A stretch of 64,000 nucleotides of DNA from Bacteroidales bacterium (GTDB lineage Bacteria; Bacteroidota; Bacteroidia; Bacteroidales; P3): assembly GCA_017480785.1 (NCBI GenBank), contig JAFURZ010000005.1, forward strand, positions 16,259 through 80,258, in the 5' to 3' direction. The stretch's first letter is position 1. Each line of letters starts with the position of its first letter. Below the pieces are notes generated by a model. It had not been told where the DNA came from. It worked only from the letters and a program-made list of their open reading frames with translations, and made no database searches. The translations under genes were made by a program, and so were the position numbers. Positions 1 to 64,000 of this stretch are shown one piece after another.

Positions 1-1089
1 CAGCGCCAGCAGGTCGTTGGCACGGTTGTCGGGCAGTTGCGTACCCATGCCGCTCACGCGGCTGTTGCTCGGGTTGGCCTCACCCAGGTCGGTCAAGGCC
101 AGAATGTTGCGGTTCTGCGTGACGGCGGCTCCCACATTGGTGCGCCACACCTCGATGCGCAGGATGCGTATGTTCGAGTTGACCACCGGCAGGGTACTCA
201 TGGCTCGGTTGTAGTTGTCATAGAAATACTGCGAGATGAAGTAGTGCCGGTTCTCCTCATATTCGTCGGCCCTGATTTCAAACTCGTGGCTGCTGGCACC
301 TCCCTGCACCTGCATATTCTCGGTCGAGGTCTCTTTCTGCGACAGCACGGCATCGACCGTCAGCTTGCCGAACTTCAGCTTGGTGTGGAAGCCGAACAGC
401 TGCTGGCTGCCCTTGATGAGGGTGGTCTGCAGGGGGAAGGAGATGTCGGCCGCCTCGAAGAGCTGCAGGATGTCGTCCTCCTTGCCCTCGTACTTGAGCT
501 TGTACTGGTTCTCGAAGTCGAAGGTGGCCTTGGTGTTCTCGTTGATGTTGAAATCGATGAGGTCGCCTATCTTGGCATTGAGGTTAATCTGTATGTTCTC
601 GTCGAAGTCGAAGGTGGTCACGCTGCGCTCGTGCTGGTCGCGCTGGGGGTCCTTGCGGTAGTTGTTCACAATCTGGAACGTCAGGTCGGCGCTACCGCTC
701 GGGTCGATGCTGATGAGGGGCTTGCCGTCGAGCATGTCGAGCTTCTGGCTTATCTGGTTGAAGCCCGGTATCTTGCTCAGCAGGCCTCCTTCGGCATTGT
801 CAAGCACCGAGCCCTCCTGCTTCTCGTTCCAGTACTTGTTCAGCAGCTGGTCCATCTGCCAGTCCTGGTATTCCTCGAAGGTCATGTAGTCGCGGCCGAT
901 AATCATGTCGCCCACCTTGGTGATACGCACATAGTCGCCCGTGGCGGGATTGTACTCCACCGTCGTGGTGATGCCCGCCGGCGTGTAGCCCGACCCCATG
1001 GGGGTATAGGCTCCGCTGTCGGTCTGCGCCCACGCGAAGCCGCACACCGCCAGCAGCACTATCAGCACTATTATCGATTTACCCTTCAA
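1..1089 (-). CDS. sprA: T9SS translocon SprA, N-terminal part (gene continues past window start)
   Basis: Reverse-strand reading from TTG at 1089 (in-frame stop just upstream) gives signal peptide LKGKSIIVLIVLLAVCGFAWAQT, then DSGAYTPMGSGYTPAGITTTVEYNPATGDYVRITKVGDMIIGRDYMTFEEYQDW. It stays open to position 1 and resembles the SprA N-terminus. sprA just downstream of ruvA is a known Bacteroidota synteny. ORF 37..1155(+) is its antisense shadow. Confidence 0.75.
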   Translation of the reverse strand, partial: MKGKSIIVLIVLLAVCGFAWAQTDSGAYTPMGSGYTPAGITTTVEYNPATGDYVRITKVGDMIIGRDYMTFEEYQDWQMDQLLNKYWNEKQEGSVLDNAEGGLLSKIPGFNQISQKLDMLDGKPLISIDPSGSADLTFQIVNNYRKDPQRDQHERSVTTFDFDENIQINLNAKIGDLIDFNINENTKATFDFENQYKLKYEGKEDDILQLFEAADISFPLQTTLIKGSQQLFGFHTKLKFGKLTVDAVLSQKETSTENMQVQGGASSHEFEIRADEYEENRHYFISQYFYDNYNRAMSTLPVVNSNIRILRIEVWRTNVGAAVTQNRNILALTDLGEANPSNSRVSGMGTQLPDNRANDLLAL

Positions 1090-1207
1090 TACACTCTACA
1101 AGTTAACCTATCAAAAACGAAGATGCGGAATATTTATTGTATTCCGCATGCATAAATAATATAAAAAAAACTCTTTCCCGCCCCTCTTTTTCCCTGCAGT
1201 TCTCCTA

Positions 1208-1246
1208 CTGTTCTTTTACTGTTCTTTTAGTTTTGTAAAAGAACAG
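1208..1246. repeat. CTGTTCTTTTA 11-nt tandem units forming a hairpin
   Basis: ctgttcttttactgttcttttag-tttt-gtaaaagaacag. Same family as 37943-37970 and 62378-62436. Confidence 0.8.
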
Positions 1247-1285
1247 GGGTCAACTACATGAAAACCAGCACTGGAAAACAGACGT

Positions 1286-1882
1286 CTACAGGCGCTGCAG
1301 GCCCACCTTGATGATGTCCTCGACGGTCATGGGACTTCCGTCGGGGTTCTTCCAGTCGCCCGACATCAGCAGTTTCTCGACAGCGGCCTTGGCAAATCCC
1401 AGCATCACGAGGGCCGTCATGGCCTCGTCGCGCGCCTGGTTGGACTGGTTGTTCGCCAGCGGCATCTGCCCGCCGACGGCACCCATCTTGTCGGCCAACT
1501 CGAGCACGATGCGCTGGGCTGTCTTGGCTCCGATGCCTTTCACGCGCTGCACCTTCTTGACGTCCTGCATCCGTATGGCCTCGCGCAGTTCGTCGACCGT
1601 GAGCGACGACAGCATCATGCGGGCCGTCTGGTTGCCCACGCCGTTGACTTCAATCAGGATGCGGAACATCTCGCGCTCGGCCATGTCGTAGAAGCCGAAG
1701 AGCTGATGTGCGTCCTCGCGCACCACAAGGTGGGCATAGAGTTTCACGCTCTGGGCATCGGCGCGCCGCAGCGCCTCATAGGTGTTCAGCGTGATTTCGA
1801 GCAGATAGCCCACGCCGCCGCAGTCGACGACCGCCTGCGTGGGTTCCAGATTGGCCAAACGGCCGCAAAAATATTCAAACAT
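1286..1882 (-). CDS. ruvA: Holliday junction branch migration complex subunit RuvA
   Basis: 198-aa ORF starting MFEYFCGRLANLEPTQAVVDCGGVGYLLEITLNTYEAL. HhH motifs VNGVGNQTARMMLS and VKGIGAKTAQRIVLEL. Confidence 0.95.
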   Translation of the reverse strand: MFEYFCGRLANLEPTQAVVDCGGVGYLLEITLNTYEALRRADAQSVKLYAHLVVREDAHQLFGFYDMAEREMFRILIEVNGVGNQTARMMLSSLTVDELREAIRMQDVKKVQRVKGIGAKTAQRIVLELADKMGAVGGQMPLANNQSNQARDEAMTALVMLGFAKAAVEKLLMSGDWKNPDGSPMTVEDIIKVGLQRL

Positions 1883-1888
1883 ACTATT

Positions 1889-3181
1889 TTAATTATCAAA
1901 AATATATCCAATCCCTTGAGCCGGCGACCCGTCCTGCAGGTGGTAGTCGTCCTCCTCGACGTCGACAAACTGCGGATCCTCGTCCCAGTCGCCGCCCTTC
2001 ACGAGGCAATGGGTGAAACTGTAGTTGAGCTGGCAGGCGTCGATGCCGCTGGCAATCACCTCGGAGGGCGAGTAGTTGCCATAGATGATGCAGTCGGTGA
2101 AGTCGGCCCGCGTGAGGTCACCCTGCTGCATGACGCTGCCGTCGGCGGCCAGCAGGTAGTTGGTCAGCACCACGCTCTCGATGCTGCGCGACGAGTAGCG
2201 CCAGTAGTCGGCGAAGGTGCAGCCCGTGAAGTCGTAGCTGCCGCCCCGCAGCACGGTGAGGCAGGTCAGGCAGTCGTAGACCAGCAGGTTGCTGCCGCTG
2301 ATGGTGCCGCCCTGCCCTATCAGGGCACAGTCGCTCATGTTACGTATAATAGTGTTGCTCACCGTCAGGCCGGCCCCGGGGTAGACGCGCAGCCCTCCGG
2401 TGCCGTTCTCCACGATGGCGTGGTCTATCGCATTGCCCGTGCTGCCGCTGGTGAACCAGAGGCACTGCCACTGCCCCGGCAGGAACGAGTACCACCCGTC
2501 GTGGCGCAACGAGGTGAAGAGCACCGGCTGTCCGGCCGTGCCCACCGCCACCAGGCTGGCGTTGCTGTCGACGGCCAGGATGGCGTCGTTGTAGAAGTAG
2601 AGCTCGTCGCCGGCCTGCAGGGTGAGGGTGCTGCCGTCGAGCACGGCGGCGGTGCCGAGGATGATGTGGGGCCTCGTGTGGTCCCAGTTGGCACAGTCGA
2701 CCACGCTGTAGGGGGCACCCGCCGGCACCGTGTGGTACACGGCGTTGCGGCCCCAGGCCGTCAGCGGAAGCCGCTGGCCGTTGCTGAAACGGATGGCGTC
2801 CTCCACCAGGAAGGGCGAGGTCTGGTCGTTGGGGTCGATATTGGCCTGGACGAAGATGAAGATGCTGTCGCCCGAGAGCAGTTCCACGTCGCGTGCCACA
2901 AGCGACGTGTCGCCGTCCACATTGAGGCGGAAGCGGCTGGCCCGCCCGCCCTCGAGGGTGACGCTGCTGAGCACCACGTCATGGCCCGTGGCGTTGTACA
3001 CCACCACCTGACGGGTGGTGCTGCCCACGGTGGTGAAGAGGGTGTCGAAGGCCAGCGTGTCGACCGAGAAGGCCAGCGGCACCTCGCGCTCGTCGGCATA
3101 GCCACCCTCGATGCACGACACCGACAGCCAGGGCATCACCGCCAAGACGAGGATATATAACAGTTTCTTCATCGCCGGCAT
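1889..3181 (-). CDS. Putative lipoprotein with parallel beta-helix-like repeats
   Basis: 430-aa ORF with a signal peptide and lipobox (MPWLSVSC). Repeated beta-helix-like segments (NAIDHAIVENGTGGLRV, SNTIIRNMSDCALIG, TGCTFADYW). Stop is 6 nt before the ruvA start. Confidence 0.7.
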   Translation of the reverse strand: MPAMKKLLYILVLAVMPWLSVSCIEGGYADEREVPLAFSVDTLAFDTLFTTVGSTTRQVVVYNATGHDVVLSSVTLEGGRASRFRLNVDGDTSLVARDVELLSGDSIFIFVQANIDPNDQTSPFLVEDAIRFSNGQRLPLTAWGRNAVYHTVPAGAPYSVVDCANWDHTRPHIILGTAAVLDGSTLTLQAGDELYFYNDAILAVDSNASLVAVGTAGQPVLFTSLRHDGWYSFLPGQWQCLWFTSGSTGNAIDHAIVENGTGGLRVYPGAGLTVSNTIIRNMSDCALIGQGGTISGSNLLVYDCLTCLTVLRGGSYDFTGCTFADYWRYSSRSIESVVLTNYLLAADGSVMQQGDLTRADFTDCIIYGNYSPSEVIASGIDACQLNYSFTHCLVKGGDWDEDPQFVDVEEDDYHLQDGSPAQGIGYIFDN

Positions 3182-3191
3182 CGTCCCCCCC

Positions 3192-4421
3192 TTACTTTGT
3201 GTACAATCCTATTATCTTCTCCAGCCGCTCGCGGCACACAGGGCAGAAGGGGGCGTAGTCGCGCATCATGCAGTGCATCGTCGGCCGGTAGACGCCCGTC
3301 GACGAGTAGCCGGCCCCTTCGTAGACACCCAGCGGGCCGCACTCCGTACGGGGCACCTTGTGGTTGTCGGGTGTCGGCACGGGGGTCTTCTTCCTGAGCA
3401 TGTGCTTCCACTTGCGGCCGAAGTCGACCAGGTTGGTGATGTTGGGCTCCAGCGGCTCGTACCGTGTCCGGTGCAGGTCGGCATAGCTGAGGTCCTCGTC
3501 GACATACTCGTCGGCCAGCCCTCCGATGCCGTGGCCCAGCTCGTGCGTCAGCACCATCTCGGCCATCGAGTGCAGCGAGCTGACGGAGTAGAAGTTGTAG
3601 ATGGCGCCGCCGCCGTACTTGGCGTTGTTGAGCACGATGATGACATGGTCGGCCGGAGTGCCGGCAAGCACGTCGTGCAGCTGGAACAGGCGGAAGGTCA
3701 TGGCATAGCGGTCGGACCCCAACGCGTTGTAGTCCACGCCCGCATGGCCGCGGATGAAATAGATGTTGAAATCCTCGCGGTGGCTGTGGAACGGCTCGTT
3801 CCTGAAGAAGCCCTCGACCATGCGGCGGCAGACACTGTTGTAGTAGGCCGTGTCGTCGTCGAAGCCCTGCATGACGAAGGCCAGGTCGAACTTGACGCCG
3901 GGGGCGCCATGTATCTCGTACGCTTCGGCCTCGTTCGTAACAATGAACGGGGAAAGCCGGGTCTCCCCGGGATTAAAGGTCACCACCGTCTGGTCATAGA
4001 GCCGCATCGCCTTGTCGCGCTTCTGCAAGGCAATCGTCACCTTCCCCCTCGGCATCGGCAGCAGCAGCACCTCCTCGAAGCGGGCCTTCACGGTCTTGCC
4101 CTCGGGCGTGTCCTTGTACTCGCGGAAGAGGTTGCTGTAGCCACGCGAGTAGAGCTCGCGACCCGTGGCGGCATCGCGCATCACCACGCGGTAGTCGCCG
4201 TTGTCGAAGGGGTCGAGCAACTGCGTGCGCGAGCCGTACCATTCCCCGGGACGGCCTACCCAGCGCTCCACCCACACCGTGTCCCCCTGCGCCGACCCTT
4301 CGCGCAGACAGTCCATGCGCAGCGTGCCGCCGGTGAACCAGCGGTCGAACTCCACCTCCTGCCCCCGTGCCGGAAGCACGGCGGACAGCAACAATATCGC
4401 GACTGCAATAATCCTTTTCAT
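3192..4421 (-). CDS. Peptidase M64 (IgA-peptidase-like) family zinc metalloprotease
   Basis: 409-aa ORF with signal peptide MKRIIAVAILLLSAVLPARGQ and zinc motif THELGHGIGGLADEY. Overall layout matches the M64 family. Confidence 0.85.
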   Translation of the reverse strand: MKRIIAVAILLLSAVLPARGQEVEFDRWFTGGTLRMDCLREGSAQGDTVWVERWVGRPGEWYGSRTQLLDPFDNGDYRVVMRDAATGRELYSRGYSNLFREYKDTPEGKTVKARFEEVLLLPMPRGKVTIALQKRDKAMRLYDQTVVTFNPGETRLSPFIVTNEAEAYEIHGAPGVKFDLAFVMQGFDDDTAYYNSVCRRMVEGFFRNEPFHSHREDFNIYFIRGHAGVDYNALGSDRYAMTFRLFQLHDVLAGTPADHVIIVLNNAKYGGGAIYNFYSVSSLHSMAEMVLTHELGHGIGGLADEYVDEDLSYADLHRTRYEPLEPNITNLVDFGRKWKHMLRKKTPVPTPDNHKVPRTECGPLGVYEGAGYSSTGVYRPTMHCMMRDYAPFCPVCRERLEKIIGLYTK

Positions 4422-4514
4422 GCCCTAGTAACGCAAAAAAACGCCGCTTATTATGCCGCGGGCAACGTTTTTTGCATCCCGACGCAAGTCCCTCTTTTTC
4501 CCTGCTTTTTCATT

Positions 4515-4566
4515 GCAGTTCGACTTGAGTTCGACTCGAAAACAAGTCGAACTCAAGTCGAACTGC
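4515..4566. repeat. 22-bp perfect-stem palindrome with 11-nt periodic arms
   Basis: gcagttcgacttgagttcgact-cgaaaaca-agtcgaactcaagtcgaactgc. Lies in a divergent intergenic region. Sister copy at 17976-18019. Confidence 0.85.
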
Positions 4567-4660
4567 CGATAAGTGTTTGAAAAACAATACTGTTTTTATT
4601 AGTGTTATACATATTGGCTTTTTTTTGTACCTTTGCACTTTCATTTTTTTGGACGAGTAT

Positions 4661-5281
4661 ATGCTTATCAAGCTCTACAACGACAACCCTAACGTGCGCG
4701 AAGTGAGACGTATAGCCGATGCCCTGCGCGACGGCGAGGTGGTCATCCTGCCCACCGACACGCTCTATGCCTTCGCCTGCTCGATGGAGCACAAGCGCGC
4801 CGTCGAGGAGATTGCACAACTCAAGGGGTTCAAAATCAAACAGGCCAAGTACTCGATGCTATGCTCCGACCTGAGCATGGCCTCGGAGTATGTGCGCGCC
4901 ATGAACCGCGACACCTTCGCGCTGCTCAAGCGGTCGCTGCCGGGACCCTTCACCTTCATCATGGAGGCCTCGGGGGCCGTGCCGCGCAACTACCAGAACC
5001 AGAACCACACCATCGGCATCCGCGTGCCGGAGAGCAACATCGCCCGCGCCCTCATCGAGGAGCTGGGCTCGCCGCTCATCGGCACCTCGGTGCGGCCCAT
5101 CGGCGAGGAAGACGGCGAGGTGGAGAACTACACCGACCCCGACCTCATCCACGACCGCTTCGGCCACCGCGTGTGGGCCGTGGTCGACGGCGGCATTGCC
5201 GACCCCGAGCCCTCGACCATCGTCGACTGCTCCGACGGCATCGAACTCGTCCGCCAAGGCAAAGGACAGATTGAGATATAA
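4661..5281 (+). CDS. L-threonylcarbamoyladenylate synthase (YrdC/Sua5/TsaC family)
   Basis: ORF 4577..5281 trimmed to ATG 4661 (MLIKLYNDNPNVREV), downstream of TAccTTTG at 4628-4635. Motifs VILPTDTLYAFAC and IGIRVPESNIARALIEELGSPLIGTS. Confidence 0.85.
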   Translation: MLIKLYNDNPNVREVRRIADALRDGEVVILPTDTLYAFACSMEHKRAVEEIAQLKGFKIKQAKYSMLCSDLSMASEYVRAMNRDTFALLKRSLPGPFTFIMEASGAVPRNYQNQNHTIGIRVPESNIARALIEELGSPLIGTSVRPIGEEDGEVENYTDPDLIHDRFGHRVWAVVDGGIADPEPSTIVDCSDGIELVRQGKGQIEI

Positions 5282-5325
5282 ACGCCCAGCCCCTGCGGGC
5301 TGTAATCCAGAAATCCAAACAAACA

Positions 5326-6243
5326 ATGAAACAGATACAGAAAGCCGCCGAGCTTCAAGCGGCAGTAAGTGAAGCCAAAGCCAAGGGCCTGCAGATAGGC
5401 CTTGTGCCCACCATGGGCGCCCTGCACGAGGGCCACCTCTCGCTCATCGAGCGCGCCCTGAAGGAGAACGACCTCGTCGTGGTCTCCCTCTTCGTCAACC
5501 CCATCCAGTTCAACAACAGGGAGGACCTGGAGAAGTATCCCCGCACCATCGAGGCCGACCTGGAGCTAATCGAAGGGCTCATAGCTCACGCCGATTGCCG
5601 TGCCAAGGAGCTGTTGGCGTTCACGCCGACAGTCGACGAGATGTACCCCGACGGGGAGCCGACGGAGATTGTCTACCACTTCGGGCCCGTCGAGGAGGTG
5701 ATGGAAGGGCCGCGGCGTCCGGGCCACTTCAACGGGGTGGCCGTCGTGGTGCGCCGCCTGTTCGACCTCAGCCAGCCCACCCGCGCCTACTTCGGCGAGA
5801 AGGACTACCAGCAGATTGCCGTCATCCGCGCCCTGCTAGAGCAGATGCTACCCACTACCCACTACCCACTACCCACTCTCGTTCCCTGCCCCATCGTGCG
5901 TGCCGACGACGGCCTGGCCCTGAGCAGCCGCAACAAGCGCCTCACCCCCGCCGCCCGCCAGATGGCCCCCGCCATCAACGCCACCCTCGAGCAGGCCGCC
6001 GAGATGGCCGAGTACGAGGAGGTGGACGACGTCAAGGAGTGGGTGCTCGACACGCTGGCGTCGTGGCACGAGGTGAATGAGTGCGGCGAGGGCCTGAGGT
6101 TCGAGCCTGAATACTTCGAGATTGTCGACGCCATCACCCTCCAGCCCATCGCCGACTGGACGGATGCCGACGAGCACGGCGCAGTGGGCTGCATCGCCGT
6201 ATGGCTCGACGGCGTCCGCCTGATCGACATAGTTAAGTTTTAA
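5326..6243 (+). CDS. panC: Pantoate--beta-alanine ligase
   Basis: 305-aa ORF with PanC motifs GLVPTMGALHEGHLSLI, YFGEKDYQQ and DGLALSSRN. Carries an in-frame TACCCAC x4 array. Confidence 0.95.
   Translation: MKQIQKAAELQAAVSEAKAKGLQIGLVPTMGALHEGHLSLIERALKENDLVVVSLFVNPIQFNNREDLEKYPRTIEADLELIEGLIAHADCRAKELLAFTPTVDEMYPDGEPTEIVYHFGPVEEVMEGPRRPGHFNGVAVVVRRLFDLSQPTRAYFGEKDYQQIAVIRALLEQMLPTTHYPLPTLVPCPIVRADDGLALSSRNKRLTPAARQMAPAINATLEQAAEMAEYEEVDDVKEWVLDTLASWHEVNECGEGLRFEPEYFEIVDAITLQPIADWTDADEHGAVGCIAVWLDGVRLIDIVKF
5849..5876 (+). repeat. TACCCAC x4 heptamer array inside panC
   Basis: Four perfect 7-nt units read in frame as LPTTHYPLPT. Confidence 0.9.
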
Positions 6244-6252
6244 ACCCCACAA

Positions 6253-6423
6253 GTCCCCGCAGGGGACGACACTTCTTAGCCGTGGGCGTAAGCCCACGGG
6301 AACGTGAGAAAAAAACATTATAGAGCCCCGTAGGGGCGACACATTGACAATCTGCCTAGTGCCGCCCCCACGGGGCTCGGTCACATCACTCTTCCTTCAA
6401 CCGTGGGCTTACGCCCACGGCTA
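6253..6423. repeat. Cluster of nested GC-rich REP-like hairpins
   Basis: tagccgtgggcgtaagcccacgg (6277-6299) is inverted at 6401-6423. gagccccgtaggggc (6323-6337) is inverted at 6361-6378. gtccccgcaggggac lies at 6253-6267. Confidence 0.8.
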
Positions 6424-6476
6424 AAACTTTTCGCCCTTAACAGGGCTCTGTTTGCATTATGAGACATCCTCTCTTA

Positions 6477-7274
6477 TTATCGCAGCAGCCAGCGCAGGCC
6501 CACCTTCACGTCGCTTGAGTAGACGCCCTCGAACAAATCATAGCCGACCCGGTAGTTCCCCTGCAGGCTCAACTGCAACTCGGGTGTAGCCTGCCAGCGT
6601 GCCTCCAGCTGGACGGCGCTGTTCTCCACACCCACCCCCAGCATCAGCCGGTCGGTGAGCAACCAGCGCGCAAAGAGAGAGTAGCGGAAAGACGGGTTGC
6701 CATAATCCGCATAGTATTGGGGCAAACGATTCCAGCTATAGCCCAACGAATAGTCGAGCAACCAGTGGCGGCCGATGCGGTTACGAAACTGCAATCCCAG
6801 CAAGGGCTGCAAACACCAATAGTCGTACCCCTTTGCTTTATTGACCGACAACTCGGTGACGAAAGTCACCTGCGGCAGCACTCCGCGGCCACCAAAGAGT
6901 TCCATCCGCACACCCACCCTGGGGGAAGCCGAGGTACCCATGTAGCGTGTGGCCGAGGAATCACTATCTTTCCATATGTCGGATACGCCGTTGAGACCGA
7001 ACGTCAGCTCAGCCTTGTGTCCGATACCCCAGCGCAGGCCCCCTCCCAGACCGATGTTATGCCTAGTGAAGTGCACGTAGGGTTGGTTTTGATACCACTG
7101 GAAATTATAGTATTCCATCAGAGTGCTCCATTGCAGCTCACCCTTGCCGGGCACGTTGGGGCCGGTGGTCCTGACAAGCGTGGAGTCCTGCGTCTGGGCC
7201 ACCACGCCGCCGCAGATTGCCATGACGCTGAAACAAGCGACGGCCATAATGAAAGGTTTGACGTTCTTTTTCAT
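6477..7274 (-). CDS. Putative outer-membrane beta-barrel protein (paralog of 7780..8607)
   Basis: ORF 6477..7310 trimmed to the MKKNVKPFIMAVACFSVMAI signal peptide. Shares blocks with 7780..8607: TTGPNV-G-G-L-WS, GLRWGIG-KAELT, FVTE, RHW, LFARWL, WQAT--LQL. Family not identified. Confidence 0.6.
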   Translation of the reverse strand: MKKNVKPFIMAVACFSVMAICGGVVAQTQDSTLVRTTGPNVPGKGELQWSTLMEYYNFQWYQNQPYVHFTRHNIGLGGGLRWGIGHKAELTFGLNGVSDIWKDSDSSATRYMGTSASPRVGVRMELFGGRGVLPQVTFVTELSVNKAKGYDYWCLQPLLGLQFRNRIGRHWLLDYSLGYSWNRLPQYYADYGNPSFRYSLFARWLLTDRLMLGVGVENSAVQLEARWQATPELQLSLQGNYRVGYDLFEGVYSSDVKVGLRWLLR

Positions 7275-7290
7275 AGCCATCCAAGGGTAT

Positions 7291-7761
7291 TTATTGGTTA
7301 AGCATCGCATCGTCCACCCGGAAGGTGAGCGAGGCCCAACTCTTGAGCTCCGAGCCGCTTGGCAGACCGTCGAAGGTGTAGCGCGGCGAGTCGAAGTTGT
7401 AGGGCGAGTCGGCGCCGAGGGTGTCGCTGGCGTGGAAGGTCAGCGTGTCGGTGCCGTCGACCACAAAGCTCACACTGTCGCCCAGCAGGCCATAGCGTGC
7501 CGACGCACATATTGCACTCCGGCTGGTATGGCCCATGTCGCCCGAGAAGGGCAGCGACACTTTCCGCCCCGCCGGCACGGGATAGCTGCCGTCGAAGCCG
7601 AGGCCGCCCTCGTAGGGGTAGTAGCGCCAACCGCCACCCCAGATGAATGTCAGGTCGTGCGACGATTGGTTGTCGATGATGTACTCCTCGTTGTAGGAGG
7701 GGTCGCAGGCCGCCAGCAGCAAGGCGGCAGCGGCCATAAGCAATAGTCTGTTCGGTTTCAT
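7291..7761 (-). CDS. Hypothetical lipoprotein
   Basis: 156-aa ORF with lipoprotein signal MKPNRLLLMAAAALLLAAC. No recognisable domain. Sits between the two paralogous OMP genes. Confidence 0.6.
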   Translation of the reverse strand: MKPNRLLLMAAAALLLAACDPSYNEEYIIDNQSSHDLTFIWGGGWRYYPYEGGLGFDGSYPVPAGRKVSLPFSGDMGHTSRSAICASARYGLLGDSVSFVVDGTDTLTFHASDTLGADSPYNFDSPRYTFDGLPSGSELKSWASLTFRVDDAMLNQ

Positions 7762-7779
7762 ATCTCTTTACATTTAAGG

Positions 7780-8607
7780 TTATCTAATCATCCAATTGAA
7801 GCCCATGAGGCCGTAGACGCTGAAGGCGGAGTAGTCGGAGCCTTTGCCGCCGTCGACGCACACCTGCGCCTTCAGCTGCAGCTTGTCGGTGGCCTGCCAC
7901 ATAGCCTCGTAGCGGCTCCGCAGGCCGTCGAGGCCGGCGCTGAACATCCACCGTTCGTTGGGGAGCCAGCGGGCGAACAGGGTCAGGCGGAAGGGGCGGT
8001 CGGTCATCAAGAAGTAGGGGGCATGGCGGTTCCAGGCGTAGGCCGCCGAAGCGTCGAAGTACCAGTGGCGCGAGAAGCGGTGGCGGTACTGCAAGCCGAT
8101 GATAGGCTCGGCCAGCAGGCCCTCGTCCTCCACCATGGGGTGTCCCTGCCGTATGGGCAGGGTCACCTCGGTGACGAAGGTCAGCATATTCTTCTTACCC
8201 TCGCCGCCCAGCAGCACCACCCGGGCCCCCAGCGAGGGAACCAGGTTGAGGTGGTTGGCACCGAACGAGAGCGAGTCCATCACGCGGCCGTGGGCATGCT
8301 CGGCGCTGACGCCCAGCGTCAGCTCGGCCTTGCTGCCGATGCCCCAGCGCAGGCCGGTCTGGGCGCCGAACACGCTGTAGTTGTTGTAGTCTGCCTCATC
8401 CCACACGGAATGCAGGCGGTAGAAGCTCAGGTCGCCGCTCCACATGAGGTGGCCGGAGCCAAGCACATTGGGGCCGGTGGTGGTGACGAGGGGTGTGGAA
8501 GCCAGCGGGTCGTCCTGGGCGTGGGAGGCCACCGCCGCGCCGAAGGTCATCGCAAGGAAGAAGGCCACCACCAAAAGGTTGGATTTAGTATTGTCGTTCT
8601 TTTTCAT
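7780..8607 (-). CDS. Putative outer-membrane beta-barrel protein (paralog of 6477..7274)
   Basis: 275-aa ORF with signal peptide LLVVAFFLAMTFGAAVASHAQ. Shares conserved blocks with 6477..7274. Confidence 0.6.
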   Translation of the reverse strand: MKKNDNTKSNLLVVAFFLAMTFGAAVASHAQDDPLASTPLVTTTGPNVLGSGHLMWSGDLSFYRLHSVWDEADYNNYSVFGAQTGLRWGIGSKAELTLGVSAEHAHGRVMDSLSFGANHLNLVPSLGARVVLLGGEGKKNMLTFVTEVTLPIRQGHPMVEDEGLLAEPIIGLQYRHRFSRHWYFDASAAYAWNRHAPYFLMTDRPFRLTLFARWLPNERWMFSAGLDGLRSRYEAMWQATDKLQLKAQVCVDGGKGSDYSAFSVYGLMGFNWMIR

Positions 8608-8628
8608 ATTGGAGTTGAATTATACAGT

Positions 8629-9360
8629 TTAGAGATAAATCATCATGCCGGTGTTGTATATCTTCGTGCCCGAGGCGGGGTCGATGTAGGTGGGCAGCAG
8701 GTTGGTGAAGAAGCGCACGCCGTGGATGATGCCCAGCATGTCGGTCGACAGGGTGAGGCCCACCTCCAGCTTCCAGGGCTGGAACATGGGGTCGCCGGAC
8801 TCGACGACCGTCCTGTCGCTGCTGGTCAGCACACCGAAGTAGGTGTTGCGGGCGTCGAGGGTACGGATGGTGAGGTAGTGGCTCACGTCGTAGGCCACGT
8901 AGTAGTCGAGGCCCAGCCGCAACGCACGGTGGTTGCCCGGCACCACCTGCCACTGCACCTCGCCCGTGAGGCCCAGGTAGCTGTGGAACATGGTGGCCGT
9001 CTGGCGCCCTGTGGTGGGGGTGGTCAGGAGGTCGATGCCGCCACCGTCGACGCGGGTCACATTGTAGCGCAGGAAAGACCACTCGAAGTCGTAGCGCAGG
9101 CCGCCGATGGCGGTCAGGCGGTCCACCGGCAGCGGTATCGTCGCCACCAGCGGTATCTGCAACAGCAGGCTGTGGGGCGCGTCGTAGGGCGTGTAGTCGG
9201 TGCGGTTGAACTTCATGCCGGCCTGCACGCCGAGGGTGAGGTTCACCTGGCGGCGCCCGCCGTTGCCGCAGGCCGACAGCGAGTCGGGCAAAGTGTCGGT
9301 CTGGGCCGGGAGCGCCGACGCGGCAAGCACAAGGGACAGTATAATAGCAATGCGTTTCAT
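8629..9360 (-). CDS. Putative outer-membrane beta-barrel protein
   Basis: 243-aa ORF with signal peptide MKRIAIILSLVLAASALPAQ and an alternating beta-strand-like pattern. No specific family recognised. Confidence 0.55.
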   Translation of the reverse strand: MKRIAIILSLVLAASALPAQTDTLPDSLSACGNGGRRQVNLTLGVQAGMKFNRTDYTPYDAPHSLLLQIPLVATIPLPVDRLTAIGGLRYDFEWSFLRYNVTRVDGGGIDLLTTPTTGRQTATMFHSYLGLTGEVQWQVVPGNHRALRLGLDYYVAYDVSHYLTIRTLDARNTYFGVLTSSDRTVVESGDPMFQPWKLEVGLTLSTDMLGIIHGVRFFTNLLPTYIDPASGTKIYNTGMMIYL

Positions 9361-9380
9361 AATATGGTGTTTTTTCGTTT

Positions 9381-10124
9381 CTAGAATTCCAGTAAAGCCA
9401 AGGTGGTGCCTTCCATCAGGCTGGGTTCGGCCGGGCGGAAGAGGCTGCCGAGGAAGCTGCGGCGGCGCTCCCGTGGCTTGGCGGCAGGCTCGACCGGTTC
9501 GGGCTGCACCGGCTCCGGGGTGGCCTGCACCACCAGCTCGGATTCGGCCTCGACATCGCTCTCGATGACAGGTATCGTATCGGTGTTTTCGGGGATTTCG
9601 CCAACCGCCTCTACCTCAGCGAAATACACTTCCTCGAAGGGCGCCGTTTCTTCAATTTCGCTAACAGCCTCTTGCTGAGCCACTTCATCGCCTAATGTCT
9701 TACCACCGTGGTAAGAGTTGGTAAGGCGTTGGTAAGGCGTTGGTAAGGCGTTGGTAAGGCGTTGGGGGGCGGCCGGCCGTAAGTCGCCGTCTCTCAAGCG
9801 AGTAGTGCTGTCGGCCAATTCCAGGCCGATGGCGGCGGGGATGTCGGCCTCGGCCACCGTCACGGGCTCCTCGCCGGTAGGGACGAACCAGATGCGCACT
9901 ACGGTGCTGACAAAGAGGAGGATGCACGCTGCCGCGGCCACCCGCAACGTCCACCACCACGCACCGTGGCGGTGTTCTCTGCCCGCCTCGCTCCGTTCTC
10001 CTTGTTCCGCTGCCAGGCGGTCGAGCATGTCGCCCAGCTCCTGCTGCCGGCGCTCGTCGCGGCCGGCATGCTCGAGGGTGGCGAGCAGCTGCTCCAGGTC
10101 CAGGTTATCTCTGTTTGTTTTCAT
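9381..10124 (-). CDS. Putative anti-sigma factor (single-pass membrane protein)
   Basis: 247-aa ORF that overlaps the sigma gene stop by 20 nt. One TM helix (WWWTLRVAAAACILLFVSTVV). The position is typical of an anti-sigma partner. Contains an 11-nt x4 array. Confidence 0.6.
   Translation of the reverse strand: MKTNRDNLDLEQLLATLEHAGRDERRQQELGDMLDRLAAEQGERSEAGREHRHGAWWWTLRVAAAACILLFVSTVVRIWFVPTGEEPVTVAEADIPAAIGLELADSTTRLRDGDLRPAAPQRLTNALPTPYQRLTNSYHGGKTLGDEVAQQEAVSEIEETAPFEEVYFAEVEAVGEIPENTDTIPVIESDVEAESELVVQATPEPVQPEPVEPAAKPRERRRSFLGSLFRPAEPSLMEGTTLALLEF
9717..9765. repeat. GTTGGTAAGGC 11-nt x4 tandem array inside the anti-sigma gene
   Basis: Four perfect units at 9717-9760 plus a partial fifth. 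Translated as LTNALPTPYQRLTN. Confidence 0.9.
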
Positions 10125-10605
10125 ATTCCAGTATCATTTCTTTCAGTGAACTATAGGCGCGCGAGAGGAGGGTGTAGACGTTGCCCGCATTGACGTGCAG
10201 TACCTCGGCTATCTGCTGCGTGTCGGCCCCTTGCAGGTGCTTGAGCCTGACGGCCAGCGCCTGCCGCTCGGGCAGCCGGTCGACCAGCTGTGTCGCCAGC
10301 CGCAGCCGCTCCTCGCCGGCATGGCTCTCCTCTTCGGCCAGGGCCATGGCGCGCTCGTCAATCTCGACGGTGGGCTTGCGCCGGCGCAGCAGGTCCACGC
10401 AACGGCGCTTGACAAGGGTGATGCACCACGCCTCGCGGTTGACCACCCGCCGCAGCTTCGCGCGCTCCTCCCACAGGGTGACGAAACAGTCCTGCACCAC
10501 GTCGGCAGCGTCGGCCTCGCTGCCCAGCAGGGTCTCGGCCATGCGCTGCATGGCGGGCTGCAAGGGCAGGTAGTCGTGTTTGAACTGTTCCGTTTCCTGT
10601 TTCAT
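10105..10605 (-). CDS. RNA polymerase ECF-type sigma-70 factor
   Basis: 166-aa ORF with region 2 (DAADVVQDCFVTLWE) and a region 4 HTH (QQIAEVLHVNAGNVYTLLSRA). Confidence 0.9.
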   Translation of the reverse strand: MKQETEQFKHDYLPLQPAMQRMAETLLGSEADAADVVQDCFVTLWEERAKLRRVVNREAWCITLVKRRCVDLLRRRKPTVEIDERAMALAEEESHAGEERLRLATQLVDRLPERQALAVRLKHLQGADTQQIAEVLHVNAGNVYTLLSRAYSSLKEMILEYENKQR

Positions 10606-10678
10606 AACTAGTAGTCGTAAATGGATACGAAATCTTACACTCAGGTAAAAAAAATTTTTTCAGTCAGACAGAAAAAAC

Positions 10679-10794
10679 CTCAATCAGAACTGAAAGGATT
10701 TATTCTCAATCAGAACTAAAAGAACTATCAGAATAGGGTCGTATTTCTTTTTGTTCTTTTAGTTCTGATTGAGATTTTGTTTCTGATTGAGATT
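10679..10794. repeat. Composite palindromic element (CAATCAGAAC / GTTCTGATTG family)
   Basis: Nested inverted repeats. Contains the complement of ttctgatagttcttttagttctgattg, the same unit found twice inside ribD. Confidence 0.8.
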
Positions 10795-11209
10795 AGACAA
10801 GGGCACGGAGTGCCAGCTCGTAGCCCTGCAGGCCGAGGCCGCACACCATGCCGCGGCAGGCCGAGGTGACGAGGGAGTGGTGGCGGTAGTCCTCGCGGGC
10901 GAAGATGTTGCTCAGGTGCACCTCCACCTTCGGGGCCGGCACGGCCAGCAGGGCATCGCGCAGGGCCACACTGGTGTGGCTGTAGCCCCCGAGGTTCACT
11001 ATCAGGCCGTCGGCCTCGAAACCGGCACGCTGTATCTCGTCGATGAGCTCGCCCTCCACGTTGCTTTGAAAAGAGGTTATCTCCACTTCGGGGAAGCGCA
11101 TTCCGAGTTCTTCGAGATACTGGTCCATGGTCATCGTGCCGTAGACCTCCGGCTCACGGAGTCCCGTGAGGTTGAGGTTGGGTCCGTTGATGATTTCTAT
11201 ATGTTTCAT
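10793..11209 (-). CDS. aroQ: Type II 3-dehydroquinate dehydratase
   Basis: 138-aa ORF with MKHIEIINGPNLNLTGLREPEVYG and HLSNIFAREDYRHHS. Confidence 0.95.
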   Translation of the reverse strand: MKHIEIINGPNLNLTGLREPEVYGTMTMDQYLEELGMRFPEVEITSFQSNVEGELIDEIQRAGFEADGLIVNLGGYSHTSVALRDALLAVPAPKVEVHLSNIFAREDYRHHSLVTSACRGMVCGLGLQGYELALRALV

Positions 11210-11383
11210 ATTACTAATAACGTCACATCCTCTTTTTTATTACGCCCCCGCCTGGCCGTATTGTTAAAGTATGTTAATTGGATTATTTTTTTAATCATCC
11301 CGCACAATATAGCTCTCGAGGGTGCGTTACTGGGATAGATTAAATAATTAATCATAGGATTAACGAATAAATCATATACGACT

Positions 11384-11782
11384 ATGGCAAGAAAGAAGAC
11401 AGAACTGAGCGGGACGCTGACCAAGGCCGAGGAGCAGGTGATGCAGGCCGTGTGGCAGCTGGGCCGGGGCTTTGCGGGCGACATAGCGGCGGCGGTGGAG
11501 GAACCGCGTCCGGCCTACCGCACCGTGCTCACGGAGATACGCATCCTGGAGCAGAAGGGCTTCGTGGGCCACCGCGAGATGGGCGGCAGCAACGAGTACT
11601 ACCCCTTGGTGAGCAAGGCCGACTACAGCGGTCGGCAACTGGGCACCTTGATGAAAAACTACTTCGGCGGCAGCTATCAGCAGCTGGTCTCCTTCTTCGT
11701 GGAGGACAAGAACATCAGCGCCGCCGACCTCGAGGCGCTGGGTCGCATCATCGAGGAGAAGCGAAAGGAGGTGCAGCCATGA
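11384..11782 (+). CDS. BlaI/MecI/CopY family transcriptional repressor
   Basis: 132-aa ORF with a winged-helix pattern (LTKAEEQVMQAVWQLG ... YRTVLTEIRILEQKGFV). Followed by an M56 sensor gene. Confidence 0.9.
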   Translation: MARKKTELSGTLTKAEEQVMQAVWQLGRGFAGDIAAAVEEPRPAYRTVLTEIRILEQKGFVGHREMGGSNEYYPLVSKADYSGRQLGTLMKNYFGGSYQQLVSFFVEDKNISAADLEALGRIIEEKRKEVQP

Positions 11783-13089
11783 GGTACCTGCTTTTGGCCG
11801 CAGCCGCCACTGCCCTGTTCTTCGGTGCCTACTGGCTGCTGATGCGCAGCGAGAAGCGCCACACGATGGTGCGGTTCTACCTGGTGGGTACGCTCGTGCT
11901 GTCGCTGCTGCTGCCGGCGGTGCACCTGCGTCTGGCTGTGCCGGCGCACTATGTGGCGCGGAGCGAGGCGGCAGTCAGTCTTTCCGGTTATTCCAGTGAT
12001 TCTAGATTATCTAGCGAATCTAGACTTTCTAGAGATTCTAGAGAATCCAGTGCTGCCGGCTCCCGGCCATCCCTGCCGCTGTGGCAGTGGGTCTGGCTGG
12101 CGGGCGTGGCCGTGGCGACAGTGGTGCTGGCTGTGAGGCTCGCGGTGCTATGGCGCAGGATGCGCAGCCTTCCCTTCGAGGAGCGCGACGGCCTGCGGGT
12201 GGCGCTCTTGGACGACGACACGCCGGCCTACTCCTTCGGGCGCCGCATCGTGGTGGGCACGCGGGGCTTCACTGACAACGAGGTGCAGCAACTCGTCGGA
12301 CACGAGTCGGTGCATGCCCGCCGATGTCACACCGCCGACCTGTTGCTCTGCGAGGCGGCCAAGGTGGTGCTTTGGTTCGACCCATTTACATATCTGTATG
12401 CGCGCGAGCTGAAGCGTGTGCACGAGTACATCGCCGACGGCGCGATGATGAGCGCCGACTATGCCGCGCTGTTCTACCACCAGGTGAGCGGACGGCAGTA
12501 TGTCCCACTGGCCAACCAGTTCGACTACCGCATGGTGCACCAGCGCATCGCCATGATGTCGAAGCGGCGCCGCTACGGCGGCTGGCTCAAGCCGCTGGCG
12601 GCCCTGCCCATCGTAGCTGTGGTGCTGTTGGCCGCCTGCGCTCCGAAATCCAACAGCCTGCTGGTGGGCCAGTGGGAATATGTCGGCATCAGCCGGGAAT
12701 TCATCTATGACGACGGGGATACCGACTTCCATATCAAGGAAGATGACCCCGACAACACCTACCCGCGGATAAACGACCTCGACTTCCACGCCGACGGCAC
12801 TGCCACGGTAATAGCCTGGGATGTGAGCAAATGGGTCACTGACGAGGATGACGACTCCACGAAGATACTCAAACCCGGCGACTACTTCGACTACACCCCC
12901 TATGCCGTCGAATGGCAGGTGGTGGCCGACACCCTGCTGATGTGCAACGACAAAGGTGGCCGCGAGGCATTCTGCATCGTCAACGTCGACGAGGACACAC
13001 TCGTCTTTGTCTCGAGCAGCATCTTCCGACTACAAGATAGAGGAGAAGGCCATACCCGTGAGACCTATACTTTCCGCCGGAAGAAATAA
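11779..13089 (+). CDS. M56 family peptidase / BlaR1-like signal transducer
   Basis: ORF 11452..13089 trimmed to ATG 11779 (MRYLLLAAAATALFFGAYWLL), which overlaps the upstream stop as ATGA. TM segments and an HExxH motif (HESVHARRCH). Contains an in-frame 9-nt array. Confidence 0.85.
   Translation: MRYLLLAAAATALFFGAYWLLMRSEKRHTMVRFYLVGTLVLSLLLPAVHLRLAVPAHYVARSEAAVSLSGYSSDSRLSSESRLSRDSRESSAAGSRPSLPLWQWVWLAGVAVATVVLAVRLAVLWRRMRSLPFEERDGLRVALLDDDTPAYSFGRRIVVGTRGFTDNEVQQLVGHESVHARRCHTADLLLCEAAKVVLWFDPFTYLYARELKRVHEYIADGAMMSADYAALFYHQVSGRQYVPLANQFDYRMVHQRIAMMSKRRRYGGWLKPLAALPIVAVVLLAACAPKSNSLLVGQWEYVGISREFIYDDGDTDFHIKEDDPDNTYPRINDLDFHADGTATVIAWDVSKWVTDEDDDSTKILKPGDYFDYTPYAVEWQVVADTLLMCNDKGGREAFCIVNVDEDTLVFVSSSIFRLQDRGEGHTRETYTFRRKK
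11989..12051 (+). repeat. 9-nt periodic TCTAGA-containing array inside the blaR1-like gene
   Basis: gattctaga/ttatctagc/gaatctaga/ctttctaga/gattctaga, flanked by (a/t)tccagtg direct repeats. Reads SSDSRLSSESRLSRDSRESS. Confidence 0.85.
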
Positions 13090-13107
13090 TCTAAACCTCA
13101 CATAACC

Positions 13108-15306
13108 ATGAAGCATACAGCGATTGTGCTGCTGCTCTTCGGAGCGGCGGCGGGCATAGGCTACGCCCAAACAAATGACTCGATTGACCTCGACAGCCTC
13201 TATTTTCCCGAGTCGATAAGACAACTCGAGGAGATGGAAATCACCGCCGAGCGGCCGCTCTACAGCGTCGACGGCGAGAAGCAGCTCTACAACGTCGGCG
13301 ACGACCCGAGCGTGCAGACCGGCACCGCCAGCGACGCCCTGCAGAACGCCCCCGGCATCGAGGTGGACGCCGAGGGCAACATCACCCTGCGCGGCTCGCA
13401 GAGCGTCGACGTGTGGATAGACGACCGGCCCTCGAACCTCAGCGGCGAGGCCCTGCGGCAGTACATCAAGACCCTGCCGTCCGGCGCCATCGACCGCATC
13501 GAGGTCATCACCAACCCCTCGGCGCGCTACGGCGGCAGCGGCCCGGTGGTGAACCTCGTGATGCGCCGCAAGGTGAAGCGCAACGAGTTTCTCACCTTCG
13601 GCGCCAGCGGCAACCACCGCCCGCAGGTGTCGCCCTGGGTCAGCTATGTCTACGGCGGCAAGCGGTTCTCCTTCAACGTCTACGCCGAGTACGACTACTC
13701 CCACACCTGGACCGACCAGAGCGGCAGCAACGTGATGCTCACGCCGCAGGGCGACACCAGCGCCGTGCGCAGCTACACCGCTCACAGCGACGCGCGGCGC
13801 CACGGCAGCTACCTGTGGCTCAGCGGGCACTACGACATCGATACCCAGCGCACCGTCCGTCTCTGGGGCGGCGCCTATCCGTCGGTCTACTTCCACAGAA
13901 GCAATACTGACTGCCAGTGGCGCGAGCTCATCTACGCACCGGGCGACTACAGCTACCGCAACACCTCCGACTACCGCTTCCCGCAGGCGGGCGGCTTCGG
14001 CGGCGTGGAATACACGCGGCGCATCAGCCCCGAGGGCGAAAAGCTGTGGCTGCAAGTCGGTGGCAGCACCTTCAGATACCATAGCAATGGCACCGACACG
14101 CGCACCTACACCTCGCTGGTCGGGCAGGACGTCACATTGCAGGACGACACCCGTAGCCGGAGCGGTCTCAGTACCTACGTCGACGCCGGCTACACCCTAC
14201 CAATCGGCAAGCTGTGGGAACTGGAGATGGGCCTCGGTGGTGGGCGCGAATTCCCGAGCAGTTACATCTTTGCCGCCGACAGCATCATCGGTGGTACCGC
14301 CGTGCACGACACGTTGCGCAGCTACACAGAAAGCGAGAGCAGTTGGAAGTACCAGGCCTACGCCACCCTGCAACGCCGCTTCGGCGACCTCACCGTCAAG
14401 TTGGGCCTGCAGGCCGGCCGCAAGCACGTGGAGGGCTACTGGGACGGCCACACCACCGCCACGGTGGACCGAACATGGAGCGTGCCAGTGCCGTCCGTCC
14501 ACCTCACCTACAGCACCAATAGCATGCACAACTTCGCCCTCAGCTGGACGCGCCGAACGGAGACGCCCACGGCCGACAACCTCAGCCCCTTCGTCAAATA
14601 CTACACCGAGAACTACGACATCGGCAACCCGGCATTGCAACCCACCGTGACGCACAACATCGAGGGCCGCTGGGACAAATACTTCGACGGCTTCGGATCG
14701 GTGGGCACGGAACTCTACTGGCGCGCAGCGCAGAACAGCATCAGCGAAATAGGCGACGTGGCCTACAGCGACATCTTCGGCCGCGAAGTGTCGTTCCGCA
14801 TGCCCTACAACATAGGCAACGCCGAGGTGGCGGGCGGCACGCTCAACGTCACCTACCGCCCCACAGCCTTCCTCAACCTGCGCCTCTCGGCCATGGCCTA
14901 CCACAACCACTACCGAATGATGTTCCGCCCCGGCGAGTGGGCCGAGGATGCCAGCTGGAGCGGCCGCCTGCGACTTAATGCCTGGGCCAAGCTGTGGAAC
15001 ACATTGCAGGTCTTCGGCACGGTGAGCTACACCACGCGCCAGATTGCCCCGATGAACATCCACGAGCCCACCTTCCGCACCGACCTCGGCCTCAGCGCCG
15101 ACCTGCTGGACCGCAAGCTGTCACTCTATTTAAATGTAAAAGACATCTTCGGCAGCGACGCTGAGGAGTGGCAGAGTACCAACCCCTACTACAGCGGCGG
15201 CGGCCGCAGCACCTCCAGCTCGCGCTACGTCTCCCTGGGCATCACCCTGCGCTTCGGCAAGATGGAGCTCGAGAGTCAGGCCCGCACGGGAGGGTCAGGC
15301 AACTGA
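13108..15306 (+). CDS. TonB-dependent-receptor-like outer membrane beta-barrel protein
   Basis: 732-aa ORF with a signal peptide, a plug-like N-terminus (DALQNAPGIEVDAEGNITLRGSQSVDVWIDDRP) and a long barrel region. Confidence 0.8.
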   Translation: MKHTAIVLLLFGAAAGIGYAQTNDSIDLDSLYFPESIRQLEEMEITAERPLYSVDGEKQLYNVGDDPSVQTGTASDALQNAPGIEVDAEGNITLRGSQSVDVWIDDRPSNLSGEALRQYIKTLPSGAIDRIEVITNPSARYGGSGPVVNLVMRRKVKRNEFLTFGASGNHRPQVSPWVSYVYGGKRFSFNVYAEYDYSHTWTDQSGSNVMLTPQGDTSAVRSYTAHSDARRHGSYLWLSGHYDIDTQRTVRLWGGAYPSVYFHRSNTDCQWRELIYAPGDYSYRNTSDYRFPQAGGFGGVEYTRRISPEGEKLWLQVGGSTFRYHSNGTDTRTYTSLVGQDVTLQDDTRSRSGLSTYVDAGYTLPIGKLWELEMGLGGGREFPSSYIFAADSIIGGTAVHDTLRSYTESESSWKYQAYATLQRRFGDLTVKLGLQAGRKHVEGYWDGHTTATVDRTWSVPVPSVHLTYSTNSMHNFALSWTRRTETPTADNLSPFVKYYTENYDIGNPALQPTVTHNIEGRWDKYFDGFGSVGTELYWRAAQNSISEIGDVAYSDIFGREVSFRMPYNIGNAEVAGGTLNVTYRPTAFLNLRLSAMAYHNHYRMMFRPGEWAEDASWSGRLRLNAWAKLWNTLQVFGTVSYTTRQIAPMNIHEPTFRTDLGLSADLLDRKLSLYLNVKDIFGSDAEEWQSTNPYYSGGGRSTSSSRYVSLGITLRFGKMELESQARTGGSGN

Positions 15307-15320
15307 CCCGTGCCCAAGGG

Positions 15321-16412
15321 TCATTGGTTGCGTATCTTGTTGCCCAGGATAAAGCCGAAGATACCGGTCAGGAGGATGCCCAGGGTGGTCTGCAACACGT
15401 TGAGCAGGTCGACAAACGGCGACACCCCCGCCAACACGTCGGAGTCGACGCCGGCCATATTCTTCAGGCTCACGCCCAAGGCGTCGATGTAGGCCAGCGG
15501 CGACACCTCCTCGCTGAAGAGGAAGGCAAAGAAGAAAACCGTGACGATATAGGTCAGTATCATCTTCAGCATGCTCTCGCCATAGCCGAAGAAGAGGTCG
15601 GACAGGAAGTTGGTGAAGATACGCCAGCAATTACCCACCTTGGTCCATAAAGGAATCCTCGGATTGCTCATGTCGGCCACCATGCGGTGACGTTCCATGC
15701 GGCGCCCCTGCACATAGGCCCAGTTGGCGTCGGCGATATAGCCCTTGCCGGCCCACAGCCCGTTAAGGGTCTTGTAGATATCCTCGGCCTCGTTCCAACG
15801 GTTCTTGACGGCCTCGTCGGCACTCCAATCCGACACCTGGCGGCTGTCGTTGGTGCGTTCGCCGGTACCGTAGTTGTGCCAGTCGACCAGGAACTTGGTG
15901 AACTGGCTTCTGCTCTGCTGCACGATACGTCCCTTCACCAGATTCTCACGGCGTATGTTGGCGGCATCGCCGAAGTAGGTGTTATTCAGGCTGGAGTTGC
16001 TTATGCGGGCATGCTTGAAGATAATCACGCCCTCCATGAAGCAGCGGTAGAAATCGCAATAGTCGACCACCGCATCCTCAAGGGTGCCCTGGTTGATGCG
16101 GGCATAGCGGAAGTCGCTCCACACGAGGTAGGCATAGCGGAAACGACAGTTGTTGAGTTCCGCCTTGCGGAAGGACACGCTCTGCAACGTAGGTTCGGCG
16201 GCGGGTCCGGAATGGTCAAAGTCGCAGCTGTCCATCCTGGCCTCGTCGAAACGACAATGGCGCAGATGCGCATTCTTGAAATTCACATTGGTCAGAGTGC
16301 ATCCCGAGAAGTCGATTCCCTCGAGAGTCATGCCACCCAAATCCACATCGGCGACAGTCTTTGTCGCTACCAACTGTTCCAGTTCCTGTTGAGTCATACC
16401 TTTTGTTTTCAA
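15321..16412 (-). CDS. Pentapeptide-repeat protein with C-terminal membrane domain
   Basis: 363-aa ORF with N-terminal pentapeptide repeats (DLGGMTLEGIDFSGCTLTNVNFKNAHLRHCRFDEARMDSCDF) and C-terminal hydrophobic helices (MILTYIVTVFFFAFLF, TTLGILLTGIFGFILG). Confidence 0.75.
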   Translation of the reverse strand: MKTKGMTQQELEQLVATKTVADVDLGGMTLEGIDFSGCTLTNVNFKNAHLRHCRFDEARMDSCDFDHSGPAAEPTLQSVSFRKAELNNCRFRYAYLVWSDFRYARINQGTLEDAVVDYCDFYRCFMEGVIIFKHARISNSSLNNTYFGDAANIRRENLVKGRIVQQSRSQFTKFLVDWHNYGTGERTNDSRQVSDWSADEAVKNRWNEAEDIYKTLNGLWAGKGYIADANWAYVQGRRMERHRMVADMSNPRIPLWTKVGNCWRIFTNFLSDLFFGYGESMLKMILTYIVTVFFFAFLFSEEVSPLAYIDALGVSLKNMAGVDSDVLAGVSPFVDLLNVLQTTLGILLTGIFGFILGNKIRNQ

Positions 16413-16450
16413 CGTTTATAAAAGAAGGCCGTCCGCAGACGGACGGCCTT
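16413..16450 (-). terminator. Rho-independent-type terminator after gdhA
   Basis: 12-bp stem GAAGGCCGTCCG/CGGACGGCCTTC (16423-16434 / 16439-16450), followed on the minus strand by a T-rich run. Confidence 0.7.
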
Positions 16451-16479
16451 CCGTATCATGGGTTTTTCCAATCGTGCAA

Positions 16480-17823
16480 TTAGATGATACCCTGGGCAAC
16501 CATGGCGTTGGCGACACGCATGAAGCCAGCGATGTTGGCACCCTTGACATAGTTGATGTGACCATCAGACTCACGACCGTGCTCGACGCACATGTCGTAG
16601 ATGTTGTTCATGATGGTGTGGAGGTTCTTGTCGACCTCTTCGGCAGTCCAGTTGCGGTGTTCGGCGTTCTGGCAGATTTCGAGACCCGAAGTGGCAACAC
16701 CACCGGCGTTGACAGCCTTACCGGGGCCGAAGGGCACCTTGGCAGCCTGAATGGCGGCGATGGCGGCGGGCTGGCAGCCCATGTTCGAGACCTCAGCCAC
16801 ATACTTCACGCCATTGGCGAGGAGCATCTTGGCATCTTCCTCGGCGAGCTCGTTCTGGAAGGCGCAGGGCATAGCGATGTCGCACTTCACAATCCAAGCC
16901 TTCTTGCCGGCGGTGAACTTGGCCTGGCCGGGGAACTTGTCGGCCATATCCTGGACCTTGTTGCGATTCGAGGCACGCATGACGAGCATGTAGTCGATCA
17001 TCTCCTTGGTGATGCCGTTCTCGATTTCGCAGACGCCGTCGGGGCCGCTGATGGCGACGACCTTGGCACCCAGCTCGGTGGCCTTGATGGCGGCACCCCA
17101 AGCCACGTTGCCGAAGCCGGAGAGGGCGATGCGCTTGCCTTCCATCTTGTCACCCTGCTGCTTCACCATGCGCTCCACATAGTAGATGGCGCCGAAGCCG
17201 GTGGCCTCGGGACGGATGAGGGAACCACCCCAGCCGTAGCTCTTGCCGGTCAGAGCACCGGTCGAGTGCTCGCGGGCGAGTTTCTTGTAGGCACCATAGA
17301 GGTAGCCGATTTCGCGGCCGCCCACACCCACGTCGCCGGCAGGGCTGTCCTGGTCGGGACCGATGTTGCGCCACAACTCATACATGAAGGCCTGACAGAA
17401 ACGCATGATTTCGGCGTCGCTCTTTCCGACGGGGTCGAAATCGGAACCACCCTTACCACCGCCGAGAGGCAGCATGGTGAGGCTGTTCTTGAAAATCTGC
17501 TCGAAGCCGAGGAACTTCAGCATGCTGACGTTCACAGCCTTGTGGAAACGCAGACCACCCTTGTAGGCGCCGAGGGCGGCGTTGAACTGCACGCGGTAGC
17601 CGAGGTTGGTGCACACCTCACCCTTGTCGTTGACCCAGGTCACGCGGAAGGTGAAGATACGGTCGGGCTCCACAATGCGCTCGACAATCTTGTTGGCCTC
17701 AAACTCGGGGTGTTTGTTGTACTCTTCCTCGATGGTCTCAAGAACTTCGCGAACTGCCTGCAAGTACTCGTTTTCGCCCGGATGTTTGGCCTCCAGGTTG
17801 GCCATGATTTCGTTTACTTTCAT
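16480..17823 (-). CDS. gdhA: NAD(P)-specific glutamate dehydrogenase
   Basis: 447-aa ORF with LPLGGGKGGSDFDP and the Rossmann motif SGFGNVAWGAA. Confidence 0.95.
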   Translation of the reverse strand: MKVNEIMANLEAKHPGENEYLQAVREVLETIEEEYNKHPEFEANKIVERIVEPDRIFTFRVTWVNDKGEVCTNLGYRVQFNAALGAYKGGLRFHKAVNVSMLKFLGFEQIFKNSLTMLPLGGGKGGSDFDPVGKSDAEIMRFCQAFMYELWRNIGPDQDSPAGDVGVGGREIGYLYGAYKKLAREHSTGALTGKSYGWGGSLIRPEATGFGAIYYVERMVKQQGDKMEGKRIALSGFGNVAWGAAIKATELGAKVVAISGPDGVCEIENGITKEMIDYMLVMRASNRNKVQDMADKFPGQAKFTAGKKAWIVKCDIAMPCAFQNELAEEDAKMLLANGVKYVAEVSNMGCQPAAIAAIQAAKVPFGPGKAVNAGGVATSGLEICQNAEHRNWTAEEVDKNLHTIMNNIYDMCVEHGRESDGHINYVKGANIAGFMRVANAMVAQGII

Positions 17824-17868
17824 AATATTTAATACTTTAGATGAATAATTTATTTTGTTTCAGTCCGG

Positions 17869-17900
17869 CAAATATACAACTTAAATTTAATTACGCCAAA
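17869..17900 (-). promoter_or_regulatory. Promoter of gdhA
   Basis: On the minus strand: TTTG (complement of 17897-17900), 20-nt spacer, TAtaTTTG (complement of 17869-17876). Confidence 0.6.
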
Positions 17901-17975
17901 ATTATTTTAAAATATTTCAAATTTAATTATGCCGCAATCCACAAAGCGCTCTTTTCCACCAGCCTTGCAATTGAA

Positions 17976-18019
17976 TTCAACTTGAGTTCGACTTGAAAAC
18001 AAGTCGAACTCAAGTTGAA
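17976..18019. repeat. 19-bp-stem palindrome, sister of 4515-4566
   Basis: ttcaacttgagttcgactt-gaaaac-aagtcgaactcaagttgaa. Confidence 0.85.
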
Positions 18020-18048
18020 CTGAAATCAACAACATGAAAAAGAGGCGG

Positions 18049-19671
18049 CTACAGCAGGTCGAGCGAGTAGTGCAGACCGACGTTCTGCCGGCGGGCACGG
18101 GCCATCTTGATGATGAGATAGGCGCAGGCGATGAGGTTGCGCAGCTCGCTGAGGGGCTCGGTGAGCACGGAGCGGTTGTAGAGGTCCTCGGTCTCGCGGA
18201 AGATGAGGTTCAGACGGTCGAAGGCGCGCTGCAGGCGCAGGTCGCTGCGCACAATGCCGACATAGTTCCACATGATTTCCTGCAGCTCCTTCTTGGTCTG
18301 CGTGATGAGCACCATCTCCTCGTTGAGCACCATGCCCTCGGCGTTCCAGTCGGGCACTTTTGAGTGGGTAGTGGATAGTGGATAGTGGGTAGCATTTGAC
18401 CCTGTGCTCCCCACTACACACTCCCCACTACACACTTGCGCTATAGCCGACATGGCTGCGTTGTGGGCATAGACCACGGCCTCGAGCAGCGAATTGGAGG
18501 CCAGGCGGTTGCCGCCATGCAGACCCGTGCAGCTGCACTCGCCGGCGGCATAGAGGTTGAGGATGGACGATTGCCCGTTGCGGTCCACCTTGATGCCGCC
18601 GCACTGGTAGTGGGCTGCCGGCCGGATGGGTATCATGTCGCGCGTGATGTCGATGCCGATGGAGAGGCATTTGGCATAGATGGTGGGGAAGCCCTCGATG
18701 AGGTGCTTCTTGCCGATGCCGCGGGCGTCGAGGTAGAGGTAGTCCTTGCCGCTGAGTTTCATCTCGTTGTCGATGGCACGGGCCACAATGTCGCGCGGGG
18801 CGAGACTCAGGCGCTCGTCGTACTTCTGCATGAACTCCTTCCCGTCGCGGTCTTTCAGCACGGCGCCGGCGCCGCGCATGGCCTCGGTGATGAGGAAGGC
18901 GGGCTTCTCGGCGGGGTTGTAGAGCGAGGTGGGGTGGAACTGCATGAACTCCAGGTCGCTCAGCACGCCGCGGGCGCGGTGCACCATGGCCACCCCGTCG
19001 CCGGTCGAGATGACGGGCGTGGTGGTGGTGCTGTACACGTTGCCCATGCCGCCGGTGGCCAGCAGGGTGACGCGGGCCAGGTAGGTGTCGATGCGGTTGG
19101 TGTCACAGTCCAAAGCATAGACGCCGTAGCACTCGATGCCCGGCGTGTGCTTGGTGACGCGCTGGCCCAGATGGTGCTGGGTGATGATGTCGATGGCGAA
19201 CTGGCGTTCCTTGAGCTCGATGTTGGGATGCCGGCGCACGGCCTCGAGCAGGCCGCGCTCTATCTCCTCGCCTGTGTTGTCCTTGTGGTGCAGGATGCGG
19301 AACTCCGAGTGGCCGCCCTCGCGGTGCAGGTCGAAGCGGTCGCCGCCTTTCCCCTCGGCGGGGACGCGGTCGAAGTTGACCCCGTACTGCACCAGCTCGC
19401 GGATACGGTCAGGAGCCTCGCGGATGGTCATCTCCACCACCTCGCGGTCACAGATGCCGTCGCCGGCCACCAGGGTGTCCTGTATGTGCTTGTCGAACGA
19501 GTCGCTGTCGTACATCACCGCAGCGATACCCCCTTGGGCGTAGCGCGTGCTTCCCTCGCTGGCATCGCCTTTGGTCAGGATGCACACCCGGCCGTAGGGA
19601 GCCACCTTCAGGGCGAAACTAAGGCCCGCTATACCCGAGCCAACAACCAAGAAATCAACTTCGTAGCGCAT
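18049..19671 (-). CDS. nadB: L-aspartate oxidase
   Basis: ORF 18049..19758 trimmed to ATG 19671 (MRYEVDFLVVGSGIAGL FAD motif), downstream of TAtaTTTG (19695-19702, minus). Also RYAQGGIAAV. Carries an in-frame heptamer hairpin. Confidence 0.95.
   Translation of the reverse strand: MRYEVDFLVVGSGIAGLSFALKVAPYGRVCILTKGDASEGSTRYAQGGIAAVMYDSDSFDKHIQDTLVAGDGICDREVVEMTIREAPDRIRELVQYGVNFDRVPAEGKGGDRFDLHREGGHSEFRILHHKDNTGEEIERGLLEAVRRHPNIELKERQFAIDIITQHHLGQRVTKHTPGIECYGVYALDCDTNRIDTYLARVTLLATGGMGNVYSTTTTPVISTGDGVAMVHRARGVLSDLEFMQFHPTSLYNPAEKPAFLITEAMRGAGAVLKDRDGKEFMQKYDERLSLAPRDIVARAIDNEMKLSGKDYLYLDARGIGKKHLIEGFPTIYAKCLSIGIDITRDMIPIRPAAHYQCGGIKVDRNGQSSILNLYAAGECSCTGLHGGNRLASNSLLEAVVYAHNAAMSAIAQVCSGECVVGSTGSNATHYPLSTTHSKVPDWNAEGMVLNEEMVLITQTKKELQEIMWNYVGIVRSDLRLQRAFDRLNLIFRETEDLYNRSVLTEPLSELRNLIACAYLIIKMARARRQNVGLHYSLDLL
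18364..18435. repeat. GTGG(G/A)TA x4 array plus CTCCCCACTACACA x2 opposing arm inside nadB
   Basis: Left arm 18364-18393, right arm 18409-18435. Read in frame (minus) as ..VCSGECVVGSTGSNATHYPLSTTHS.. Confidence 0.85.
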
Positions 19672-19787
19672 ATCGTTTCGTTTGTTCCGAGTTGCAAATA
19701 TACACAAAAAATATGAATATACACCGTAAAATATGTATTGGTTGGCCTCATTCGGCATACATATTTTTCAAATATCGAAAAAAAGAT

Positions 19788-19795
19788 GTATTTTT
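19788..19795 (+). promoter_or_regulatory. -7 box upstream of the GLUG-repeat protein gene
   Basis: TAttTTTG lies 34 nt before ATG 19830. No clear -33 element. Confidence 0.45.
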
Positions 19796-19829
19796 GCTGC
19801 ATGGCAAACAATATAATATATATACGTAT

Positions 19830-22800
19830 ATGATTATGAATCAAGCAATTACCCCCCCCCCATGCCGATTTGTCGCCATTGAAATCCTGAAAAGGACCGC
19901 AAAAAGGGTGTGCCTGCTGGCCGCCATGCTTATCGGCGTCACAGGGCTTCGTGCCCAGACCCACATTACCGACGTGTCGGGTTTCGACGCCCTCAACGGC
20001 AGCAGCGCCGCCTTCATCATCGACAACGACATCGACGCCTCCTCCCTCGCCACCATTGCCTCCTTCGGCGGCACCCTCGAGGCCGCCATCGACCCTGAGA
20101 CCCACATGCCCTACCGCCTCTCAGGCCTCTCCCACCCCCTCTTCGAGACCCTCACCGGCACCGTCTGCAACCTGGTGCTCGAGGATGTCGGCATCAGCCA
20201 CACTGGCAACACCGGCGCCATCGCCTGCACGGCCTCCGGTGCGGCCCGCATCTACAATGTGGGCATCCTCGGCGGCTCTGTCGGCGGCACGGGCTACACC
20301 GGCGGCCTCGTCGGCCTGCTCGACGGCACGGCCCGCGTGATTAACTGCTACTCCTTCGCCGACATCGTGGGCGGCACGGAAAAGGCCGGCATCGTGGGCT
20401 ACAACAACTACGCCTCCCTCTACAACGACCTCAAGACGATGGTCATGAACTGCATGTTCTATGGCGACATCGCCGAGGGTGGCACCATTGCACCGGTCTA
20501 CGGCGGACTGGAGATAAGCAACGACTACAACAACTCCAACACCAAGCGCCTCAACAACTATAACTATTTTCTCTACGAAGCCTCCTTCAGTGCAGGCCGC
20601 CACATCACGAATTACAACTGTGCGCTGGCCGCCGAGGAGCGCTTCCTCGTCCGGTTCGAGTTCTACCGCCACCTGCTCAACTCCACGCGCGAGATGGCCG
20701 GCTGGTACGTCTACGGCTCCATCCAGGCCGATGCCCACAGCAAGATGCTCAAGTGGGTGCTCGACCCCGCCGTCGCCCGATACCCCGTGCTGAAGGAGCA
20801 AGGCAAGTACCCCTCGGTGGTCAACTACGACCCCGACTACACCTTCGACCCCGTGACCTCCAGCCGGGTGAGTCGCACCGCCGTCACCGAGCCCTACCGC
20901 GGCCGCCACCTCGGCACCCTCACCGTCAACATCGCCAACGCCAAGAGCCAAGGCAAGCAGGACTGGCCGGCCGGCGCCACCGTCAACACCACCTCGCTCA
21001 CCCTCGCCCGCACAGACATGGACGAGCCAAACTACAATTTCAACTACGACAAGGTGCAGCTGCCCTACTACAACGACGTGGGTACGGGCAACTACACGGG
21101 TAACCGTGTGGTCACGGGATGGATTGTCACCGCCGTCACGGGTGGCACGCAGGGCGAGCGCGTGGCCGCCGACTTCACCACCACCACCAATTATGACGCG
21201 CCCTACTACAACTTCGCCGACCGCGACACCTACGCCAAGGACCTCTACTCCATCAGCGGCCGCATCTTCGCCCAGGGAGCCTACTTCAACGTCCCCACCG
21301 GCGTCACCGCCATCACCATCGAGCCCTACTGGGCCGTGTGCACCTACCTCTCCGACGCATACTACGACAGCTATGGCTACATGGATGGCGGCACCAACGA
21401 CACCTACGGCCTGCGCTATACCAACAACAATAACTACACCATAAACGGCAGCTCCCAGAAGGTGTACACCGACGTGGGCAACGCGGTATCCAATCTGACA
21501 GGCGTCACCTCACCCACCGTCTACGACTATGCCGTGGTACTGGTGGGCAACCACCACAGATGCGGCACCTCGGAGCCCTCGGACGGAAACACTCCCTTCA
21601 CCCTCATGTCCATCGACAACAACCGCGACAACGAGCCCGACTACTCGTTCGTTTTCAAGAGCGGCAAAAACCAGAAATGCTCCCCCATACGCTACGACTT
21701 CATCAACATCCCGGCGGCATCCATGGCCCACAAGATGGCGTCGAGCACCGACCTCGCCATCCCGGGCAACGCATTCTACAAAGAATGGATGGAGGTCACC
21801 ACCACAGCCCTCATCCGTTTCGGACAGCTGGAGTACAGTAACAGTAACACTTCGCTGTCGCCCATGATTCTTATGGGTGGCGTGGTGGAACAAATAGTGT
21901 CAAGCAACGATGGAGATACCAACACCGACAAAAGGCGCTACCTCCTCTTCGGCGACAATGTGTGGTTCAAACGGTTTGCCAACGGCATACACGGCGACAA
22001 GACAGGTTCGACTCCCCACCGCCCCATCTCCGTGACAGGAGGCGAATACCTGCGGTTCTACCTCACCGGCTATTTCCGTCCCGACGCAGCTGCCAGCACC
22101 GACAACGCCGAGTGCTACATCGACGGGGGCCGCTTCGGCGACGTGGCAGGGGCCGGACAGGAGAACATCTCCGGCAACGTAAACTGGTTTGTCAACCATG
22201 CCGACATCGAGAACTTCTATGGCGGCGGCATCAAGTCAAGCAACACCAGCCAGATTGCAGGCAACATCACCACAGACATCAGGAACAGCCGCGTAACCCT
22301 TTTCTGCGGCGGACCCATGTTCGGCGACATGGTGGCCGACAAGACCGTCACCACCACCGCCGACCACTGCACCTTCGGCACCTATTTCGGCGCCGGCTAC
22401 GGCGGCAACTCCATCTACCTCAACCGAGTCCAGAACGAATACCAGCACCTGAACGAAAACTGGAACAACTGGATGGGCAATTCCTACGACAACGCCGGCG
22501 GCGGCAACTACCGCGGCAAATACTCCGGCAACGGCATCGCCATCGGCTACGAGTACGAGTTCTTCGCCGGCTCCAGCGGCAACGTAGCGCGCCTCTACAT
22601 CCACAAAGTCTCCTTCTCGCTGGCGAAGTGCAACGACGTCAACTCCACCCTGACGGGCTGCAAGGTGCTTGGCAACTACTACGGCGGCGGCAGCCTCGGA
22701 AAGGTGGTGGGCACCGCGACCTCGGAGCTGACCAGCGACACCGTGCTGGGCAACGTCTTCGGCGCGGGGTTCTCGGTCTCGTTGCCCGACGTGGAAGTGC

Positions 22801-23225
22801 TCGACAACGGCGGCTTCAGCCCTGCCCCCAACTACAACCAGGCGACCGGCGTCTACGAAGAAGGCGGCTTCCCGAGCACCCGGACATTCAAGTGGACCCA
22901 AGTGAACTCCATCAGCAACGGGACGCAATGCCTTGTGGTGGACGGCGAAAACCGCACCATCAAGACCACCGAGGACCTCGACAACCTAGGCACCGTGCAG
23001 GGCACCGTCAACCTCACCATCGGGGGCAGCAGCGTCATCGGCACCGCGGGCGACGCCGCCACCGGAGGCGTCTACGGCGGCGGCGAGGAGAGCACCGTCC
23101 AGGGCGACACCCATGTGCTGCTGAAAGGGACCACCCACGTGCTGGGCGACGTCTTCGGCGGGGGCAATCGCGGTCCCGTGAACGGAAACACCGAAGTGCG
23201 ACTCTGCGACGAATGCAGCCTATAG
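19830..23225 (+). CDS. Large secreted GLUG-motif / Gly-rich beta-helix repeat protein (putative adhesin)
   Basis: ORF 19692..23225 with start taken at ATG 19830 (MIMNQAITPPPCRF..KRVCLLAAMLIGVTGLRAQ). GLUG-like repeats (YTGGLVGLLDGTARVINCYSFADIVGG, KAGIVGYNN). C-terminal repeats NYYGGGSLGKVVG, VYGGGEESTVQGDT, VFGGGNRGPVNGNT. Confidence 0.7.
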   Translation: MIMNQAITPPPCRFVAIEILKRTAKRVCLLAAMLIGVTGLRAQTHITDVSGFDALNGSSAAFIIDNDIDASSLATIASFGGTLEAAIDPETHMPYRLSGLSHPLFETLTGTVCNLVLEDVGISHTGNTGAIACTASGAARIYNVGILGGSVGGTGYTGGLVGLLDGTARVINCYSFADIVGGTEKAGIVGYNNYASLYNDLKTMVMNCMFYGDIAEGGTIAPVYGGLEISNDYNNSNTKRLNNYNYFLYEASFSAGRHITNYNCALAAEERFLVRFEFYRHLLNSTREMAGWYVYGSIQADAHSKMLKWVLDPAVARYPVLKEQGKYPSVVNYDPDYTFDPVTSSRVSRTAVTEPYRGRHLGTLTVNIANAKSQGKQDWPAGATVNTTSLTLARTDMDEPNYNFNYDKVQLPYYNDVGTGNYTGNRVVTGWIVTAVTGGTQGERVAADFTTTTNYDAPYYNFADRDTYAKDLYSISGRIFAQGAYFNVPTGVTAITIEPYWAVCTYLSDAYYDSYGYMDGGTNDTYGLRYTNNNNYTINGSSQKVYTDVGNAVSNLTGVTSPTVYDYAVVLVGNHHRCGTSEPSDGNTPFTLMSIDNNRDNEPDYSFVFKSGKNQKCSPIRYDFINIPAASMAHKMASSTDLAIPGNAFYKEWMEVTTTALIRFGQLEYSNSNTSLSPMILMGGVVEQIVSSNDGDTNTDKRRYLLFGDNVWFKRFANGIHGDKTGSTPHRPISVTGGEYLRFYLTGYFRPDAAASTDNAECYIDGGRFGDVAGAGQENISGNVNWFVNHADIENFYGGGIKSSNTSQIAGNITTDIRNSRVTLFCGGPMFGDMVADKTVTTTADHCTFGTYFGAGYGGNSIYLNRVQNEYQHLNENWNNWMGNSYDNAGGGNYRGKYSGNGIAIGYEYEFFAGSSGNVARLYIHKVSFSLAKCNDVNSTLTGCKVLGNYYGGGSLGKVVGTATSELTSDTVLGNVFGAGFSVSLPDVEVLDNGGFSPAPNYNQATGVYEEGGFPSTRTFKWTQVNSISNGTQCLVVDGENRTIKTTEDLDNLGTVQGTVNLTIGGSSVIGTAGDAATGGVYGGGEESTVQGDTHVLLKGTTHVLGDVFGGGNRGPVNGNTEVRLCDECSL
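19852..19861 (+). repeat. C10 homopolymer tract between the start codon and signal peptide of the GLUG-repeat gene
   Basis: att acc ccc ccc cca tgc reads ITPPPC. The tract currently keeps the frame open. Confidence 0.9.
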
Positions 23226-23242
23226 CCTCCCCTTCACCTCCG

Positions 23243-23339
23243 CCATTTTTACGGTAGTATTACGGTAGTATTACGGTAGTATTACGCTTTAAAAGCGTAA
23301 TACTACCGTAATACTACCGTAATACTACCGTAAAAATGG
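23243..23339. repeat. ~47-bp near-perfect palindrome with TACGGTAGTAT 11-nt x3 arms
   Basis: ccatttttacggtagtattacggtagtattacggtagtattacgcttt | aaaagcgtaatactaccgtaatactaccgtaatactaccgtaaaaatgg. Confidence 0.9.
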
Positions 23340-23394
23340 TAGACCTGACATGGGGTCGAACAAAACTTTTTGCTCACGTATTAAATATTTTTTG

Positions 23395-23402
23395 TATCTT
23401 TG
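23395..23402 (+). promoter_or_regulatory. -7 box upstream of the EF-G paralog
   Basis: TAtcTTTG lies about 93 nt before ATG 23496. Confidence 0.5.
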
Positions 23403-23495
23403 CCGTCTCATAAGACACCGCCATCAGCCCCGATGACGGCGTTTAGTGCACTAGTAATCACCAATGTAGAACAAAAATAAATAATAGCAATAACA

Positions 23496-25628
23496 ATGAA
23501 AATTTATCAGACTCAGGACATCCGTAACATCGCCCTCGTGGGCGGTGCCAAGAGCGGCAAGACCACCATGGCCGAGGCTATGGCTTTCTGTGGCGGCCTC
23601 ATCAACCGCCGCGGCAGCGTGGACAGCAAAAACACCATCAGCGACTATCGCGACATCGAGCACGACCGCGGCTACTCCGTGGAGAACACCCTCATGTACA
23701 CCGAGTTCGGCGGCAAGAAAATCAACATTCTTGACGTTCCCGGCTTCGCCGACTACCAGGGCGAGCTGGTCAGCGCGCTGAACGTGGTCGAGGCCGCCGT
23801 CGTCGTGGTCAACGCACAGAGCGGCGTCGAGGTCGGTACCGAGATTGCCAACCGCTACACCGCCAAGCTCGACACCCCCATGCTCTTCGTCGTCAACCAC
23901 CTCGACGCCGAGAAGGCCAACTTCGACGACAGCGTCAACCAGCTGAAGGACTTCTTCGGCGGCAAGTGCACCGTGCTGCAGTTCCCGACCAACGCCGGTC
24001 TGGGCTTCAACCAGGTGGTCGACATCGTGGCCAACAAGATGTACACCTTCACCGACGGCAAGATGACCGAGGCCGACATCCCCGCCGAGTACGCCGACAA
24101 GGCCGAGGAGATGCGCATGGCCCTCGTCGAGGAAGCCGCCGCTGCCGACGACGCCCTCATGGAGAAATACTTCGAGAACGGCGACCTCACCCCCGAGGAG
24201 CTCACCCAGGCCCTCAAACTGGCCATCGACAAGCGCGACCTCTTCCCCATCCTCTGCACCTCCGCCAAGGAGAACTTCGGCGTGGGCCGTCTGCTCGAGT
24301 TCATCTGCCAGAACGTCCCCGCCCCCTGCGAGGTCCTCGACGCCAAGAAGACCAAGGGCGGCAAGGAGCTGAAGAGCAACAGTGCCAACCCCACCGTGGC
24401 CTTCGCCTTCAAGAGCGCCAAGGACAAGAACCTCGGCGAGATCACCTACCTCCGCATCTTCGACGGCGAGCTGGCCGAGAGCCAGGACGTGGTCAACGCC
24501 TGCAACCAGAGCAAGGAGCGCGTCAGCCAGGTGCTCGTCTGCAGCGGCAGCAACCGCCAGAAGGTCGAGAAGGCCTGCGCCGGCGACATCGTCTGCACCA
24601 TCAAGCTCAAGGACGTCAAGATTAACCACACCCTCACCACCCCGAAGAACGCCGACGACGCCGTCGAGGAAATCCAGTTCCCGACGCCCATCTACACCGT
24701 CGCCGTCAAGGCCGCCAACAGCAACGACGACGAGAAGGTAGGCGCCGCACTGAAGGACCTCACCACCTACGACCGCAGCCTCACGCTCGAGAACAGCCGC
24801 GAGCTGCGCCAGGTCATCCTCGGCTGCCAGGGCGAGCTGCACCTGAACACCATCAAGTGGTACTTCGAGAACCAGTACAAGCTCGGCGTCAACTTCACCG
24901 CCCCCAACGTGCCCTACCGCGAGACCATCACCAAGAGCGCCGAGGCCATGTACCGCCACAAGAAACAGTCGGGCGGCAGCGGCCAGTTCGGCGAGGTACA
25001 CATGCTCATCGAGCCTTACTTCGACGGCATGCCCAACCAGACCAAGTACCCCATCCGCGACACCCAGGAGTATCCACTGGAGTGGGGCGGCAAGCTGGTC
25101 TTCAACAACTGCATCGTGGGCGGCTCCATCGACGCCCGCTTCATGCCCGCCATCCTCAAGGGTATCATGGAGAAGATGGAACAGGGTCCTCTGACCGGTT
25201 CCTACGCCCGCGACATCGTCGTCAACATCTACGACGGTAAGATGCACCCCGTGGACAGCAACGAGACGGCCTTCAAGATTGCCGGCCGCACCGCTTTCCG
25301 CGAGGCCTTCAAGCAGGCTGCCCCGAAGATCAAGGAGCCTATCTACGACGTCGCCGTCACCGTGCCGACCGAGAGTCAGGGAGGCGTCATGACCGACCTG
25401 CAGGGCCGCCGCGCCATCGTCATGGGCATGGATGCCGAAGGCAAATACACCACCCTGAAAGCCAAAGCCCCGTTGGCCGAGATGAACCGCTACTGCACCG
25501 CCCTGAGCTCCCTCACCAGCGGCCGCGGCACCTTCACCATGACCTTCAGCGGCTACGAGCTCGTCCCCGCCGACGTCCAGCAGGCCCTCCTCAAAGCCTA
25601 CGAGGAAGCCGCCAGCGAGGAAGAGTAA
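23496..25628 (+). CDS. Elongation factor G paralog (EF-G2-like translational GTPase)
   Basis: 710-aa ORF with G1 GGAKSGKTT, G3 DVPGFADY and EF-G domains II-V. The divergent G1 resembles the second EF-G known in Bacteroides. Confidence 0.9.
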   Translation: MKIYQTQDIRNIALVGGAKSGKTTMAEAMAFCGGLINRRGSVDSKNTISDYRDIEHDRGYSVENTLMYTEFGGKKINILDVPGFADYQGELVSALNVVEAAVVVVNAQSGVEVGTEIANRYTAKLDTPMLFVVNHLDAEKANFDDSVNQLKDFFGGKCTVLQFPTNAGLGFNQVVDIVANKMYTFTDGKMTEADIPAEYADKAEEMRMALVEEAAAADDALMEKYFENGDLTPEELTQALKLAIDKRDLFPILCTSAKENFGVGRLLEFICQNVPAPCEVLDAKKTKGGKELKSNSANPTVAFAFKSAKDKNLGEITYLRIFDGELAESQDVVNACNQSKERVSQVLVCSGSNRQKVEKACAGDIVCTIKLKDVKINHTLTTPKNADDAVEEIQFPTPIYTVAVKAANSNDDEKVGAALKDLTTYDRSLTLENSRELRQVILGCQGELHLNTIKWYFENQYKLGVNFTAPNVPYRETITKSAEAMYRHKKQSGGSGQFGEVHMLIEPYFDGMPNQTKYPIRDTQEYPLEWGGKLVFNNCIVGGSIDARFMPAILKGIMEKMEQGPLTGSYARDIVVNIYDGKMHPVDSNETAFKIAGRTAFREAFKQAAPKIKEPIYDVAVTVPTESQGGVMTDLQGRRAIVMGMDAEGKYTTLKAKAPLAEMNRYCTALSSLTSGRGTFTMTFSGYELVPADVQQALLKAYEEAASEEE

Positions 25629-25654
25629 GCAGGCCCAAACAATTTAACTATACA

Positions 25655-25690
25655 GAAAGCACGCCCCGCGGGGCGTGCTTTCGCCGTTTC
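25655..25690 (+). terminator. Terminator-like hairpin after the EF-G paralog
   Basis: AAAGCACGCCCC/GGGGCGTGCTTT stem followed by TCGCCGTTTC. Near-identical arms occur after tsf (41373-41410). Confidence 0.6.
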
Positions 25691-25745
25691 TATATATATA
25701 TGTATCGCTCACAGGTGTGGCGCATTCACAGCTTTTTTTCACAAT

Positions 25746-25791
25746 CCCGCATCAATGCGAGACCGTTTTGCAGCACTTGCAATGCTCCCCG
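25746..25791 (-). repeat. 46-nt 3' element, copy downstream of the TM2 gene
   Basis: The reverse complement cggggagcattgcaagtgctgcaaaacggtctcgcattgatgcggg matches 56381-56426 at 40/46 positions. Confidence 0.8.
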
Positions 25792-25844
25792 AGCAAACCG
25801 CGGATAAAGATACACTGCTTGCTACATTAACGATTTGGTGACAG

Positions 25845-26282
25845 TTACCTGCTGTTCCATTTTGCCACGCGCTCTGCCCAGCCTTCGTCGTCATCGCAAA
25901 GCCAGACAATGCCTTCTATCAGTCCGATGATGGCTGGGACACCTGTCCAGCAAAAGAGGATGTCCAAAACACCACGCAGGGCTTGCCCTGTGTAGAAGTG
26001 CTGAACGCCAATATCTCCAAGGAGAATCGCAAGCAGGCCTGCTGTCAACTTGTCGGGGTTTTCGCTGAGTTCGAAAACTTCAGCAGACATATCGTTCTCT
26101 GTTGGGAACGATGCATCCTTCACTGCTTCGAAAGAAACAGAAGCAGGTTTTTCCTCGACCTGCTCGGTGAACATTTGGGGGTCGTTAGTGGTGGTGTTCT
26201 CGGGCTCGGCGAGCAATGACTGAGCTGATGCCGTGGCCATGCCCATCATGGCAGCAACGATTAGAGTAAGAACTCTTTTCAT
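25845..26282 (-). CDS. TM2 domain-containing membrane protein
   Basis: 145-aa ORF with a signal peptide and a C-terminal TM2 pattern (LLAILLGDIGVQHFYTGQALRGVLDILFCWTGVPAIIGLIEGI). Visibly less GC-biased than its flanks. Confidence 0.8.
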   Translation of the reverse strand: MKRVLTLIVAAMMGMATASAQSLLAEPENTTTNDPQMFTEQVEEKPASVSFEAVKDASFPTENDMSAEVFELSENPDKLTAGLLAILLGDIGVQHFYTGQALRGVLDILFCWTGVPAIIGLIEGIVWLCDDDEGWAERVAKWNSR

Positions 26283-26516
26283 AGGTGTGGTAATTTTATA
26301 AGGTTTTGTGCATTATTGCCATAAAAAAGGTACGGATGTTTCCGTCTGCCTTACAGGTTTACCACAACCTCCTTTCCCGACGGACACCGTACCATATAAA
26401 GCACGAATGCCCCAACGGGGAAGGATTATGGTGAAGCACTAATCGACTTCGAGGTGGTAATTTGTAAGGCAATTGAGTTCTTCTTGCCGTATGCATATCT
26501 CTCGCAAACGACGGTG

Positions 26517-26584
26517 CAAAAATACAAACTTTCTGCGACGTGACCAAATTTATTTTGCCATGTGGCTGAAATGTTGTATCTTTG
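26517..26584. promoter_or_regulatory. Back-to-back Bacteroides-type promoters (TM2 gene leftward, ribD rightward)
   Basis: Leftward TAttTTTG is the complement of 26517-26524; rightward TAtcTTTG is at 26577-26584. Central CAAA-tttat-TTTG supplies both -33 elements with 19-20 nt spacers. Confidence 0.65.
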
Positions 26585-26594
26585 CACCCTGAAA

Positions 26595-27677
26595 ATGACA
26601 CAGGAAGAGATAGACAAAAAGTATATGCGGCGCTGCCTGCAGCTGGCAGCCAACGGACTGGGTCGCGTGAGGCCCAACCCGTTGGTGGGGTGCGTGGTGG
26701 CGAGGCAAACGGAGAGTGGAGAGTGGAGAGTGGAGAGTGAAGGTTACCACCAATACTATGGCGGATGGCACGCCGAGCGCAACGCACTATTGCGTGCAAG
26801 CCAACTTTCAACTTTCAACTCTCAACTTTCAACTTTATATGTCAACCTCGAGCCCTGCTCGCACTACGGCCACACGCCACCCTGCGCCGACCTCATCATC
26901 GAGAAGGGCATCCGCCGGGTGGTCTGCTGCAACGACGACCCCAACCCCCTGGTGGCGGGGGGCGGCTTCCGCAAGCTGGAGGCCGCCGGCATCGAGGTGG
27001 TGCGTCACGTGCTCGAAGCGGAGGGCCGCGAACTGAACCGCCGCTTCTTCACCTTCATGGAGCAGCAGCGGCCCTACGTCATCCTCAAGTGGGCCGAGAG
27101 CAAGGACGGCTACATGGCGCCAAGCCCTAATTCTCAATCAGAACAAAAAGAAAATTCTGATAGTTCTTTTAGTTCTGATTGCAATAAAAAATACTGGCTC
27201 AGCACGCAGGAGCAGAACCGCCTGAACCACCGCTGGCGCACCGAGGAGGCCGCCATCCTCGTGGGCAGTGAGACCTTCCTGCGCGACCACCCCTCGCTCA
27301 CGGCACGCCACTACCTCGGTTCACAGCCGCAGCCCGTGGTGCTCGACCGCCGCGGACGCTTACTATCCCAATCAGAGGTTATTTCTCAATCAGGACTAAA
27401 AGAAAGTTCTGATAGTTCTTTTAGTTCTGATTGCAACAAAAGAGAATGGCTGGTTCTGCGGAGCCAGACCATCCCCGAGGTGCTGCATGCACTCTACGAG
27501 CACAAGCTGCAGAGCGTCATCGTCGAGGGCGGCCGCCAGATGCTGGACGCCTTCATCGAGAGCGGCCTCTACGACGAGGTGCGCATCCTCCGCAGCCTGC
27601 AGACCCTCGGCAGCGGCCTCAAGGCTCCCGCCATCCCGCCCATCGCCCCCAACCGCCTAATCATCATCGAGCCATGA
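26595..27677 (+). CDS. ribD: Bifunctional riboflavin biosynthesis deaminase/reductase RibD
   Basis: ORF 26562..27677 trimmed to ATG 26595, 10 nt after TAtcTTTG. Motifs RPNPLVGCVV, HAE, LEPCSHYGHTPPC and the reductase motif VIVEGGRQMLDAFIESGLYDEV. Confidence 0.9.
   Translation: MTQEEIDKKYMRRCLQLAANGLGRVRPNPLVGCVVARQTESGEWRVESEGYHQYYGGWHAERNALLRASQLSTFNSQLSTLYVNLEPCSHYGHTPPCADLIIEKGIRRVVCCNDDPNPLVAGGGFRKLEAAGIEVVRHVLEAEGRELNRRFFTFMEQQRPYVILKWAESKDGYMAPSPNSQSEQKENSDSSFSSDCNKKYWLSTQEQNRLNHRWRTEEAAILVGSETFLRDHPSLTARHYLGSQPQPVVLDRRGRLLSQSEVISQSGLKESSDSSFSSDCNKREWLVLRSQTIPEVLHALYEHKLQSVIVEGGRQMLDAFIESGLYDEVRILRSLQTLGSGLKAPAIPPIAPNRLIIIEP
26711..26738 (+). repeat. GGAGAGT x4 heptamer array inside ribD
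   Basis: Four perfect units read as ESGEWRVES. Confidence 0.9.
26803..26837 (+). repeat. AACTTTC x5 heptamer array inside ribD (imperfect inverse of 26711-26738)
   Basis: Units aactttc x2, aactctc, aactttc, aacttta. Read as QLSTFNSQLSTL. Confidence 0.9.
27127..27190 (+). repeat. In-frame palindromic element copy 1 inside ribD
   Basis: aatcagaacaaaaagaa...ttctgatagttcttttagttctgattgcaa. Reads PNSQSEQKENSDSSFSSDCNKK. Confidence 0.85.
27368..27445 (+). repeat. In-frame palindromic element copy 2 inside ribD
   Basis: caatcaggactaaaagaa...ttctgatagttcttttagttctgattgcaa (30 nt identical to copy 1). Reads SQSEVISQSGLKESSDSSFSSDCNKRE. Confidence 0.85.
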
Positions 27678-29416
27678 AACGCACACTACTCATAGCCCTG
27701 ATGCTCCTGCCGCTATTCCTGCGGGCACAGACAGTGGAGCCCACCTGGGAGAGACTCAATCAAAGAGGCTATCCGCAGTGGTTCAGCGACGCCAAGCTGG
27801 GCATTTTCATCCATTGGGGCCTCTACTCGGTGCCCGCCTATGCCGGCAAGGAGGGCTACGGCGAGTGGCTGTACAAAGGACTGATGAGCCGCGACCCCGG
27901 CCGCATGCGGGCTATGAGTTACTTCGCCGACACCACGCTGCCGGTGCGCGAGATGTACGGCCAGCTGACTCGCCACTGGCATGCCGAGCTGTGGAACCCG
28001 CAGGAGTGGGCGCGGATGTTCCGCGAGGCGGGGGCACAATACGTGATGCTGGTCACCAAGCACCACGACGGCTACAGCCTGTGGGACGACCCCTACCAGC
28101 CCGAGTGGAACAGCGTCGTCAGCGGCCCGCACCGCAACATCGTCGGGGAGCTGACTGAGGCCGTGCGCCGCGAGGGCCTCCGCATGTGCTTCTACTACTC
28201 GCTGCCGGAGTGGAGCAACCCGCTGCACCGCTGGACGGTGGCCCCCCACGACAGCATTGGCCGATACGTGGAGCAATACATGATACCGCAGTTCAAATCC
28301 CTCGTCAGCCGATACCACCCCGACGCCCTTTTCGCCGACGGCGATTGGGACTTCACCGCCGACCAGCTGCACAGCACCGACCTCATCGCCTGGTACTACC
28401 GCACCGTGGGTGACAAGGCCATCGTCAACGACCGCTGGGGCAAGGGCACGCAACACGGCTTCCGCACGCCGGAGTACAGCGCCGGCATCAGCGTGACAGA
28501 CAGGCCATGGGCCGAGTGCCGCGGCATTGGCCGCAGCTTCGGCCTGAACCGCAACGAGGACCTAGCCAACTACCTCACCTCCACCGAGCTCATCCAGCAC
28601 TTCTGCGAGCTGGTGGCCCACGGCGGCGGCCTCACCCTCAACGTGGGCCCCTACGCCGACGGCACCATCCCCCTCATCCAGCAGGAACGCCTGCAGGCGC
28701 TAGGCCGCTGGCTGCAAGTCAACGGAGAAGCCATCTACGGCAGCCGGCCCTACAGCATCCCTTGCCAGCAGGAACACATGTCAGCGGCGATGCCGCCGAA
28801 CACACACATCGACTACGACTGGGTGCGCAATGCTCCGCTGAAGGGGATGCCGGTGGACAACTTCACCATCCACTGGCATGGCATCTACAACGCACCCGAG
28901 AAGGGATGGTACCAGTTCAAAGCCGAGGCCGACGACGAGATGACGGTCGTCTACAATGGCGACACCATCTTGTATTACAACCATGCGTGGGCGGAAAACA
29001 AGCCTGCCACCAGGGTGCTGCTGAAACAGAACCAAGCCATTGAATTGGATGTATTCTACCGCGAGAAAGACCTTGAGGCTAAAGCTGCGCTCTATGTCGG
29101 CAAGGACGGAAAGGACTTTGCACTGGCCGACGGGGCATGGCACGGCATCGCCACCTGGGAGCGCACCTTCCGCTGCTTCACCGCCAAAGGTGACACCCTG
29201 TATGTGATAGAGTTCGAGCGTCCCGGCCAGACGGTAGTCATCCCCGACATGCCGCGTCTGCGGAAAGGCTCCACCGTCACCCTGCTCGGCACCACGGGCA
29301 CCATCCGCTGGAAGCAGAAGCGCGACAGCACCCTCACGCTCGACCTCTCCAGCCTCGACACCAAGGAACTGGGCGCCCTCGACCATGCCTGGGTGTTCCG
29401 AATCGAAAAACAATAA
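27674..29416 (+). CDS. Alpha-L-fucosidase (GH29) with C-terminal PA14-like region
   Basis: ORF 27431..29416 trimmed to ATG 27674 (MKRTLLIALMLLPLFLRAQ), which overlaps the ribD stop as ATGA. Motifs KLGIFIHWGLYSVPAY and YVMLVTKHHDGYSLWD. Confidence 0.9.
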   Translation: MKRTLLIALMLLPLFLRAQTVEPTWERLNQRGYPQWFSDAKLGIFIHWGLYSVPAYAGKEGYGEWLYKGLMSRDPGRMRAMSYFADTTLPVREMYGQLTRHWHAELWNPQEWARMFREAGAQYVMLVTKHHDGYSLWDDPYQPEWNSVVSGPHRNIVGELTEAVRREGLRMCFYYSLPEWSNPLHRWTVAPHDSIGRYVEQYMIPQFKSLVSRYHPDALFADGDWDFTADQLHSTDLIAWYYRTVGDKAIVNDRWGKGTQHGFRTPEYSAGISVTDRPWAECRGIGRSFGLNRNEDLANYLTSTELIQHFCELVAHGGGLTLNVGPYADGTIPLIQQERLQALGRWLQVNGEAIYGSRPYSIPCQQEHMSAAMPPNTHIDYDWVRNAPLKGMPVDNFTIHWHGIYNAPEKGWYQFKAEADDEMTVVYNGDTILYYNHAWAENKPATRVLLKQNQAIELDVFYREKDLEAKAALYVGKDGKDFALADGAWHGIATWERTFRCFTAKGDTLYVIEFERPGQTVVIPDMPRLRKGSTVTLLGTTGTIRWKQKRDSTLTLDLSSLDTKELGALDHAWVFRIEKQ

Positions 29417-29431
29417 AAGAAGAACAAACAA

Positions 29432-30174
29432 TCACCCTTTCACCTCGACTTTCTGGATGGGATGGCCGGCCACCTTGACGTAATAGAATCCAGCACCAGG
29501 CATGCGCATCACCACGCGCGGTTCGTCCCCTCCAGTACTCACAATATGCCCCATGGGATCGTAGACCTCGACTGGTAACACATCGGCACCCGTCACGATA
29601 ATTTGCAGCCCGTCGACAGCGACCGACACCTCCTGCACCTCCTCCTTGTCAGCCTTGTGAACACGCCGTCGCACCGCGTCTACAGCGACATTCCCAACAA
29701 TGTCGAAACGGGTCAACACCAGGCCCTCGGGCAGCATGCCTCCCGTGCAAACAATCTCCACACAAATATTCCGTCCACTGAAATGACTTAAATCGACACT
29801 GACATGTTCCTCGGCATGGCACACTGCAAGAGCCGCCACAAGCCATTCCAGCACGCCATCGCTACATCGCACACGCAGGGCATAGTGCAACGGAGAGTTG
29901 ACAGGAAGATTGTTGGAATAGTGAAGACCCAAATGTAGCGACATCTGCGAGCCAGTGGGAATACTGAACCATGGACTAATCAGCCGGTCGCCGTACTCGC
30001 AGAGGGTCAGGGCCGCGCCCCTCGCGACATCACGACTGTCGCCATAGCGCCAGCCACGAGGTGACAACCTGTCGTAACAGTACAATATTTTACCCCCCCC
30101 ACAACCTGCGCGGTTGCCGAAAGCGGGAGAAAAGACAGTAGTACCGCCACAAGATATATTTGCCTCAGGTTCAA
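29432..30174 (-). pseudogene. T9SS cargo protein (choice-of-anchor-J-like domain + C-terminal sorting domain), frameshifted at a G8 tract; phase-variation candidate
   Basis: The main ORF 29432..30199 has no signal peptide. The neighbouring frame (ORF 30007..30246) encodes MNLRQIYLVAVLLSFLPLSATAQ from TTG 30174. The two frames meet at C8 (+ strand, 30093-30100). The body has DRLISPWFSIPTGSQMSLHL and a CTD ending GFYYVKVAGHPIQKVEVKG. Confidence 0.55.
30093..30100 (-). repeat. G8 (C8 on + strand) homopolymer tract at the frameshift site of the T9SS cargo gene
   Basis: The signal-peptide frame and the body frame meet here. G9 (or G6) would fuse them. Confidence 0.85.
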
Positions 30175-30210
30175 GTCTGCAACGATATTGTAACCACAAA
30201 TTCCAAGGTG

Positions 30211-30279
30211 CAAAAGTACAACATTTTCAACAAATAGGCAAAACAATTGTCTCCATCTGGAAAAAAAGTTGTAATTTTG
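30211..30279. promoter_or_regulatory. Back-to-back promoters (T9SS cargo gene leftward, yigZ-like rightward)
   Basis: Leftward TActTTTG is the complement of 30211-30218; rightward TAatTTTG is at 30272-30279, 5 nt before ATG 30285. Confidence 0.6.
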
Positions 30280-30284
30280 CAGTC

Positions 30285-30887
30285 ATGTTCGACGACACCT
30301 ATAGAACCATCGCCGCACCCGCCGAGGGTCTCTACAAGGAGAAAGGCAGCAAGTTCCTGGCTTTCGCCTACCCCGTGCGCACCATCGACGAGGTGAAGGC
30401 CCATCTGGAGCAGCTGCGCAAGGACTACTTCGACGCACGGCACCACTGCTACGCCTACATCCTCGGGCCCCGCAAGGACGCCTTCCGCGCCAACGACGAC
30501 GGCGAACCCAGCGGCACCGGCGGCCGCCCCATCCACGGCCAGCTCCTCTCGGCCGACCTCACGGATACCTTGATAGTGGTGGTGCGCTACTTCGGCGGCA
30601 TCCTCCTCGGTGCCAGCGGCTTGGCCAACGCCTACAAGACCGCCGCACGTGACGCCATCGACCACGCCACCATCGTCGAACGCACCATCGACTGCCGCTA
30701 CCGCCTCACGTTCAAGTACGAAACGATGAACGACGTGATGCGCATACTCAAAGACTTCGACCTCAAACCGTTGAATCCGGTCTACAACCTCGACTGCATG
30801 CTCGAAGTGGCCATCCGCCAGTCGGAGAGCGTCCGCTTCTACGACGCCGTGGCCGACCTGCGGACCGTGGAAATCGAGCCGCTCTAG
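30285..30887 (+). CDS. YigZ/IMPACT family protein
   Basis: ORF 30114..30887 trimmed to ATG 30285. Motifs EKGSKFLAFAYPV, HHCYAYILG and NDDGEPSGTGGRPI. Confidence 0.85.
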   Translation: MFDDTYRTIAAPAEGLYKEKGSKFLAFAYPVRTIDEVKAHLEQLRKDYFDARHHCYAYILGPRKDAFRANDDGEPSGTGGRPIHGQLLSADLTDTLIVVVRYFGGILLGASGLANAYKTAARDAIDHATIVERTIDCRYRLTFKYETMNDVMRILKDFDLKPLNPVYNLDCMLEVAIRQSESVRFYDAVADLRTVEIEPL

Positions 30888-31077
30888 ACCCTCGGAAAAT
30901 ACATCGTGCGCGATGTAATTAGACATTCTCCACCCCTCTCCACCCCCGGGGCCCTCCCGCCTCCCTCCGACCCGCCCCCTCCCCGTCGGATGCGCCCCAA
31001 TTCCCTCATACAGCTACAACCACTTGATTATCAGCATCTATATAACCAAAATACATTTAAACCGCAGAAAATCAGCA

Positions 31078-31160
31078 TCAACTCCGTAACAACTCCGACT
31101 CAACTCCGACACAACTCCGACCATGGTCCGACTGCAGTCGGAGAATCGTCGGAGTAGTTT
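31078..31160. repeat. CAACTCCGAC(A/T) 11-nt tandem units with opposing GTCGGAG arms
   Basis: caactccgtaa/caactccgact/caactccgaca/caactccgacc ... gtcggagaatc/gtcggagtagtt. Confidence 0.75.
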
Positions 31161-31412
31161 TGGTGATGAAACGGAGGTGGTGCAGATTATATCGTGCACG
31201 ATTTAATTCACAATCCCGCACCACCGACGGTGGCCCAGGTCGGCGAGGTGGAGGAGGAGGAAAAAGCAGCCGGAGCAAAACTTTTTTTGGCCGTGTCGGA
31301 AAAAAGTTGTAATTTCGTGCTTTGAAGCAGCCCGCCCATTCGCGCCCTCGACAGCGTACAACGGGTTGATTTCGACGTAGATAAACCGTTTTGACAAAAT
31401 AGAGACATATAT

Positions 31413-34130
31413 ATGAAAAAGATGAAAAAAGGTCTGTTGCTGCTTGTCGCGGCCCTGTCGATAGCCACTGGCGCCCAGGCGCAGAAGAGCATCGCCCAGA
31501 AGGCCGACGACCTGTTCGACCAAAACCGCTTCGTGGAGGCCCTGGACCAATACACCAAGGCCTACGAGCGCATCAAGGACAACAAAGCCGAGAAGAACCG
31601 CCTCTACTTCCAGATGGCCGAGTGCTACCGGCTGATGTACGACTATCCCCGCGCCGAGCGCATATACAAGCGGTTGGCCAACGAAGGCTATGCCAACACC
31701 GAGCGCAAACTGTACTTCAACCTGGCGGAGATGTGCCGCTTCGAGGAGAAATTCGAGGAAGCCGACGAATACTACGGCAAGTATCTCGAGATGGAGCCGT
31801 CGGACAGCTATGCCGCCAAGCGGCGGGCCTCACTGCTGTATGCCAACCAGCTGTCAATCAACCGTACGCGCCACGAGATTGCGAAGATGGAAGAGTGGAG
31901 CAGCGACTACAACGACTGGGCGCCCCGCTTCGTCGGCGAGGACACCACCAAGCTGATATTCACCACCTCGCGCTTCGCCGAGGGCGAAGGACAGGGGGCC
32001 GACCCGTGGACCAACCAGGCTTTCTCCGACCTCTACCAGGTGTTTCAGGACCGCAACGGCCGCTGGACGAGCACTCCCGAACCCTTCGACAAGAGCGGCA
32101 AGATAAACACGATGGTCAATGAAGGCGAGCCCTGCTTCTCACCCGACGGCAACACCATCTACTTCACCCGCTGCGACGTGCGCGAGAAGGAGACCCTCGG
32201 CTGCCGCATCTACACCGCCTCGCGCGCCGTGGCGGCACCGGAGAAAAAGAAGAAGAAAACACCCGCCAAGAAGACCCAGACGGCCAAGGGCAAGAAGGGT
32301 GCATCCAACGACAAGCAGGCGGCCGCCAACGAGACGCCCGACGGTGAATGGAGCGAGCCCGTCATGCTGGTGCTGGGCGACTCGGCCTACAACTACCTCT
32401 ACCCCGCCGTGAGCAGCGACGGGCTGACGCTGTACTTCAGCAGCGACATGCCGGGCGGCTTCGGCGAGTACGACCTGTGGAAAGCCACCCGCAAGAGCAC
32501 TGCCGACGACTTCGGCCGCGCCGTCAACCTGAGTTCCATCGTGAACACCCCGGGCCGCGAGGTGATGCCGCTGCTGCGCACCGACTCGCTGCTCTACTTC
32601 TCGTCCGACGGTCATCCCGGCGTGGGCGGCCAGGACCTCTTCGTCACGCGCCTGCAGCGCAACGGCAAGTTCGATGTGCCCCAGAACATGGGGGTGCCCA
32701 TCAACTCGTCGTACGATGAGATGTCGATTGTGTTCTATCCCGTGGTGGGCGCCGGAAGCAACCTGCTGGAGCGCGGCTACTTCTCGTCGAACCGCCCCTT
32801 TGCCGACCCGCACAACAAGAACATCGCCAACCAGAACAAGAGCAAAACGGCCCCCATCAACGACGACCTCTACTACTTCGAATTGCCGGGGCTGAACTAC
32901 TCCATCGAAGGCATCGTGCGCGACGAGAAGTCGATGCAGCTGATGCAGGACGTGCGCGTGCGCCTCGTCGGCTCGGACGGCACCGAGAAGGAGGTGCGCA
33001 CCGACAAGCGGGGCTTCTACAAGTTCGACAGCACTGTGGTGCACCGCGACGTCATCTACAAACTCTACCTCTCGAAGAAGAACTACTACAGCATCGAGGG
33101 CTCGGAGAGCACCAAGGGATACAACAATAACAAATACATCAAGCACGACTTCCGCATGGACCCCGTGCCGCGCACACCGGTGGTGCTGCCCGAGATACGC
33201 TTCGACCTGGCCCGTACCGAGCTCAAGGGCGAGTTCATGGACTCGCTGATGGACCTGCTCATCGTCATGGAGAACAACCCCGGCCTGGTGGTGGAGATAC
33301 GCTCGCACACCGACTGCCAGCCCTATGTGGGCCTGACCAACGACACCCTCTCGCAACGCCGTGCACAGACAGTGGTCGACTACCTGGCCAACCGCGGCAT
33401 CGAGCGTGAACGGCTGGTAGCCAAGGGCTATGCCGACCGCGTGCCGCGCGTGCTCGACGAGGACATGACCGTCGTGCTCAACGGCAAGCCCTACACCTTC
33501 CTGAAAGGCACCGTGATGGATTGCGACTACATAGCCACCCTCAGCGGCGACCGGCAGCAGGCGGCCCACTCGCTCAACCGGCGCATTGAGTTCCTCGTGC
33601 TGCGTGACGACTACGTGTCGCGCCGCGAGATAGACAACATGACGCATCCCACCGACGGCAAGGTGGTCAACCTGGTCGACAACGAGCTGGAAGACCTCGA
33701 CCGCATCCAGCAACCCACCATCATACACGACGAGACCACCATCCCCGTCACCATGATTAACGCCACCCGTGGCGAAATCAACTGCATCATCAACAGCGCC
33801 CAGCAGATGCCCATGCTCATCGACGAGCGCTACCCCGAACCCATCGCCATCGCCTGGGAGGAGGCCATGAACCTGCTCTACCAGCAGCGCATCACCAAGG
33901 AGGACTTCCCGCTGCGCGACGAGAGTTTCGACCCCGAGGGCAACATCGTGGACCGTGCCACCTTGGTGTTCAAGGAGATGCAGATTGGCGAGCAGCGGCA
34001 GCGCAACGTCGAGGTGGTGGTGATGAAAGGCATCGACTACAAGTTCATCATCAACCGCACGGGTCTGCGCCAGTTTGGCGAGTATGAATTCGACAAGCAG
34101 CGCGCCAAGCTCATTTTCTTTGATGAGTAA
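31413..34130 (+). CDS. OmpA-family protein with PorE-like domain order (TPR, PD40 propeller, CarboxypepD_reg, OmpA_C) plus C-terminal extension
   Basis: 905-aa ORF with a signal peptide. PD40-like repeats (CFSPDGNTIYFTR, PAVSSDGLTLYFSSD, LYFSSDGHPGVGGQDLF), IEGIVRDEKSMQLMQDVRVRLVGSDG, and OmpA_C VVEIRSHTDCQPYVGLTNDTLSQRRAQTVVDYL. The PorE assignment is inference. Confidence 0.75.
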   Translation: MKKMKKGLLLLVAALSIATGAQAQKSIAQKADDLFDQNRFVEALDQYTKAYERIKDNKAEKNRLYFQMAECYRLMYDYPRAERIYKRLANEGYANTERKLYFNLAEMCRFEEKFEEADEYYGKYLEMEPSDSYAAKRRASLLYANQLSINRTRHEIAKMEEWSSDYNDWAPRFVGEDTTKLIFTTSRFAEGEGQGADPWTNQAFSDLYQVFQDRNGRWTSTPEPFDKSGKINTMVNEGEPCFSPDGNTIYFTRCDVREKETLGCRIYTASRAVAAPEKKKKKTPAKKTQTAKGKKGASNDKQAAANETPDGEWSEPVMLVLGDSAYNYLYPAVSSDGLTLYFSSDMPGGFGEYDLWKATRKSTADDFGRAVNLSSIVNTPGREVMPLLRTDSLLYFSSDGHPGVGGQDLFVTRLQRNGKFDVPQNMGVPINSSYDEMSIVFYPVVGAGSNLLERGYFSSNRPFADPHNKNIANQNKSKTAPINDDLYYFELPGLNYSIEGIVRDEKSMQLMQDVRVRLVGSDGTEKEVRTDKRGFYKFDSTVVHRDVIYKLYLSKKNYYSIEGSESTKGYNNNKYIKHDFRMDPVPRTPVVLPEIRFDLARTELKGEFMDSLMDLLIVMENNPGLVVEIRSHTDCQPYVGLTNDTLSQRRAQTVVDYLANRGIERERLVAKGYADRVPRVLDEDMTVVLNGKPYTFLKGTVMDCDYIATLSGDRQQAAHSLNRRIEFLVLRDDYVSRREIDNMTHPTDGKVVNLVDNELEDLDRIQQPTIIHDETTIPVTMINATRGEINCIINSAQQMPMLIDERYPEPIAIAWEEAMNLLYQQRITKEDFPLRDESFDPEGNIVDRATLVFKEMQIGEQRQRNVEVVVMKGIDYKFIINRTGLRQFGEYEFDKQRAKLIFFDE

Positions 34131-34134
34131 CACA

Positions 34135-34203
34135 GTGGATAGTGGGCAGTGGGTAGTGGGTAGCACACGTGGTCAGCAGCTACCCACTACCCACTACCCA
34201 CTA
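34135..34203. repeat. GTGGGTA x4 / TACCCAC x3 hairpin between the PorE-like stop and the miaA core
   Basis: gtgggtagtgggtagc (34149-34164) pairs perfectly with gctacccactacccac (34179-34194). Confidence 0.9.
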
Positions 34204-35106
34204 ATAACTATTCTAGGGCCCACGGCGACCGGCAAGACGGCCCTGGCGGCCGAGGTGGCCTACCGGCTGAACGGCGAGATAATCAGCGCCGACTCGCGTC
34301 AGGTGTTCCGCGGCATGGACCTCGGCACCGGCAAGGACCTGGCCGACTACGACCTGCACGGCGTCCACGTGCCCCACCACCTGATTGACATCTGCGACCC
34401 GCGCGAAGAATACTCCGCCTACCGTTTTGTGAACGACTTCCGGCGGGCCTACGAGGACATCACCGCCCGCCACCGGCAGCCCATACTCTGCGGCGGCACG
34501 GGTCTCTACCTTGACGCCATCCTGCGGGAGTACCACCTCAGCGACGCCCCCGTCAACCCCGCTTACCGCGCCTCGCTCGAGTCCTACAGCGACGAGGAGC
34601 TCACCGAACGGCTGGCCTCCTACGGCCCACTGCACAACCACACCGACACCGAGACCCGCGAACGGCTGCTGCGGGCACTGGAGATTGCCGAGTATGCCCG
34701 CCTCCACCCCGACCGCTATGCCCGTCTGCCCGAGATGGAGCACCGCGTGTTCGGCATGGCGCTGGAGCGCCAGCAGGTAATCGACCGCATCGGGCGGCGC
34801 CTGCGGCGCCGCCTCGACGAAGGCATGACCGCCGAGGTGCAGCGACTGTTGGACGAAGGCATCCCCGCCGAACGCCTGATGCGCTTCGGGCTGGAATACC
34901 GCCACGTGACCCGCTATCTGCTGGGCCAATGCACCGAGGAGGAGATGTTCCGCGACCTCTTCACCGACATACGCCGCTTCGCCAAGCGCCAGATGACCTG
35001 GTTCCGCCGCATGGAGCGCAACGGCGTGGCCATCCGCTGGCTCGATGCCTCACGCCCCGTGTCCGAGCTGGCCGACGAGGTGGCCAACGGCTCATATCAC
35101 CAATAG
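34156..35106 (+). CDS. miaA: tRNA dimethylallyltransferase
   Basis: ORF 34075..35106 overlaps the upstream gene. The conserved core begins ILGPTATGKTALA, followed by SADSRQVFRGMDLGTGK. There is no ATG; the nearest in-frame start, GTG 34156, lies inside a hairpin repeat, so the 5' end is uncertain. Confidence 0.85.
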   Translation: MGSTRGQQLPTTHYPLITILGPTATGKTALAAEVAYRLNGEIISADSRQVFRGMDLGTGKDLADYDLHGVHVPHHLIDICDPREEYSAYRFVNDFRRAYEDITARHRQPILCGGTGLYLDAILREYHLSDAPVNPAYRASLESYSDEELTERLASYGPLHNHTDTETRERLLRALEIAEYARLHPDRYARLPEMEHRVFGMALERQQVIDRIGRRLRRRLDEGMTAEVQRLLDEGIPAERLMRFGLEYRHVTRYLLGQCTEEEMFRDLFTDIRRFAKRQMTWFRRMERNGVAIRWLDASRPVSELADEVANGSYHQ

Positions 35107-35135
35107 TGGTGAGGCGGAAGGAGGGCGATTTTTCG

Positions 35136-35143
35136 TATCTTTG
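35136..35143 (+). promoter_or_regulatory. -7 box upstream of feoAB
   Basis: TAtcTTTG lies 26 nt before ATG 35170. Confidence 0.5.
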
Positions 35144-35169
35144 CAAAAGAAACTACAACAGGAAACAAC

Positions 35170-37605
35170 ATGCTACTATCTGAGCTACAGACAGGTGAAC
35201 GGGGTGTGGTGGTACGCGTGGCAGGCCACGGCGCCTTCCGCAAACGCATCATCGAGATGGGTTTCATCAAAGGCGTCACGGTCGAGTCCATCCTCAACGC
35301 ACCGCTCAAGGACCCCATAAAATATAGAATAATGAACTTCGAGGTGTCGCTGCGCCGCGCCGACGCCACGAAGGTGGAGATTGTCAGCGAGCGCGAGGCC
35401 GAGCGCGAGATTGCCAACCACCAGGACTACAAGCCCATCGACATCTCGGGCGAGAGCCCGATGCACCACATCGCCGCCGAACGCAGCAAGACCATCAACG
35501 TAGCCCTCGTGGGCAACCCCAACTGCGGCAAGACAAGCATCTTCAACATTGCCGCCCATGCCCACGAACGGGTGGGTAACTACAGTGGCGTCACGGTCGA
35601 CGAGAAGGTGGGCACCTTTGAATACGGCGGCTACACCTTCAACCTCACCGACCTGCCAGGCACCTACTCCCTCAGCGCCTACTCGCCCGAGGAGCTGTAC
35701 GTGCGCAAGCATATCATCGAGAAAAACCCCGACATCATACTCAACGTGGTCGACGGCTCAAACCTCGAGCGCAACCTCTACCTCACCACCCAACTCATCG
35801 ACATGGACATCACGATGGTGATGGCCCTGAACATGTACGACGAACTGCAGCGCAGCGGCGACCGGCTCGACATCGACCAGCTCTCCACCCTGCTGGGCAT
35901 GCCCATCGTGCCCACTACCGGCCGCAACGGCAAGGGCATCGACTCGCTCTTCGACAAAATCATCGAAGTGTTTGAAGGGCGCGACAACAAGACACGCCAC
36001 ATCCATGTAAACCACGGCCCCGCCCTGGAGCCCTGCATCAAGCGCCTACGCTCCGAACTCTACGAGCACGGCTTCAGCGACTCGCTCTCCACCCGCTTCC
36101 TCAGCATCAAGCTGCTGGAGAACGACCGCCAGCTGGAGCAATATGTCGCCGAGCGCGACCCTGACGGCAGCGTAATGAAGATGCGCAACGAGATAGCAGC
36201 CAAATACCTTGAGAGCAGCCGACACTCGATAGACGACGCAGAGCATGTCCGCGAAGCACACGACGGCGACCGCCATGCGCACCAGGACATCGAGAGCGCC
36301 ATCACCGACGCCAAATATGCCTTCGTGCGCGGCGCCCTGGCCGAATGCTACCAGAAAAACGACAAAAGCACCCTGCACGCCCTTACCGACAAGATAGACG
36401 CCGTCGTCACCCACCGCTGGCTGGGCTACCCGGTGTTCCTGGTGGTGATGTTCATCACCTTCTTCTGCACCTTCGCCGTCGGACAATACCCCATGGACTG
36501 GCTCGAGTCGCTCTTCGGCTGGCTGGGCCAGGCGGTGGGCAGCGCCATGAGCGACGGACCGCTGAAGAGCCTCCTCTGCGACGGCATCATCGCCGGCGTG
36601 GGCTCGGTGCTCGTCTTCCTGCCCAATATATTAATATTGTACCTATTTATCTCTTTCATGGAGGACAGCGGCTACATGGCCCGCGCCGCCTTCATCATGG
36701 ACAAGCTGATGCACCGCATGGGCCTGCACGGCAAGAGCTTCATCCCGATGATTATGGGCTTCGGCTGCAACGTGCCGGCCATCATGGCCACCCGCACCAT
36801 CGAGGACCGCAAGTCGCGCCTGCTCACCATGTTGGTCATCCCCATGATGAGCTGCTCGGCCCGCATCCCGGTCTATGTCATCCTCGTAAGCGCCTTCTTC
36901 TCCAAGTGGGCCGCCTTCGTACTCACGGGGCTCTACCTGCTGGGCATGGTGATGGCCGTGCTCATGGCCAAACTCTTCAGCCGCTTCTTCGTCAAGGGAG
37001 AAAGCCTCCCCTTCGTCATGGAGCTGCCGCCCTACCGCATGCCCACCGCCAAGGCCGTCCTGCGCCACACCTGGGAGAAAGGCAAGGAATACCTCAAGAA
37101 GATGGGAACCATCATCCTCGGCGCCTCGATTATCGTGTGGGCCCTGAGCTACTTCCCCATGAACGAGGACCGCATCGCCCAGGCCGAGAACTCGTACATG
37201 GCCAAGATAGGAAAAACCATCGAGCCCGCCATGCGCCCCTGCGGCTTCGACTGGCGCCAGAGCGTGTCGCTCCTGGCCGGCGTCGGCGCCAAAGAGGTGG
37301 TGGCCAGCACCATGGCCGTCGTCTACGCCACCAGCAGCGAAGAAGCCGAGCTGCTTGAAGCCGACTTCGAGGCCGACGAGAACGAGAGCCGCATCTCACA
37401 GCTGGTCCACGACCACATGACGCCCCTCTCGGCAGCCTCCATGCTGCTCTTCATCCTGCTCTACATGCCCTGCATCTCCACCATTGTGGCCATCAAGAAC
37501 GAAAGCGGCCACTGGAAGTGGGCCCTCTTCACCGTGGCCTACACCATCGGCCTGGCATGGATTGTGAGCACGCTGTTCTTCCAAATCGGTTCGCTGCTGC
37601 TATGA
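35170..37605 (+). CDS. feoB: Ferrous iron transporter, FeoA-FeoB fusion
   Basis: 811-aa ORF with N-terminal FeoA (LSELQTGERGVVVRV..IEMGFIKG), G domain VALVGNPNCGKTSIFN and a polytopic permease C-terminus. Confidence 0.95.
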   Translation: MLLSELQTGERGVVVRVAGHGAFRKRIIEMGFIKGVTVESILNAPLKDPIKYRIMNFEVSLRRADATKVEIVSEREAEREIANHQDYKPIDISGESPMHHIAAERSKTINVALVGNPNCGKTSIFNIAAHAHERVGNYSGVTVDEKVGTFEYGGYTFNLTDLPGTYSLSAYSPEELYVRKHIIEKNPDIILNVVDGSNLERNLYLTTQLIDMDITMVMALNMYDELQRSGDRLDIDQLSTLLGMPIVPTTGRNGKGIDSLFDKIIEVFEGRDNKTRHIHVNHGPALEPCIKRLRSELYEHGFSDSLSTRFLSIKLLENDRQLEQYVAERDPDGSVMKMRNEIAAKYLESSRHSIDDAEHVREAHDGDRHAHQDIESAITDAKYAFVRGALAECYQKNDKSTLHALTDKIDAVVTHRWLGYPVFLVVMFITFFCTFAVGQYPMDWLESLFGWLGQAVGSAMSDGPLKSLLCDGIIAGVGSVLVFLPNILILYLFISFMEDSGYMARAAFIMDKLMHRMGLHGKSFIPMIMGFGCNVPAIMATRTIEDRKSRLLTMLVIPMMSCSARIPVYVILVSAFFSKWAAFVLTGLYLLGMVMAVLMAKLFSRFFVKGESLPFVMELPPYRMPTAKAVLRHTWEKGKEYLKKMGTIILGASIIVWALSYFPMNEDRIAQAENSYMAKIGKTIEPAMRPCGFDWRQSVSLLAGVGAKEVVASTMAVVYATSSEEAELLEADFEADENESRISQLVHDHMTPLSAASMLLFILLYMPCISTIVAIKNESGHWKWALFTVAYTIGLAWIVSTLFFQIGSLLL

Positions 37606-37790
37606 GTCAGTATATCATCGTGATTGCCATCCTCACCGCTACCGCCGTCCTGGCGGTGCGGTGGGTGGTGCGCACCCTCCGCGGCAAAGGCGGCTGCGGT
37701 TGCTCGTCGTGCGAGCACTGCCCCATGAAGGGCGACGCCAAGTGCCACTGCCACGACCAGGACCTCCATCTGCCCGACATCAAGGTCTGA
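37602..37790 (+). CDS. FeoB-associated Cys-rich membrane protein
   Basis: ATG 37602 overlaps the feoB stop as ATGA. 62 aa: MSQYIIVIAILTATAVLAVRWV plus a Cys-rich tail GGCGCSSCEHCPMKGDAKCHCH. Confidence 0.7.
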   Translation: MSQYIIVIAILTATAVLAVRWVVRTLRGKGGCGCSSCEHCPMKGDAKCHCHDQDLHLPDIKV

Positions 37791-37912
37791 CCGACCATTG
37801 CACCGACCGGGCCGCTTTGCCCGCCGGAAGCATCGAACAAGGCCCGGGGAAAGGTCGACACAATCCCCTGTCCCCACATCCTCAGGGTTTTCAACTGCTG
37901 TTCTTCGGTCGT

Positions 37913-37971
37913 TTTACGGTAGTATTACGCTTTTTTCTCGAAGAACAGTAAAAGAACAGTAAAAGAACAAC
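37913..37971. repeat. Composite of the TACGGTAGTAT unit and GTAAAAGAACA units
   Basis: ttttacggtagtattacgctttt (matches an arm of 23243-23339) followed by agaacagtaaaagaacagtaaaagaaca. Confidence 0.75.
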
Positions 37972-38097
37972 CATAGAAATGGCAGAGGCGGCGGGGCGCG
38001 GAGAGCGAGGAGTCGGGGACAATGCCTCCCGGGGACTTGGGCAGCAGCAAAACCTGTTGATTTTGGTGCGTCCATCCCGAGGAAAGAAAAAAAATAT

Positions 38098-38128
38098 TTT
38101 GCCAGTTGAAAAAATGTTTGTAACTTTG
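38098..38128 (+). promoter_or_regulatory. Promoter of rplM-rpsI
   Basis: TTTG (38098-38101), 19-nt spacer, TAacTTTG (38121-38128). Confidence 0.6.
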
Positions 38129-38295
38129 CACTCTCCAAAAATGGGGATAGTGTGTCTTGTAGACCCGTTCAAGACACATATTCTCAGGTTGGTACGCACG
38201 TAGGCCAATTATCCGTCAGCGGCCGAAATGTGGTTCAGCCGGAGGAGAAAACAATGAAGAAAAGAGAAAAAAATCATCGTTAGTAAAATAAAAAA

Positions 38296-38751
38296 ATGAG
38301 TACGTTAAGTTACAAAACCATCTCCGCCAACAAGCAGACCGTCCAGAAGGAATGGGTCCTGGTTGACGCCGAGGGACAGACCGTAGGCCGTCTGGCCACC
38401 CGCGTGGCCAACATCCTGCGCGGCAAGACCAAGCCCTCGTACACCCCGCACGTCGACTGCGGCGACAACGTCATCATCATCAATGCCGAGAAGGTTGTCT
38501 TCAGCGGCAAGAAAGAGACCGACAAAATCTACCAGCGCTACACCGGTTACCCCGGCGGCCAGCGTGAGACCACCCCTGCCAAGGTGCGCGCCACCCACCC
38601 CGAGCGCATCCTCGAGCACGCCATCAAAGGCATGCTGCCGAAGAACCGCCTCGGTGCCCAGCTCTACCGCAACCTCTACATCTATGCCGGCAGCGAGCAC
38701 CCGCACCAGGGTCAGAATCCCAAAGCCATCAATATTAACGAAGTCAGATAA
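38296..38751 (+). CDS. rplM: 50S ribosomal protein L13
   Basis: 151-aa ORF: MSTLSYKTISANKQTVQKEWVLVDAEGQTVGRLATRVANILRGK..GYPGGQRE. Confidence 0.97.
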   Translation: MSTLSYKTISANKQTVQKEWVLVDAEGQTVGRLATRVANILRGKTKPSYTPHVDCGDNVIIINAEKVVFSGKKETDKIYQRYTGYPGGQRETTPAKVRATHPERILEHAIKGMLPKNRLGAQLYRNLYIYAGSEHPHQGQNPKAININEVR

Positions 38752-38759
38752 AACAGGAT

Positions 38760-39149
38760 ATGGCAGAAGTAATCAACACTATTGGTAGAAGAAAGACCGC
38801 CGTGGCCCGCGTGTATATGACCCCCGGCAACGGTGAGATTAAGGTCAACGGCCGCGACTATAAGGAGTATTTCCCCACCGGTCCGCTGCAGTACATCGTC
38901 GGCCAGGCTTTCGCCGTGGCTAACGCCGAAGGCAAATGGGATGTCAAGGCCAACCTCGACGGTGGCGGCATCACCGGCCAGGCCCAGGCCCTGCGCATGG
39001 CCATCGCCCGCGCCCTCTGCGAGAACAACATCGAGGACCGCCCCGCCCTGAAGAAGGAAGGCTTCCTGATGCGCGACCCGCGTATGGTCGAGCGTAAGAA
39101 ACCAGGTCAGCCCAAAGCCCGCAAGCGCTTCCAGTTCAGCAAGCGTTAG
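38760..39149 (+). CDS. rpsI: 30S ribosomal protein S9
   Basis: 129-aa ORF: GRRKTAVARVYMTPGNGEIKVNG ... C-terminal PGQPKARKRFQFSKR. Confidence 0.97.
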   Translation: MAEVINTIGRRKTAVARVYMTPGNGEIKVNGRDYKEYFPTGPLQYIVGQAFAVANAEGKWDVKANLDGGGITGQAQALRMAIARALCENNIEDRPALKKEGFLMRDPRMVERKKPGQPKARKRFQFSKR

Positions 39150-39333
39150 TCCGGTCCGGTATGTTGCAACAGTGTTGCAACACGCAAAGACAGAAAGTTT
39201 AGTATCCAAACTGCCCGAATGCTCCGCTGCATTGACACAGCGAGCCGCATAGAAAGGCCACTAAATGCAGCCTGATGGACTCACGGACGGTTGGAAAAAG
39301 TTTTAGAACAACAAAAAAGGAAAGTAAACAAAC

Positions 39334-40191
39334 ATGAACGAACTCAAATTCGAAGAACTGCTCGAGGCCGGTTGCCACTTCGGCCACCTCAAGCGTAAAT
39401 GGAATCCCAAAATGGCTCCTTATATCTTCAAGGAGCACAACGGCGTGCACGTCATCGACCTGCAGAAGACCATCGCCAAGGCCGACGAGGCTGCGGCTGC
39501 CCTGAAGCAGATGGCCCGCAGCGGCAAGAAGGTCCTCTTCGTGGCCACCAAGAAGCAGGCCAAAGAGGTCGTCGCCGAGATGGCCAAGAGCGTCGACATG
39601 CCCTTCGTCACCGAGCGTTGGCCGGGCGGCATGCTGACCAACTTCAGCACCATCCGCAAGGCCGTCAAGAAGATGAACAGCCTCGACGCCCTGATGCACG
39701 ACAAGGATTTCAACAATATCAGCAAGCGTGAGCGCCTCCAGGTGCAGCGCGAGCGTGCCAAGCTCGACAAGAACCTGGGCTCCATCGCCGACCTCACCCG
39801 TCTGCCCAGCGCCCTATTCGTCATCGACATCAACAAGGAGCACATCGCCGTCGCCGAGGCCCGCCGCCTGAACATCCCCACCTTCGCCCTCGTGGATACC
39901 AACACCAACCCCGAGCTTATCGACTTCCCGATTCCCGCTAACGATGATGCAGCGAAGTCGATTGCCGCCATCCTCAAGCACATGTGCGAGGCCATCCAGG
40001 AAGGTCTGAACGAGCGCGCCCTCGACAAGGACGCCCAGCAGGAGGAAGAGGCACCCGTGGTCGAGGCCACCGACGAGCAGAAACCCGCCGAGAAGCGCAC
40101 CCGCGCCCGCCGTCCCCGCAAGACCGACGACGCCCCCAAGGCCGAGAAGGTCGCCGAGGCCAAGCCCGAGGAGGCTCCCAAGGCCGAATAA
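39334..40191 (+). CDS. rpsB: 30S ribosomal protein S2 (with charged C-terminal extension)
   Basis: 285-aa ORF: LLEAGCHFGHLKRKWNPKMAPYIF, VLFVATKKQAKE, ERWPGGMLTN. The C-terminal ~55 aa are E/K/A/P-rich. Confidence 0.97.
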   Translation: MNELKFEELLEAGCHFGHLKRKWNPKMAPYIFKEHNGVHVIDLQKTIAKADEAAAALKQMARSGKKVLFVATKKQAKEVVAEMAKSVDMPFVTERWPGGMLTNFSTIRKAVKKMNSLDALMHDKDFNNISKRERLQVQRERAKLDKNLGSIADLTRLPSALFVIDINKEHIAVAEARRLNIPTFALVDTNTNPELIDFPIPANDDAAKSIAAILKHMCEAIQEGLNERALDKDAQQEEEAPVVEATDEQKPAEKRTRARRPRKTDDAPKAEKVAEAKPEEAPKAE

Positions 40192-40220
40192 GGGATAAAA
40201 ACCGTTACGGCAAGACAGCA

Positions 40221-40313
40221 AGCCCCGTAGGGGCGAAAGAACATAGGCGGGGGTGGAGCGTAGCGAAACCCCCGTTTATAAAATAAAATCACCATTTAAG
40301 CCCCGTAGGGGCG
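40221..40313. repeat. REP-like hairpins (AGCCCCGTAGGGGCG x2 plus CGGGGG..CCCCCG)
   Basis: The 15-nt unit at 40221-40235 and 40299-40313 is identical to 6323-6337. Confidence 0.8.
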
Positions 40314-40346
40314 TCAGAATTCAAAAACAAAGAAAGGAACAATAAT

Positions 40347-41333
40347 ATGGCAATTACCGCTTCACAGGTTAACGAGCTCCGCAAACTCACCGGCGTCGGC
40401 ATGATGGACTGCAAGAAGGCTCTCGTCGAGACCGACGGCGACATGCAGAAGGCTATCGAGCTGCTGCGCCAGAAAGGCCAGAAGATGGCCGCCAAGCGCG
40501 CCGACCGCGACGCCAACGAGGGTTGCGTGCTGGCCAAGACCATGGGCAACTACGGTGCCCTCATCATGGTGAGCTGCGAGACCGACTTCGTCGCCACCAA
40601 CGCCGGCTTCGTGGACTTCACCAACAGCATCATCGACACCGCCATGGCGCAACACCTCACCACCAAGGAGCAGGTGCTTGACATGGACCTCAACGGTGCC
40701 AAAGTCAGCGACGCCATCACCGACCAAATCGCCAAAATAGGCGAGAAAATCGAGCTGGCCCACTTCGAGACCATCGAGGCCGAGAAGGTCTACGCCTACG
40801 TCCACCCGGGCAACCGCATGGCCTCCATCGTCGGACTGAGCAAGGCCGGTTTCGACCAGGTCGGTCACGACATCGCCATGCAGGTCGTCGCCATGCGTCC
40901 CGTCGCCCTCGACGCCGAGAGCGTGCCCCAGGAGATCAAGGACCAGGAGCTGCGCGTCGCCATCGAGAAGACCAAGGAAGAGCTCGTCGGCAAGGCTGTC
41001 GACGCCGCCCTCAAGAAGGCCGGCATCAACCCCGCCCACGTCGACAGCGAGGAGCACATGGCCTCCAACATAGGCAAAGGCTGGATCACCGAGGAGCAGG
41101 TCAACCAGGCCCGCGAAATCAAGGAGAAGGTCGCCGCCGAAAAGATGGCCCAGCTCAGCGAGCAGCAGATCAACCAGATTGCCAACGGCCGTCTGAACAA
41201 GTACTTCCAGGAGAACACCCTCATGGAGCAGGAGTACATCATGGAAGCCAAGGTGAAGGTGAAAGACTTCATCGCCAAGGCCGACAAGGACCTGAAGTGC
41301 ACCGGTTTCAAGCGCCTCGAACTCGGCGCCTAA
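40347..41333 (+). CDS. tsf: Elongation factor Ts
   Basis: 328-aa ORF: MAITASQVNELRKLTGVGMMDCKKALVETDGDMQKAIELLRQKG. Confidence 0.97.
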   Translation: MAITASQVNELRKLTGVGMMDCKKALVETDGDMQKAIELLRQKGQKMAAKRADRDANEGCVLAKTMGNYGALIMVSCETDFVATNAGFVDFTNSIIDTAMAQHLTTKEQVLDMDLNGAKVSDAITDQIAKIGEKIELAHFETIEAEKVYAYVHPGNRMASIVGLSKAGFDQVGHDIAMQVVAMRPVALDAESVPQEIKDQELRVAIEKTKEELVGKAVDAALKKAGINPAHVDSEEHMASNIGKGWITEEQVNQAREIKEKVAAEKMAQLSEQQINQIANGRLNKYFQENTLMEQEYIMEAKVKVKDFIAKADKDLKCTGFKRLELGA

Positions 41334-41372
41334 GAGCCAATGGTACGCAGGCCGCCTGCCTGCAATAGAACA

Positions 41373-41410
41373 GAAAGCACGCCCCGCAACGGAGCGTGCT
41401 TTCGTCGTTA
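41373..41410 (+). terminator. Terminator-like hairpin after tsf
   Basis: GAAAGCACGC/GCGTGCTTTC stem followed by GTCGTT. Shares CAGAAAGCACGCCCCGC with 25653-25669. Confidence 0.6.
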
Positions 41411-41423
41411 ATATGCAATATCA

Positions 41424-41485
41424 CCGCGCATCATTGCAAAACCGTGTCGCAGCACTGAAAACTGACTTCGCATCGATGCGGAGGC
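41424..41485 (-). repeat. 3' element, diverged copy downstream of the lipoprotein gene
   Basis: The reverse complement ..cagtgctgcgacacggttttgcaatgatgcgcgg aligns with the 3' two-thirds of 56381-56426. Adjacent palindrome cgcatcgatgcg. Confidence 0.6.
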
Positions 41486-41523
41486 TCTGGTTGAACTAAA
41501 AAACGATCTTGCCTCAATTCTTA

Positions 41524-42308
41524 TTATTCAATCATTTCAACGGTTCTTCCAGACGAAAAGCACTCAAGTGTATTGGGTTCTCCTGTATTGAAATAACACG
41601 GAGATGCAGAAACCATCATGGTAAAAAAACCTATTTTCTTCACCTCACATCTCGTGATATAAAATTTGTTTCTAATCTTTTTCCATTGAGGATTGTCTAT
41701 ATTATTTGAAAAAGTAAGGATGTGTTCACACATAAGATCTTCTTTACTGTATACTCCTTTTTTTCTCTCTAGAGAGTACCTAGAGGGTCTTGTCATTCGG
41801 AAGAACTTGACGTTACTTCTTGAATGAGGAGGGATTCCAACAAAACGTTCTTCTGTGGTCTGAACAAACGTGCCTGATGTAGAAGTTTCCCCCATGTTTA
41901 CACCATTTGCTACGGTTTGAGTTATTGGTCCAGCGCCTACGGCTCTTGTCACCGCACCGGCATTCACATTCATACTCCTGCTTTGGATATTCGTTGTTGT
42001 GACGACAGCATTATTATATATTTTGATAGCGTTTCCATAATTAGTTCCAAGTTCGTTATGTGAAATAAAAAAGGATTCCCCCAGATCAATATATAACATG
42101 CTGTCCGTCTCATTATAAACAAACAATGAACCATCTACATCATATTCTAACCGAATACCTTCATCTGAAATGGAGACTTCCATTCGAGATTGGTTGTCAG
42201 GTTTACATTCAGAATTAACACAGCGAACAGTGTAGGTTAGTCGGTTTACCGGCACGCATGATGTAAAAAGTGTAATTGCTAGGGTAGCAACAAAAAAGTT
42301 TTTTTCAT
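41524..42308 (-). pseudogene. Hypothetical lipoprotein gene, start codon out of frame at an A7/T6 tract; phase-variation candidate (AT-rich islet)
   Basis: The body ORF 41524..42255 is listed from GTG. Upstream, ATG 42308 reads MKKTFLLLP-stop. One extra A (A8) or T (T7) would give MKK(N/T)FFVATLAITLFTSC VPVNRL..., a canonical lipoprotein signal fused to the body. GC content is far below the flanks. No domain recognised. Confidence 0.5.
42292..42305 (-). repeat. A7-C-T6 tract immediately after the ATG of the lipoprotein gene
   Basis: Minus strand reads atg aaaaaaa c tttttt g. A +1 change in either run restores the lipoprotein signal peptide frame. Confidence 0.85.
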
Positions 42309-42560
42309 ATTTTATACCCTAATACGTGCCGGGCGCAACTTTCAAGCTCTTCCGCACCCCGTTGAGCGATTATTAAAGAAGCGTGGTGCCGTCACACCAT
42401 TCTTACATGGAGGTCGTAGGAATTACCTTGAAAAGAGAAGATGCAATAAGCCCACGCTATATAGCGAAGACCATTACACAAATTCTGCTTTTCTCTGGAA
42501 GTTTCCTACGTTTCCATGTACAGAATAAGCGTAAACGCTTCGGTGATTTCCTCATGAAAT
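42309..42560 (-). promoter_or_regulatory. Conserved long 5' leader (copy 1) upstream of the frameshifted lipoprotein gene
   Basis: Aligns block by block with 55647-55880. Shared blocks include GATTTC-N5-GAAATC, CGAAGCGTT, TATAGCGTGG, CAAGGTA, ACCACGCTTCT and CGCTCAACGGGGT. Confidence 0.55.
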
Positions 42561-42566
42561 CGACTG

Positions 42567-42634
42567 CAAAAGTACAAACTTTCTACGACGTGGCCAAATT
42601 TATTTTGCCATGTGGCTGAATTGTCGTATCTTTG
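42567..42634. promoter_or_regulatory. Back-to-back promoters (lipoprotein gene leftward, Bro-N gene rightward)
   Basis: Leftward TActTTTG is the complement of 42567-42574; rightward TAtcTTTG is at 42627-42634. 67/72 identical to 26515-26586. Confidence 0.65.
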
Positions 42635-42657
42635 CAGTCGGAAAACACACATTCGGC

Positions 42658-43497
42658 ATGACGAAGAAGCAAGCAATACAATTCTTTGAGGAGAAGAAGG
42701 TGCGCACCGTGTGGGACGACGAGCAGGAGAAGTGGTATTTCTCCATCGTGGACACCGTGGCGGTGCTGACGGACAGCCCCAATCCGCACAATTATTGGAA
42801 AGTCTTGAAACATAGGCTCAAGAAAGAGGGCAACGAGTCGGTTACAAAATGTAACCAACTGAAATTAATATCGACCGACGGGAAAAGCTACAAGACTGAT
42901 GTCGCCGACACCGAGCAGCTTTTCCGCCTCATCCAGTCCATCCCCTCGCCCAAGGCGGAGCCTTTCAAGCAGTGGATGGCGCAGGTGGCGGCCGAGCGGC
43001 TGGACCAGATGCAGGACCCCGAGCTGGGCATCGAGCAGGCGCTGATGGACTACAAACGGCTGGGCTACTCCGACAACTGGATCAACCAGCGGCTGAAGTC
43101 CATCGAGATACGCAAGGACCTCACCGACGAGTGGAAGCGCCACGGCCTGAAGGAGGGCGTGCAGTTCGCCACGCTGACCGACATCATCTACCATACATGG
43201 TCGGGTATGACCGCCAAGGAGTACAAGCACTTCAAAGGCCTAAAGAAGGAGAATCTGCGCGACAACATGACGAATAGGGAACTCGTCCTCAACATGCTGG
43301 CCGAACTCTCCACCAAGGACATCTCCGAGGCGCGCAACCCCGAGACCTTCGGCGAGCACGCCGAGGTGGCCCGACAGGGCGGCGAGATTGCCGCTGGCGC
43401 CCGCCGTGAGCTTGAAGCCAAGACCGGCAAGCCAGTCGTCACCTCGCTCAACGCCAAGGACGTGTTGCAGATTGAAGACAAAGCCACCGAAAAGTAA
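42658..43497 (+). CDS. Bro-N domain protein (DinD/antirepressor-like C-terminal half)
   Basis: ORF 42610..43497 trimmed to ATG 42658. Bro-N-like FEEKKVRTVWDDEQEKWYFSIVDTVAVL. The C-terminal part resembles DNA-damage-inducible protein D-type proteins. Confidence 0.75.
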   Translation: MTKKQAIQFFEEKKVRTVWDDEQEKWYFSIVDTVAVLTDSPNPHNYWKVLKHRLKKEGNESVTKCNQLKLISTDGKSYKTDVADTEQLFRLIQSIPSPKAEPFKQWMAQVAAERLDQMQDPELGIEQALMDYKRLGYSDNWINQRLKSIEIRKDLTDEWKRHGLKEGVQFATLTDIIYHTWSGMTAKEYKHFKGLKKENLRDNMTNRELVLNMLAELSTKDISEARNPETFGEHAEVARQGGEIAAGARRELEAKTGKPVVTSLNAKDVLQIEDKATEK

Positions 43498-43544
43498 GTC
43501 CTCTCCACGTCCAGCGGGATATGGTTCTCCTCCGCAATCATTTA

Positions 43545-44159
43545 TTATTTTTTTGTGAGGTAAGTGAAGCGGTCGAGGCGGGTGATGCCGAGGGCGGTGA
43601 GCCGCTCAGCGGTACGGTCGGTATCGGCCTCGGTGTTGTAGTCGGCGATGAGAGGCACGCGGACGGTGATGTGCTCGGGGCCGACGAGGCCGAGCAGCAG
43701 CGCCAGGTTGTCCCAAGCCACCGAGGCGGCGCCGCCGGTGTAGGCGCGGTAGATGTCGGGGTTGCCCTCCTTGATGTCCACGATGAAGTCACCCACCACC
43801 GCGGCAGCGCGGCGGACGCTCGCGGCAGGCACCTGCAACGAGGTCTCGGCCGTGAGATTCCATCCTTTGCCACAGAGTCGCTTGAACTCCTCGATGAAGT
43901 CCACCCGCAGCAGCGGCTCGCCGCCACCGAAGCAGACGCCTCCGCCGGTGGCGATAAAATAGAGGTTATCCACTCCCACGCGGTCGTAGAGCTGCTGCGG
44001 AGTGTAGCGTTGCAGGCCATCGGGAGCCTCCAGACAGCGGTGGTTGAGACAATACCTGCACTGCAGCGGACAGCCGTGGAAAGCCGCCAGCGTGGTCACT
44101 CCCACGCCGTCGACTCCCAACCGATGACGGTCGATGCCTATGAACGGTACAGCCTCCAT
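43545..44159 (-). CDS. Radical SAM protein (glycyl-radical-enzyme-activase-like)
   Basis: 204-aa ORF with a CxxxCxxC cluster (HGCPLQCRYCLN) and a GGGEPLL motif. Confidence 0.8.
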   Translation of the reverse strand: MEAVPFIGIDRHRLGVDGVGVTTLAAFHGCPLQCRYCLNHRCLEAPDGLQRYTPQQLYDRVGVDNLYFIATGGGVCFGGGEPLLRVDFIEEFKRLCGKGWNLTAETSLQVPAASVRRAAAVVGDFIVDIKEGNPDIYRAYTGGAASVAWDNLALLLGLVGPEHITVRVPLIADYNTEADTDRTAERLTALGITRLDRFTYLTKK

Positions 44160-44162
44160 CTT

Positions 44163-45701
44163 TCACTGACCCCAGCTGTCTCGGTCGAGCGACCTATATG
44201 TGATGGCCTCCTGCAGGTGGTAGGGCTTGATGTCGGGGCTGCCCTCGAGGTCGGCGATGGTACGGCTGACGCGCAGGATGCGGTCGTAGGCACGGGCTGA
44301 GAGGCCCAGGCGGTTCATAGCCATCTCCATGATGGAGCGGCATTCGTCGGTGAGGCGACAATGCTCACGCGTGAGTTTGCTGGTCATCTGGGCATTGCAG
44401 TGCACGCCGGGGTTACTGCGGAAGCGTTCGGTCTGTATGGTGCGGGCCGCCAGCACCCGCTCACGGATGGCGGCGCTGCTCTCGGCCCTGTCCTCTTTGT
44501 TCAGCTGGCTCACCGGCACAGGAGTGACCTCTATGTGCAGGTCGATACGGTCCATCAGCGGGCCGCTGACCTTGTTCAGGTAGCGCTTCACGGCACCCGC
44601 AGGGCAGGTGCATTCGACGGTGGGGTGGTTGTAGTAGCCGCAGGGGCAAGGATTCATGGCGGCGATGAGCATGAAAGAGGCAGGATAGTCGATGGTCATC
44701 TTGGCTCGGCTGATGGTGACGCGCCGTTCCTCCATGGGCTGCCGCAGCACTTCCAACACCGTGCGCTTGAACTCCGGCAGTTCGTCGAGGAAGAGCACCC
44801 CGTTGTGCGCCAAGCTGATTTCGCCGGGCTTGGGGTTGGCACCGCCGCCCACGAGGGCCACGTCGGAGATGGTGTGGTGCGGCGCGCGGAAGGGGCGCAC
44901 AGCAATCAGCGAGTCTTCCTTGCGCATCAGACCTGCCACGGAGTGTATCTGGGTGGTCTCCAAGCTCTCGCCGAGCGTCAACGGCGGCAGTATGCCCGGC
45001 ATGCGCTTGGCCAGCATGCTCTTGCCGCTGCCCGGAGGACCTATCATAATGGCATTATGCCCACCGGCGGCGGCAATCTCCAGGCACCGTTTCACCGTCT
45101 CCTGCCCTTTTACATCGGCAAAGTCGTACTCATAGTGGCTGAGTGTGTTCGCAAACTCGGCACGTGTGTCGACCACCGTCTGGGGAATATCAACAATTCC
45201 GTTGAAGAAGTCGGCCACCTGTTTAAGGTCTTCAGCACCATACACCTCCAGATTGTTCACTATAGCCGCCTCGCGGGCATTGGCCGAAGGCACGATGATG
45301 CCCTTGCAACCTCGACGCCGCGCCTCGATGGCGATGGGCAGCACACCCTTGATGGGGCGCAGCGAGCCGTCCAGTCCCAACTCACCCATGATGACATAGC
45401 GGTCAAGGCTGTCGGCATTCACCATCCCCACGGCTCCGAGGATGCCGATGGCGATTGTGAGGTCATAAGCCGAGCCCTCCTTTCTCAGGTCGGCCGGAGC
45501 CATATTCACCACCACGTACTGGTTGGGTACCTTGAAGTTCGACTCAAAGAAAGCCGACGAGATGCGATGCCCGCTCTCCTTGACGGCACTGTCTGGCAGG
45601 CCCACGATGGAGAACCCTGTTCCCGGCGACACCGTCACTTCCACGGTGACCGTCACCGCACTGACCCCGATAATTGCACTGCCGTATGTCTTGACTAGCA
45701 T
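44163..45701 (-). CDS. YifB/ComM family Mg-chelatase-like AAA+ ATPase
   Basis: 512-aa ORF with a Lon-protease-like N-domain, Walker A GPPGSGKSM and a ChlI-like core. Confidence 0.93.
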   Translation of the reverse strand: MLVKTYGSAIIGVSAVTVTVEVTVSPGTGFSIVGLPDSAVKESGHRISSAFFESNFKVPNQYVVVNMAPADLRKEGSAYDLTIAIGILGAVGMVNADSLDRYVIMGELGLDGSLRPIKGVLPIAIEARRRGCKGIIVPSANAREAAIVNNLEVYGAEDLKQVADFFNGIVDIPQTVVDTRAEFANTLSHYEYDFADVKGQETVKRCLEIAAAGGHNAIMIGPPGSGKSMLAKRMPGILPPLTLGESLETTQIHSVAGLMRKEDSLIAVRPFRAPHHTISDVALVGGGANPKPGEISLAHNGVLFLDELPEFKRTVLEVLRQPMEERRVTISRAKMTIDYPASFMLIAAMNPCPCGYYNHPTVECTCPAGAVKRYLNKVSGPLMDRIDLHIEVTPVPVSQLNKEDRAESSAAIRERVLAARTIQTERFRSNPGVHCNAQMTSKLTREHCRLTDECRSIMEMAMNRLGLSARAYDRILRVSRTIADLEGSPDIKPYHLQEAITYRSLDRDSWGQ

Positions 45702-45727
45702 AGTTACTGACTGTTGATTTGGTGTTG

Positions 45728-45795
45728 CAAAGATACAAAAGTTGTACGAGATGACAAAATTAATTTTGCCACGTCGCGGAATATGTGTATCTTTG
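45728..45795. promoter_or_regulatory. Back-to-back promoters (comM/yifB leftward, sodB rightward)
   Basis: Leftward TAtcTTTG is the complement of 45728-45735; rightward TAtcTTTG is at 45788-45795. Central CAAA-attaat-TTTG with 19-nt spacers. Confidence 0.65.
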
Positions 45796-45852
45796 CAAAA
45801 TAAAATCGTTCAAGAATCAACGCATTAACACACATAAAATATTCTAAGAGAT

Positions 45853-46443
45853 ATGAAAGACATCATGCCCGTTGGCGACCAGTTCGCCATGATGAACCTG
45901 CCCTACGAAGCACTGGGTGGGGTGATTAGCAAGGAGACCCTCTCCTTCCACCACGGCAAACACCTCAAAGCCTACGTCGACAACCTCAACAAGGCACTGC
46001 CTGGCAGCGGCCTCGAAGGGCTCTCGCTGCAGGAGGTGGTGCGCCGCGCACAAGGTGGCCTGTTCAACAATGCCGGACAGGTACTCAACCACACCCTCTA
46101 TTTCGAGCAGTTCTCCCCCACTCCACGCCCCATGGGCGAGAAGATGAAGGCCCTGCTGGAGCGCAGCTTCGGCTCCGTCGAGGCCTTCCGCAAGGAGTTC
46201 GAGCAGAAAGGCGCCACCCTCTTCGGCAGCGGCTGGGTATGGCTCAGTGCCGACCAGGAGAGCAAGCTGGTCATCACCCAGCAGCGCAACGCCGAGAACC
46301 CCGTCACCGACGGCCTCAATCCCCTGCTCACCTTCGATGTGTGGGAGCACGCCTACTATCTCGACTACCAGAACCGCCGCGCCGACTACCTCGCTGCCCT
46401 CTGGCAGCTGGTCGACTGGCCCACGGTCGAAGAGCGCCTGTAA
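45853..46443 (+). CDS. sodB: Fe/Mn superoxide dismutase
   Basis: 196-aa ORF with HHGKHLKAYVDNLN and DVWEHAYYLDYQNRR. The start could also be ATG 45865. Confidence 0.95.
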   Translation: MKDIMPVGDQFAMMNLPYEALGGVISKETLSFHHGKHLKAYVDNLNKALPGSGLEGLSLQEVVRRAQGGLFNNAGQVLNHTLYFEQFSPTPRPMGEKMKALLERSFGSVEAFRKEFEQKGATLFGSGWVWLSADQESKLVITQQRNAENPVTDGLNPLLTFDVWEHAYYLDYQNRRADYLAALWQLVDWPTVEERL

Positions 46444-46469
46444 AACCCACCTCTCCACCTCCCGCCAAC

Positions 46470-46495
46470 CATGCCGAAGACTTGTTTTCGGCATG
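46470..46495 (+). terminator. Hairpin after sodB
   Basis: 9-bp stem CATGCCGAA/TTCGGCATG. No clear T-run follows. Confidence 0.45.
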
Positions 46496-46573
46496 ACGGG
46501 TTGCGTGTACGCCACTCTTGTTGATAAGTAATTTTTCCCATTCCAGATAATCTTCGTACTTTTGCAGTTTGAA

Positions 46574-47134
46574 ATGAAAAGACTCTGGATAGCTATCGTG
46601 AAGCTCTGCGGATGGCGCTTCTGCCTGCCCGACAAGGAGGCGCGGCCCGAGGTGATGCGTTGCGTCTATGCCGCTGCACCCCACACGGCGGTCAGCGATT
46701 TCCTCGTCGGCATCGCCTACATGTGGGCCATCGGGACGCCAGGGCACATCTTCATCAAGAAAGAGTTCTTCCGCTGGCCGCTGGGGAGGCTGCTGCGTCG
46801 CTACGGCTGTGTAGCCATCGACCGCGGCAATCCCAAAAACGGCCTCGTGGAGCGCGCCGTACAAGGCTTTCGCGACCATCGTGAGTTCTCCGTCATCATC
46901 ACCCCCGAAGGCACCCGCAAACCAGTACAGCGGTGGAAGCGCGGCTTCTGGGAGATAGCCACCCAGGCCGGAGTGCCCATCGTGCCGGTCTACATCGACT
47001 TCAGCCGCAAGGAGATAGGCCTTTTCGACACCCTCTGGCCCACGACCGACCGTGAAGACGACACCCGCCGCCTGCGGACCCTCTACAGCAAGACGATGGC
47101 CAAGCGGCCCAAACAGTTCATCGAGTTGAAATAA
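46574..47134 (+). CDS. 1-acyl-sn-glycerol-3-phosphate acyltransferase family protein
   Basis: ORF from TTG 46562 trimmed to ATG 46574, 10 nt after TActTTTG. HX4D motif (PHTAVSD) and ITPEGTR. Confidence 0.8.
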   Translation: MKRLWIAIVKLCGWRFCLPDKEARPEVMRCVYAAAPHTAVSDFLVGIAYMWAIGTPGHIFIKKEFFRWPLGRLLRRYGCVAIDRGNPKNGLVERAVQGFRDHREFSVIITPEGTRKPVQRWKRGFWEIATQAGVPIVPVYIDFSRKEIGLFDTLWPTTDREDDTRRLRTLYSKTMAKRPKQFIELK

Positions 47135-47146
47135 ACAAAAACATAT

Positions 47147-50100
47147 ATGGTTAGAAGAATCTACGTAGAGAAGAAATCCCCCTATGCCGTGAAGGCGAAG
47201 GAGCTCAAGACCGAAATGAGCGAATACCTCGGCATCGAAGCCGACGTGGTACGCGTGCTGGTGCGCTACGACGTGGAGAATGTCAGCGACGCCACCTTCC
47301 ACACCGCGCTGACCACCGTCTTCAGCGAGCCTCCGGTGGACGACGTGTACCTCGAAGAGTTTCCCCGCAAGGAGAACGACTTCTGCTTCACCGTGGAGTA
47401 CCTCCCCGGCCAGTTCGACCAACGGGCCGACAGCGCCGAGCAGTGCGTCTGCCTCCTCAACGACGCCGAGCACCCCATCATCAAGTCTGCCACCACCTAC
47501 GTCATCTCTGGAGTGGATAGCGGGAAGTGGAAAGAGGACAGCGACTGGCAATCGGCCATCATCGCCCACTGCGTCAATCCGGTCGACAGCCGCCGTGCCG
47601 ACGGTCCCAAACCAGACACCCTCGAGGACCACTTCGACGAGCCTGCCGACGTCATCACCTTCGACGGCTTCAAGGACATGCCCGAGCCGCAGCTGAAAAG
47701 CCTTTACGACGGCCTCGGACTGGCCATGACCTTCGCCGACTTCCTGCACATCCAGCGCTACTTCCACGACGAGGAGCACCGCGACCCCACGATGACCGAA
47801 ATCCGCGTCCTCGACACCTACTGGAGCGACCACTGCCGCCACACCACCTTCGCCACCGAGCTGAAGGACGTCCGCTTCGACGACGGCTTCTACCGCCCCC
47901 TCATCGAGGGCGCCTTCCGGCAGTACCTCGCCGACCACCGCGAGCAGTATGCCGGACGCACCGACAAGTACGTCTGCCTGATGGATATCGGCACCCTGGC
48001 GGCCAAACGGCTCAAGAAAGCCGGCTACCTCGACGACCAGGAGCCCAGCGACGAAATCAACGCCTGCTCCATCGTGGTGCCCGTCACCATCGACGGCAAC
48101 CGCGAGGAGTGGCTCATCAACTTCAAGAACGAGACCCACAACCACCCCACCGAGATTGAGCCCTTCGGCGGCGCGGCCACCTGCCTCGGCGGCTGCATCC
48201 GCGACCCGCTCAGCGGCCGCACCTACGTCTACCAGGCCATGCGCGTCACCGGCGCCGCCGACCCCACCAAGCCCCTCAGCGAGACCCTCCCCGGCAAGCT
48301 GCCCCAGCGCAAGATTGTCACCACCGCCGCCCGCGGCTACTCCAGCTACGGCAACCAGATAGGCCTCGCCACAGGGCTAGTCAACGAGATATACCATCCC
48401 AACTACGTAGCCAAGCGCCTGGAGATAGGCGCCGTCATCGCCGCCGCCCCGCGCCGTGCCGTGAAGCGCCTCACCTCCGACCCGGGCGACGTCATTATCC
48501 TGCTTGGTGGCCGCACCGGCCGCGACGGCATCGGCGGCGCCACGGGTGCCTCGAAGAGCCACACCAGCAAGTCGCTCACCACCTGCGGCGCCGAGGTGCA
48601 GAAGGGCAACGCCCCCACCGAACGCAAGATACAACGCCTCTTCCGCCGCGAAGAGGTCAGCAGCCTCATCAAGAAGTGCAACGACTTCGGCGCCGGCGGC
48701 GTCAGCGTGGCCATCGGCGAACTGGCCGACGGACTCCAAATCAACCTCGACCGCGTACCCAAGAAGTATGCCGGCCTCGACGGCACCGAACTCGCCATCA
48801 GCGAGAGCCAGGAGCGCATGGCCGTGGTGGTCGACCCCAAGGATGTGGACCAGATGCTGCGCTACGCCGACGAGGAGAACCTCGAAGCCACCGTCGTGGC
48901 CACCGTCACCGAGGAGCCCCGCATGGTCATCTCTTGGCGCGGCAAAGAGATAGTGAACCTCAGCCGCCGCTTCATCGACACCAACGGCGCCCACCAGGAA
49001 ACCACCGTGAAGGTGAAGATGCCCGAGAAAATTGAAAATGGAAAATTGAAAATTGAAAATTCGCTGCCGCACCCGGATAATTCTCAATTCTCAACTCTCA
49101 ATTCTCAATTGAAGGACCTTTGGTTCCAGACCCTCTCCGACCTCAACGTCTGCTCGCAGAAAGGCCTCGTCGAGATGTTCGACAGCTCCATCGGCGCCGG
49201 CAGCGTGGTGATGCCCTTCGGCGGCCGCTACCAGCTGACGCCCACGCAGTGCATGATAGGCAAGCTGCCCCTCCTGGACGGCAAGTGCGACACCGTGACC
49301 CTCATGTCCTACGGCATGGACCCCTACCAGACCTCGTGGAGTCCCTTCCACGGCGCCGCCTATGCCGTGCTCGGCAGCGTGGCCAAGATTGCCGCCGCCG
49401 GCGGCGACGTCAGCCGCGTGCGCCTCACCTTCCAAGAATACTTCAAGAAACTGGGCACCGACCCCTACCGCTGGGGCGAGCCCTTCACCGCCCTCCTCGG
49501 CGCCTACCACGCCCAGATGGGCCTCCACCTACCCGCCATCGGCGGCAAGGACTCCATGTCCGGCACCTTCAACGACATCGACGTGCCGCCCACCTTCTGC
49601 TCCTTCGCCGTCGGCGTCAGCGACCTGCAGCACGTCGTCACCCCCGAGCTGAAGAAAGCCGGCAACCGGCTGGTGCTGCTCGATGTCAAGGAGGACCAGT
49701 ACGGCATGCCCGACTATGCCGACGCCCTCAACCAGTACGCCGCCCTGCACCGCGCCGTCGAGGCCGGCCGGGTGTGCAGCGCCTATGCCCTCGGCATGGG
49801 CGGCATCGTCGAGGCCGTCAGCAAGATGGCCTTCGGCAACAAGCTGGGCGTCCGCATGGCCCCCGTGCCCGAGACATCAGCCTCGGGTCTCGCCGCCAAG
49901 CACTATGGCTGGCTTGTCGTCGAGGTAGCCGGCACAGAAGAGCTGCCCTTCCGCTGCACCGGGATTGGCGAGGTCACCGCCGAGCCCGTGTTCGAGGTGG
50001 CCGGCGAGAAGATAAGCCTCGACGAGGCCCTCGCCGCATGGCAGAAGACGCTCGAAGGCGTCTTCCCCACCCGTAGCACCCAGCAAGCGGAAAGTGGAAA

Positions 50101-50977
50101 GTGGAAAGTGGAAAGCGCTCTGTACAACACTCCGAAGGAGAAACTTTCAACTTTCAACTATCAACTTTCAAGTTCCGCGAAGCCGAGAGTCTTCATCCCC
50201 GCCTTCCCCGGCACCAACTGCGAGTACGACTCGGCCCGCGCCTTCAACCGCGCCGGTGCCGAGAGCGAAATCATCGTCTTCCGCAACCAGAACGGCCAGC
50301 AGATTCGCGAGAGCGTGGACGCCTATGTCGACGCCATCCGCCGCAGCCAGATTATCATGCTGCCCGGCGGCTTCAGTGCCGGCGACGAACCCGAAGGCAG
50401 TGCCAAATTCATCACCAGCGTCTTCCGCAACCCCAAGATTGCCGACGCCGTGATGGAGCTGCTCCAGAAGCGCGACGGCCTCATGCTGGGCATCTGCAAC
50501 GGCTTCCAGGCCTTGGTGAAGCTCGGCCTGGTGCCCTACGGCGAGATACGTCCGCAGGCCGCCGACGCCCCCACGCTGACCTTCAACACCATCGGCCGCC
50601 ACCAGAGCAAGATGGCCTACACCCGCGTCAGCTCCAACCTCAGCCCCTGGCTGCGCAAGGCCGAACTCGGCGCCACCTACGTCATTCCCATCTCGCACGG
50701 CGAGGGCCGCTTCGTGGCCCCGCAGGAATGGATTGACAGCCTCTTCCGGAACGGACAGGTGGCCACACAGTACTGCGACCTCGACGGCAACCCCACCATG
50801 GACGAGGAGTACAACATGAACGGCTCCTACTGCGCCATCGAAGGCATCACCAGCCCCGACGGACGCGTCTTCGGCAAGATGGGACACAGCGAACGCCGCA
50901 GCAAAGGCAGCGCCCTCAATATCTATGGCAACGACGACCAGCAGATATTCGAGAGCGGCGTACAGTACTTCAAGTAG
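47147..50977 (+). CDS. purL: Phosphoribosylformylglycinamidine synthase (single-chain)
   Basis: 1276-aa ORF with NHPTEIEPFGGAATCLGGCIRD, a repeated AIR-synthase-like core and a C-terminal glutaminase (GICNGFQAL, SHGEGR). Two in-frame heptamer hairpins. Confidence 0.97.
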   Translation: MVRRIYVEKKSPYAVKAKELKTEMSEYLGIEADVVRVLVRYDVENVSDATFHTALTTVFSEPPVDDVYLEEFPRKENDFCFTVEYLPGQFDQRADSAEQCVCLLNDAEHPIIKSATTYVISGVDSGKWKEDSDWQSAIIAHCVNPVDSRRADGPKPDTLEDHFDEPADVITFDGFKDMPEPQLKSLYDGLGLAMTFADFLHIQRYFHDEEHRDPTMTEIRVLDTYWSDHCRHTTFATELKDVRFDDGFYRPLIEGAFRQYLADHREQYAGRTDKYVCLMDIGTLAAKRLKKAGYLDDQEPSDEINACSIVVPVTIDGNREEWLINFKNETHNHPTEIEPFGGAATCLGGCIRDPLSGRTYVYQAMRVTGAADPTKPLSETLPGKLPQRKIVTTAARGYSSYGNQIGLATGLVNEIYHPNYVAKRLEIGAVIAAAPRRAVKRLTSDPGDVIILLGGRTGRDGIGGATGASKSHTSKSLTTCGAEVQKGNAPTERKIQRLFRREEVSSLIKKCNDFGAGGVSVAIGELADGLQINLDRVPKKYAGLDGTELAISESQERMAVVVDPKDVDQMLRYADEENLEATVVATVTEEPRMVISWRGKEIVNLSRRFIDTNGAHQETTVKVKMPEKIENGKLKIENSLPHPDNSQFSTLNSQLKDLWFQTLSDLNVCSQKGLVEMFDSSIGAGSVVMPFGGRYQLTPTQCMIGKLPLLDGKCDTVTLMSYGMDPYQTSWSPFHGAAYAVLGSVAKIAAAGGDVSRVRLTFQEYFKKLGTDPYRWGEPFTALLGAYHAQMGLHLPAIGGKDSMSGTFNDIDVPPTFCSFAVGVSDLQHVVTPELKKAGNRLVLLDVKEDQYGMPDYADALNQYAALHRAVEAGRVCSAYALGMGGIVEAVSKMAFGNKLGVRMAPVPETSASGLAAKHYGWLVVEVAGTEELPFRCTGIGEVTAEPVFEVAGEKISLDEALAAWQKTLEGVFPTRSTQQAESGKWKVESALYNTPKEKLSTFNYQLSSSAKPRVFIPAFPGTNCEYDSARAFNRAGAESEIIVFRNQNGQQIRESVDAYVDAIRRSQIIMLPGGFSAGDEPEGSAKFITSVFRNPKIADAVMELLQKRDGLMLGICNGFQALVKLGLVPYGEIRPQAADAPTLTFNTIGRHQSKMAYTRVSSNLSPWLRKAELGATYVIPISHGEGRFVAPQEWIDSLFRNGQVATQYCDLDGNPTMDEEYNMNGSYCAIEGITSPDGRVFGKMGHSERRSKGSALNIYGNDDQQIFESGVQYFK
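49027..49110 (+). repeat. GAAAATT x5 / AATTCTC x4 inverted heptamer arrays inside purL
   Basis: Left arm 49027-49061, right arm 49079-49110. Reads KIENGKLKIENSLPHPDNSQFSTLNSQL. Confidence 0.9.
50089..50171 (+). repeat. GGAAAGT x4 / AACTTTC x4 inverted heptamer arrays inside purL
   Basis: Left arm 50089-50116, right arm 50142-50171. Reads ESGKWKVESALYNTPKEKLSTFNYQL. Confidence 0.9.
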
Positions 50978-50986
50978 ACTAATCCC

Positions 50987-51024
50987 GAGAGCCCCCCGAC
51001 AATCCGAGGGGCTCTTGGTTTTTT
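50987..51024 (+). terminator. Rho-independent terminator after purL (also faces the deoD 3' end)
   Basis: GAGAGCCCC/GGGGCTC stem followed by TTGGTTTTTT. Confidence 0.75.
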
Positions 51025-51032
51025 CCCGAGGG

Positions 51033-51743
51033 CTAGTCGACCAGACTGAAGGCCACGTCCATCATTTTGGTGAAGGTGGTCTGGCGCTCCTCGGCAGTGG
51101 TGGCCTCACCGGTGAGGATGTGGTCGCTGACGGTGCAGATGCCGAGCGCGTGCTTGCCAGCGCGTGCGGCATTCATGTACAGTTGCGCAATCTCCATCTC
51201 GACCGCGAGCACCCCCATGCGCTGCCAGCGCTCGTTGTGGGCGTTCTCGGTATAGAAGGTGTCGGAGGACATCACGTTGCCCACCTGATGGCGGTAGCCC
51301 ATACGCTCGCAGGCCTCGACGGCGCGGCGCGCCAGCGTGAAGTCGGCAATGGGGGCGAAGGTGCCGGGCAGCTCGTACTGGGCGGCATAGTTGGAGTTGG
51401 TGCAGGCGCCGGTGGCGATGACGAGGTCGCCCACGTGGAGGCTCTCCTGTATGGCACCTGCCGACCCGACGCGGATGATGGTCTGCACGTCGTAGAAATT
51501 GAAGAGCTCGTAGGTGTAGATTCCTATCGACGGGCCGCCCATGCCGTGGCCCATCACGCTGACGCGACGGCCCCGGTAGGTGCCGGTGTAGCCCAGCATG
51601 CCGCGCACCTGGTTGAAGAGCACGGGATTGTCGAGGTACTTCTCGGCCATGAATTTAACACGCAGCGGGTCGCCCGCCATGAGTACGGTTCCGGCTATTT
51701 CGCCTTTCTGCGCCCCGATGTGGGGAGTGGGTGTGCTTGACAT
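51033..51743 (-). CDS. deoD: Purine nucleoside phosphorylase, DeoD type
   Basis: 236-aa ORF with [14 protein letters not shown] and [14 protein letters not shown]. Confidence 0.95.
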
Positions 51744-51750
51744 ATCTTTA

Positions 51751-52548
51751 TTATGTTACTGTGTTAATAAATGAAACATTACTATTCCCATCAATATCCT
51801 CCGCCGGAGGCGCGGTGGACTTTGCATGCGCCGCGGATTGGCGGTCTTGCGGTGCCGGCGCTTCACCCGTTGCCGGCGCCGTGCCGGCGCCGGCAACCAC
51901 GACGTGCGGTTCCGTCTGCTCCGCGCCCTCGGTCACGGAGCCCGCATAGAGCGAGTCGCTCCAGCGGCCGTCGCGGCTCATGGCCATCAGGTAGACGTGC
52001 GCCTCGCACCCCGCGAAGAAGGTGGGCAGCGCCAGCGCGATGCGCTTGTCGGCCCGGTAGACCGGCGCCGAGAGGCACCCCTCGCCCCGCTCAGGCACGT
52101 AGACGTAGAGGTAGACATAGTCGAGCTGACTGCCCTGCGCAGAGCGGAACTTGACGCTCAGCACGTTGTCGTCGTCCCAGACCATCTCGCGCAGCTCCAC
52201 CGGCGCCACGTCGCCCACGCTCAGCCGCAGCGAGGCATAGTCGACCTGCAGCTGCCCGTCGGCCGAGCCGAAGGCCGGCTGGTTCAGGTGCACGAAGAGG
52301 TTGTACGACGTCATGCCCGCCTCGCGCGCCAGCCCGGTCAGCGTCGTGGTCACCGCCCACCGCATCCGGGCCGCCAGCTGCACCTGTTGCTTGAACAGCG
52401 CGCGGTGCTCCACCTGCGCCTCGGTGCGCGGATTGCGCACCATCGGGTTGTGGGCCCGAAGGCACCACTTTCCGTTCCACATATACCCCACCGCGGGCCC
52501 CAGCCTGCCGCTGAAACCACCCAGATAACCAGCCGATTGCTTTGCCAT
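51751..52548 (-). CDS. Hypothetical protein (DUF6266-like by recollection only)
   Basis: 265-aa ORF starting [28 protein letters not shown], with an A/P-rich low-complexity C-terminus. Stop is 7 nt before the deoD start. Confidence 0.6.
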
Positions 52549-52685
52549 GTCGTGTAGTTTTATAGTTATTTTCCTTTGCTCATAACGTTATTTTCCATTT
52601 ATTATTGCCTACTCGAATAAATTTTTATAAGGCGGGGACTAATATAGGAGTAAGGGTTGAGTAAGAGGTGGTGGTGCGGAAAGGT

Positions 52686-52729
52686 TGAAAAAGAAGCACT
52701 TCGGCTCGTCCGAAAACGGGCCGAAGTGC
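52686..52729 (-). terminator. Rho-independent-type terminator after cutC
   Basis: 10-bp stem GCACTTCGGC/GCCGAAGTGC (52696-52705 / 52720-52729) with a T-run on the minus strand. Confidence 0.65.
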
Positions 52730-52760
52730 CGAGTGGAGAGCTTTTCCGCCGCGCGCGGGG

Positions 52761-53465
52761 TCAGAGGGTGGCGGCGAGGGCCATGAGCTGGCGGACGGCG
52801 GCTTCGGAGGTCTGCACGGTGCCGTCGGCGAGGGTGGTCTTGCACGAGCCGTGCACCTCGGCCACGCCGGTGCGTTCCACCAGCTCCCTTGCGTTGGCGG
52901 GGGTCACGCCGCTGCCGGCCAGGATGCGGAAGCGGCCGGCGCCCGCCGTCAGGCGCTCGGCGTGCCGTACCAGCCGGCCTATGACGTCGGCCCCCGCGAG
53001 GGCCGTGGGGGCCTGTCCGCTGGTGAGCAGGCGGTGGCAGCCGCAGTCAATGATAGCCTCGAGGGCTTCGAGCGGGTCCTGGTGCGCCTCGTCGAAGGCG
53101 CGGTGAAAGGTCACCTCCATCCCGTCGGCCGCCTCGACGGCGCGGCGCGTGAGGGCGGTGTCGACCCGCCCCTCGTAGTCGAGGAAGCCCACCACCACGG
53201 CGGCGGCGCCCAGGCGGCGGCACTGCTCGATGGTGGCCAGCATCGCGTCCACCTCGTCGGCCGTGTAGTAGAAGTTGCCGGGCCGGGGACGCACCAGCAC
53301 ATGGGTGCGCAGACCCAGCGTATGGACACAGTACTCTATATCCTCATCTGTCGGCGTGAGGCCGCCGCACGCAAGGTCGCGGCACAGCTCGATGCGCTGT
53401 GCCCCGCCCCGCCGGGCCGCCTCGGCCGAGGTGCGCGAGGGGGTGCAGATTTCGACTTGTATCAC
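52761..53465 (-). CDS. cutC: Copper homeostasis protein CutC
   Basis: This is the 3' part of the 614-aa ORF 52761..54605. The CutC signature begins IQVEICT..AARRGGAQRIELC..GGLTPT. Start assigned to GTG 53465, overlapping the pepD stop as GTGA. Confidence 0.85.
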   Translation of the reverse strand: MIQVEICTPSRTSAEAARRGGAQRIELCRDLACGGLTPTDEDIEYCVHTLGLRTHVLVRPRPGNFYYTADEVDAMLATIEQCRRLGAAAVVVGFLDYEGRVDTALTRRAVEAADGMEVTFHRAFDEAHQDPLEALEAIIDCGCHRLLTSGQAPTALAGADVIGRLVRHAERLTAGAGRFRILAGSGVTPANARELVERTGVAEVHGSCKTTLADGTVQTSEAAVRQLMALAATL

Positions 53466-54952
53466 TTCAGGTGCTTCAGTATTTCGAGGGTCTGGTTCCA
53501 GAACATCTCGACGGTCTTGATTTCGATGCGCTCGTCGGGGCTGTGCACGCCACGGAGGGTGGGGCCGTAGGATATCATGTCCATCTTGGGGTACTTCTCC
53601 CCTATCAGGCCGCACTCGAGGCCGGCATGGATGGCGCGGACCACGGGCTCGCGGCCGTACATCTTCCGGTAGACGTCGACACCCACCTTGAGGACGCGGC
53701 TGTCGGGGTTGGGGGTCCAGCCTGGGTAGCCGTCGCTGTGCTTCACGCGGGCGCCGGCGAGGCGGAAGGTGCTCTCGATTTTGGCGGCGGCGGCCAGCTT
53801 GGCGCTCTCGACGGAGCTGCGCTGCGAGGTGGCGATATGGATGACGCCGTCGCTCATCTTGACACTGGCCAGGTTGGTGGAGGTCTCGACGAAGTTGTCT
53901 ATCTCGCGGCTCATGGCGAGGACGCCGTGGGCGCAGGCGTAGAGGGCGTCGACGAGGTGCTCCTGGGTGTCCTTGTCGATGATTTTCTTGGGCAGGTCGA
54001 CGCTGTTGAGGCTGAAGGTGAGGTCGGGCTCGGTGGAGCGGAACTCGAACTGCATGGCCTTGCCCATGCGGGTGACCATGGTCTTGAAGGAGCGCACCAC
54101 GTCCTCGGGGACGGTGACCACGGCCACGGCCTCGCGGGCGATGGCGTTGCGCAGGTTGCCGCCGTCGATGGAGGCCAGGCGCATGCCGTACTTGTAGGTG
54201 CCCTCCCAGAGGATGCGGTTGATGAGCTTGTTGGCGCAGCCGCGGCCGCGGTTGATGTCGTCGCCGCTGTGGCCCCCTTTGAGGCCGCTGACATGCAGGC
54301 GGAAGGCCTTGTGCCCCTTCATGGCGGGGACGGCCTTGAAGTCCATCTCGACCACCGTGTCGATGCCGCCGGCGCAGCCGATGCAGTACTCGCCCTCGTC
54401 TTCGTCGTCGAAGTTGAGGAGTATCTCGCTCTTGAGCCAGCTCTTGCCGAGGCCGCCGGCGCCGGTGAGGCCGGTCTCCTCGTCGACGGTGATGAGGGCT
54501 TCGAGGGCGGGGTGCTGTATCTTCTTGTCCTCGAGGATGGCGAGGATGGTGGCCACGCCGATGCCGTCGTCGGCGCCGAGGGTGGTGCCGTCGGCGGTGA
54601 GCCACTCACCGTCCAGCACAGGCTGGATGGGGTCTTTCATGAAGTCGAACTTCTTGTCCGAGTTCTTCTCGCAGACCATGTCCATGTGGGCCTGCAGGCA
54701 CACCATGGGGCTCTTCTCGTAGCCCTTGGTGGCGGGCTTGCGGATGAGGACGTTGCCGAGGCGGTCGCTCTTGGTCTCCAGACCGTGGTCTTTGCCCCAC
54801 TGCACGAGCCAGGCGCTGATGCGCTCCTCGTGCTTCGACGGACGCGGAATCTGCATTATCTCGCCGAACCAGTGCCACACGCGCGCCGGCTTCAACCCTT
54901 TGAGCACCGCTTGATTGCTCGATTGCTTGACTGCTTGAGTATTCTTTGCCAT
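53462..54952 (-). CDS. pepD: Aminoacyl-histidine dipeptidase (M20C, PepD)
   Basis: ORF 53462..55171 trimmed to ATG 54952 (MAKNTQAV), downstream of TAatTTTG (54982-54989, minus). Motifs IPRPSKHEERIS, CLQAHMDMVCEKN and GADDGIGVA. Confidence 0.9.
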   Translation of the reverse strand: MAKNTQAVKQSSNQAVLKGLKPARVWHWFGEIMQIPRPSKHEERISAWLVQWGKDHGLETKSDRLGNVLIRKPATKGYEKSPMVCLQAHMDMVCEKNSDKKFDFMKDPIQPVLDGEWLTADGTTLGADDGIGVATILAILEDKKIQHPALEALITVDEETGLTGAGGLGKSWLKSEILLNFDDEDEGEYCIGCAGGIDTVVEMDFKAVPAMKGHKAFRLHVSGLKGGHSGDDINRGRGCANKLINRILWEGTYKYGMRLASIDGGNLRNAIAREAVAVVTVPEDVVRSFKTMVTRMGKAMQFEFRSTEPDLTFSLNSVDLPKKIIDKDTQEHLVDALYACAHGVLAMSREIDNFVETSTNLASVKMSDGVIHIATSQRSSVESAKLAAAAKIESTFRLAGARVKHSDGYPGWTPNPDSRVLKVGVDVYRKMYGREPVVRAIHAGLECGLIGEKYPKMDMISYGPTLRGVHSPDERIEIKTVEMFWNQTLEILKHLK

Positions 54953-54981
54953 AGATATAATGTTTTTTTGATTTCCGACTG

Positions 54982-55049
54982 CAAAATTACACATTTTCGG
55001 GCAATTGGCAAAATATATTTTGCAGAATGGAATAAATGTAGTACTTTTG
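54982..55049. promoter_or_regulatory. Back-to-back promoters (pepD leftward, 55074 gene rightward)
   Basis: Leftward TAatTTTG is the complement of 54982-54989; rightward TActTTTG is at 55042-55049. Central CAAA-atatat-TTTG with 19-nt spacers. Confidence 0.65.
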
Positions 55050-55073
55050 CACACACTTTCAAACAATAAAACC

Positions 55074-55481
55074 ATGGACATTCCGCAAGGAAACACGAAA
55101 GAAGAGCTCAAGCAGCGCGAGGAGATAATCTCGCAGGTGTACCGCCGCTGGACGGAGGAAAACCCCGACAAGCGCGTCTACAACCGCTCGCTAAAGGACT
55201 ACATCAACATCCGCTACCTCTCTATCACCGAGACGATGCGTCACGCCGCCAAAACCTACGCATCCACGCTGGCGATGCTGCAACTGGACACCATTTTGCG
55301 CTACTCCGTCAAATTCGGTAAGCCTAAACCGCCCAAGAAAGGGGTGAAAAACCAGGAAATCTTCACATTGATGCAGGAGATGCATTGCGAGCTGGTAGGC
55401 ATCGGGACCGTGAAGATGATGGTCGGGATCAAACGCTCGGGAGAGAAGATACAGTATTGTATCACAGCCATTACGGCATAA
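55074..55481 (+). CDS. Hypothetical protein
   Basis: ORF 55005..55481 trimmed to ATG 55074, after TActTTTG at 55042-55049. 135 aa with no domain recognised. Confidence 0.5.
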   Translation: MDIPQGNTKEELKQREEIISQVYRRWTEENPDKRVYNRSLKDYINIRYLSITETMRHAAKTYASTLAMLQLDTILRYSVKFGKPKPPKKGVKNQEIFTLMQEMHCELVGIGTVKMMVGIKRSGEKIQYCITAITA

Positions 55482-55572
55482 AAAAAAGAAATCGACAGGC
55501 TGGCTCGCTCGGAAGGTCATCGCCAAATTGTGGACGTCTGAACTGGACTGTTCCCCTATTGATTTCCGACTG

Positions 55573-55641
55573 CAAAAGTACAACTTTTTTTCGGACTGAC
55601 AAAATTTATTTTTGCCAGTCCGATTTATTTATGTATTTTTG
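55573..55641. promoter_or_regulatory. Promoter module upstream of the small OMP gene; its leftward half has no target gene
   Basis: Leftward TActTTTG is the complement of 55573-55580; rightward TAttTTTG is at 55634-55641 with TTTG at 55611-55614 (19-nt spacer). Confidence 0.6.
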
Positions 55642-55646
55642 CAGCC

Positions 55647-55880
55647 GATTTCGGAAGGAAATCTTCGAAGCGTTATATCTTCGTCTTGCGATTGGGAATG
55701 TGAGAAGTTCATCGATAAGCGAGATAGGTATGATGGTTCGCGTGTATAGCGTGGACTTTATATCACATCTGCTTATCAAGGTATTCTCACAACCTCCAAT
55801 CGAAGAAGTGGTGTACGGTACCACGCTTCTGTTTTAACCGCTCAACGGGGTACGGGAGAGCACGAAAAAAACTAATAATA
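55647..55880 (+). promoter_or_regulatory. Conserved long 5' leader (copy 2) upstream of the small OMP gene
   Basis: Same blocks in the same order as 42309-42560 (minus). 5'-terminal hairpin GATTTC(55647-52)/GAAATC(55658-63). Confidence 0.55.
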
Positions 55881-56351
55881 ATGAAAAGATTAACGGTAAT
55901 TGCAGTGCTCATTCTTTTTTTAGCTTCAATGCAAGCAAACGCACAAACCACAGATGACCAACAAAAGATGGATTACACGAGAGGTAGTGGCTTTGTAATT
56001 CGTCCTGAATTAAACAATGGTCTACTTGCTACATTAGGTTACCAAATTAACCCTTATGTAATGTTAGAAGGGAGCCTTGGTTTTGATTTGTCGGGCTCTG
56101 CAGCCATGACTACGGTTATCGGTGTCAGGGCATACACTTCTAGCAAGCCTTGGGCCGCTTTTTTTGATTATCGTGTTGGCGCAGAAAGCGTCTCGGGATA
56201 TAGCATAACTAGACATACGATTGTTGCAGGTGCAGCATATAAAGACTTTGATTTTGGAGCCGGTGTAATATTCGGCACTGATGGGACGACAAGTGTCACA
56301 GGTCTATCCATCTCAATTGGATATAATATTCGCTGCTACAAGCACCGATAA
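55881..56351 (+). CDS. Small exported beta-barrel-like protein (AT-rich islet)
   Basis: 156-aa ORF with signal peptide MKRLTVIAVLILFLASMQANAQ and a short barrel-like pattern ending GLSISIGYNIRCYKHR. Markedly AT-richer than its flanks. Confidence 0.6.
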   Translation: MKRLTVIAVLILFLASMQANAQTTDDQQKMDYTRGSGFVIRPELNNGLLATLGYQINPYVMLEGSLGFDLSGSAAMTTVIGVRAYTSSKPWAAFFDYRVGAESVSGYSITRHTIVAGAAYKDFDFGAGVIFGTDGTTSVTGLSISIGYNIRCYKHR

Positions 56352-56380
56352 CAGTCCGTTTAACGCCATCTGTAAATGTG

Positions 56381-56426
56381 CGGGAAGCATTGCAAGTGCT
56401 GCGAAACAGTCGCGCATTGATGCGCT
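56381..56426 (+). repeat. 46-nt 3' element, copy downstream of the small OMP gene
   Basis: cgggaagcattgcaagtgctgcgaaacagtcgcgcattgatgcgct. Contains the near-palindrome agcattgcaagtgct and the palindrome gcgcattgatgcgc. Confidence 0.8.
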
Positions 56427-56481
56427 GCGATTTTTCGCGGTTGCTCGAAAGGGTGCTGATGTTGTCGAGAGGACGGGGGCT

Positions 56482-56724
56482 TCAGGGGACGGGGTCGTAG
56501 CCGGAGCCGCCCCAGGGATGGCATCGGAGGATGCGCTTCAGGGCCAGCCAGCCGCCGCGGAAGGGGCCGTATTTGCGGATGGCCTCCTGGGCATACTGCG
56601 AGCAGGTGGGCGTGTAGCGGCAGGCCGGGGGCGTGAGGGGGGAGATGCAGGTGCGGTAGAAGGCGATGAGTGCCAGCATCACCTTACTGAGCAGCCACGT
56701 CAGTGCTTTGTAGAGGCTTTTCAT
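56482..56724 (-). CDS. yidD: Membrane protein insertion efficiency factor YidD
   Basis: 80-aa ORF with [19 protein letters not shown] and [17 protein letters not shown]. Confidence 0.9.
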
Positions 56725-57100
56725 GGCTCAGGTCATTCATCAGCGCCGCCATCAGTTTGTCGAACCGGGGGCAGAGCTGGTCGTAGGTCATCAGGTTGTC
56801 GTGGATATAGACCAGGGAGAGGGTGATGCGCCGCCCCTGCTCCTGCAGGAGATGGAAGAGGGGCTCTTTGCGCAGACGGTAGCATTCGCGGGTGAGACGC
56901 TTGGTACGGTTGCGGTCGACGGCATGGTGCAGCCGGCGTTTGGGGGCCACTATCAGCACCTGGCAGGGAACCTCGAGCGACGGCTCCTCGACCCACTGCA
57001 CGCTGTAGGGGAATACCCTCAGACGATGCCCCTCGGCATGGAGACGCTCCATCAGCCTGCGGCTGCATAGGTGTTCCGCTTTGGGGAAACGGCAGTTCAC
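56684..57100 (-). CDS. rnpA: Ribonuclease P protein component
   Basis: GTG 57100 start overlaps the upstream stop as GTGA. Motif [16 protein letters not shown]. Overlaps the yidD start by 41 nt. Confidence 0.85.
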
Positions 57101-58170
57101 TTGGAGGTCTTGGTTTGGGTTGCCTTGACGGCGGTGGTTTTCTTGGCGGCCACCTTCTTGGCCGGGGCCTTCTTGGCGGGCTCGGCCTTGGGGGCGGTTT
57201 CCTTCTTGGTCGTCTTGGGGGCGCTCTTCTTGACGGCTTCGGCCTCCTGTTTGGCGCGCTCGGCGGCGCGGGCGGCGCGACGGGCGGCCGCCTGGGCCTT
57301 CTTCTCCTCCATGCGTTTCTTGTAGACTTCCTTGTTGGCAATCACCGGCTTGGAGTGCTTGGAGCCTCCCGCCATATTCATGCTCTTGGAGCGCTTCGAC
57401 TCGCCCTTGAGCGAGATGACGCTGCCCTGCTGGCGGCCAAGGATGTGGTTCTCGAGCGCCATGGCCATCGAGGGGGCCACCTGGGTGGGGGCGGCGATGG
57501 TGAGCTTGATGCCGTTCTCCTTGAGGGCGGCATGGGTCGAGGTGCCGAAGGCTGCAATGACGATGTTGCGGTCCTTGATGTCGGGGAAGTTCTTCACCAG
57601 ACTGCGCACCCCGATGGGCGAGAAGAGGCAGATGGCGTCGTAGTCGTCGAGGTTGAAGCGCGAAAGGTCGCGTGGCACCGAGGTGTACATGGGGGCCTTG
57701 GTGTATTTTATCTTGGCCTTGTCAAGGGCTTTGGTGTACTCGGTCTGCTTCTCGTCGGAGCAGGGGAAGAGGTACTTCTCGTCGCGGTGTTTGCCGATGA
57801 TTTCCACCAGGTCGGAGAAATACTGGGCGCCGAAGAAGACCTTGCGCTTGCGGTATTGGATGTAGTTCTGCAGATAGAGCGCTATCGACTCGGTGGCACA
57901 GAAGTACTTCATCTCTTCGCCCACAGTCTCGCGCAGGTCCTTGAGCATCCGGAAGAAATGGTCGATGGACTGCTTGCTGTTGAAGATGATGGCGGAGTAT
58001 TCGCTGATATGGATACGCGTCTTGCGGAAGTCACTGGCCGTGATGCCTACCACCTCGAAGAACTTATAGAAAGTGATGTCGATTCCGTACTTTTGAATTA
58101 AATTGCGGTAGGGCGACTTCTCCAAATCAGCCGGCTCGGGCTGGGAAACAAGGATTTTTTTGATTTTCAT
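57097..58170 (-). CDS. Uroporphyrinogen-III synthase (HemD)-like protein with Lys/Ala-rich tail
   Basis: 357-aa ORF with HemD-like segments (KILVSQPEP, AIIFNSKQSIDHFF, ICLFSPIGVRSL). Lies in the conserved DUF4271/hemD-like/rnpA/yidD neighbourhood. The last ~100 aa are K/A-rich. Confidence 0.8.
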   Translation of the reverse strand: MKIKKILVSQPEPADLEKSPYRNLIQKYGIDITFYKFFEVVGITASDFRKTRIHISEYSAIIFNSKQSIDHFFRMLKDLRETVGEEMKYFCATESIALYLQNYIQYRKRKVFFGAQYFSDLVEIIGKHRDEKYLFPCSDEKQTEYTKALDKAKIKYTKAPMYTSVPRDLSRFNLDDYDAICLFSPIGVRSLVKNFPDIKDRNIVIAAFGTSTHAALKENGIKLTIAAPTQVAPSMAMALENHILGRQQGSVISLKGESKRSKSMNMAGGSKHSKPVIANKEVYKKRMEEKKAQAAARRAARAAERAKQEAEAVKKSAPKTTKKETAPKAEPAKKAPAKKVAAKKTTAVKATQTKTSK

Positions 58171-58203
58171 TCTCTATCTGTTATTTTCGCAACTAACTGA
58201 TTG

Positions 58204-59055
58204 CTACTCTATAATCCACTTTATTAAGACCAAAAAAGGTGCCAATTCGACGATGCAAAGATAGTAAAAAAGATAGACATACGGCCCCGAAGATTGTGTT
58301 AAAAAAAGTTTCATTCCTCTAAACAAGCGCATTATCATTTCCAGCACGACCACCCCTTCCAGCACCGTGAGCACCACCGGCTGGCCGGCGGGCAGATAGG
58401 CCAGCAGGAACAGCAGCGGCAACGCCAGGCTGGCAAGGGTCAGATGGTAGAGGTAATTGCTGGTGATATATGTGTCGACGGCCGTCCGGTTGTCGAAGAT
58501 GAGGGCCAGCAGCCTCAGCAACCCGTTGCGGAGCAGGTAGAGGCCCGACACAGCGGCCACCAGCAGCAGGTAGCAGCCGAAGCCGGTCTTGGCAAGGGCT
58601 GTCTGGTGCACCGCCAGCATGAGGCATGACAGCATCAGCAAGCCCATCGGGACGAAGCGGATGCGGCTGTTGAGGTTGTTGTTGCGCAGCGTGCGGTCCA
58701 TGGCACGGCTGTCGAAAAGCAATGGCAGCAGGGTCCTGAAGCGGAGCTTGCAGGTTCTGTAGTAGAGCGTCATCAGCGCCAACAGGGCCACCAGCACCCC
58801 GAAGACCCACACCGGAGCCGCCACGTCGGCACGTGGCTGCAGCTCCTCGTGGCGGATGTCGAGGGAGTGCTCACGGAAGAGCGACGGCCTGACGACGGGC
58901 TCGGCCGCCATCGTGCTGTCGGGCAGGAAGTACAGGCTGAAGGTGTCGGCCACCGCCATGCCGGCATCAGGGGCGGGGGTCGCCATGACGTAGGGGACGG
59001 TGTCCCACTGGTAGAACGGTTGAGTACTGATTGCTATGGTGTCGGTTGCAGGCAT
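58204..59055 (-). CDS. Polytopic membrane protein (DUF4271-like by position)
   Basis: 283-aa ORF with about six hydrophobic helices. Lies directly upstream of the hemD-like gene, as in other Bacteroidota. Confidence 0.7.
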   Translation of the reverse strand: MPATDTIAISTQPFYQWDTVPYVMATPAPDAGMAVADTFSLYFLPDSTMAAEPVVRPSLFREHSLDIRHEELQPRADVAAPVWVFGVLVALLALMTLYYRTCKLRFRTLLPLLFDSRAMDRTLRNNNLNSRIRFVPMGLLMLSCLMLAVHQTALAKTGFGCYLLLVAAVSGLYLLRNGLLRLLALIFDNRTAVDTYITSNYLYHLTLASLALPLLFLLAYLPAGQPVVLTVLEGVVVLEMIMRLFRGMKLFLTQSSGPYVYLFYYLCIVELAPFLVLIKWIIE

Positions 59056-59057
59056 GG

Positions 59058-62000
59058 CTAATGGTGGATTACGAGTGTTTGATGGGCACGTCCGGTGGCT
59101 GTCACGAGCCGTAGCAGGTAGACACCGTCGGGGAGGGACGGGAAGCGGTAGGTGGCGGGGGCTACATGGCGCGTCGAGAAACAGAGGCGGCCGTAGAGGT
59201 CGAGCACCTGCAGTTCACCCTGCCCGCCGCCGTCCACCGTCACCGTGCCGTTGCACGGGTTGGGGAAGACATGCAGCGACGGCAGGCCGGGCTGCACTAT
59301 GCCGAGCCGGGTGCTGTCGCCAAACCAGCCATAGGCCGAATCCCACAGCGCCAGCGGAAGCCTCACGTCGTCAATCCACGCACAGTCGCTGCCGGCCGAG
59401 CCGCTCTCGTCCTTCACATAGCGCCACCGCAGCGTGTGGCGGCCGGCGTCGAGCACCGTCGTGTAGCATTTCCATCCGGCTTCGCCCCACCGTTCGTTGC
59501 CGCGCCGCACGCCGTCGACCGAGAAGAGCAGCTTGTCATACTGCGCCTCGCTCGACACCCGCGACCAGTAGCTGAGCGTGTCGCGTTGGGGGAGCAGCAC
59601 CTCGAGGACGAGGTCCGAGGTCTGGCGGTAGTCGATGGCACCGCTGCGCACGCTGAAGCGGCCGCTGTGACTCACCGTGCTATCCACCACCCACGGCTGC
59701 GTGCCGCCCTGTTGCCACGGATAGCTGGCGAAGCCCTCCTCGAAGCTGTCGGCCCGTTGGCCGCCGACCATGTACCAGTCGTAGTCCCTGCGGTGGTTGC
59801 CCAGCGCGACGGAGGCCTGCAGGTGCAGGTGGGTCAGGGTGTCGTCGGGGGTGGAGAATGGAGAGTGGAGAGTGGGGAGTGGAGAGCGGAAAGTGGAAAG
59901 CGTATCGCCCGAAGGGAGTGCGGTGAGGCCGAGGCTCACGCTGTCGCACGACCCCTCGACGGTGGTCTGAAGCAAGTATGTGTGCATCGGCAGCAAGCGG
60001 TTTGTCTCGCTGCTGTCGGCCTCCAGCAGGCGGACCGAGAGTTCGGGATAGCGAGGTTCCAGCCGCCCTTGCAGCCTGATGCAGCACAGCATCCCCTCGA
60101 TGCTGTCCCAGGCGAAGAGGTACGCCTGCCAGCCCGGCTGCTGTCCCACGGCAACCAGCTGCAACGGCACCGCCACCCGACGACTCTGGTGCGGCAGCAG
60201 GGTGTCGACCACCGTCTGTTGCTCTGCGACCAAGGCGTCGGCAGCACTGTCGGCATCAATCTGCGACAGCACCACCCGCAGGCCGTAGAGCGGCACCGCG
60301 CCCACGTTCTCCACGCGGCACTCCACCACGCTGTCGCCGACCGTCACTTCACGCAGCGCCACCCCAGTGCCTTCGGCAGCCGCCACAGTCAGCGTGTCAA
60401 TCCGCGGCCGGTGGTGACGGGCTGTGGCCGTGAGGACGAGCAGCGAGGTGTCGACCGACTGACCGAGCTGCAACGCCAGCAGTCCGTCGGGACCCATCAC
60501 GCCCATGCCCAGCACCGTGTCGTGCTGCATGGCCGTGACCGTACAGCCCGGCGTGCCGCCCAGATGCAGCGTGCCCGCGCCGTCAGTCGGCTGCCCGTTG
60601 GTCAGGTGCAGCTCGAGGGGCTGCGGAACACCCACCCAAGGCTCGAGCGACGGGTCTCCCAGCAGGCAGTAGGTCTCCCAGTAGAACTTGTCGTAGGGCG
60701 ACCCCACCGCCGTGACCGCCAGGTTGCCGGCCGTCAGCAGCTCGCCTTGGCTGTGCACCCCACCCGTGCGGCCCAGCCACCGGTCGAACGGACCGGGGCG
60801 CAGGCTGTCGTACTGCGGCGTGAGGCTCAGCGGGAGCTTCGGCCCCACGGCCCAGTAGTAGTCCTCGTCCCAGAGGGTGGAGTTGGTGGCGCCGATGACG
60901 CCGATGGCGCCGCCGTCGGCCTTGCGCAGCAGCTGCTCGCCGAAGCAGGTGCCGTCGAAGGCGTTGCTCAGGCAGCAGTTGTTCACGTAGAGGAGCGGCT
61001 GCGGGTTGTCGAGGGTGTCGATGCTGGTGAAGGTCACCGACGGACTGGTCCAGCCGGCGGAGGTGCAATGGGCCGTATAGTTGAGCAAGGCCACGCCGCG
61101 GCGCAGGTCGCCGAGGATGGCCGGCCGTTGGTCGGCCGAGGCGGGGTTGTGGTAACACAGGGTGTCGAGGAAGGGATGCGCCAGACGTGCCTCACGCGCC
61201 ACATAGTCCACCTGCCCGTTGGTGGTCACCGGTGCCGGCGCGCGGTCTTCGCTTCCGGCCACCAGCAGCAGGCGCTTCAGGCGTGCAGTGTCGATGTCGG
61301 CGCCCTGCTCGTAGCGGATGCACTTACGCACCACGGCGCCCAGCTCGGCGGTGTCGTTCACCGGCCAGCGGCCCAGCAACGCGTCGGGCAGGTAGTCGCC
61401 CGTGAACTCGGCATAGTAGAGGTCGGTGACGTGGTTGCCGAGGCCGGTGGGATGTGTGGTGCCCGGGAAAGCCTGCAGCAGCGCCACATCGCCCACCAGC
61501 AGCACGTGGCGCGGTCCACGGCTGCCGTCGGCGCTCCAGAGGGGGCGCATCAGGGCCTTCACGCTGTCGCGCAGGTGGGTGTCGACATAGAGCTCCATCA
61601 CCTCGAAGCCCTGCTGCCGTTTCCAGCGTACAAAAGGCTGCAATCCTTCGCGGAACAGCGGCCGCGACACAACCAGATAGCCATGGGTGCCAAGCGACGG
61701 GGAGGCGGCCTTGCCGACATGCAGCAGCGCGTCGACCGAGGTATCGCACTCCAGAAGGCCGTCCACGGGCCGGTAGCCCACGGGGCGCACCGTCACCCGG
61801 AACAGCTGCTCTGCTCCCATCACGCCGAGGAGCTCCACCTCCACCCGCCCGCCGCCGCGGTAAAGGTCGCCGGAGCCATACACCTTCGCGTCGGGACAGT
61901 AGTCGGGCGGCAGCCCGTCCTTGACCCATCCCTCCGTCACCGGTGCCAGGGGGCGGCCCTGCGGCACGACATCCATCGACACGGTGCCGGTCGACCGCAC

Positions 62001-62297
62001 ACCGGTCACCTCCAGCGTGCTGCCCTTGGGCAGGCTCACCAGGACCGACAGCGACGGCAGGTCGGGACAGCCCACACGTCCGGTGCCGATGGCCATCCCC
62101 TCCCACCCGAGGCGACAGAAAGCCCGAGAGGCATTGCTGTCGACCCGGGGCATGCTTCCTTGCACCTCGAAACGGAGACGGAAGAGGCTGTCGCCCTCTC
62201 CCACGAGGGACAACATGGGTTTCCCCACCGGCTGCGCACTTGCAGCAGACAGCATCAACAGACATATAATCAGTGCGATATATCGCCTAACATTCAT
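59058..62297 (-). CDS. Peptidase C25 (gingipain-like) family protein with T9SS C-terminal domain; PorU-like sortase candidate
   Basis: ORF 59058..62369 trimmed to ATG 62297 (MNVRRYIALIICLLMLSAASAQ). Candidate His/Cys sites LLNYTAHCTSAGW and YVNNCCLSNAFDG. CTD: LHVFPNPCNGTVTVD..GVYLLRLVTATGRAHQTLVIHH. The PorU call is inference. Confidence 0.7.
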   Translation of the reverse strand: MNVRRYIALIICLLMLSAASAQPVGKPMLSLVGEGDSLFRLRFEVQGSMPRVDSNASRAFCRLGWEGMAIGTGRVGCPDLPSLSVLVSLPKGSTLEVTGVRSTGTVSMDVVPQGRPLAPVTEGWVKDGLPPDYCPDAKVYGSGDLYRGGGRVEVELLGVMGAEQLFRVTVRPVGYRPVDGLLECDTSVDALLHVGKAASPSLGTHGYLVVSRPLFREGLQPFVRWKRQQGFEVMELYVDTHLRDSVKALMRPLWSADGSRGPRHVLLVGDVALLQAFPGTTHPTGLGNHVTDLYYAEFTGDYLPDALLGRWPVNDTAELGAVVRKCIRYEQGADIDTARLKRLLLVAGSEDRAPAPVTTNGQVDYVAREARLAHPFLDTLCYHNPASADQRPAILGDLRRGVALLNYTAHCTSAGWTSPSVTFTSIDTLDNPQPLLYVNNCCLSNAFDGTCFGEQLLRKADGGAIGVIGATNSTLWDEDYYWAVGPKLPLSLTPQYDSLRPGPFDRWLGRTGGVHSQGELLTAGNLAVTAVGSPYDKFYWETYCLLGDPSLEPWVGVPQPLELHLTNGQPTDGAGTLHLGGTPGCTVTAMQHDTVLGMGVMGPDGLLALQLGQSVDTSLLVLTATARHHRPRIDTLTVAAAEGTGVALREVTVGDSVVECRVENVGAVPLYGLRVVLSQIDADSAADALVAEQQTVVDTLLPHQSRRVAVPLQLVAVGQQPGWQAYLFAWDSIEGMLCCIRLQGRLEPRYPELSVRLLEADSSETNRLLPMHTYLLQTTVEGSCDSVSLGLTALPSGDTLSTFRSPLPTLHSPFSTPDDTLTHLHLQASVALGNHRRDYDWYMVGGQRADSFEEGFASYPWQQGGTQPWVVDSTVSHSGRFSVRSGAIDYRQTSDLVLEVLLPQRDTLSYWSRVSSEAQYDKLLFSVDGVRRGNERWGEAGWKCYTTVLDAGRHTLRWRYVKDESGSAGSDCAWIDDVRLPLALWDSAYGWFGDSTRLGIVQPGLPSLHVFPNPCNGTVTVDGGGQGELQVLDLYGRLCFSTRHVAPATYRFPSLPDGVYLLRLVTATGRAHQTLVIHH
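59850..59902. repeat. GGAGAGT/GGAAAGT-type heptamer array inside the C25/PorU-like gene
   Basis: ggtggagaatggagagtggagagtggggagtggagagcggaaagtggaaagcg. Read on the minus strand as STFRSPLPTLHSPFSTP. Confidence 0.85.
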
Positions 62298-62321
62298 CTC
62301 CTCACAGATAGTTTCCCGATG

Positions 62322-62329
62322 CAAAAATA
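62322..62329 (-). promoter_or_regulatory. -7 box upstream of the C25/PorU-like gene
   Basis: Minus-strand TAttTTTG, preceded by a T9 tract (A9 on the + strand, 62332-62340). Confidence 0.5.
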
Positions 62330-62377
62330 AGAAAAAAAAACGACATCGACCGTCATTTAACACGGTCATTTCCCGCC

Positions 62378-62436
62378 CTGTTCTTTTACTGTTCTTTTAC
62401 TGTTCTTTTACCGTTCTTTACAAATTCGTAAAGAAC
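62378..62436. repeat. CTGTTCTTTTA x3 tandem units followed by a hairpin
   Basis: ctgttcttttactgttcttttactgttctttta + ccgttctttac-aaattc-gtaaagaac. Confidence 0.8.
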
Positions 62437-62544
62437 TAGAGGTAAACACCTGGTAATCAGGGGGCGTTTTCTGCACGTCGACGCACACGCCTCCGAAACG
62501 GTCCGGGATGCAAATAAAGTTTTCACGGTTTGGGAAATAATTTG

Positions 62545-62552
62545 TATCTTTG
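62545..62552 (+). promoter_or_regulatory. -7 box upstream of hisS
   Basis: TAtcTTTG lies 20 nt before ATG 62573. Confidence 0.5.
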
Positions 62553-62572
62553 CAACTTAAAACAATACTGTC

Positions 62573-63925
62573 ATGGCCAACGTTAAGTGCTCTATACCAA
62601 AAGGAACGCGCGATTTCCTGCCTGTGGAGATGGCGCGGCGCAACTATATTTTCGACACCATCCGCTCGGTGTTCCGGGCCTTTGCCTTCGAGCCCATCGA
62701 GACCCCGTCGCTGGAGAACCTCTCCACGCTGATGGGCAAATACGGCGAGGAGGGCGACAAGCTGCTCTTCAAGGTGCTCAACTCGGGCGACTTCATGGAG
62801 GGCGTGGACTTCCAGCAGGACTACCACAAGGTGGCCCCGCGCATCTGCGACCGCGGCCTGCGCTACGACCTCACCGTGCCCTTCGCCCGCTTCGTGGTGC
62901 AGCATCGCGACCAGGTGGTCTTCCCCTTCCGCCGCTACCAGCTGCAGCCCGTGTGGCGCGCCGACCGGCCGCAGAAGGGCCGCTATCGCGAGTTCTACCA
63001 GTGCGACGCCGACATGATAGGCTCCGACTCGCTACTCAACGAGCTGGAGCTGGTGCAGATGATAGACATGGTGTTCCAGCGGCTGGGCATCGACGTGGCG
63101 GTGAAAATCAACAACCGCAAGGTGCTGGCCGGCATCGCCGAGATGATTGGCGCGCCTGAGAAGATTGTCGACATCACGGTGGCCATCGACAAGCTCGACA
63201 AGATAGGCCTCGACAACGTGCGCGCCGAACTGGCCGACCGCGGCCTCACGGCCGGGCAGATTGCCGCCCTCGACCCCGTGTTCTCGCTCAGCGGAAGCGC
63301 GGCCGAGAAGCTGACGGCCCTGGAGCGGATGTTTGAAGGTGTAGAGGTTGGGCGCAAGGGGGTCGAAGAGTTGAAGGAACTCTTTGGATATATCGAGACT
63401 GCCGCGCTGCGGTGCGAGGTCGAGTTGGACCTCACCCTGGCCCGCGGCCTCAACTACTACACGGGGGCCATCTTCGAGGTGAAGGCCCTCGATGTGCAGA
63501 TTGGCTCCATCTGCGGCGGCGGCCGCTACGACAACCTGACGGGCATCTTCGGCATGCCGGGCGTGAGCGGCGTGGGCATCAGCTTCGGCGCCGACCGCAT
63601 CTACGACGTGCTGACCGAGCTGCAGGCCTTCCCCGAAGGGTTGGAACAGGCGGCCCGCGTGATGTTCATCAACTTCGGCCCCGCCGAGCAGGCCGCCTGC
63701 GTAGCCATCGCCGCACGCCTCCGGGCGGCAGGCATCTCGACGCTCATCTACCCCGATGCCTCCAAGATGAAGAAGCAGATGGACTTCGCCAACCGCAAGC
63801 AGGTGCCCTTCGTGGCCTTCGTGGGCGAAAGCGAGATGCGCGACGGCACCGTCACCCTCAAGAACATGGCCGACGGCACCCAACAGACCCTCTCGGTAGA
63901 CGATATGATTTCCCAACTCCGATGA
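62573..63925 (+). CDS. hisS: Histidine--tRNA ligase
   Basis: 450-aa ORF with [37 protein letters not shown] and GGGRYDNL. Confidence 0.97.
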
Positions 63926-64000
63926 AACGACTACTCTACATACTGCTGCTTTTCCTGCCGCTGGGCCTTTCGGCTCAAGTAATCGACTCGGTCGCCGACA
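63922..64000 (+). CDS. Exported protein, 5' fragment (runs off window)
   Basis: ATG 63922 overlaps the hisS stop as [30 protein letters not shown] is a signal peptide. Only 26 codons are visible. Confidence 0.4.

Follow-up and report, generated by a model that had tools for sequence, protein, structure and literature searches.

Why does a gene for a putative secreted protein change its reading frame exactly at a run of eight G residues, directly behind the signal peptide? We met this arrangement in the assembly (2.25 Mb in 19 contigs) of an uncultured rumen Bacteroidales bacterium. An original prediction, made from the DNA letters alone, had offered three options for it: a contingency locus in its OFF state, a recent pseudogene, or an error in the homopolymer length. 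The window, i.e. the whole stretch of 64,000 nucleotides analysed here, corresponds to C14:16259-80258 of the assembly (genome label G000), and coordinates given below without a contig number are those of the window. As argued in the following, the G8 run is probably a slipped-strand (SSR) phase-variation switch, which is OFF in this assembly.

A putative signal peptide, MNLRQIYLVAVLLSFLPLSATAQ, begins on the minus strand with TTG 30174. From this codon (30174-30172) the leader frame translates as MNLRQIYLVAVLLSFLPLSATAQVVGGVKYC..., reads MNLRQIYLVAVLLSFLPLSATAQVVGG up to the G run, and meets a stop at 30007 after 55 codons. The run itself is an uninterrupted G8, GGGGGGGG (30093-30100, minus strand), with ...GCGCAGGTTGT before it and TAAAATATTG after it. 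Another frame stays open between 30199 and the stop at 29432; it reads ...GCGGGKILYCYDR... across the run and then continues as a body of 222 codons without interruption. The signal peptide and the body are thus divided at G8, as originally described, and either the gain of one G (G9) or the loss of two (G6) fuses them by simple arithmetic; the former was borne out by natural G9 copies, which translate to a single 247-aa ORF. The frame assignment needed correction, as the body of the G8 sequence, previously placed in the +1 frame, is in -1 (= +2) with respect to the leader. The features of the locus are as follows.

30239..30242, minus strand: TTTG upstream of the -7 box with 20 nt in between, a candidate -33 element read from the sequence
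30211..30218, minus strand: -7 box TACTTTTG (TAnnTTTG), 36 nt upstream of the TTG
30172..30174, minus strand: TTG start codon; the protein starting here aligns at its N-terminus with the signal peptides of two homologs, P0004 and P0006
30109..30174, minus strand: signal peptide region, residues 1-22 (MNLRQIYLVAVLLSFLPLSATA), predicted cleavage before Q23
30093..30100, minus strand: G8 homopolymer, the proposed switch, encoding Gly26-Gly28 when G9
30007..30174, minus strand: OFF product, a 55-codon ORF (signal peptide, 32 out-of-frame residues and a stop)
29693..30094, minus strand: predicted N-terminal all-beta jelly-roll-like domain, residues ~28-161 of the 247-aa form
29441..29626, minus strand: predicted C-terminal seven-strand beta domain, residues ~184-245, a putative divergent T9SS type-A sorting domain
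29432..29434, minus strand: stop codon of the body ORF

Bacteroides promoters follow the consensus TTTG-N19-21-TAnnTTTG. The TTTG at 30239..30242, spaced by 20 nt from TACTTTTG, fits this -33/-7 type and is a candidate promoter, from which a leader of ~30 nt would precede the TTG; the -7 box (30218-30211) had already been judged to lie at a sensible distance upstream. No in-frame ATG was found downstream of the -7 box. The leader peptide shows the typical n-h-c pattern with ATA before Q and can be aligned with the corresponding leaders of the homologs; the predicted cleavage, which leaves Gln at +1, was assigned by inspection. An Impact_N/YigZ gene, starting at 30282, diverges from the target gene, and a gene for a GH29 fucosidase converges on its 3' end.

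Tract length in assemblies of the same strain

Further copies of the gene were fetched from public contigs of several samples by looking up a 101-aa C-terminal stub (P0003). The tract is G8 in the window and in four other contigs (L017, L018, L019 and L021), and G9 in L015/L020 and L016. These seven observations, window included, thus divide into five of G8 and two of G9, a count to be read with the facts that most same-strain assemblies share one sample series, that the independence of all seven is uncertain, and that assemblers retain the majority path only. One contig terminates in an Illumina adapter remnant, indicating short-read assemblies.

The G9 copies carry an uninterrupted ORF for a 247-aa precursor. 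Within the gene, the G run is the sole variable column of a 920-nt alignment of six copies, and no other stop or frameshift was found over 740 nt in the seven copies. The comparison extends well beyond the gene: L020 differs from the window at one position in 20,306 nt, the tract base, and all 19 other homopolymers of at least 6 nt in those 20.3 kb, C10 and A8 included, are unchanged. Between L021 and the window there are 0 differences over 16,191 nt. A SNP at 30948 (C/G) occurs with the tract in all four combinations (C with G8, C with G9, G with G8 and G with G9), so that the tract either changed its length at least twice or was recombined. The further lesions and lost expression signals that mark a pseudogene were not seen, as the promoter boxes, the start codon and the signal peptide are intact, and TACTTTTG is unchanged in all independent assemblies. 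The comparison of same-strain assemblies that had been proposed as a check thus returned both tract lengths in an otherwise intact gene, and among the three options it favours the OFF-state contingency locus.

The events at the locus can be pictured as follows. The tract occupies codons 26-28 of a gene for a putative exported protein composed of a signal peptide, a jelly-roll domain, a linker and a T9SS-type CTD. If the tract is G9, translation from TTG 30174 would produce the 247-aa precursor (ON), which would then enter Sec export, be cleaved before Gln23 and pass to the T9SS for display or release. If the tract is G8, the ribosome would exit the signal peptide in the wrong frame and stop after 55 codons, so that the gene would be OFF. 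Slippage of the polymerase during replication, adding or removing a G, would generate a clonal population with both ON and OFF cells. A switching rate, reversibility within one population, export or surface display, and ligand binding are what we infer beyond the alleles themselves.

The encoded protein and its homologs

The body matched no family in Pfam, and its single match in NCBIfam was TIGR04183 at 14.4-14.6 bits (E = 0.023-0.027), under the 23-bit cut-off; two homologs score 17.0 and 18.6 bits with the same model. When the C-terminal domain of the three homologs was compared by HHalign with 24 canonical CTDs of the genome, the probability was 92% (E = 5.7e-7). The C-terminal domain of the target also has matches at the C-terminal ends of large proteins from genomes of the same genus. 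The genome carries T9SS machinery, including PorU (NF033707, 885 bits) and GldM/PorM (above cut-off), and ~45 of its ORFs exceed the TIGR04183 cut-off. The T9SS CTD claimed at the outset thus falls short by HMM (14.4 against 23 bits) and stands by profile-profile comparison and predicted fold, which makes T9SS cargo a reasonable functional reading of formally incomplete membership.

An AlphaFold model built from a shallow alignment (mean pLDDT 61, ~65-70 in the N-terminal beta domain) predicts an N-terminal helix (residues 3-19, in the leader), an all-beta region (28-161), a disordered linker (163-181) and a seven-strand domain (184-245). Foldseek returned jelly-roll modules for this model, namely CBM4/22/36, MAM, the Lys-gingipain K3 cleaved-adhesin domain and Eph ligand-binding domains, at a target-side TM of ~0.5; these matches support a binding-type fold only. 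No catalytic domain was found in the target. The label 'choice-of-anchor-J-like', earlier attached to the N-terminal domain, had to be dropped, as neither Pfam nor NCBIfam gave a choice-of-anchor J match for this domain in the target, P0004 or P0006 at E up to 10; what is left is a generic resemblance to the jelly-roll fold.

An exhaustive HMMER search of 1.84 billion representatives recovered the stub P0003 and three other proteins only: P0004 (251 aa, 37% identical over almost the whole body), P0006 (357 aa) and P0005, which matches in the C-terminal domain alone. The target, P0004 and P0006 have in common a signal peptide ending in Q, the motif GDR(L/I)(V/I)(S/T)PWF in the N-terminal beta domain and a conserved C-terminus. 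No ortholog was found in 24 same-genus and 16 further genus/order genomes beyond CTD-only matches, nor any match of the target in a word-indexed search of 5.8 billion proteins. The window's own genome left out, exact-flank DNA patterns were absent from genome and metagenome contigs, and a profile scan of species-representative genomes likewise returned nothing. With no genus ortholog and two distant homologs only, the target gene could be dispensable. The gene for P0004 is intact and syntenic, lying between Impact_N and ribD (locus L013), and it has GGGG only in place of the tract, which indicates that the switch is lineage-specific.

GC3 of the target ORF (29432-30174, minus strand) is 0.62 against 0.85-0.89 in the neighbouring genes, and its codon score is near zero, yet its frame is the best of six. 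The intact homolog and other tract-bearing surface genes share the reduced GC3, which we read as a trait of accessory surface genes. The low GC3 and weak codon bias account for the truncated gene calls in public records, where the locus appears as the 101-aa stub and a spurious 44-aa antisense ORF even in the G9 contigs that are in frame.

Long G/C runs across the genome

A G8 run alone is not rare, as 4 matches were seen in the window (59% GC) against 4.3 expected after dinucleotide shuffling. What is non-random is the position of the tract at the junction of the signal peptide and the mature protein, together with the genome-wide distribution of run lengths. The numbers of G/C runs in the genome are as follows.

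Length 5: 2664
Length 6: 315
Length 7: 29
Length 8: 23
Length 9: 8
Length 10: 4
Length 13: 2

Runs of at least 8 nt were seen 37 times against ~3 from a geometric extrapolation and 5-11 when simulated with a 5th-order Markov model. Runs of 7 nt (29 seen, 38-60 simulated) are depleted, if anything; the genome thus avoids medium G/C runs yet retains long ones. Many of the runs of at least 8 nt are located at or near the 5' ends of genes for exported proteins, and the conserved cytoplasmic genes that contain G8 or C8 (dprA, a TerC-family gene and a response regulator) are in frame. Some loci need +1 to restore the frame and others -1, which speaks against systematic under-calling. A fusion test, in which a long open frame on either side of a run was tried as a gauge of indel errors, gave no information, since neighbouring genes produce a 5.5% background at randomly chosen positions. 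By order-wide counts of G9 windows, the genome (26, against 10 or fewer in most genomes) is tract-rich, albeit not unique; some high counts elsewhere look like contig-end artefacts, and hence no taxonomic conclusion is drawn from them.

Independent contigs covering other tracts were reached through neighbouring genes used as exact-match handles. The clearest cases belong to a paralogous lipoprotein family, in which poly-C follows right after the first codons, within the lipoprotein signal peptide. Three members are out of frame in this genome: C17:17521 (C8), C17:166341 (C9) and C10:18449 (C10). At C17:166341, where the poly-C comes after MKFKLL, contig L057 has C8 against C9 in the genome, together with three distant SNPs over 9.6 kb, and the gene is called there at full length as a 557-aa lipoprotein. 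Products with identical bodies occur in the OFF form (525 aa) on five contigs and in the ON form (557 aa, MKFKLLPPPCFWAVALIGGALMVSC...) on three, and both states are also present in a second lineage (~93% identical). At C10:18449, the C9 of L066 and L067 against C10 in the genome is the sole difference over 9.7 and 7.6 kb, respectively, and products with identical bodies are OFF (516 aa) on four contigs and ON (551 aa, ...MKYNILPPPTWVAALILFSLALAGC...) on another four. In sample SAMN15829987, C10:18449 is ON and C17:166341 is OFF, and tract states at different loci assort independently between samples. Overall, ~186 kb of pairwise comparison yielded five indel observations (in L020, L016, L057, L066 and L067) and about six SNPs; all five indels fall within three tracts, those of the target, C17:166341 and C10:18449. 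Only three of ~11 examined tracts have been seen to vary.

Three further exported proteins, all large, are split internally at G9/C9, namely a T9SS-CTD protein at C12:72952, an outer-membrane barrel ending in RWRF at C10:14748, and a repeat protein (235 + 895 aa) at C7:56924. Intact relatives of the first read VGFRGGIQAGD straight across the site, and a fused form of 619 aa of the second exists in a related lineage. No length variation was found among two to five copies at C10:14748, C17:17521, C7:56924, C12:72952, the C10 at window position 19852 and the G13 of C16:89894, nor among a few copies at C10:12735 and the A7-C-T6 sequence at 42292. In another species (genome G055, locus L040), a homolog of the lipoprotein family is likewise out of frame, with C12 at the corresponding codon position. 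This family, recognisable by the motif LVAEGFG..KAAVDG, is much expanded in the genus, with up to ~23 matches per genome (loci L022-L051).

Several other runs were observed along the way. In the window, a C10 at 19852-19861 (plus strand) separates the only ATGs (19830/19836) from the signal peptide of a repeat-rich surface protein of 1131 aa; this run keeps the frame, and the independent assembly L020 carries it at an unchanged length. At 42292-42308 (minus strand), a lipoprotein gene starts with ATG-A7-C-T6 and translates as MKKTFLLLP followed by a stop, where one additional A or T would give MKKNFFVATLAITLFTSC fused to a 243-aa body; the sequence is identical in L068 and L069, indicating a stable frameshift rather than assembly noise. 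Three long G/C runs occur within 6 kb at C10:12735-18458, located upstream of an OmpA-family gene, inside the outer-membrane barrel gene and in a lipoprotein signal peptide, and this cluster adjoins a polysaccharide-export locus and BamA/OmpH genes. A gene for a D12-class adenine methyltransferase (DLFGGSG, weak PF02086) carries an in-frame G13 (C16:89894-89906) close to its 5' end; immediately upstream of this gene are an 84-aa ORF and a reverse-transcriptase gene (weak RVT_1). The G13 is where two public contigs end. It is possible that the methyltransferase is phase-variable, perhaps beside a retroelement.

Long runs are also attached to repeated elements. A REP-like palindrome, CCCCTCTCCGATTGGAGAGGGG, is joined to G8 at C8:60085, C17:136395 and C1:152341, and one copy of this unit lies in frame inside an ORF with a metallo-beta-lactamase fold. 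The G8 at C5:21647 and the C10 at C15:12399 belong to inverted copies of one intergenic repeat, and run length therefore differs between paralogous copies. A further, conserved element, ATAAC(C/T)C(G/A)CTGA(T/C)T(T/A)TTA followed by C8-C13, is found 110-450 nt upstream of genes for small lipoproteins and exported proteins (C1:171553, C15:46225, C4:256123 and C17:2467; loci L026 and L027), and in other species of the genus with differing C-run lengths. A short leader ORF (M..HNxLIFTPPP) crosses this element.

Competing readings and known systems

The coexistence of G8 and G9 copies could be imagined to arise from errors of short-read sequencing or assembly at a homopolymer with a single true length. 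Long G runs are indeed harder for Illumina chemistry, and the broken contigs at G13 fit such a difficulty, but we regard an artefact as very unlikely. All other compared homopolymers agree between assemblies (C10, G13, three G9/C9 runs, the G8 of dprA and all A/T runs), each state recurs (target, G8 five times and G9 twice; C17:166341, 5 against 3; C10:18449, 4 against 4), and the repair of the frame by +1 or -1 depending on the locus argues against a uniform bias in base calling. Even if samples were mixed, a consensus that differs between samples would be population heterogeneity itself. Another way to dispose of the switch is to suppose that the G8 allele is expressed after all, through -1 ribosomal frameshifting or transcriptional slippage. 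The body does lie in the -1 frame, G GGG GGG fits the slippery pattern X XXY YYZ, and slippage of RNA polymerase on long homopolymers is known from other bacteria. Nevertheless, the locus gave no Rfam match beyond one chance-level miRNA hit, a G9 allele at the DNA level makes recoding unnecessary, and the relation of the frames is opposite at other loci. Recoding is thus a highly improbable explanation of the split gene, while it is possible as a source of leakiness of the G8 allele.

The last alternative takes the tract as merely mutable and the gene as dispensable, drifting to loss through ON and OFF forms of no adaptive or regulatory role. Its weak codon bias and low GC3, the lack of an ortholog in the genus and in species-representative genomes with two distant homologs only, and OFF as the commoner state would all suit this scenario, as would the three internally split genes, which seem fixed OFF in every copy seen. 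On the other hand, a drifting gene is hard to reconcile with 740 nt free of a second lesion in 7/7 copies, with an intact promoter, start codon and signal peptide, and with the conservation of the motifs common to the homologs; the low GC3 is found in other surface genes and in the intact homolog as well. Furthermore, the genome purges G/C runs of 6-7 nt while keeping those of at least 8 nt, many of them near the 5' ends of exported genes, and the tract site is conserved, with differing lengths, across paralogs and species. We thus judge simple drift unlikely. The proposed phase-variation switch, by comparison, has several of the features that characterise contingency loci: (i) a simple repeat within the ORF (G8 at codons 26-28), (ii) a change of repeat number that toggles the frame (55 codons or 247 aa), (iii) a tract length that differs recurrently between otherwise identical clones, and (iv) a multi-locus repertoire, with C17:166341 and C10:18449 varying likewise.

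Among known systems, pilC (poly-G) and opa (CTCTT) of Neisseria resemble the locus in having the repeat in the codons for the leader or the start of the mature part of an exported surface protein, where a one-unit change shifts the frame and turns translation ON or OFF with the promoter unchanged. Neisseria belongs to another phylum, and the product here is a putative T9SS-type cargo rather than a pilus-tip adhesin or an Opa beta-barrel. The genome encodes MutS1 and MutL, and mismatch repair is present in Neisseria too; this makes Neisseria and Haemophilus closer parallels than Campylobacter. Campylobacter jejuni has ~20-30 tracts of G8-G13 per genome, in genes for surface structures. The present genome is comparable in its many 8-13-nt G/C runs, its small size, the location of many runs in or beside surface or secreted genes and the independent assortment of ON/OFF states between samples. 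C. jejuni differs in being devoid of MutS1/MutL and in switching glycan-modifying enzymes, whereas the genes concerned here are those for lipoproteins, T9SS cargo and an outer-membrane barrel. Invertible promoters and shufflons of Bacteroides (capsules, SusC/SusD, restriction-modification) share the order and the stochastic ON/OFF outcome at the surface, albeit with inversion by an invertase in place of replication slippage in a homopolymer. As for the product, type-A CTD cargo (TIGR04183; adhesin modules of the Porphyromonas gingivalis gingipain family) offers parallels in the Gln after the predicted cleavage site, the binding-type beta-sandwich domain and the ~65-residue C-terminal beta-sandwich related to the genome's own CTDs; in contrast to the P. 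gingivalis cargo, the CTD here scores below the curated threshold, and the protein is very small and one-domain with no catalytic domain found.

The mechanism itself is classical, and the value of the present case lies in three loci with natural ON and OFF alleles on identical or nearly identical backgrounds. In a limited literature search, the only switches described for Bacteroides and its relatives were based on invertases or recombination, with no homopolymer-mediated phase variation reported from Bacteroidales, and a 2025 review mentions only the invertase type for Bacteroides phase variation (PMC11868660). We see about an even chance that a multi-locus poly-G/C 'phasome' of the Campylobacter kind operates in this lineage, and probably elsewhere in the order, despite mismatch repair. 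Such a phasome, proposed with the same balance of doubt, would take in T9SS cargo, the lipoprotein family, the outer-membrane barrel, the poly-C leader element and the G13 methyltransferase, the last as a possible phasevarion.

Phase variation in gut and rumen Bacteroidales is now described almost wholly as DNA inversion. If slippage switches genes for secreted proteins and lipoproteins, the heterogeneity of surface antigens and phage receptors would exceed what inversion-based tools detect, and annotators would be mislabelling switchable genes as pseudogenes or fragments, as with the 101-aa stub here. Tract lengths in metagenomes could then serve as a natural record of the selection acting on the surface proteins of uncultured bacteria. 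If the phasome is genuine, the Bacteroidota would have a second general system of phase variation beside invertases, with combinatorial ON/OFF 'phasotypes' readable straight from metagenomes.

What the first reader, a model, noticed from the sequence alone, without database searches (positions are those of the whole stretch)
34131..34216. The miaA 5' end is embedded in a perfect heptamer hairpin that starts right after the upstream stop codon
The PorE-like gene stops at 34130. From 34135 to 34203 a GTGGGTA x4 / TACCCAC x3 element can form a perfect 16-bp stem (34149-34164 with 34179-34194). The first conserved MiaA residues (ILGPTATGKT) begin at 34210. There is no ATG. The only plausible in-frame starts are GTG 34156, inside the left arm, or ATA/ATT at 34204/34210. 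So either the repeat supplies the start codon and N-terminus, or translation initiation must occur within a strong hairpin. That could couple miaA expression to the upstream gene or to structure melting.
Basis: partly seen in the sequence, partly recalled or inferred. Interest (0 to 1): 0.6.

Follow-up and report, generated by a model that had tools for sequence, protein, structure and literature searches.

The report
Translated hairpin repeat inserted in miaA
The hairpin at the start of miaA is one copy of a short palindromic repeat that has inserted, in frame, into about two dozen housekeeping genes of this uncultured rumen bacterium.

Summary
The hairpin is real. Window 34135-34201 has 25-nt arms that are 96% complementary, with RNA dG -51.6 kcal/mol and z -5.

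The "no ATG" puzzle is a reading error. An in-frame ATG at 34123 overlaps the upstream stop (GATGAGTAA). The closest relatives use the same start (MSNT|LITILGPTATGKT).

The hairpin is an exact 66-nt, 22-codon insertion between miaA codons 4 and 5. A strain whose flanks are 92-96% identical has the empty site (MSNP|LITILG, 305 aa against 327 aa).

It belongs to a genome-wide family: (GTGGGTA)x4, an ~18-nt loop, then (TACCCAC)x4. Twenty-two full copies lie inside housekeeping genes such as LeuRS, ValRS, IleRS, UvrA, RadA, NadB and TruA. Each carries the substitution that removes the one in-frame TAG.

The family looks like an internally deleted derivative of a cassette in the same genome. That cassette is a PF05635 (23S-rRNA-IVS-type) four-helix-bundle gene bounded by the same inverted heptamer arrays.

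AlphaFold2 predicts the 22 extra residues as a disordered N-terminal tail ahead of beta-1 and the P-loop. The calculated cost of opening the start region is the same with and without the insert.

Verdict: a translated, selfish insertion like the Rickettsia palindromic elements, not a purpose-built regulator. The start/stop overlap with the upstream gene is ancestral and independent of the hairpin.

The parts
31413..34130 (+). PorE-like outer-membrane gene (905 aa); stop TAA at 34128-34130
   Evidence: ORF. Pfam hits TPR, PD40, CarboxypepD_reg and OmpA. The same gene sits upstream of miaA in relatives.
34123..34125 (+). miaA start codon ATG, overlapping the upstream gene's last codons (GATGAGTAA)
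   Evidence: It is in frame and stop-free to 35104. The same overlapping ATG gives N-terminus MSNT/MSNA/MSNP in L001-L003 and L145. The exact 327-aa product from this ATG is in the protein collection; products from GTG 34135, GTG 34156, ATG 34084 and TTG 34075 are not.
34123..35106 (+). miaA (tRNA dimethylallyltransferase), 327 aa including a 22-aa insert at residues 5-26
   Evidence: Pfam IPPT PF01715, E 3.4e-57, residues 60-296. Solved MiaA structures align from query residue 26-28. The AF2 model has mean pLDDT 83.5.
34135..34200 (+). 66-nt in-frame insertion: a heptamer-array palindromic element encoding VDSGQWVVGSTRGQQLPTTHYP. Against the empty allele the boundaries can slide to 34130-34195 or 34132-34197 because of a 2-nt AC microhomology.
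   Evidence: Alignment of filled and empty alleles. Relatives have MSNT|LITILG. 327 aa against 305 aa.
34135..34162 (+). G-type arm: GTGGATA GTGGGCA GTGGGTA GTGGGTA. The T-to-C change at the second junction (GGG CAG TGG) removes the only in-frame TAG.
   Evidence: Sequence; frame analysis. This arm is identical to the G arm of the copy in the GH2 gene at C4:310539.
34163..34180 (+). GC-clamped loop GCACACGTGGTCAGCAGC
   Evidence: It has the same orientation and consensus (GCA..CG.GGTCA...GC) as the loops of the other ORF copies.
34181..34201 (+). C-type arm TACCCAC x3. The last unit is completed by sequence that is also present at the empty site (ACCCACT).
34201..34239 (+). Conserved MiaA beta-1 and P-loop (LITILGPTATGKT)
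   Evidence: Alignment A1 gives invariant G32, T34, A35, G37, K38, T39. The AF2 model has a strand at residues 27-31.
18364..18435 (-). Sister copy of the same element, in frame in nadB (QVCSGECVVGSTGSNATHYPLSTTHSK)
   Evidence: The insert is shared by many relatives at 90% identity or more.
5849..5876 (+). Half copy (TACCCAC x4) in frame in panC (LPTTHYPLPT)

Best explanation
The hairpin is one copy of a lineage-specific, dispersed, roughly 75-nt palindromic element. Its structure is four AGTGGGT-type heptamers, an ~18-nt GC-clamped loop, and four ACCCACT heptamers. In miaA it sits in frame between codons 4 and 5.

miaA is translated from the ancestral ATG at 34123, which overlaps the stop codon of the PorE-like gene. 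The ribosome reads through the element and adds 22 residues (VDSGQWVVGSTRGQQLPTTHYP). These form a disordered N-terminal tail in front of beta-1 and the P-loop.

The element looks like a non-autonomous, internally deleted derivative of a cassette in the same genome. That cassette is a PF05635 four-helix-bundle (23S-rRNA-IVS-type) gene bounded by the same inverted heptamer arrays. This makes the hairpin MITE-like or foldback-like.

Copies that survive inside genes descend from 'coding-competent' variants in which the single in-frame TAG of the G-type arm is replaced by CAG or GAG.

Shown:
- the insertion and its boundaries;
- the conserved start;
- the empty allele;
- the family and its genic, in-frame distribution;
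- the similarity between the cassette's inner ends and the hairpin loops.

Inferred:
- actual translation of the insert;
- mobility, and the agent that mobilises it;
- neutrality for MiaA function.

Any effect on expression is a by-product, not a designed regulator. Possible effects are an extra unwinding cost from codon 5 onward, or a roughly 25-bp duplex that RNase III could cut.
For: 1. Start and insertion.
- L001-L003 read tttGATGAGTAA and MSNT/MSNA + LITILGPTATGKT.
- The window reads MSNT + 22 aa + LITILG.
- L145/L146 are 96% and 92% identical in the flanks and lack exactly 66 nt.
- Gene callers recorded the 327-aa product from ATG 34123 on 8-9 contigs.

2. Family.
- The 21-nt core occurs 76 times in this 2.25-Mb genome. 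It occurs in 12 of 37 genomes of the genus and in 0 of 24 genomes from other families.
- 22 full hairpins lie in through-reading ORFs of NrdD, LeuRS, ValRS, IleRS, UvrA, UvrC, RadA, RarA, TruA, DapF, TrmB, NadB, PyrC, RdgB, TolC, GH2, alpha-2-macroglobulin and MiaA.
- All eight guessed gene products that include the insert exist in the protein collection.

3. Selection for an open frame.
- A perfect element is closed in all six frames.
- Every genic copy has at least one arm mismatch, always including loss of the TAG at the second junction.
- The cassette and the copy at C1:56436 keep perfect G arms.
- Shared diagnostic substitutions across copies (GTGGATA-GTGGGGA-GTGTGTA-GTGGATA, or GGGCAG) indicate descent from ORF-adapted source copies.

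4. Persistence in frame.
- The NadB insert is shared across many relatives at 90% identity or more.
- The RadA insert is shared with G026 in a diverged form.
- TrmB relatives have no insert or a remnant PPTTHPT.

5. Parent cassette.
- C8:168137-168643 reads GTGGGTA x4, then a PF05635 gene (E 4.6e-38), then TACCCAC x4.
- The hairpin loop GCACTTGCCGAGAATGC equals the left inner end GCACATGACC plus the right inner end CGAGAATGC.
- The ATTTCTA family shows the same relation to its own cassette.
- Five PF05635 genes in this genome each have inverted arrays of a different heptamer.

6. Tolerance.
- In the AF2 model, residues 1-22 have pLDDT below 50 and the rest of the protein is confident.
- Solved MiaA structures have 4-12 residues before beta-1.

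7. No sequestration of the start.
- Opening energy is 11.5 kcal/mol with the insert and 11.9 without it.
Against: - There is no direct evidence of translation.
- 22 of 24 full copies are genic. That is more than a random-insertion-plus-selection model allows even if every in-frame insertion were tolerated (expected share 0.56 or less at about 88.5% coding density; P about 2e-4). Something about targeting or retention is therefore unexplained.
- The net size of the canonical insertion (75 nt against a 74- or 76-nt palindrome) and any target duplication are unresolved.
- PF05635 proteins are not known transposases.
- The empty allele carries a perfect ACCCACT unit at the site. So the direction of the event in that lineage (insertion into a unit-like target, or in-frame loss leaving a footprint) is undecided.
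- A regulatory side effect of a -45 to -52 kcal/mol hairpin starting at +13 cannot be excluded.
Confidence: 0.85

Rival explanations
1. Dedicated translational regulator. The hairpin evolved, or is maintained, to gate miaA initiation. It would act as a structure-melting or thermosensor-like switch, or enforce coupling to translation of the PorE-like gene.
For: - The hairpin is very stable (-51.6 kcal/mol) and starts only 12 nt after the ATG.
- If the 30S footprint is taken as -20..+20, the opening cost rises from 15.9 to 21.4 kcal/mol with the insert.
- The start/stop overlap makes coupling plausible.
Against: - The same element sits in the middle of at least 21 other genes, where it cannot gate initiation.
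- All 80 related miaA loci, and a strain 92-96% identical, lack it yet keep the ATGAGTAA overlap.
- The -18..+13 and -12..+16 opening energies are unchanged by the insert.
- There is no U-tract terminator and no Rfam family above threshold.
Confidence: 0.07
2. The element is untranslated. miaA would start after or inside the hairpin (GTG 34156 or ATA/ATT 34204/34210), making the repeat 5'-UTR or intergenic DNA.
For: - The insert lies very near the 5' end, so a downstream start would lose only 4 conserved-position residues.
- GTG codons exist in frame at 34135 and 34156.
Against: - The insert is exactly 66 nt and stop-free in the miaA frame, with the in-frame TAG specifically replaced by CAG.
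- The ancestral ATG and its four codons are retained intact.
- An ATA or ATT start would be unprecedented here.
- There is no room for a promoter or leader between the upstream stop and 34156.
- All other family members are unambiguously internal to ORFs.
Confidence: 0.04
3. The insert is removed or skipped: RNA-level excision of the hairpin, or ribosomal bypassing (gene-60-like), so the mature protein lacks the 22 residues.
For: - The two flanks are brought together by a 25-bp stem.
- The over-representation of genic copies would be easier to explain if the inserts were phenotypically silent.
Against: - Removal would not require a length that is a multiple of 3, or an open frame. Yet all 22 genic copies are open and have lost the in-frame TAG.
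- Old copies (NadB, RadA, TrmB) decay as in-frame coding sequence.
- There are no matched take-off and landing codons with a stop, as in known bypass sites.
Confidence: 0.03
4. Contingency (phase-variation) locus. Slippage by one 7-nt unit would shift the miaA frame and switch the gene off and on.
For: - Tandem units of 7 nt (not a multiple of 3) lie inside an ORF close to the start.
- Arrays of up to 9 units occur in other ORFs (C11:53054).
Against: - There are only 3-4 units per arm.
- The filled allele in another record is 100% identical, with no unit-number variant seen.
- The same arrays sit in essential aminoacyl-tRNA synthetases, where switching off would be lethal.
Confidence: 0.02
5. 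Assembly or binning artefact that places a repeat at the miaA 5' end.
For: The genome is a 19-contig MAG, and repeats can mislead assemblers.
Against: - The identical 327-aa product is recorded on 8-9 contigs of up to 134 kb.
- The insertion is exactly in frame.
- Sister copies are in frame in MAGs of other species from other studies.
Confidence: 0.01

Closest known systems
Rickettsia palindromic elements (RPE; Ogata et al. 2000/2002, as summarised in PMC3733652 and PMC10969869)
   Same: - Both are short dispersed palindromic repeats found inserted in frame inside protein-coding, often housekeeping, genes.
- Both are apparently translated as extra peptide segments without destroying the host protein.
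- Both are lineage-restricted, with presence/absence polymorphism between close relatives.
   Different: - There is no sequence relationship.
- The host here is a free-living rumen Bacteroidales, not an obligate intracellular alpha-proteobacterium.
- The arms here are tandem arrays of a 7-nt unit.
- A candidate parent cassette (a PF05635 gene between the same arrays) is present.
- The genic share (22 of 24) is higher than I recall for RPE-1 (from memory, roughly 19 of 44 copies in ORFs).
MITEs and eukaryotic foldback (FB-type) elements, whose inverted termini are built of tandem short repeats (FB architecture recalled from memory)
   Same: - It is small and non-coding, with inverted termini.
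- The loop is made of the two inner ends of a longer coding cassette carrying the same termini.
- There are multiple copies per genome.
   Different: - The longer cassette encodes a four-helix-bundle PF05635 protein, not a recognised transposase.
- No clear target-site duplication was found. There is only an invariant A...T flank, and a 2-nt AC at the miaA site.
- The copies are mostly inside ORFs rather than intergenic.
23S rRNA intervening sequences carrying a PF05635 (IVP) ORF between inverted repeats
   Same: The parent cassettes here encode PF05635 proteins flanked by inverted repeats that could form a long stem.
   Different: - They are not located in rRNA genes.
- The inverted repeats are heptamer arrays.
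- The miaA copy has no ORF of its own and sits in an mRNA coding region.
- RNase III processing was not tested.
REP elements with RAYT (Y1) transposases, including REPs found inside genes (PMC3733652)
   Same: - Both are palindromic repeats.
- The unit contains GTAG.
- PMC3733652 reports REPs inside ORFs and REP termini that supply TAG stops.
   Different: - The three Y1_Tnp genes of this genome are flanked by other palindromes (CCCCGTAGGGGCG and CCGTGGG..CCCACGG types), not by heptamer arrays.
- The arms here are 28-nt tandem arrays rather than single 20-40-bp palindromes.

Membership tests
RPE-like in-frame protein-coding palindromes (functional class) | Dispersed, repeated palindromic DNA element | tested here: met
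   There are 76 core matches in the genome and 24 full hairpins. Arms are 96% complementary.
RPE-like in-frame protein-coding palindromes (functional class) | Inserted in frame in bona fide genes, with uninterrupted orthologues elsewhere | tested here: met
   - miaA filled against empty alleles.
- DapF and TruA orthologues without it.
- TrmB cluster members without it.
RPE-like in-frame protein-coding palindromes (functional class) | Insert is translated and tolerated in the folded protein | tested here: inconclusive
   The open frame is conserved. AF2 places the insert as a disordered N-terminal tail. No proteomic or expression data were available.
Rickettsia RPE families (homology) | Sequence similarity to RPE-1 to RPE-8 consensus | not tested
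   No RPE consensus was on hand. The different phylum and the heptamer-array arms make homology unlikely.
MITE | Terminal inverted repeats and no coding capacity; under 300 bp | tested here: met
   28-nt inverted arrays; total 67-76 nt.
MITE | Derivation from a longer element with the same termini | tested here: met
   The C8:168137-168643 cassette has the same arrays, and the hairpin loops equal its two inner ends. The ATTTCTA family shows the same relation.
MITE | Parent encodes a transposase; target-site duplication | tested here: not met
   The parent ORF is PF05635/bAvd-like. The flanks show an invariant A...T and no duplication. The miaA junctions share only AC.
REP/RAYT system | Cognate Y1 (RAYT) gene flanked by the same repeat | tested here: not met
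   Three PF01797 genes are present but flanked by other palindromes. There are no period-7 arrays within 1.5 kb.
5' regulatory hairpin / attenuator / intrinsic terminator | Structure sequesters the start region, or is followed by a U-tract | tested here: not met
   The opening energy of -18..+13 is unchanged (11.5 against 11.9 kcal/mol). No terminator-like site was found. There was no Rfam hit above gathering score.
MiaA (tRNA dimethylallyltransferase, IPPT) | IPPT domain with the N-terminal P-loop GPTxxGKT/S | tested here: met
   PF01715 E 3.4e-57. Invariant G32, T34, A35, G37, K38, T39. PDB MiaA hits at E 7.7e-49.
Phase-variable simple-sequence contingency locus | Unit-number variation between or within strains that toggles the frame | tested here: inconclusive
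   Only two states were seen (full insert, no insert), and both are in frame. Read-level data were unavailable.

The most novel reading that the evidence does not exclude
PF05635 (23S-rRNA-IVS-type, Avd-like) four-helix-bundle genes bounded by inverted arrays of a cassette-specific heptamer may be an undescribed class of bacterial mobile element in Bacteroidales. Each protein would recognise its own heptamer. The cassettes would spawn foldback-type hairpin derivatives, and some derivative lineages have become 'coding-competent' and preferentially persist, or even target, inside ORFs in frame. On this reading the miaA hairpin is a recent such event. The ACCCACT unit at the empty site would then be either its homology-guided target or an excision footprint.
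Probability: 0.3. Interest if true: 0.85.

Novelty: new variant of a known kind. Interest (0 to 1): 0.55.

Why it matters
For annotation, miaA here has a normal start and a 22-residue repeat-derived N-terminal tail. No exotic initiation mechanism is needed.

More broadly, in-frame 'protein-coding palindromes' were thought to be essentially a Rickettsia peculiarity. Here a free-living gut anaerobe carries them in about two dozen essential genes, with filled, empty and decayed states visible among close relatives. That gives a natural experiment on how proteins tolerate random 25-residue insertions and how selfish DNA adapts to reading frames.

The link to PF05635 cassettes with unit-specific heptamer arrays offers a testable function for a very common but unexplained protein family.

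Tried and rejected
- Rfam scan of 33500-34800 at E<=1. It gave only sub-threshold animal miRNA-precursor hits (21-28 bits against gathering scores of 50-197), which is generic hairpin noise.
- Terminator and promoter scan. There is no terminator-like site at the hairpin. One promoter-like site lies inside miaA at 34385 and is irrelevant.
- RAYT/REP hypothesis, prompted by the GTAG in the unit and by PMC3733652. The genome has three Y1_Tnp genes, but they are flanked by other REPs.
- Viral carriers. AGTGGGT arrays occur in 18 IMG/VR contigs, but no PF05635 gene lies in the fetched stretches and no link to this genus was seen.
- A Monte-Carlo null model using open-frame proxies for genic and intergenic DNA was uninformative, because GC-rich shadow ORFs inflate the 'open' fraction. 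I replaced it with a greedy longest-ORF coding-density estimate.
- Literature searches for heptamer arrays around PF05635 genes, or for in-frame palindromes in Bacteroidetes, found nothing specific.
- Alignment of orthologous TruA and DapF loops did not give clean insertion boundaries, because those loops are remodelled in every species.
Full report
**Observation**

- The PorE-like ORF (31413-34130; Pfam TPR, PD40, CarboxypepD_reg, OmpA) stops with TAA at 34128-34130.
- It is followed by GTGGATA GTGGGCA GTGGGTA GTGGGTA (34135-34162).
- Next comes the GC-clamped loop GCACACGTGGTCAGCAGC.
- Then TACCCAC x3 (34181-34201).
- Then CTA ATA ACT ATT CTA GGG CCC ACG..., which reads LITILGPT.

The repeat finder gives 25-nt arms that are 96% complementary. 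The RNA fold of 34121-34230 is -51.6 kcal/mol, against -33.8 +/- 3.6 for shuffles, with z -4.99. So the hairpin is real and far beyond chance.

One statement is wrong. There is an ATG. ATG 34123-34125 is in the miaA frame and nothing interrupts the frame up to the stop at 35104-35106. It was missed because it lies inside the last codons of the upstream gene...TTT GAT GAG TAA is read in the miaA frame as ATG AGT AAC.

**Where miaA starts**

I fetched 80 related miaA loci. The three closest are UBA3630 (82% protein identity), RUG061 (78%) and RGIG6831 (76%).
- All three have the same tttGATGAGTAA junction.
- Their N-terminus is MSNT or MSNA, followed directly by LITILGPTATGKT.
- More distant relatives also start 4-5 codons before LITILG.

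The window reads MSNT + VDSGQWVVGSTRGQQLPTTHYP + LITILGPTATGKT. The hairpin is therefore an exact 22-codon insertion between codons 4 and 5 of a gene that keeps its ancestral start.

None of the 80 loci has a heptamer array within 3 kb.

The exact 327-aa product from ATG 34123 is on record on 8-9 contigs. Products from GTG 34135, GTG 34156, ATG 34084 or TTG 34075 are not.

Its 90%-identity cluster is represented by a 305-aa protein, MSNPLITILGPTATGKT.... The contigs that encode it come from a bioreactor metagenome. They are 96% (upstream) and 92% (downstream) identical to the window and lack exactly 66 nt, with a 2-nt AC microhomology at the junctions. This is the empty-site allele.

The empty site reads TA-ACCCACT-CATC, which contains one perfect unit of the repeat. 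The more distant relatives have ACG CTC or ACC CTG there. That unit is therefore either a unit-like target or the footprint of an in-frame loss. I cannot decide which.

**The element is a genome-wide family**

The window is C14:16259-80258 of a 2.25-Mb, 19-contig, 57.5% GC MAG.

The motif recurs in the window in panC (5849-5876, read as LPTTHYPLPT) and in nadB on the minus strand (18364-18435).

Genome-wide, the 21-nt core with up to 1 mismatch matches 76 times. A structured search finds 24 full hairpins. The typical form is 28 + 18 + 28 = 74 nt, always flanked by A...T.

Twenty-two of the 24 lie inside long through-reading ORFs. From their sequences these are:
- anaerobic ribonucleotide reductase;
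- LeuRS, ValRS and IleRS;
- UvrA, UvrC, a UvrD-like helicase, RadA and RarA;
- TruA, TrmB, DapF, NadB, dihydroorotase and RdgB;
- a TolC-like protein, a GH2 beta-galactosidase, an OmpA-family protein, a radical-SAM protein, alpha-2-macroglobulin and MiaA.

The encoded consensus is V[DG]SGECVV[DG]S[ST]RGQxLPTTHYPLPT (25 aa).

Eight gene products that I reconstructed with the insert included are all present, letter for letter, in the protein collection.

**Evidence that the inserts are read as codons**

A perfect element is closed in all six frames. (GTGGGTA)n puts TAG in three successive phases, and each strand carries one G-type arm.

Every genic copy has at least one arm mismatch (1-6 of 28). 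This always includes loss of the TAG at the second unit junction, which becomes GAG ('GEC' subfamily) or CAG ('GQW' subfamily, to which the miaA copy belongs).

The cassette described below, and the copy at C1:56436 that is open in no frame, keep perfect G arms.

The same-phase, same-arm pattern is a logical consequence of needing an open frame. It is not independent evidence. Two things are independent:
- Many copies in unrelated genes share the same set of extra substitutions (GTGGATA-GTGGGGA-GTGTGTA-GTGGATA). These changes were therefore present in the source copy. A second phase that could be opened by one mutation is never used.
- The loop has the same orientation relative to the host gene in all genic copies. 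The opposite orientation puts TGA in frame (AGC ACT TGA).

The miaA G arm is identical (28/28) to that of the GH2 copy at C4:310539, and their loops match at 14 of 18 positions.

Older copies behave as coding sequence.
- The NadB insert is shared, with a few amino-acid changes, by dozens of relatives at 90% identity or more.
- The RadA insert is shared with another species (G026) in a diverged form.
- TrmB relatives have no insert or a remnant ...VPPTTHPT....

The orthologous TruA and DapF loops of other species carry inserts derived from other repeats. These are permissive surface loops that have been colonised repeatedly.

**Origin**

At C8:168137-168643 a perfect (GTGGGTA)x4 and a perfect (TACCCAC)x4 bracket a 121-aa gene. 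That gene is PF05635 (23S_rRNA_IVP, E 4.6e-38, with a weaker bAvd-like hit). It lies between a lipoprotein-like gene and nadD.

The loop of the hairpin at C8:31303 is GCACTTGCCGAGAATGC. This equals the cassette's left inner end (GCACATGACC) joined to its right inner end (CGAGAATGC).

The genome has four more PF05635 genes found by tblastn (seven Pfam matches in all). Each is bracketed by inverted arrays of a different heptamer: AGTGAAT, GGTTTAC, CGTTATC and ATTTCTA. For the ATTTCTA family the hairpin loops are again the two inner ends of its own cassette.

The genome holds 292 period-7 arrays. GC-rich families are mostly genic: ACCCACT 13 of 15 inverted pairs, AAAGTGG 6 of 6. The AT-rich, stop-containing family AAATTAG is 0 of 5.

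PF05635 genes occur in 38 of 41 related Bacteroidales genomes, at 1-18 matches each. At least 7 of 30 fetched loci show clear inverted heptamer arrays of yet other units.

I infer that the miaA hairpin is an internally deleted (MITE-like, foldback-like) derivative of such a cassette. What mobilises it is unknown. The three Y1 (RAYT-like) transposase genes of the genome are flanked by unrelated REPs.

**Consequences for miaA**

AlphaFold2 was run on a 40-sequence alignment. It gives a confident MiaA fold (mean pLDDT 83.5, pTM 0.80). Residues 1-22 are below pLDDT 50 and strand beta-1 is at residues 27-31.

Solved MiaA structures align from query residue 26-28 to their residues 5-13. The insert is therefore a floppy N-terminal extension of a kind the fold tolerates.

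The ensemble energy needed to open the initiation region is the same in filled and empty alleles: 11.5 against 11.9 kcal/mol for -18..+13, and 10.6 against 11.1 for -12..+16. Only a footprint reaching +20 feels the stem (21.4 against 15.9).

The hairpin is a self-contained module that an elongating ribosome must unwind from codon 5 onward.

The ATGAGTAA overlap, which plausibly couples miaA to the upstream gene, is present in relatives without the hairpin.

No terminator-like site was found and no Rfam match above gathering score.

A roughly 25-bp duplex with one mismatch could be an RNase III substrate. This is an inference by analogy with rRNA IVS stems and was not tested.

**What remains unexplained**

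Coding density is about 88.5% (crude greedy-ORF estimate). Only one of six frame/orientation combinations is viable. On that basis, at most about 56% of surviving copies should be genic, even if every in-frame insertion were harmless.

The observed share is 22 of 24 (binomial P about 2e-4). So there is some target preference, or differential loss of intergenic (perfect-palindrome) copies.

The unit-like sequence at the empty miaA site hints at homology-guided insertion or at excision footprints.

**Comparison and verdict**

Functionally this is the Rickettsia-palindromic-element phenomenon: in-frame, apparently translated palindromes in housekeeping genes (PMC3733652, PMC10969869). It differs in three ways:
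- the phylum is different and the host is free-living;
- the arms are tandem heptamer arrays;
- a candidate parent cassette encoding a PF05635 protein is present.

I found no description of this in the literature held. Earlier notes of this scan on the same genome reached the RPE-like reading for purL, ribD, nadB and panC. A note on another genome linked a four-helix-bundle gene to AGTGGNN arrays.

The interesting part is the element family.

Noticed in passing
G000 C8:168137-168643 (outside the window); also C1:58745-59260, C11:53580-54075, C4:165620-166090, C7:115815-116300: Five PF05635 (23S rRNA IVS-type four-helix-bundle) genes are each bracketed by inverted tandem arrays of a different heptamer: GTGGGTA, AGTGAAT, GGTTTAC, CGTTATC and ATTTCTA. 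In two of two families checked, hairpin loops equal the two inner ends of the cognate cassette.
   Followed up: partly
L117, L123, L130, L134, L135, L138 and others (PF05635 loci of related Bacteroidales genomes): PF05635 genes in other genera and families of the order are also flanked by inverted period-7 arrays with yet other units (for example AGTGGCC/CCACTGA, AAGTGAC/CTTGTCA, TAAGGTT/TAAACCT). About half of the 30 loci have a period-7 array within 300 nt.
   Followed up: partly
G000 C7:18000-19500 (uvrA), C7:59000-59360 (radA), C17 alpha-2-macroglobulin ORF: A second in-frame repeat peptide, (S)LTPGPSPNGEG(G/R), occurs four times in UvrA and once each in RadA and alpha-2-macroglobulin. A TruA orthologue (L093) has it in the same loop that holds the heptamer element in G000. 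It probably comes from another palindromic (CCCCTCTCC...GGAGAGGGG-type) repeat family.
   Followed up: no
L145:1495-1520 (empty miaA allele): The empty site reads TAACCCACTCATC and so contains a perfect ACCCACT unit, giving Pro4 instead of the Thr4 or Ala4 of other relatives. It is either an excision footprint or a unit-like insertion target.
   Followed up: partly
L092-L102 (truA) and L104-L114 (dapF) of same-genus genomes: The loops that carry the element in G000 TruA and DapF carry different repeat-derived inserts in other species. Examples are SVLGEQCLVF...NTKHLTLNT in L096, NSELGIRNSE in L095 and ENSENSE in L112. The same permissive loops are colonised repeatedly.
   Followed up: partly
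G000 C11:53054-53116: Nine perfect TACCCAC units (63 nt) lie in frame in a 504-aa ORF, read as (LPTTHYP)x3. They sit about 0.5 kb upstream of a PF05635 cassette that has GGTTTAC arrays.
   Followed up: no
G000 C9:770-894: The RarA gene carries a composite copy with one G-type arm and two loop-plus-C-arm modules (125 nt), read in frame as KVGSGQWVVGSTEGHMNKVGSGQWVVGSTEGQMLPTTHYPLPT.
   Followed up: no
L148-L165 (IMG/VR viral contigs): Long AGTGGGT/AGTGGAT heptamer arrays occur in 18 viral contigs from diverse samples. No PF05635 gene was found in the fetched stretches.
   Followed up: partly
G000 C14:7456-7797, C2:14087-14431, C11:50999-51328: Three Y1_Tnp (RAYT-like) genes are flanked by classical REP-type palindromes (CCCCGTAGGGGCG and CCGTGGGTGCAAACCCACGG). 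This is a separate REP/RAYT system in the same genome.
   Followed up: partly

What the first reader, a model, noticed from the sequence alone, without database searches (positions are those of the whole stretch)
41424..42636. Candidate single-gene cassette architecture: promoter module + long leader + variable exported-protein gene + 3' element
Three units have the same layout: 25746-26586 (minus), 41424-42636 (minus) and 55573-56426 (plus). Each has a ~68-bp back-to-back promoter module, then a 220-250 nt leader. Next comes one small gene for a secreted or membrane protein (TM2 protein, lipoprotein, small beta-barrel protein) whose composition is clearly AT-richer than the surrounding housekeeping genes. 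The 46-nt element closes each unit. Each unit sits right after the terminator of a conserved gene (EF-G paralog, tsf) or beside yidD. No integrase or transposase is present in the window. It looks like a mobile or duplicative cassette system for surface proteins, which I cannot place in a known class; it is not an integron attC, an IS or a MITE with TIR/TSD as far as I can see. Caveat: only two of the three leaders are clearly homologous.
Basis: partly seen in the sequence, partly recalled or inferred. Interest (0 to 1): 0.7.

Follow-up and report, generated by a model that had tools for sequence, protein, structure and literature searches.

The report
Shared RNA leader on envelope genes
Three small envelope-protein genes in this rumen Bacteroidales genome are each built the same way, with a two-way promoter, a previously undescribed folded RNA leader that looks like an on/off switch, the gene, and a 42-base tandem repeat before the terminator; they look like members of one regulatory design rather than a mobile cassette system.

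Summary
All three units have a 68-69-nt back-to-back promoter, a 230-260-nt leader, one small exported or membrane protein gene with foreign codon usage, and the 3' element (3 copies found, 0 expected by chance).

- **Promoter module:** this is the genome's generic divergent promoter. There are six copies in the window, and three of them serve housekeeping genes.
- **Leader:** this is the real novelty. All three leaders, including unit A, belong to one structured RNA family with no Rfam match.
  - The family lies upstream of small 8-stranded beta-barrel, lipoprotein, HTH and TM2 genes in many gut and rumen Bacteroidales contigs.
  - Helices P1 and P2 covary strongly.
  - A segment of the apical hairpin is always complementary to the bases just before a U-run, in three different sequence versions. 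I read this as a terminator/antiterminator-type switch with an unknown signal.
- **The "46-nt element":** this is the junction of two 42-nt tandem repeat units in the 3' UTR. There are six units behind a TM2 ortholog, and two behind sodB in another genome.
- **Mobility:** whole units occur as low-GC blocks in different genomic contexts, and unit B is a mosaic. I found no recombinase, terminal inverted repeats or precise boundaries.

The parts
26517..26584 (.). Unit A: 68-nt back-to-back Bacteroidetes-type promoter module (ribD leftwards partner on + strand; leader/TM2 on - strand)
   Evidence: Regex CAAAnnTA..TAnnTTTG. It is 90% identical to the unit B module over 81 nt and 85-88% identical to the L051 module.
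26283..26515 (-). Unit A leader RNA, a divergent member of the family. P1 is GCCUUAC/GUAAGGC, the internal loop is AAA/ACCU, and P2 is UUACCAC/GUGGUAA (core 26348-26470). a3 is GGUACGG. t is CCGUACC at 26329-26335, followed by U6 at 26323-26328. A copy of the 5' strand lies just before the ATG.
   Evidence: Descriptor scan. Fold z=-4.1. a3:t pair table. Conserved in L051.
25845..26282 (-). Unit A gene: TM2-domain membrane protein (145 aa)
   Evidence: Pfam PF05154 E=1.3e-11. 139 homologs, mostly from Bacteroidales metagenome contigs.
25729..25812 (-). Unit A 3' UTR: two 42-nt repeat units.
25655..25682 (.). Bidirectional terminator hairpin GAAAGCACGC..GCGTGCTTTC, shared with the EF-G paralog
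42567..42634 (.). Unit B: 68-nt back-to-back promoter module (Bro-N gene on + strand; leader/lipoprotein on - strand)
42307..42565 (-). Unit B leader RNA. The covariance-model core is 42372-42525. The downstream conserved domain CUCAACGGGGUGCGGAAGAGC is at about 42345-42371.
   Evidence: Model R1 130 bits. Fold z=-5.2. No Rfam hit.
41524..42306 (-). Unit B gene: lipoprotein-like protein. It is frameshifted in the A7 run after the ATG at 42306. The continuous ORF is 41524-42255.
   Evidence: No Pfam match. GC3 0.33. Unrelated to operon partner X.
41408..41491 (-). Unit B 3' UTR: two 42-nt repeat units (cores at 41479 and 41437)
   Evidence: 82% identical to units 4-6 of the L051 array.
41373..41403 (.). 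Bidirectional terminator hairpin shared with tsf
55573..55641 (.). Unit C: 69-nt back-to-back promoter module
55641..55880 (+). Unit C leader RNA. The covariance-model core is 55684-55835. The local terminator-like hairpin is 55808-55824 plus a U-run. The conserved domain CUCAACGGGGUACGGGAGAGC is at about 55840-55861.
   Evidence: Model R1 134 bits. Fold z=-5.1. Terminator-like hairpin.
55881..56351 (+). Unit C gene: small 8-stranded outer-membrane-type beta-barrel (156 aa). The family has no Pfam model.
56360..56443 (+). Unit C 3' UTR: two 42-nt repeat units (core 56381-56426). There is no GAAAGCACGC terminator here. yidD ends at 56482.

Best explanation
The three units are independent single-gene transcription units that share one regulatory design rather than one mobility mechanism.

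**How a unit is built and read (shown, unless marked inferred)**
1. Transcription starts at one side of a compact two-way Bacteroidetes-type promoter (-33 TTTG, -7 TAnnTTTG on each strand). This genome uses the same design at many divergent gene pairs.
2. The first 230-260 nt of the transcript is a member of a previously undescribed structured leader RNA family.
   - It forms a long irregular hairpin: outer helix P1, a conserved internal loop (AA(A) opposite ACCY), helix P2, further helices, and an apical hairpin.
   - The 3' half of the apical hairpin (a3) is always complementary to the 6-10 nt (t) that directly precede a U-run. The U-run lies 45-150 nt upstream of the start codon.
3. No promoter lies between the U-run and the gene, so the gene can only be expressed by read-through.

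**Inferred mechanism**
- The leader is a cis-acting switch of the riboswitch or attenuator type.
- t pairs either with a3 or with a nearer segment. In the B/C-type copies that nearer pairing makes a local terminator hairpin.
- The 3' strand of P1/P2 can pair either with its 5' partner or with a mimic of that partner located next to the start codon.
- An unknown signal that stabilises one fold would therefore decide whether transcription, and perhaps translation, proceeds into the envelope-protein gene.

**The 3' UTR**
- It is a short tandem array of 42-nt repeats (core GCAWYGATGCG plus CAGYGCTG) ahead of an intrinsic terminator.
- Its role is unknown. It could be a protein-binding or RNA-stability element.

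**Origin (inferred)**
- Units B and C, and less clearly A, were acquired horizontally as promoter-leader-gene blocks from lower-GC Bacteroidales.
- Ordinary recombination between similar flanks explains the mosaic of unit B.
For: **The leader is a conserved structured RNA**
- Model R1 and a descriptor find it only upstream of, and co-oriented with, the genes concerned, in the window and in 12 or more distinct contigs.
- On the model alignment 90% of cells are paired, against 60% in shuffles and 30-47% when the partners are slid. 20 of 26 pairs have compensatory changes. Every P1 pair and 7 of 8 P2 pairs have compensatory changes, most with 3-4 pair types.
- The hand-listed P1 and P2 helices are fully paired in all 11 copies, with very different sequences.
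- There is no Rfam 15 match in the seven contigs tested, with E-value limits of 1 or 5.

**a3:t pairing**
- It is complementary in every copy, in three different sequence versions: GCGUGG/CCACGC, GGUACGG/CCGUACC (unit A and L051) and GUGGAGC/GCUCCAC (L044).
- t always abuts the U-run.
- The 8-pair helix is 93% paired, 7 of 8 pairs have double changes, and 0 of 2000 shuffles do as well.

**Alternative pairings**
- Terminator-like hairpins containing t.
- In unit A the 5' strand is duplicated next to the ATG, and the minimum-energy fold uses that copy.

**Varied downstream genes**
- The barrel alone, the lipoprotein X + barrel operon, an HTH gene, lipoprotein B and TM2.

**Other points**
- Generic promoter: six modules in the window.
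- 3' array.
- Foreign composition.
- No conserved leader peptide: the 36-codon ORF in leader C is interrupted in B and L016 (read directly from the sequences).
Against: - There are no expression or termination data. All sequences come from metagenome assemblies.
- Without unit A and L044, the a3:t helix is conserved rather than covarying: 77.5% paired against 75% in shuffles. I chose the register for unit A by eye.
- The model alignment is fitted to the model's own structure and contains one probably spurious row.
- If P1 and P2 stay formed, a3:t would be a pseudoknot. I cannot say whether it is the terminator stem or an antiterminator.
- The closest barrel homologs in L006 (73%) and L015 (80%) do not show the leader, and many distant barrel loci lack it.
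- The strict 3-of-3 association of the 42-nt repeat with leader units in this genome is not explained by this model.
Confidence: 0.6

Rival explanations
1. This is the first reader's reading: a cassette system. In it the promoter module and the 42-nt repeat array are recombination boundaries. They would be used by a recombinase encoded elsewhere, comparable to attC/attI or to Xer-dependent dif modules. Leader-gene cassettes would be inserted, duplicated or swapped between these boundaries.
For: - Whole units occur as low-GC blocks in unrelated contexts.
- Unit B has TM2-type flanks around a foreign interior.
- Similarity is mosaic: promoter A~B 90%, leader B~C, repeat A~C 91%, repeat B~L001.
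- The repeat is found at 3 of 3 units and at no other gene in the window.
- The repeat units are built of short palindromes (CAGCGCTG, TTGCAA, GCATTGATGC) with a 42-bp period, which is four helical turns and would suit protein binding on DNA.
- The site next to tsf is variable among congeners.
Against: - No integrase, transposase or Xer-like gene was found among about 26 ORFs checked.
- The units are 15 kb apart rather than in an array, and each has its own promoter.
- The same promoter design serves housekeeping genes.
- The repeat follows sodB without a leader in L001.
- Block ends differ between comparisons: stop codon + 11 nt for C/L016, but inside the repeat array for A/L051.
- No terminal inverted repeats flank the units in the repeat scan, and I did not look for target duplications.
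- The element has 0 hits in IMG/VR and JGI metagenomes and 1 in 185,579 species genomes. It therefore behaves like a lineage-specific sequence rather than a widespread mobile site.
Confidence: 0.15
2. The leader is a free-standing small RNA gene of about 170-190 nt that ends at the U-run and acts in trans. The downstream genes would merely be neighbours transcribed by leaky read-through.
For: - A strong promoter, a compact stable fold and a terminator-like 3' end.
- In L042 and L036 the barrel gene has its own promoter downstream of the RNA and an intervening HTH gene.
Against: - In the window, L016, L043, L040 and L044 only 45-110 nt lie between the U-run and the start codon, and no TTTG/TAnnTTTG promoter is present there.
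- Orientation and position relative to the gene are fixed in all copies.
- The stretch between the U-run and the ATG is itself conserved and complementary to the 3' strand of the hairpin.
- Three to four diverged copies per genome, each tied to its own gene, is atypical for a trans-acting RNA.
Confidence: 0.15
3. There is nothing special here. The similarities would be generic promoter and terminator consensus plus chance.
For: The promoter module is indeed generic.
Against: - The 3' element has 3 matches with 0 expected.
- The leaders are homologous across distant genomes, with compensatory changes.
- The descriptor has no false positives in 781 kb of strand sequence searched.
Confidence: 0.03

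Closest known systems
Transcription-terminating riboswitches and orphan riboswitch candidates found by comparative genomics (for example the motifs of Weinberg et al. 2010, PMC2864571)
   Same: - A structured 5' leader conserved across genomes, with covarying helices and conserved internal loops.
- A position fixed upstream of, and co-oriented with, a functionally related set of genes.
- A U-run preceded by a segment with alternative pairing partners.
   Different: - No ligand or trans-factor is known.
- It matches none of the 4227 Rfam 15 families.
- The regulated genes are small envelope proteins of unknown function rather than metabolic or transport genes.
- The pairing with the pre-U-run segment is long-range, reaching back to the apical hairpin.
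Integron gene cassettes (ORF + attC, captured by IntI at attI)
   Same: Single small genes of foreign composition, each closed by a conserved, partly palindromic 3' element.
   Different: - Each unit has its own promoter and a long leader.
- The units are dispersed rather than arrayed.
- No intI or attI was found.
- The 3' element is a 42-nt tandem repeat, not an attC hairpin.
- It also follows a housekeeping gene in another genome.
dif modules of Acinetobacter plasmids (genes bracketed by XerC/D sites, with no recombinase nearby). This comparison is from my own knowledge.
   Same: Discrete gene modules with conserved short boundary sequences and no adjacent recombinase. Modules show a mosaic distribution.
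   Different: - No 28-bp XerC-spacer-XerD site was recognised.
- Only one boundary (the 3' side) carries the repeat.
- This comparison was not tested with tools.
Small 8-stranded outer-membrane beta-barrels (OmpA/OprF N-domain, NspA, Opa60, PagL)
   Same: The unit C protein has a signal peptide and 8 predicted antiparallel strands. The best Foldseek hits are these proteins.
   Different: The similarity is weak (TM 0.45-0.5, E about 0.01). There is no Pfam match above threshold. The family has its own conserved C-terminus, GYNIRCYKHR.

Membership tests
Any described RNA family (Rfam 15) | Covariance-model match at or near the gathering score | tested here: not met
   There is no hit on any leader or on the 3' array. 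I tested the whole window at gathering threshold. I also tested unit B (E up to 5), five divergent loci (E up to 1) and L051 (E up to 1).
Riboswitch / transcription-attenuator leader | A conserved secondary structure supported by compensatory base changes | tested here: met
   90% paired, 20 of 26 pairs with double changes, slid controls 30-47%. All copies have the P1 and P2 helices, although the sequences differ.
Riboswitch / transcription-attenuator leader | Located in the 5' UTR, on the same strand, with no intervening promoter | tested here: met
   The exception is L042/L036, where the barrel gene has its own promoter and the leader precedes an HTH gene.
Riboswitch / transcription-attenuator leader | An expression platform with mutually exclusive pairings that involve a terminator | tested here: inconclusive
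   - a3:t complementarity is kept in three sequence versions, and t abuts the U-run.
- Local terminator-like hairpins exist in B/C-type copies.
- Which pairing terminates transcription is inferred, not shown.
Riboswitch / transcription-attenuator leader | Direct binding of a ligand or factor that changes the fold | not testable with these tools
   This needs in-line probing or reporter assays.
Integron cassette | Promoterless ORF + attC, arrayed next to intI/attI | tested here: not met
   Each unit has its own promoter. The units are about 15 kb apart. No integrase domain was found in the ORFs scanned.
IS / MITE | Terminal inverted repeats and target-site duplication at the unit ends; a transposase for an IS | tested here: inconclusive
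   - The repeat scan shows no terminal inverted repeats flanking the units.
- The ends of the homologous blocks differ between comparisons.
- I did not search systematically for target duplications.
- No transposase was found in the ORFs scanned.
Bacteroidetes primary-sigma promoter | -33 TTTG and -7 TAnnTTTG with about 19-21 nt between them | tested here: met
   The pattern is present on both strands of all six modules. The consensus itself is from my own knowledge of the literature. No transcription start data are available.
TM2 domain proteins (PF05154) | Pfam match above the gathering score | tested here: met
   45 bits against a cutoff of 27.9.

The most novel reading that the evidence does not exclude
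The leader is a new riboswitch class, or a leader that binds an RNA-binding protein, and it senses an envelope-related signal. Together with the 42-nt repeat array it forms a portable expression module. Within that module, horizontally acquired envelope-protein genes are exchanged by recombination between conserved flanks. This would be a cassette system without a dedicated integrase, in uncultured rumen Bacteroidales.
Probability: 0.15. Interest if true: 0.8.

Novelty: new member of a known kind. Interest (0 to 1): 0.6.

Why it matters
- Few regulatory RNAs are known in Bacteroidales. Their small outer-membrane proteins and TM2 proteins have no known function or regulation.
- A conserved leader that ties together a small beta-barrel family, its partner lipoprotein, an HTH gene and a TM2 protein defines a regulon. 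It also gives a concrete handle (reporter fusions, in-line probing) for finding the signal these envelope proteins respond to.
- The 42-nt 3' arrays and the mosaic unit B raise a testable question: are regulatory flanks reused to domesticate foreign genes?
- For annotation, the work shows that the 'cassette boundaries' are regulatory elements rather than mobile-element ends.

Tried and rejected
- **Collection scans for the 3' element.** There was 1 hit in 185,579 species genomes (after sodB), 0 in IMG/VR and 0 in JGI metagenomes. A leader pattern in IMG/VR also gave 0. The lineage is poorly sampled there, so copy numbers per genome could not be obtained.
- **Rfam.** Nothing was found for the leader or the array.
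- **Leader-peptide attenuation.** The 36-codon ORF in leader C is not conserved in B or L016, so I rejected this.
- **Homology between lipoprotein B and operon partner X.** None was found.
- **A conserved divergent partner gene as part of the unit.** The partners are ribD, Bro-N, a DEAD-box helicase and an unknown 163-aa protein, so there is no common partner.
- **Model R1 on leader A.** It gave no hit. Membership rests on the descriptor and on the a3:t pairing.
- **Tandem Repeats Finder on the L051 array.** It found nothing because the units are too diverged. The period was established from the spacing of the core motif.
- **A clean empty-site test at tsf.** This was not possible, because synteny breaks there in every congener.
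- **The 3' repeat in L016/L017.** Its absence could not be established, because those contigs end 54-71 nt after the stop codon.
- **Literature searches.** Two full-text searches found no description of such a motif.
Full report
**Source and setting**

The window is about 60% GC. Its promoters are of the Bacteroidetes type. Proteins encoded in it are found, identical, on contigs of ruminant gastrointestinal metagenomes and in an NCBI assembled genome labelled 'Bacteroidales bacterium'. No tRNA genes lie in the window, and the only Rfam families present are two Acido-Lenti-1 copies far from the finding.

**Check of the observation**

Reading the three regions and aligning them confirms the common layout.

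- **Promoter module.** It is 68-69 nt long and symmetric, with a -7 box (TAnnTTTG) facing outward at each end and two -33 TTTG elements at the centre.
- **Leaders.** They are 233, 259 and 240 nt long and fold far better than shuffled controls, with z-scores of -4.1, -5.2 and -5.1.
- **Genes.**
  - A TM2-domain protein.
  - A lipoprotein-like protein. Its ATG at 42306 is separated by a frameshift in an A7 run from the signal peptide and lipobox cysteine. Gene callers on other samples also start it downstream.
  - A 156-aa protein predicted with confidence to be an 8-stranded beta-barrel. Its weak structural matches are OprF-N, NspA, Opa60 and PagL.
- **Codon GC3.** It is 0.33 for B, 0.34 for C and 0.57 for A, against 0.85-0.89 for neighbouring housekeeping genes.
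- **3' element.** It occurs exactly three times, once per unit, with none expected by chance.

**The promoter module is generic**

The same 68-69-nt design occurs six times in the window. Besides the three units it lies at 30211-30279, at 45728-45795 (comM/sodB) and at 54982-55049 (M20 peptidase/LPD3-like gene). Nearly all strict promoter matches in the window fall inside these modules. Congeneric genomes have the same back-to-back arrangement with other spacings.

However, the A and B modules (90% identical over 81 nt) and the module of L051 (85-88%) are much closer to each other than to the rest. They are true homologs.

**The leader is a conserved structured RNA**

The beta-barrel protein has only 45 homologs in 5.8 billion clusters, all from Bacteroidales metagenomes. 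I fetched their loci and 29 further loci from JGI metagenomes. A sequence homologous to leaders B and C lies upstream of the gene or its operon in many of them, including AT-rich genomes.

A covariance model built from six copies found 13 correctly placed and oriented copies. These included a diverged subgroup with an extra hairpin.

On the model alignment:
- 90% of cells are paired, against 60% in column shuffles and 30-47% when the partners are slid.
- 20 of 26 pairs show compensatory changes.
- Every pair of P1 and 7 of 8 pairs of P2 show compensatory changes, most with three or four pair types.

Independent minimum-energy folds of eleven copies give the same architecture: P1, an internal loop AA(A) opposite ACCY, P2, further helices, and an apical hairpin.

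I wrote a descriptor from P1, the loop and P2 alone. Over 390 kb, both strands, it recovers the known copies and exactly one more, the leader of unit A. So all three units carry the same RNA family, although A is unrecognisable by sequence. A further divergent copy was found in L044.

None of the copies matches any Rfam 15 family. Two full-text literature searches found no description.

**A switch-like feature**

In every copy the 6-10 nt immediately before a U-run (t) are complementary to the 3' half of the apical hairpin (a3), 63-83 nt upstream.

- In most copies the pair is (A/G)GCGUGG with CCACGC(U/C). Covariation there is weak because the core is invariant.
- In unit A and its ortholog L051 the pair is GGUACGG with CCGUACC.
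- In L044 it is GUGGAGC with GCUCCAC.
- With unit A included, the 8-pair helix is 93% paired, 7 pairs show double changes, and no shuffle out of 2000 does as well.
- I chose the register for A by anchoring on the U-run, so this is suggestive rather than formal proof.

t also has a nearer partner:
- In B/C-type copies it is the 3' arm of a local terminator-like hairpin.
- In the diverged subgroup the 3' strand of P2 duplicates a3 and could form an 8-bp hairpin with t.

In unit A the 5' strand of P1/P2 is duplicated next to the start codon, and the minimum-energy fold uses that copy. In B/C-type copies the conserved stretch CUCAACGGGGYRCGGRAGAGC between the U-run and the ATG mimics the 5' strand in the same way.

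No promoter lies between the U-run and the gene, and no conserved leader peptide exists. I therefore infer a cis-acting attenuator or riboswitch-like switch. I cannot tell whether a3:t is the terminator stem or an antiterminator pseudoknot.

**Genes under the leader**

They are:
- the barrel alone (window C, L016, L043, L040, L044);
- an operon of an uncharacterised lipoprotein-like protein X plus the barrel (L008, L011, L020, L021);
- a small HTH gene, followed by the barrel with its own promoter (L042, L036);
- lipoprotein B, which is unrelated to X;
- the TM2 protein (window A, L051).

The closest barrel homologs in L006 and L015, and many distant ones, do not show the leader.

**The 3' element is part of a 42-nt tandem repeat**

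The one hit among species genomes (L001) lies behind sodB, a GC-rich housekeeping gene with a short ordinary leader.

The TM2 ortholog locus L051 (80% amino-acid identity) resolved the element's nature. Its 3' UTR contains the core GCAnn(G/T)ATGCG six times, at spacings of 42, 42, 42, 41 and 42 nt, followed by a terminator.

Aligning 42-nt windows from all loci gives one repeat family. Each window copy, and L001, has two units.

The units are strings of short palindromes. As RNA the six-unit array folds into a long nested structure with z=-5.4. The function is unknown. A 42-bp period equals four DNA helical turns, so a DNA-level protein-binding role is as plausible as an RNA-level one.

The array is absent from 79 kb of four congeners and from all other loci.

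**Mobility**

- Window A 25721-26598 matches L051 3788-4675 at 85% over 893 nt. The match runs from the promoter through the first repeat units. The neighbours differ: EF-G paralog and ribD in the window, against an unknown gene and DUF1016/asnS in L051.
- Window C 55555-56362 matches L016 at 84%, from the promoter to 11 nt past the stop codon. The upstream neighbour differs. The L016 and L017 contigs end too soon to say whether a repeat follows.
- Unit B is a mosaic. Its promoter (88%) and its whole 3' UTR (82% to units 4-6) match the TM2-type unit of L051. Its leader is C-type. Its proximal 5' UTR and first codons resemble the barrel unit of L044.
- In four congeners the rplM-rpsI-rpsB-tsf cluster is conserved, but the next gene differs in each one.

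These facts show horizontal acquisition and recombination of whole units. I found no dedicated machinery:
- No recombinase was found among about 26 ORFs.
- No terminal inverted repeats were seen.
- The block ends are inconsistent between comparisons.

The neighbours Bro-N, the LPD3-like gene and DUF1016 hint at mobile-element debris, but they are not shared between units.

**Verdict**

The cassette interpretation is partly supported as a description (modular, horizontally moving, mosaic units) but not as a mechanism.

The substantive discovery is a new family of structured leader RNAs with a switch-like long-range pairing. It controls small envelope proteins in gut and rumen Bacteroidales.

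A lineage-restricted 42-nt 3' repeat is strictly associated with the leader units in this genome, and that association remains unexplained.

Noticed in passing
window 26699-26739 and 26803-26849 (ribD); 49030-49111 and 50077-50174 (purL): Pairs of heptamer-repeat arrays lie in frame inside conserved housekeeping genes. Examples are (GGAGAGT)n with (AACTTTC)n and (GAAAATT)n with (AATTCTC)n. They encode loops such as ESGEWRVES and QLSTFNSQLST, and the ORFs stay open. This resembles the in-frame Rickettsia palindromic elements.
   Followed up: partly
window 34134-34203, 23234-23348, 4485-4565, 17942-18032, 5842-5878, 18363-18398, 59834-59902, 1174-1240, 62355-62421, 37935-37978, 10745-10789, 27155-27181, 27407-27433: The same kind of 7- or 11-nt tandem arrays occur in intergenic DNA, often as near-perfect inverted pairs (for example 57 nt at 93% complementary at 23234-23348). 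They may act as terminators, or they may be a family of small repeat elements.
   Followed up: no
window 6252-6299 (-) and 6401-6447 (+): Two Acido-Lenti-1 RNA (RF01687) matches above the gathering score form an inverted pair 101 nt apart. This motif was described from Acidobacteria and Lentisphaerae, and here it is in a Bacteroidales genome.
   Followed up: no
window 42296-42306 (- strand): The start of the lipoprotein B gene reads ATGAAAAAAAC TTTTTTG. The ATG is out of frame with the signal peptide and lipobox by one base in an A7/T6 run. The same reading appears in other samples. It could be a pseudogene or a slippage-prone, phase-variable start.
   Followed up: partly
L051 4584-4834: Behind a TM2 ortholog there are six tandem 42-nt repeats, then a terminator. 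As RNA the array folds into a long nested hairpin (z=-5.4).
   Followed up: yes
window 55881-56351; alignment A3: The small beta-barrel belongs to a compact family with no Pfam model (45 clusters, Bacteroidales only). It has an invariant C-terminus, GYNIRCYKHR. In many genomes it is the second gene of an operon with an uncharacterised lipoprotein-like partner that carries the motif INGYKYLCMEEQGN.
   Followed up: partly
window 42658-43497 (+) and 55074-55481 (+); L051 4877-5893: Genes typical of mobile-element debris sit next to the units: a Bro-N domain protein beside B, an LPD3-like protein with low GC3 (0.48) beside C, and a DUF1016/YhcG nuclease beside the L051 unit. None is shared between units.
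   Followed up: partly
window 41334 onward; L047-L050 position about 10990: The position just downstream of tsf is a synteny breakpoint. Five genomes with Tsf 87-100% identical each have a different gene there.
   Followed up: yes
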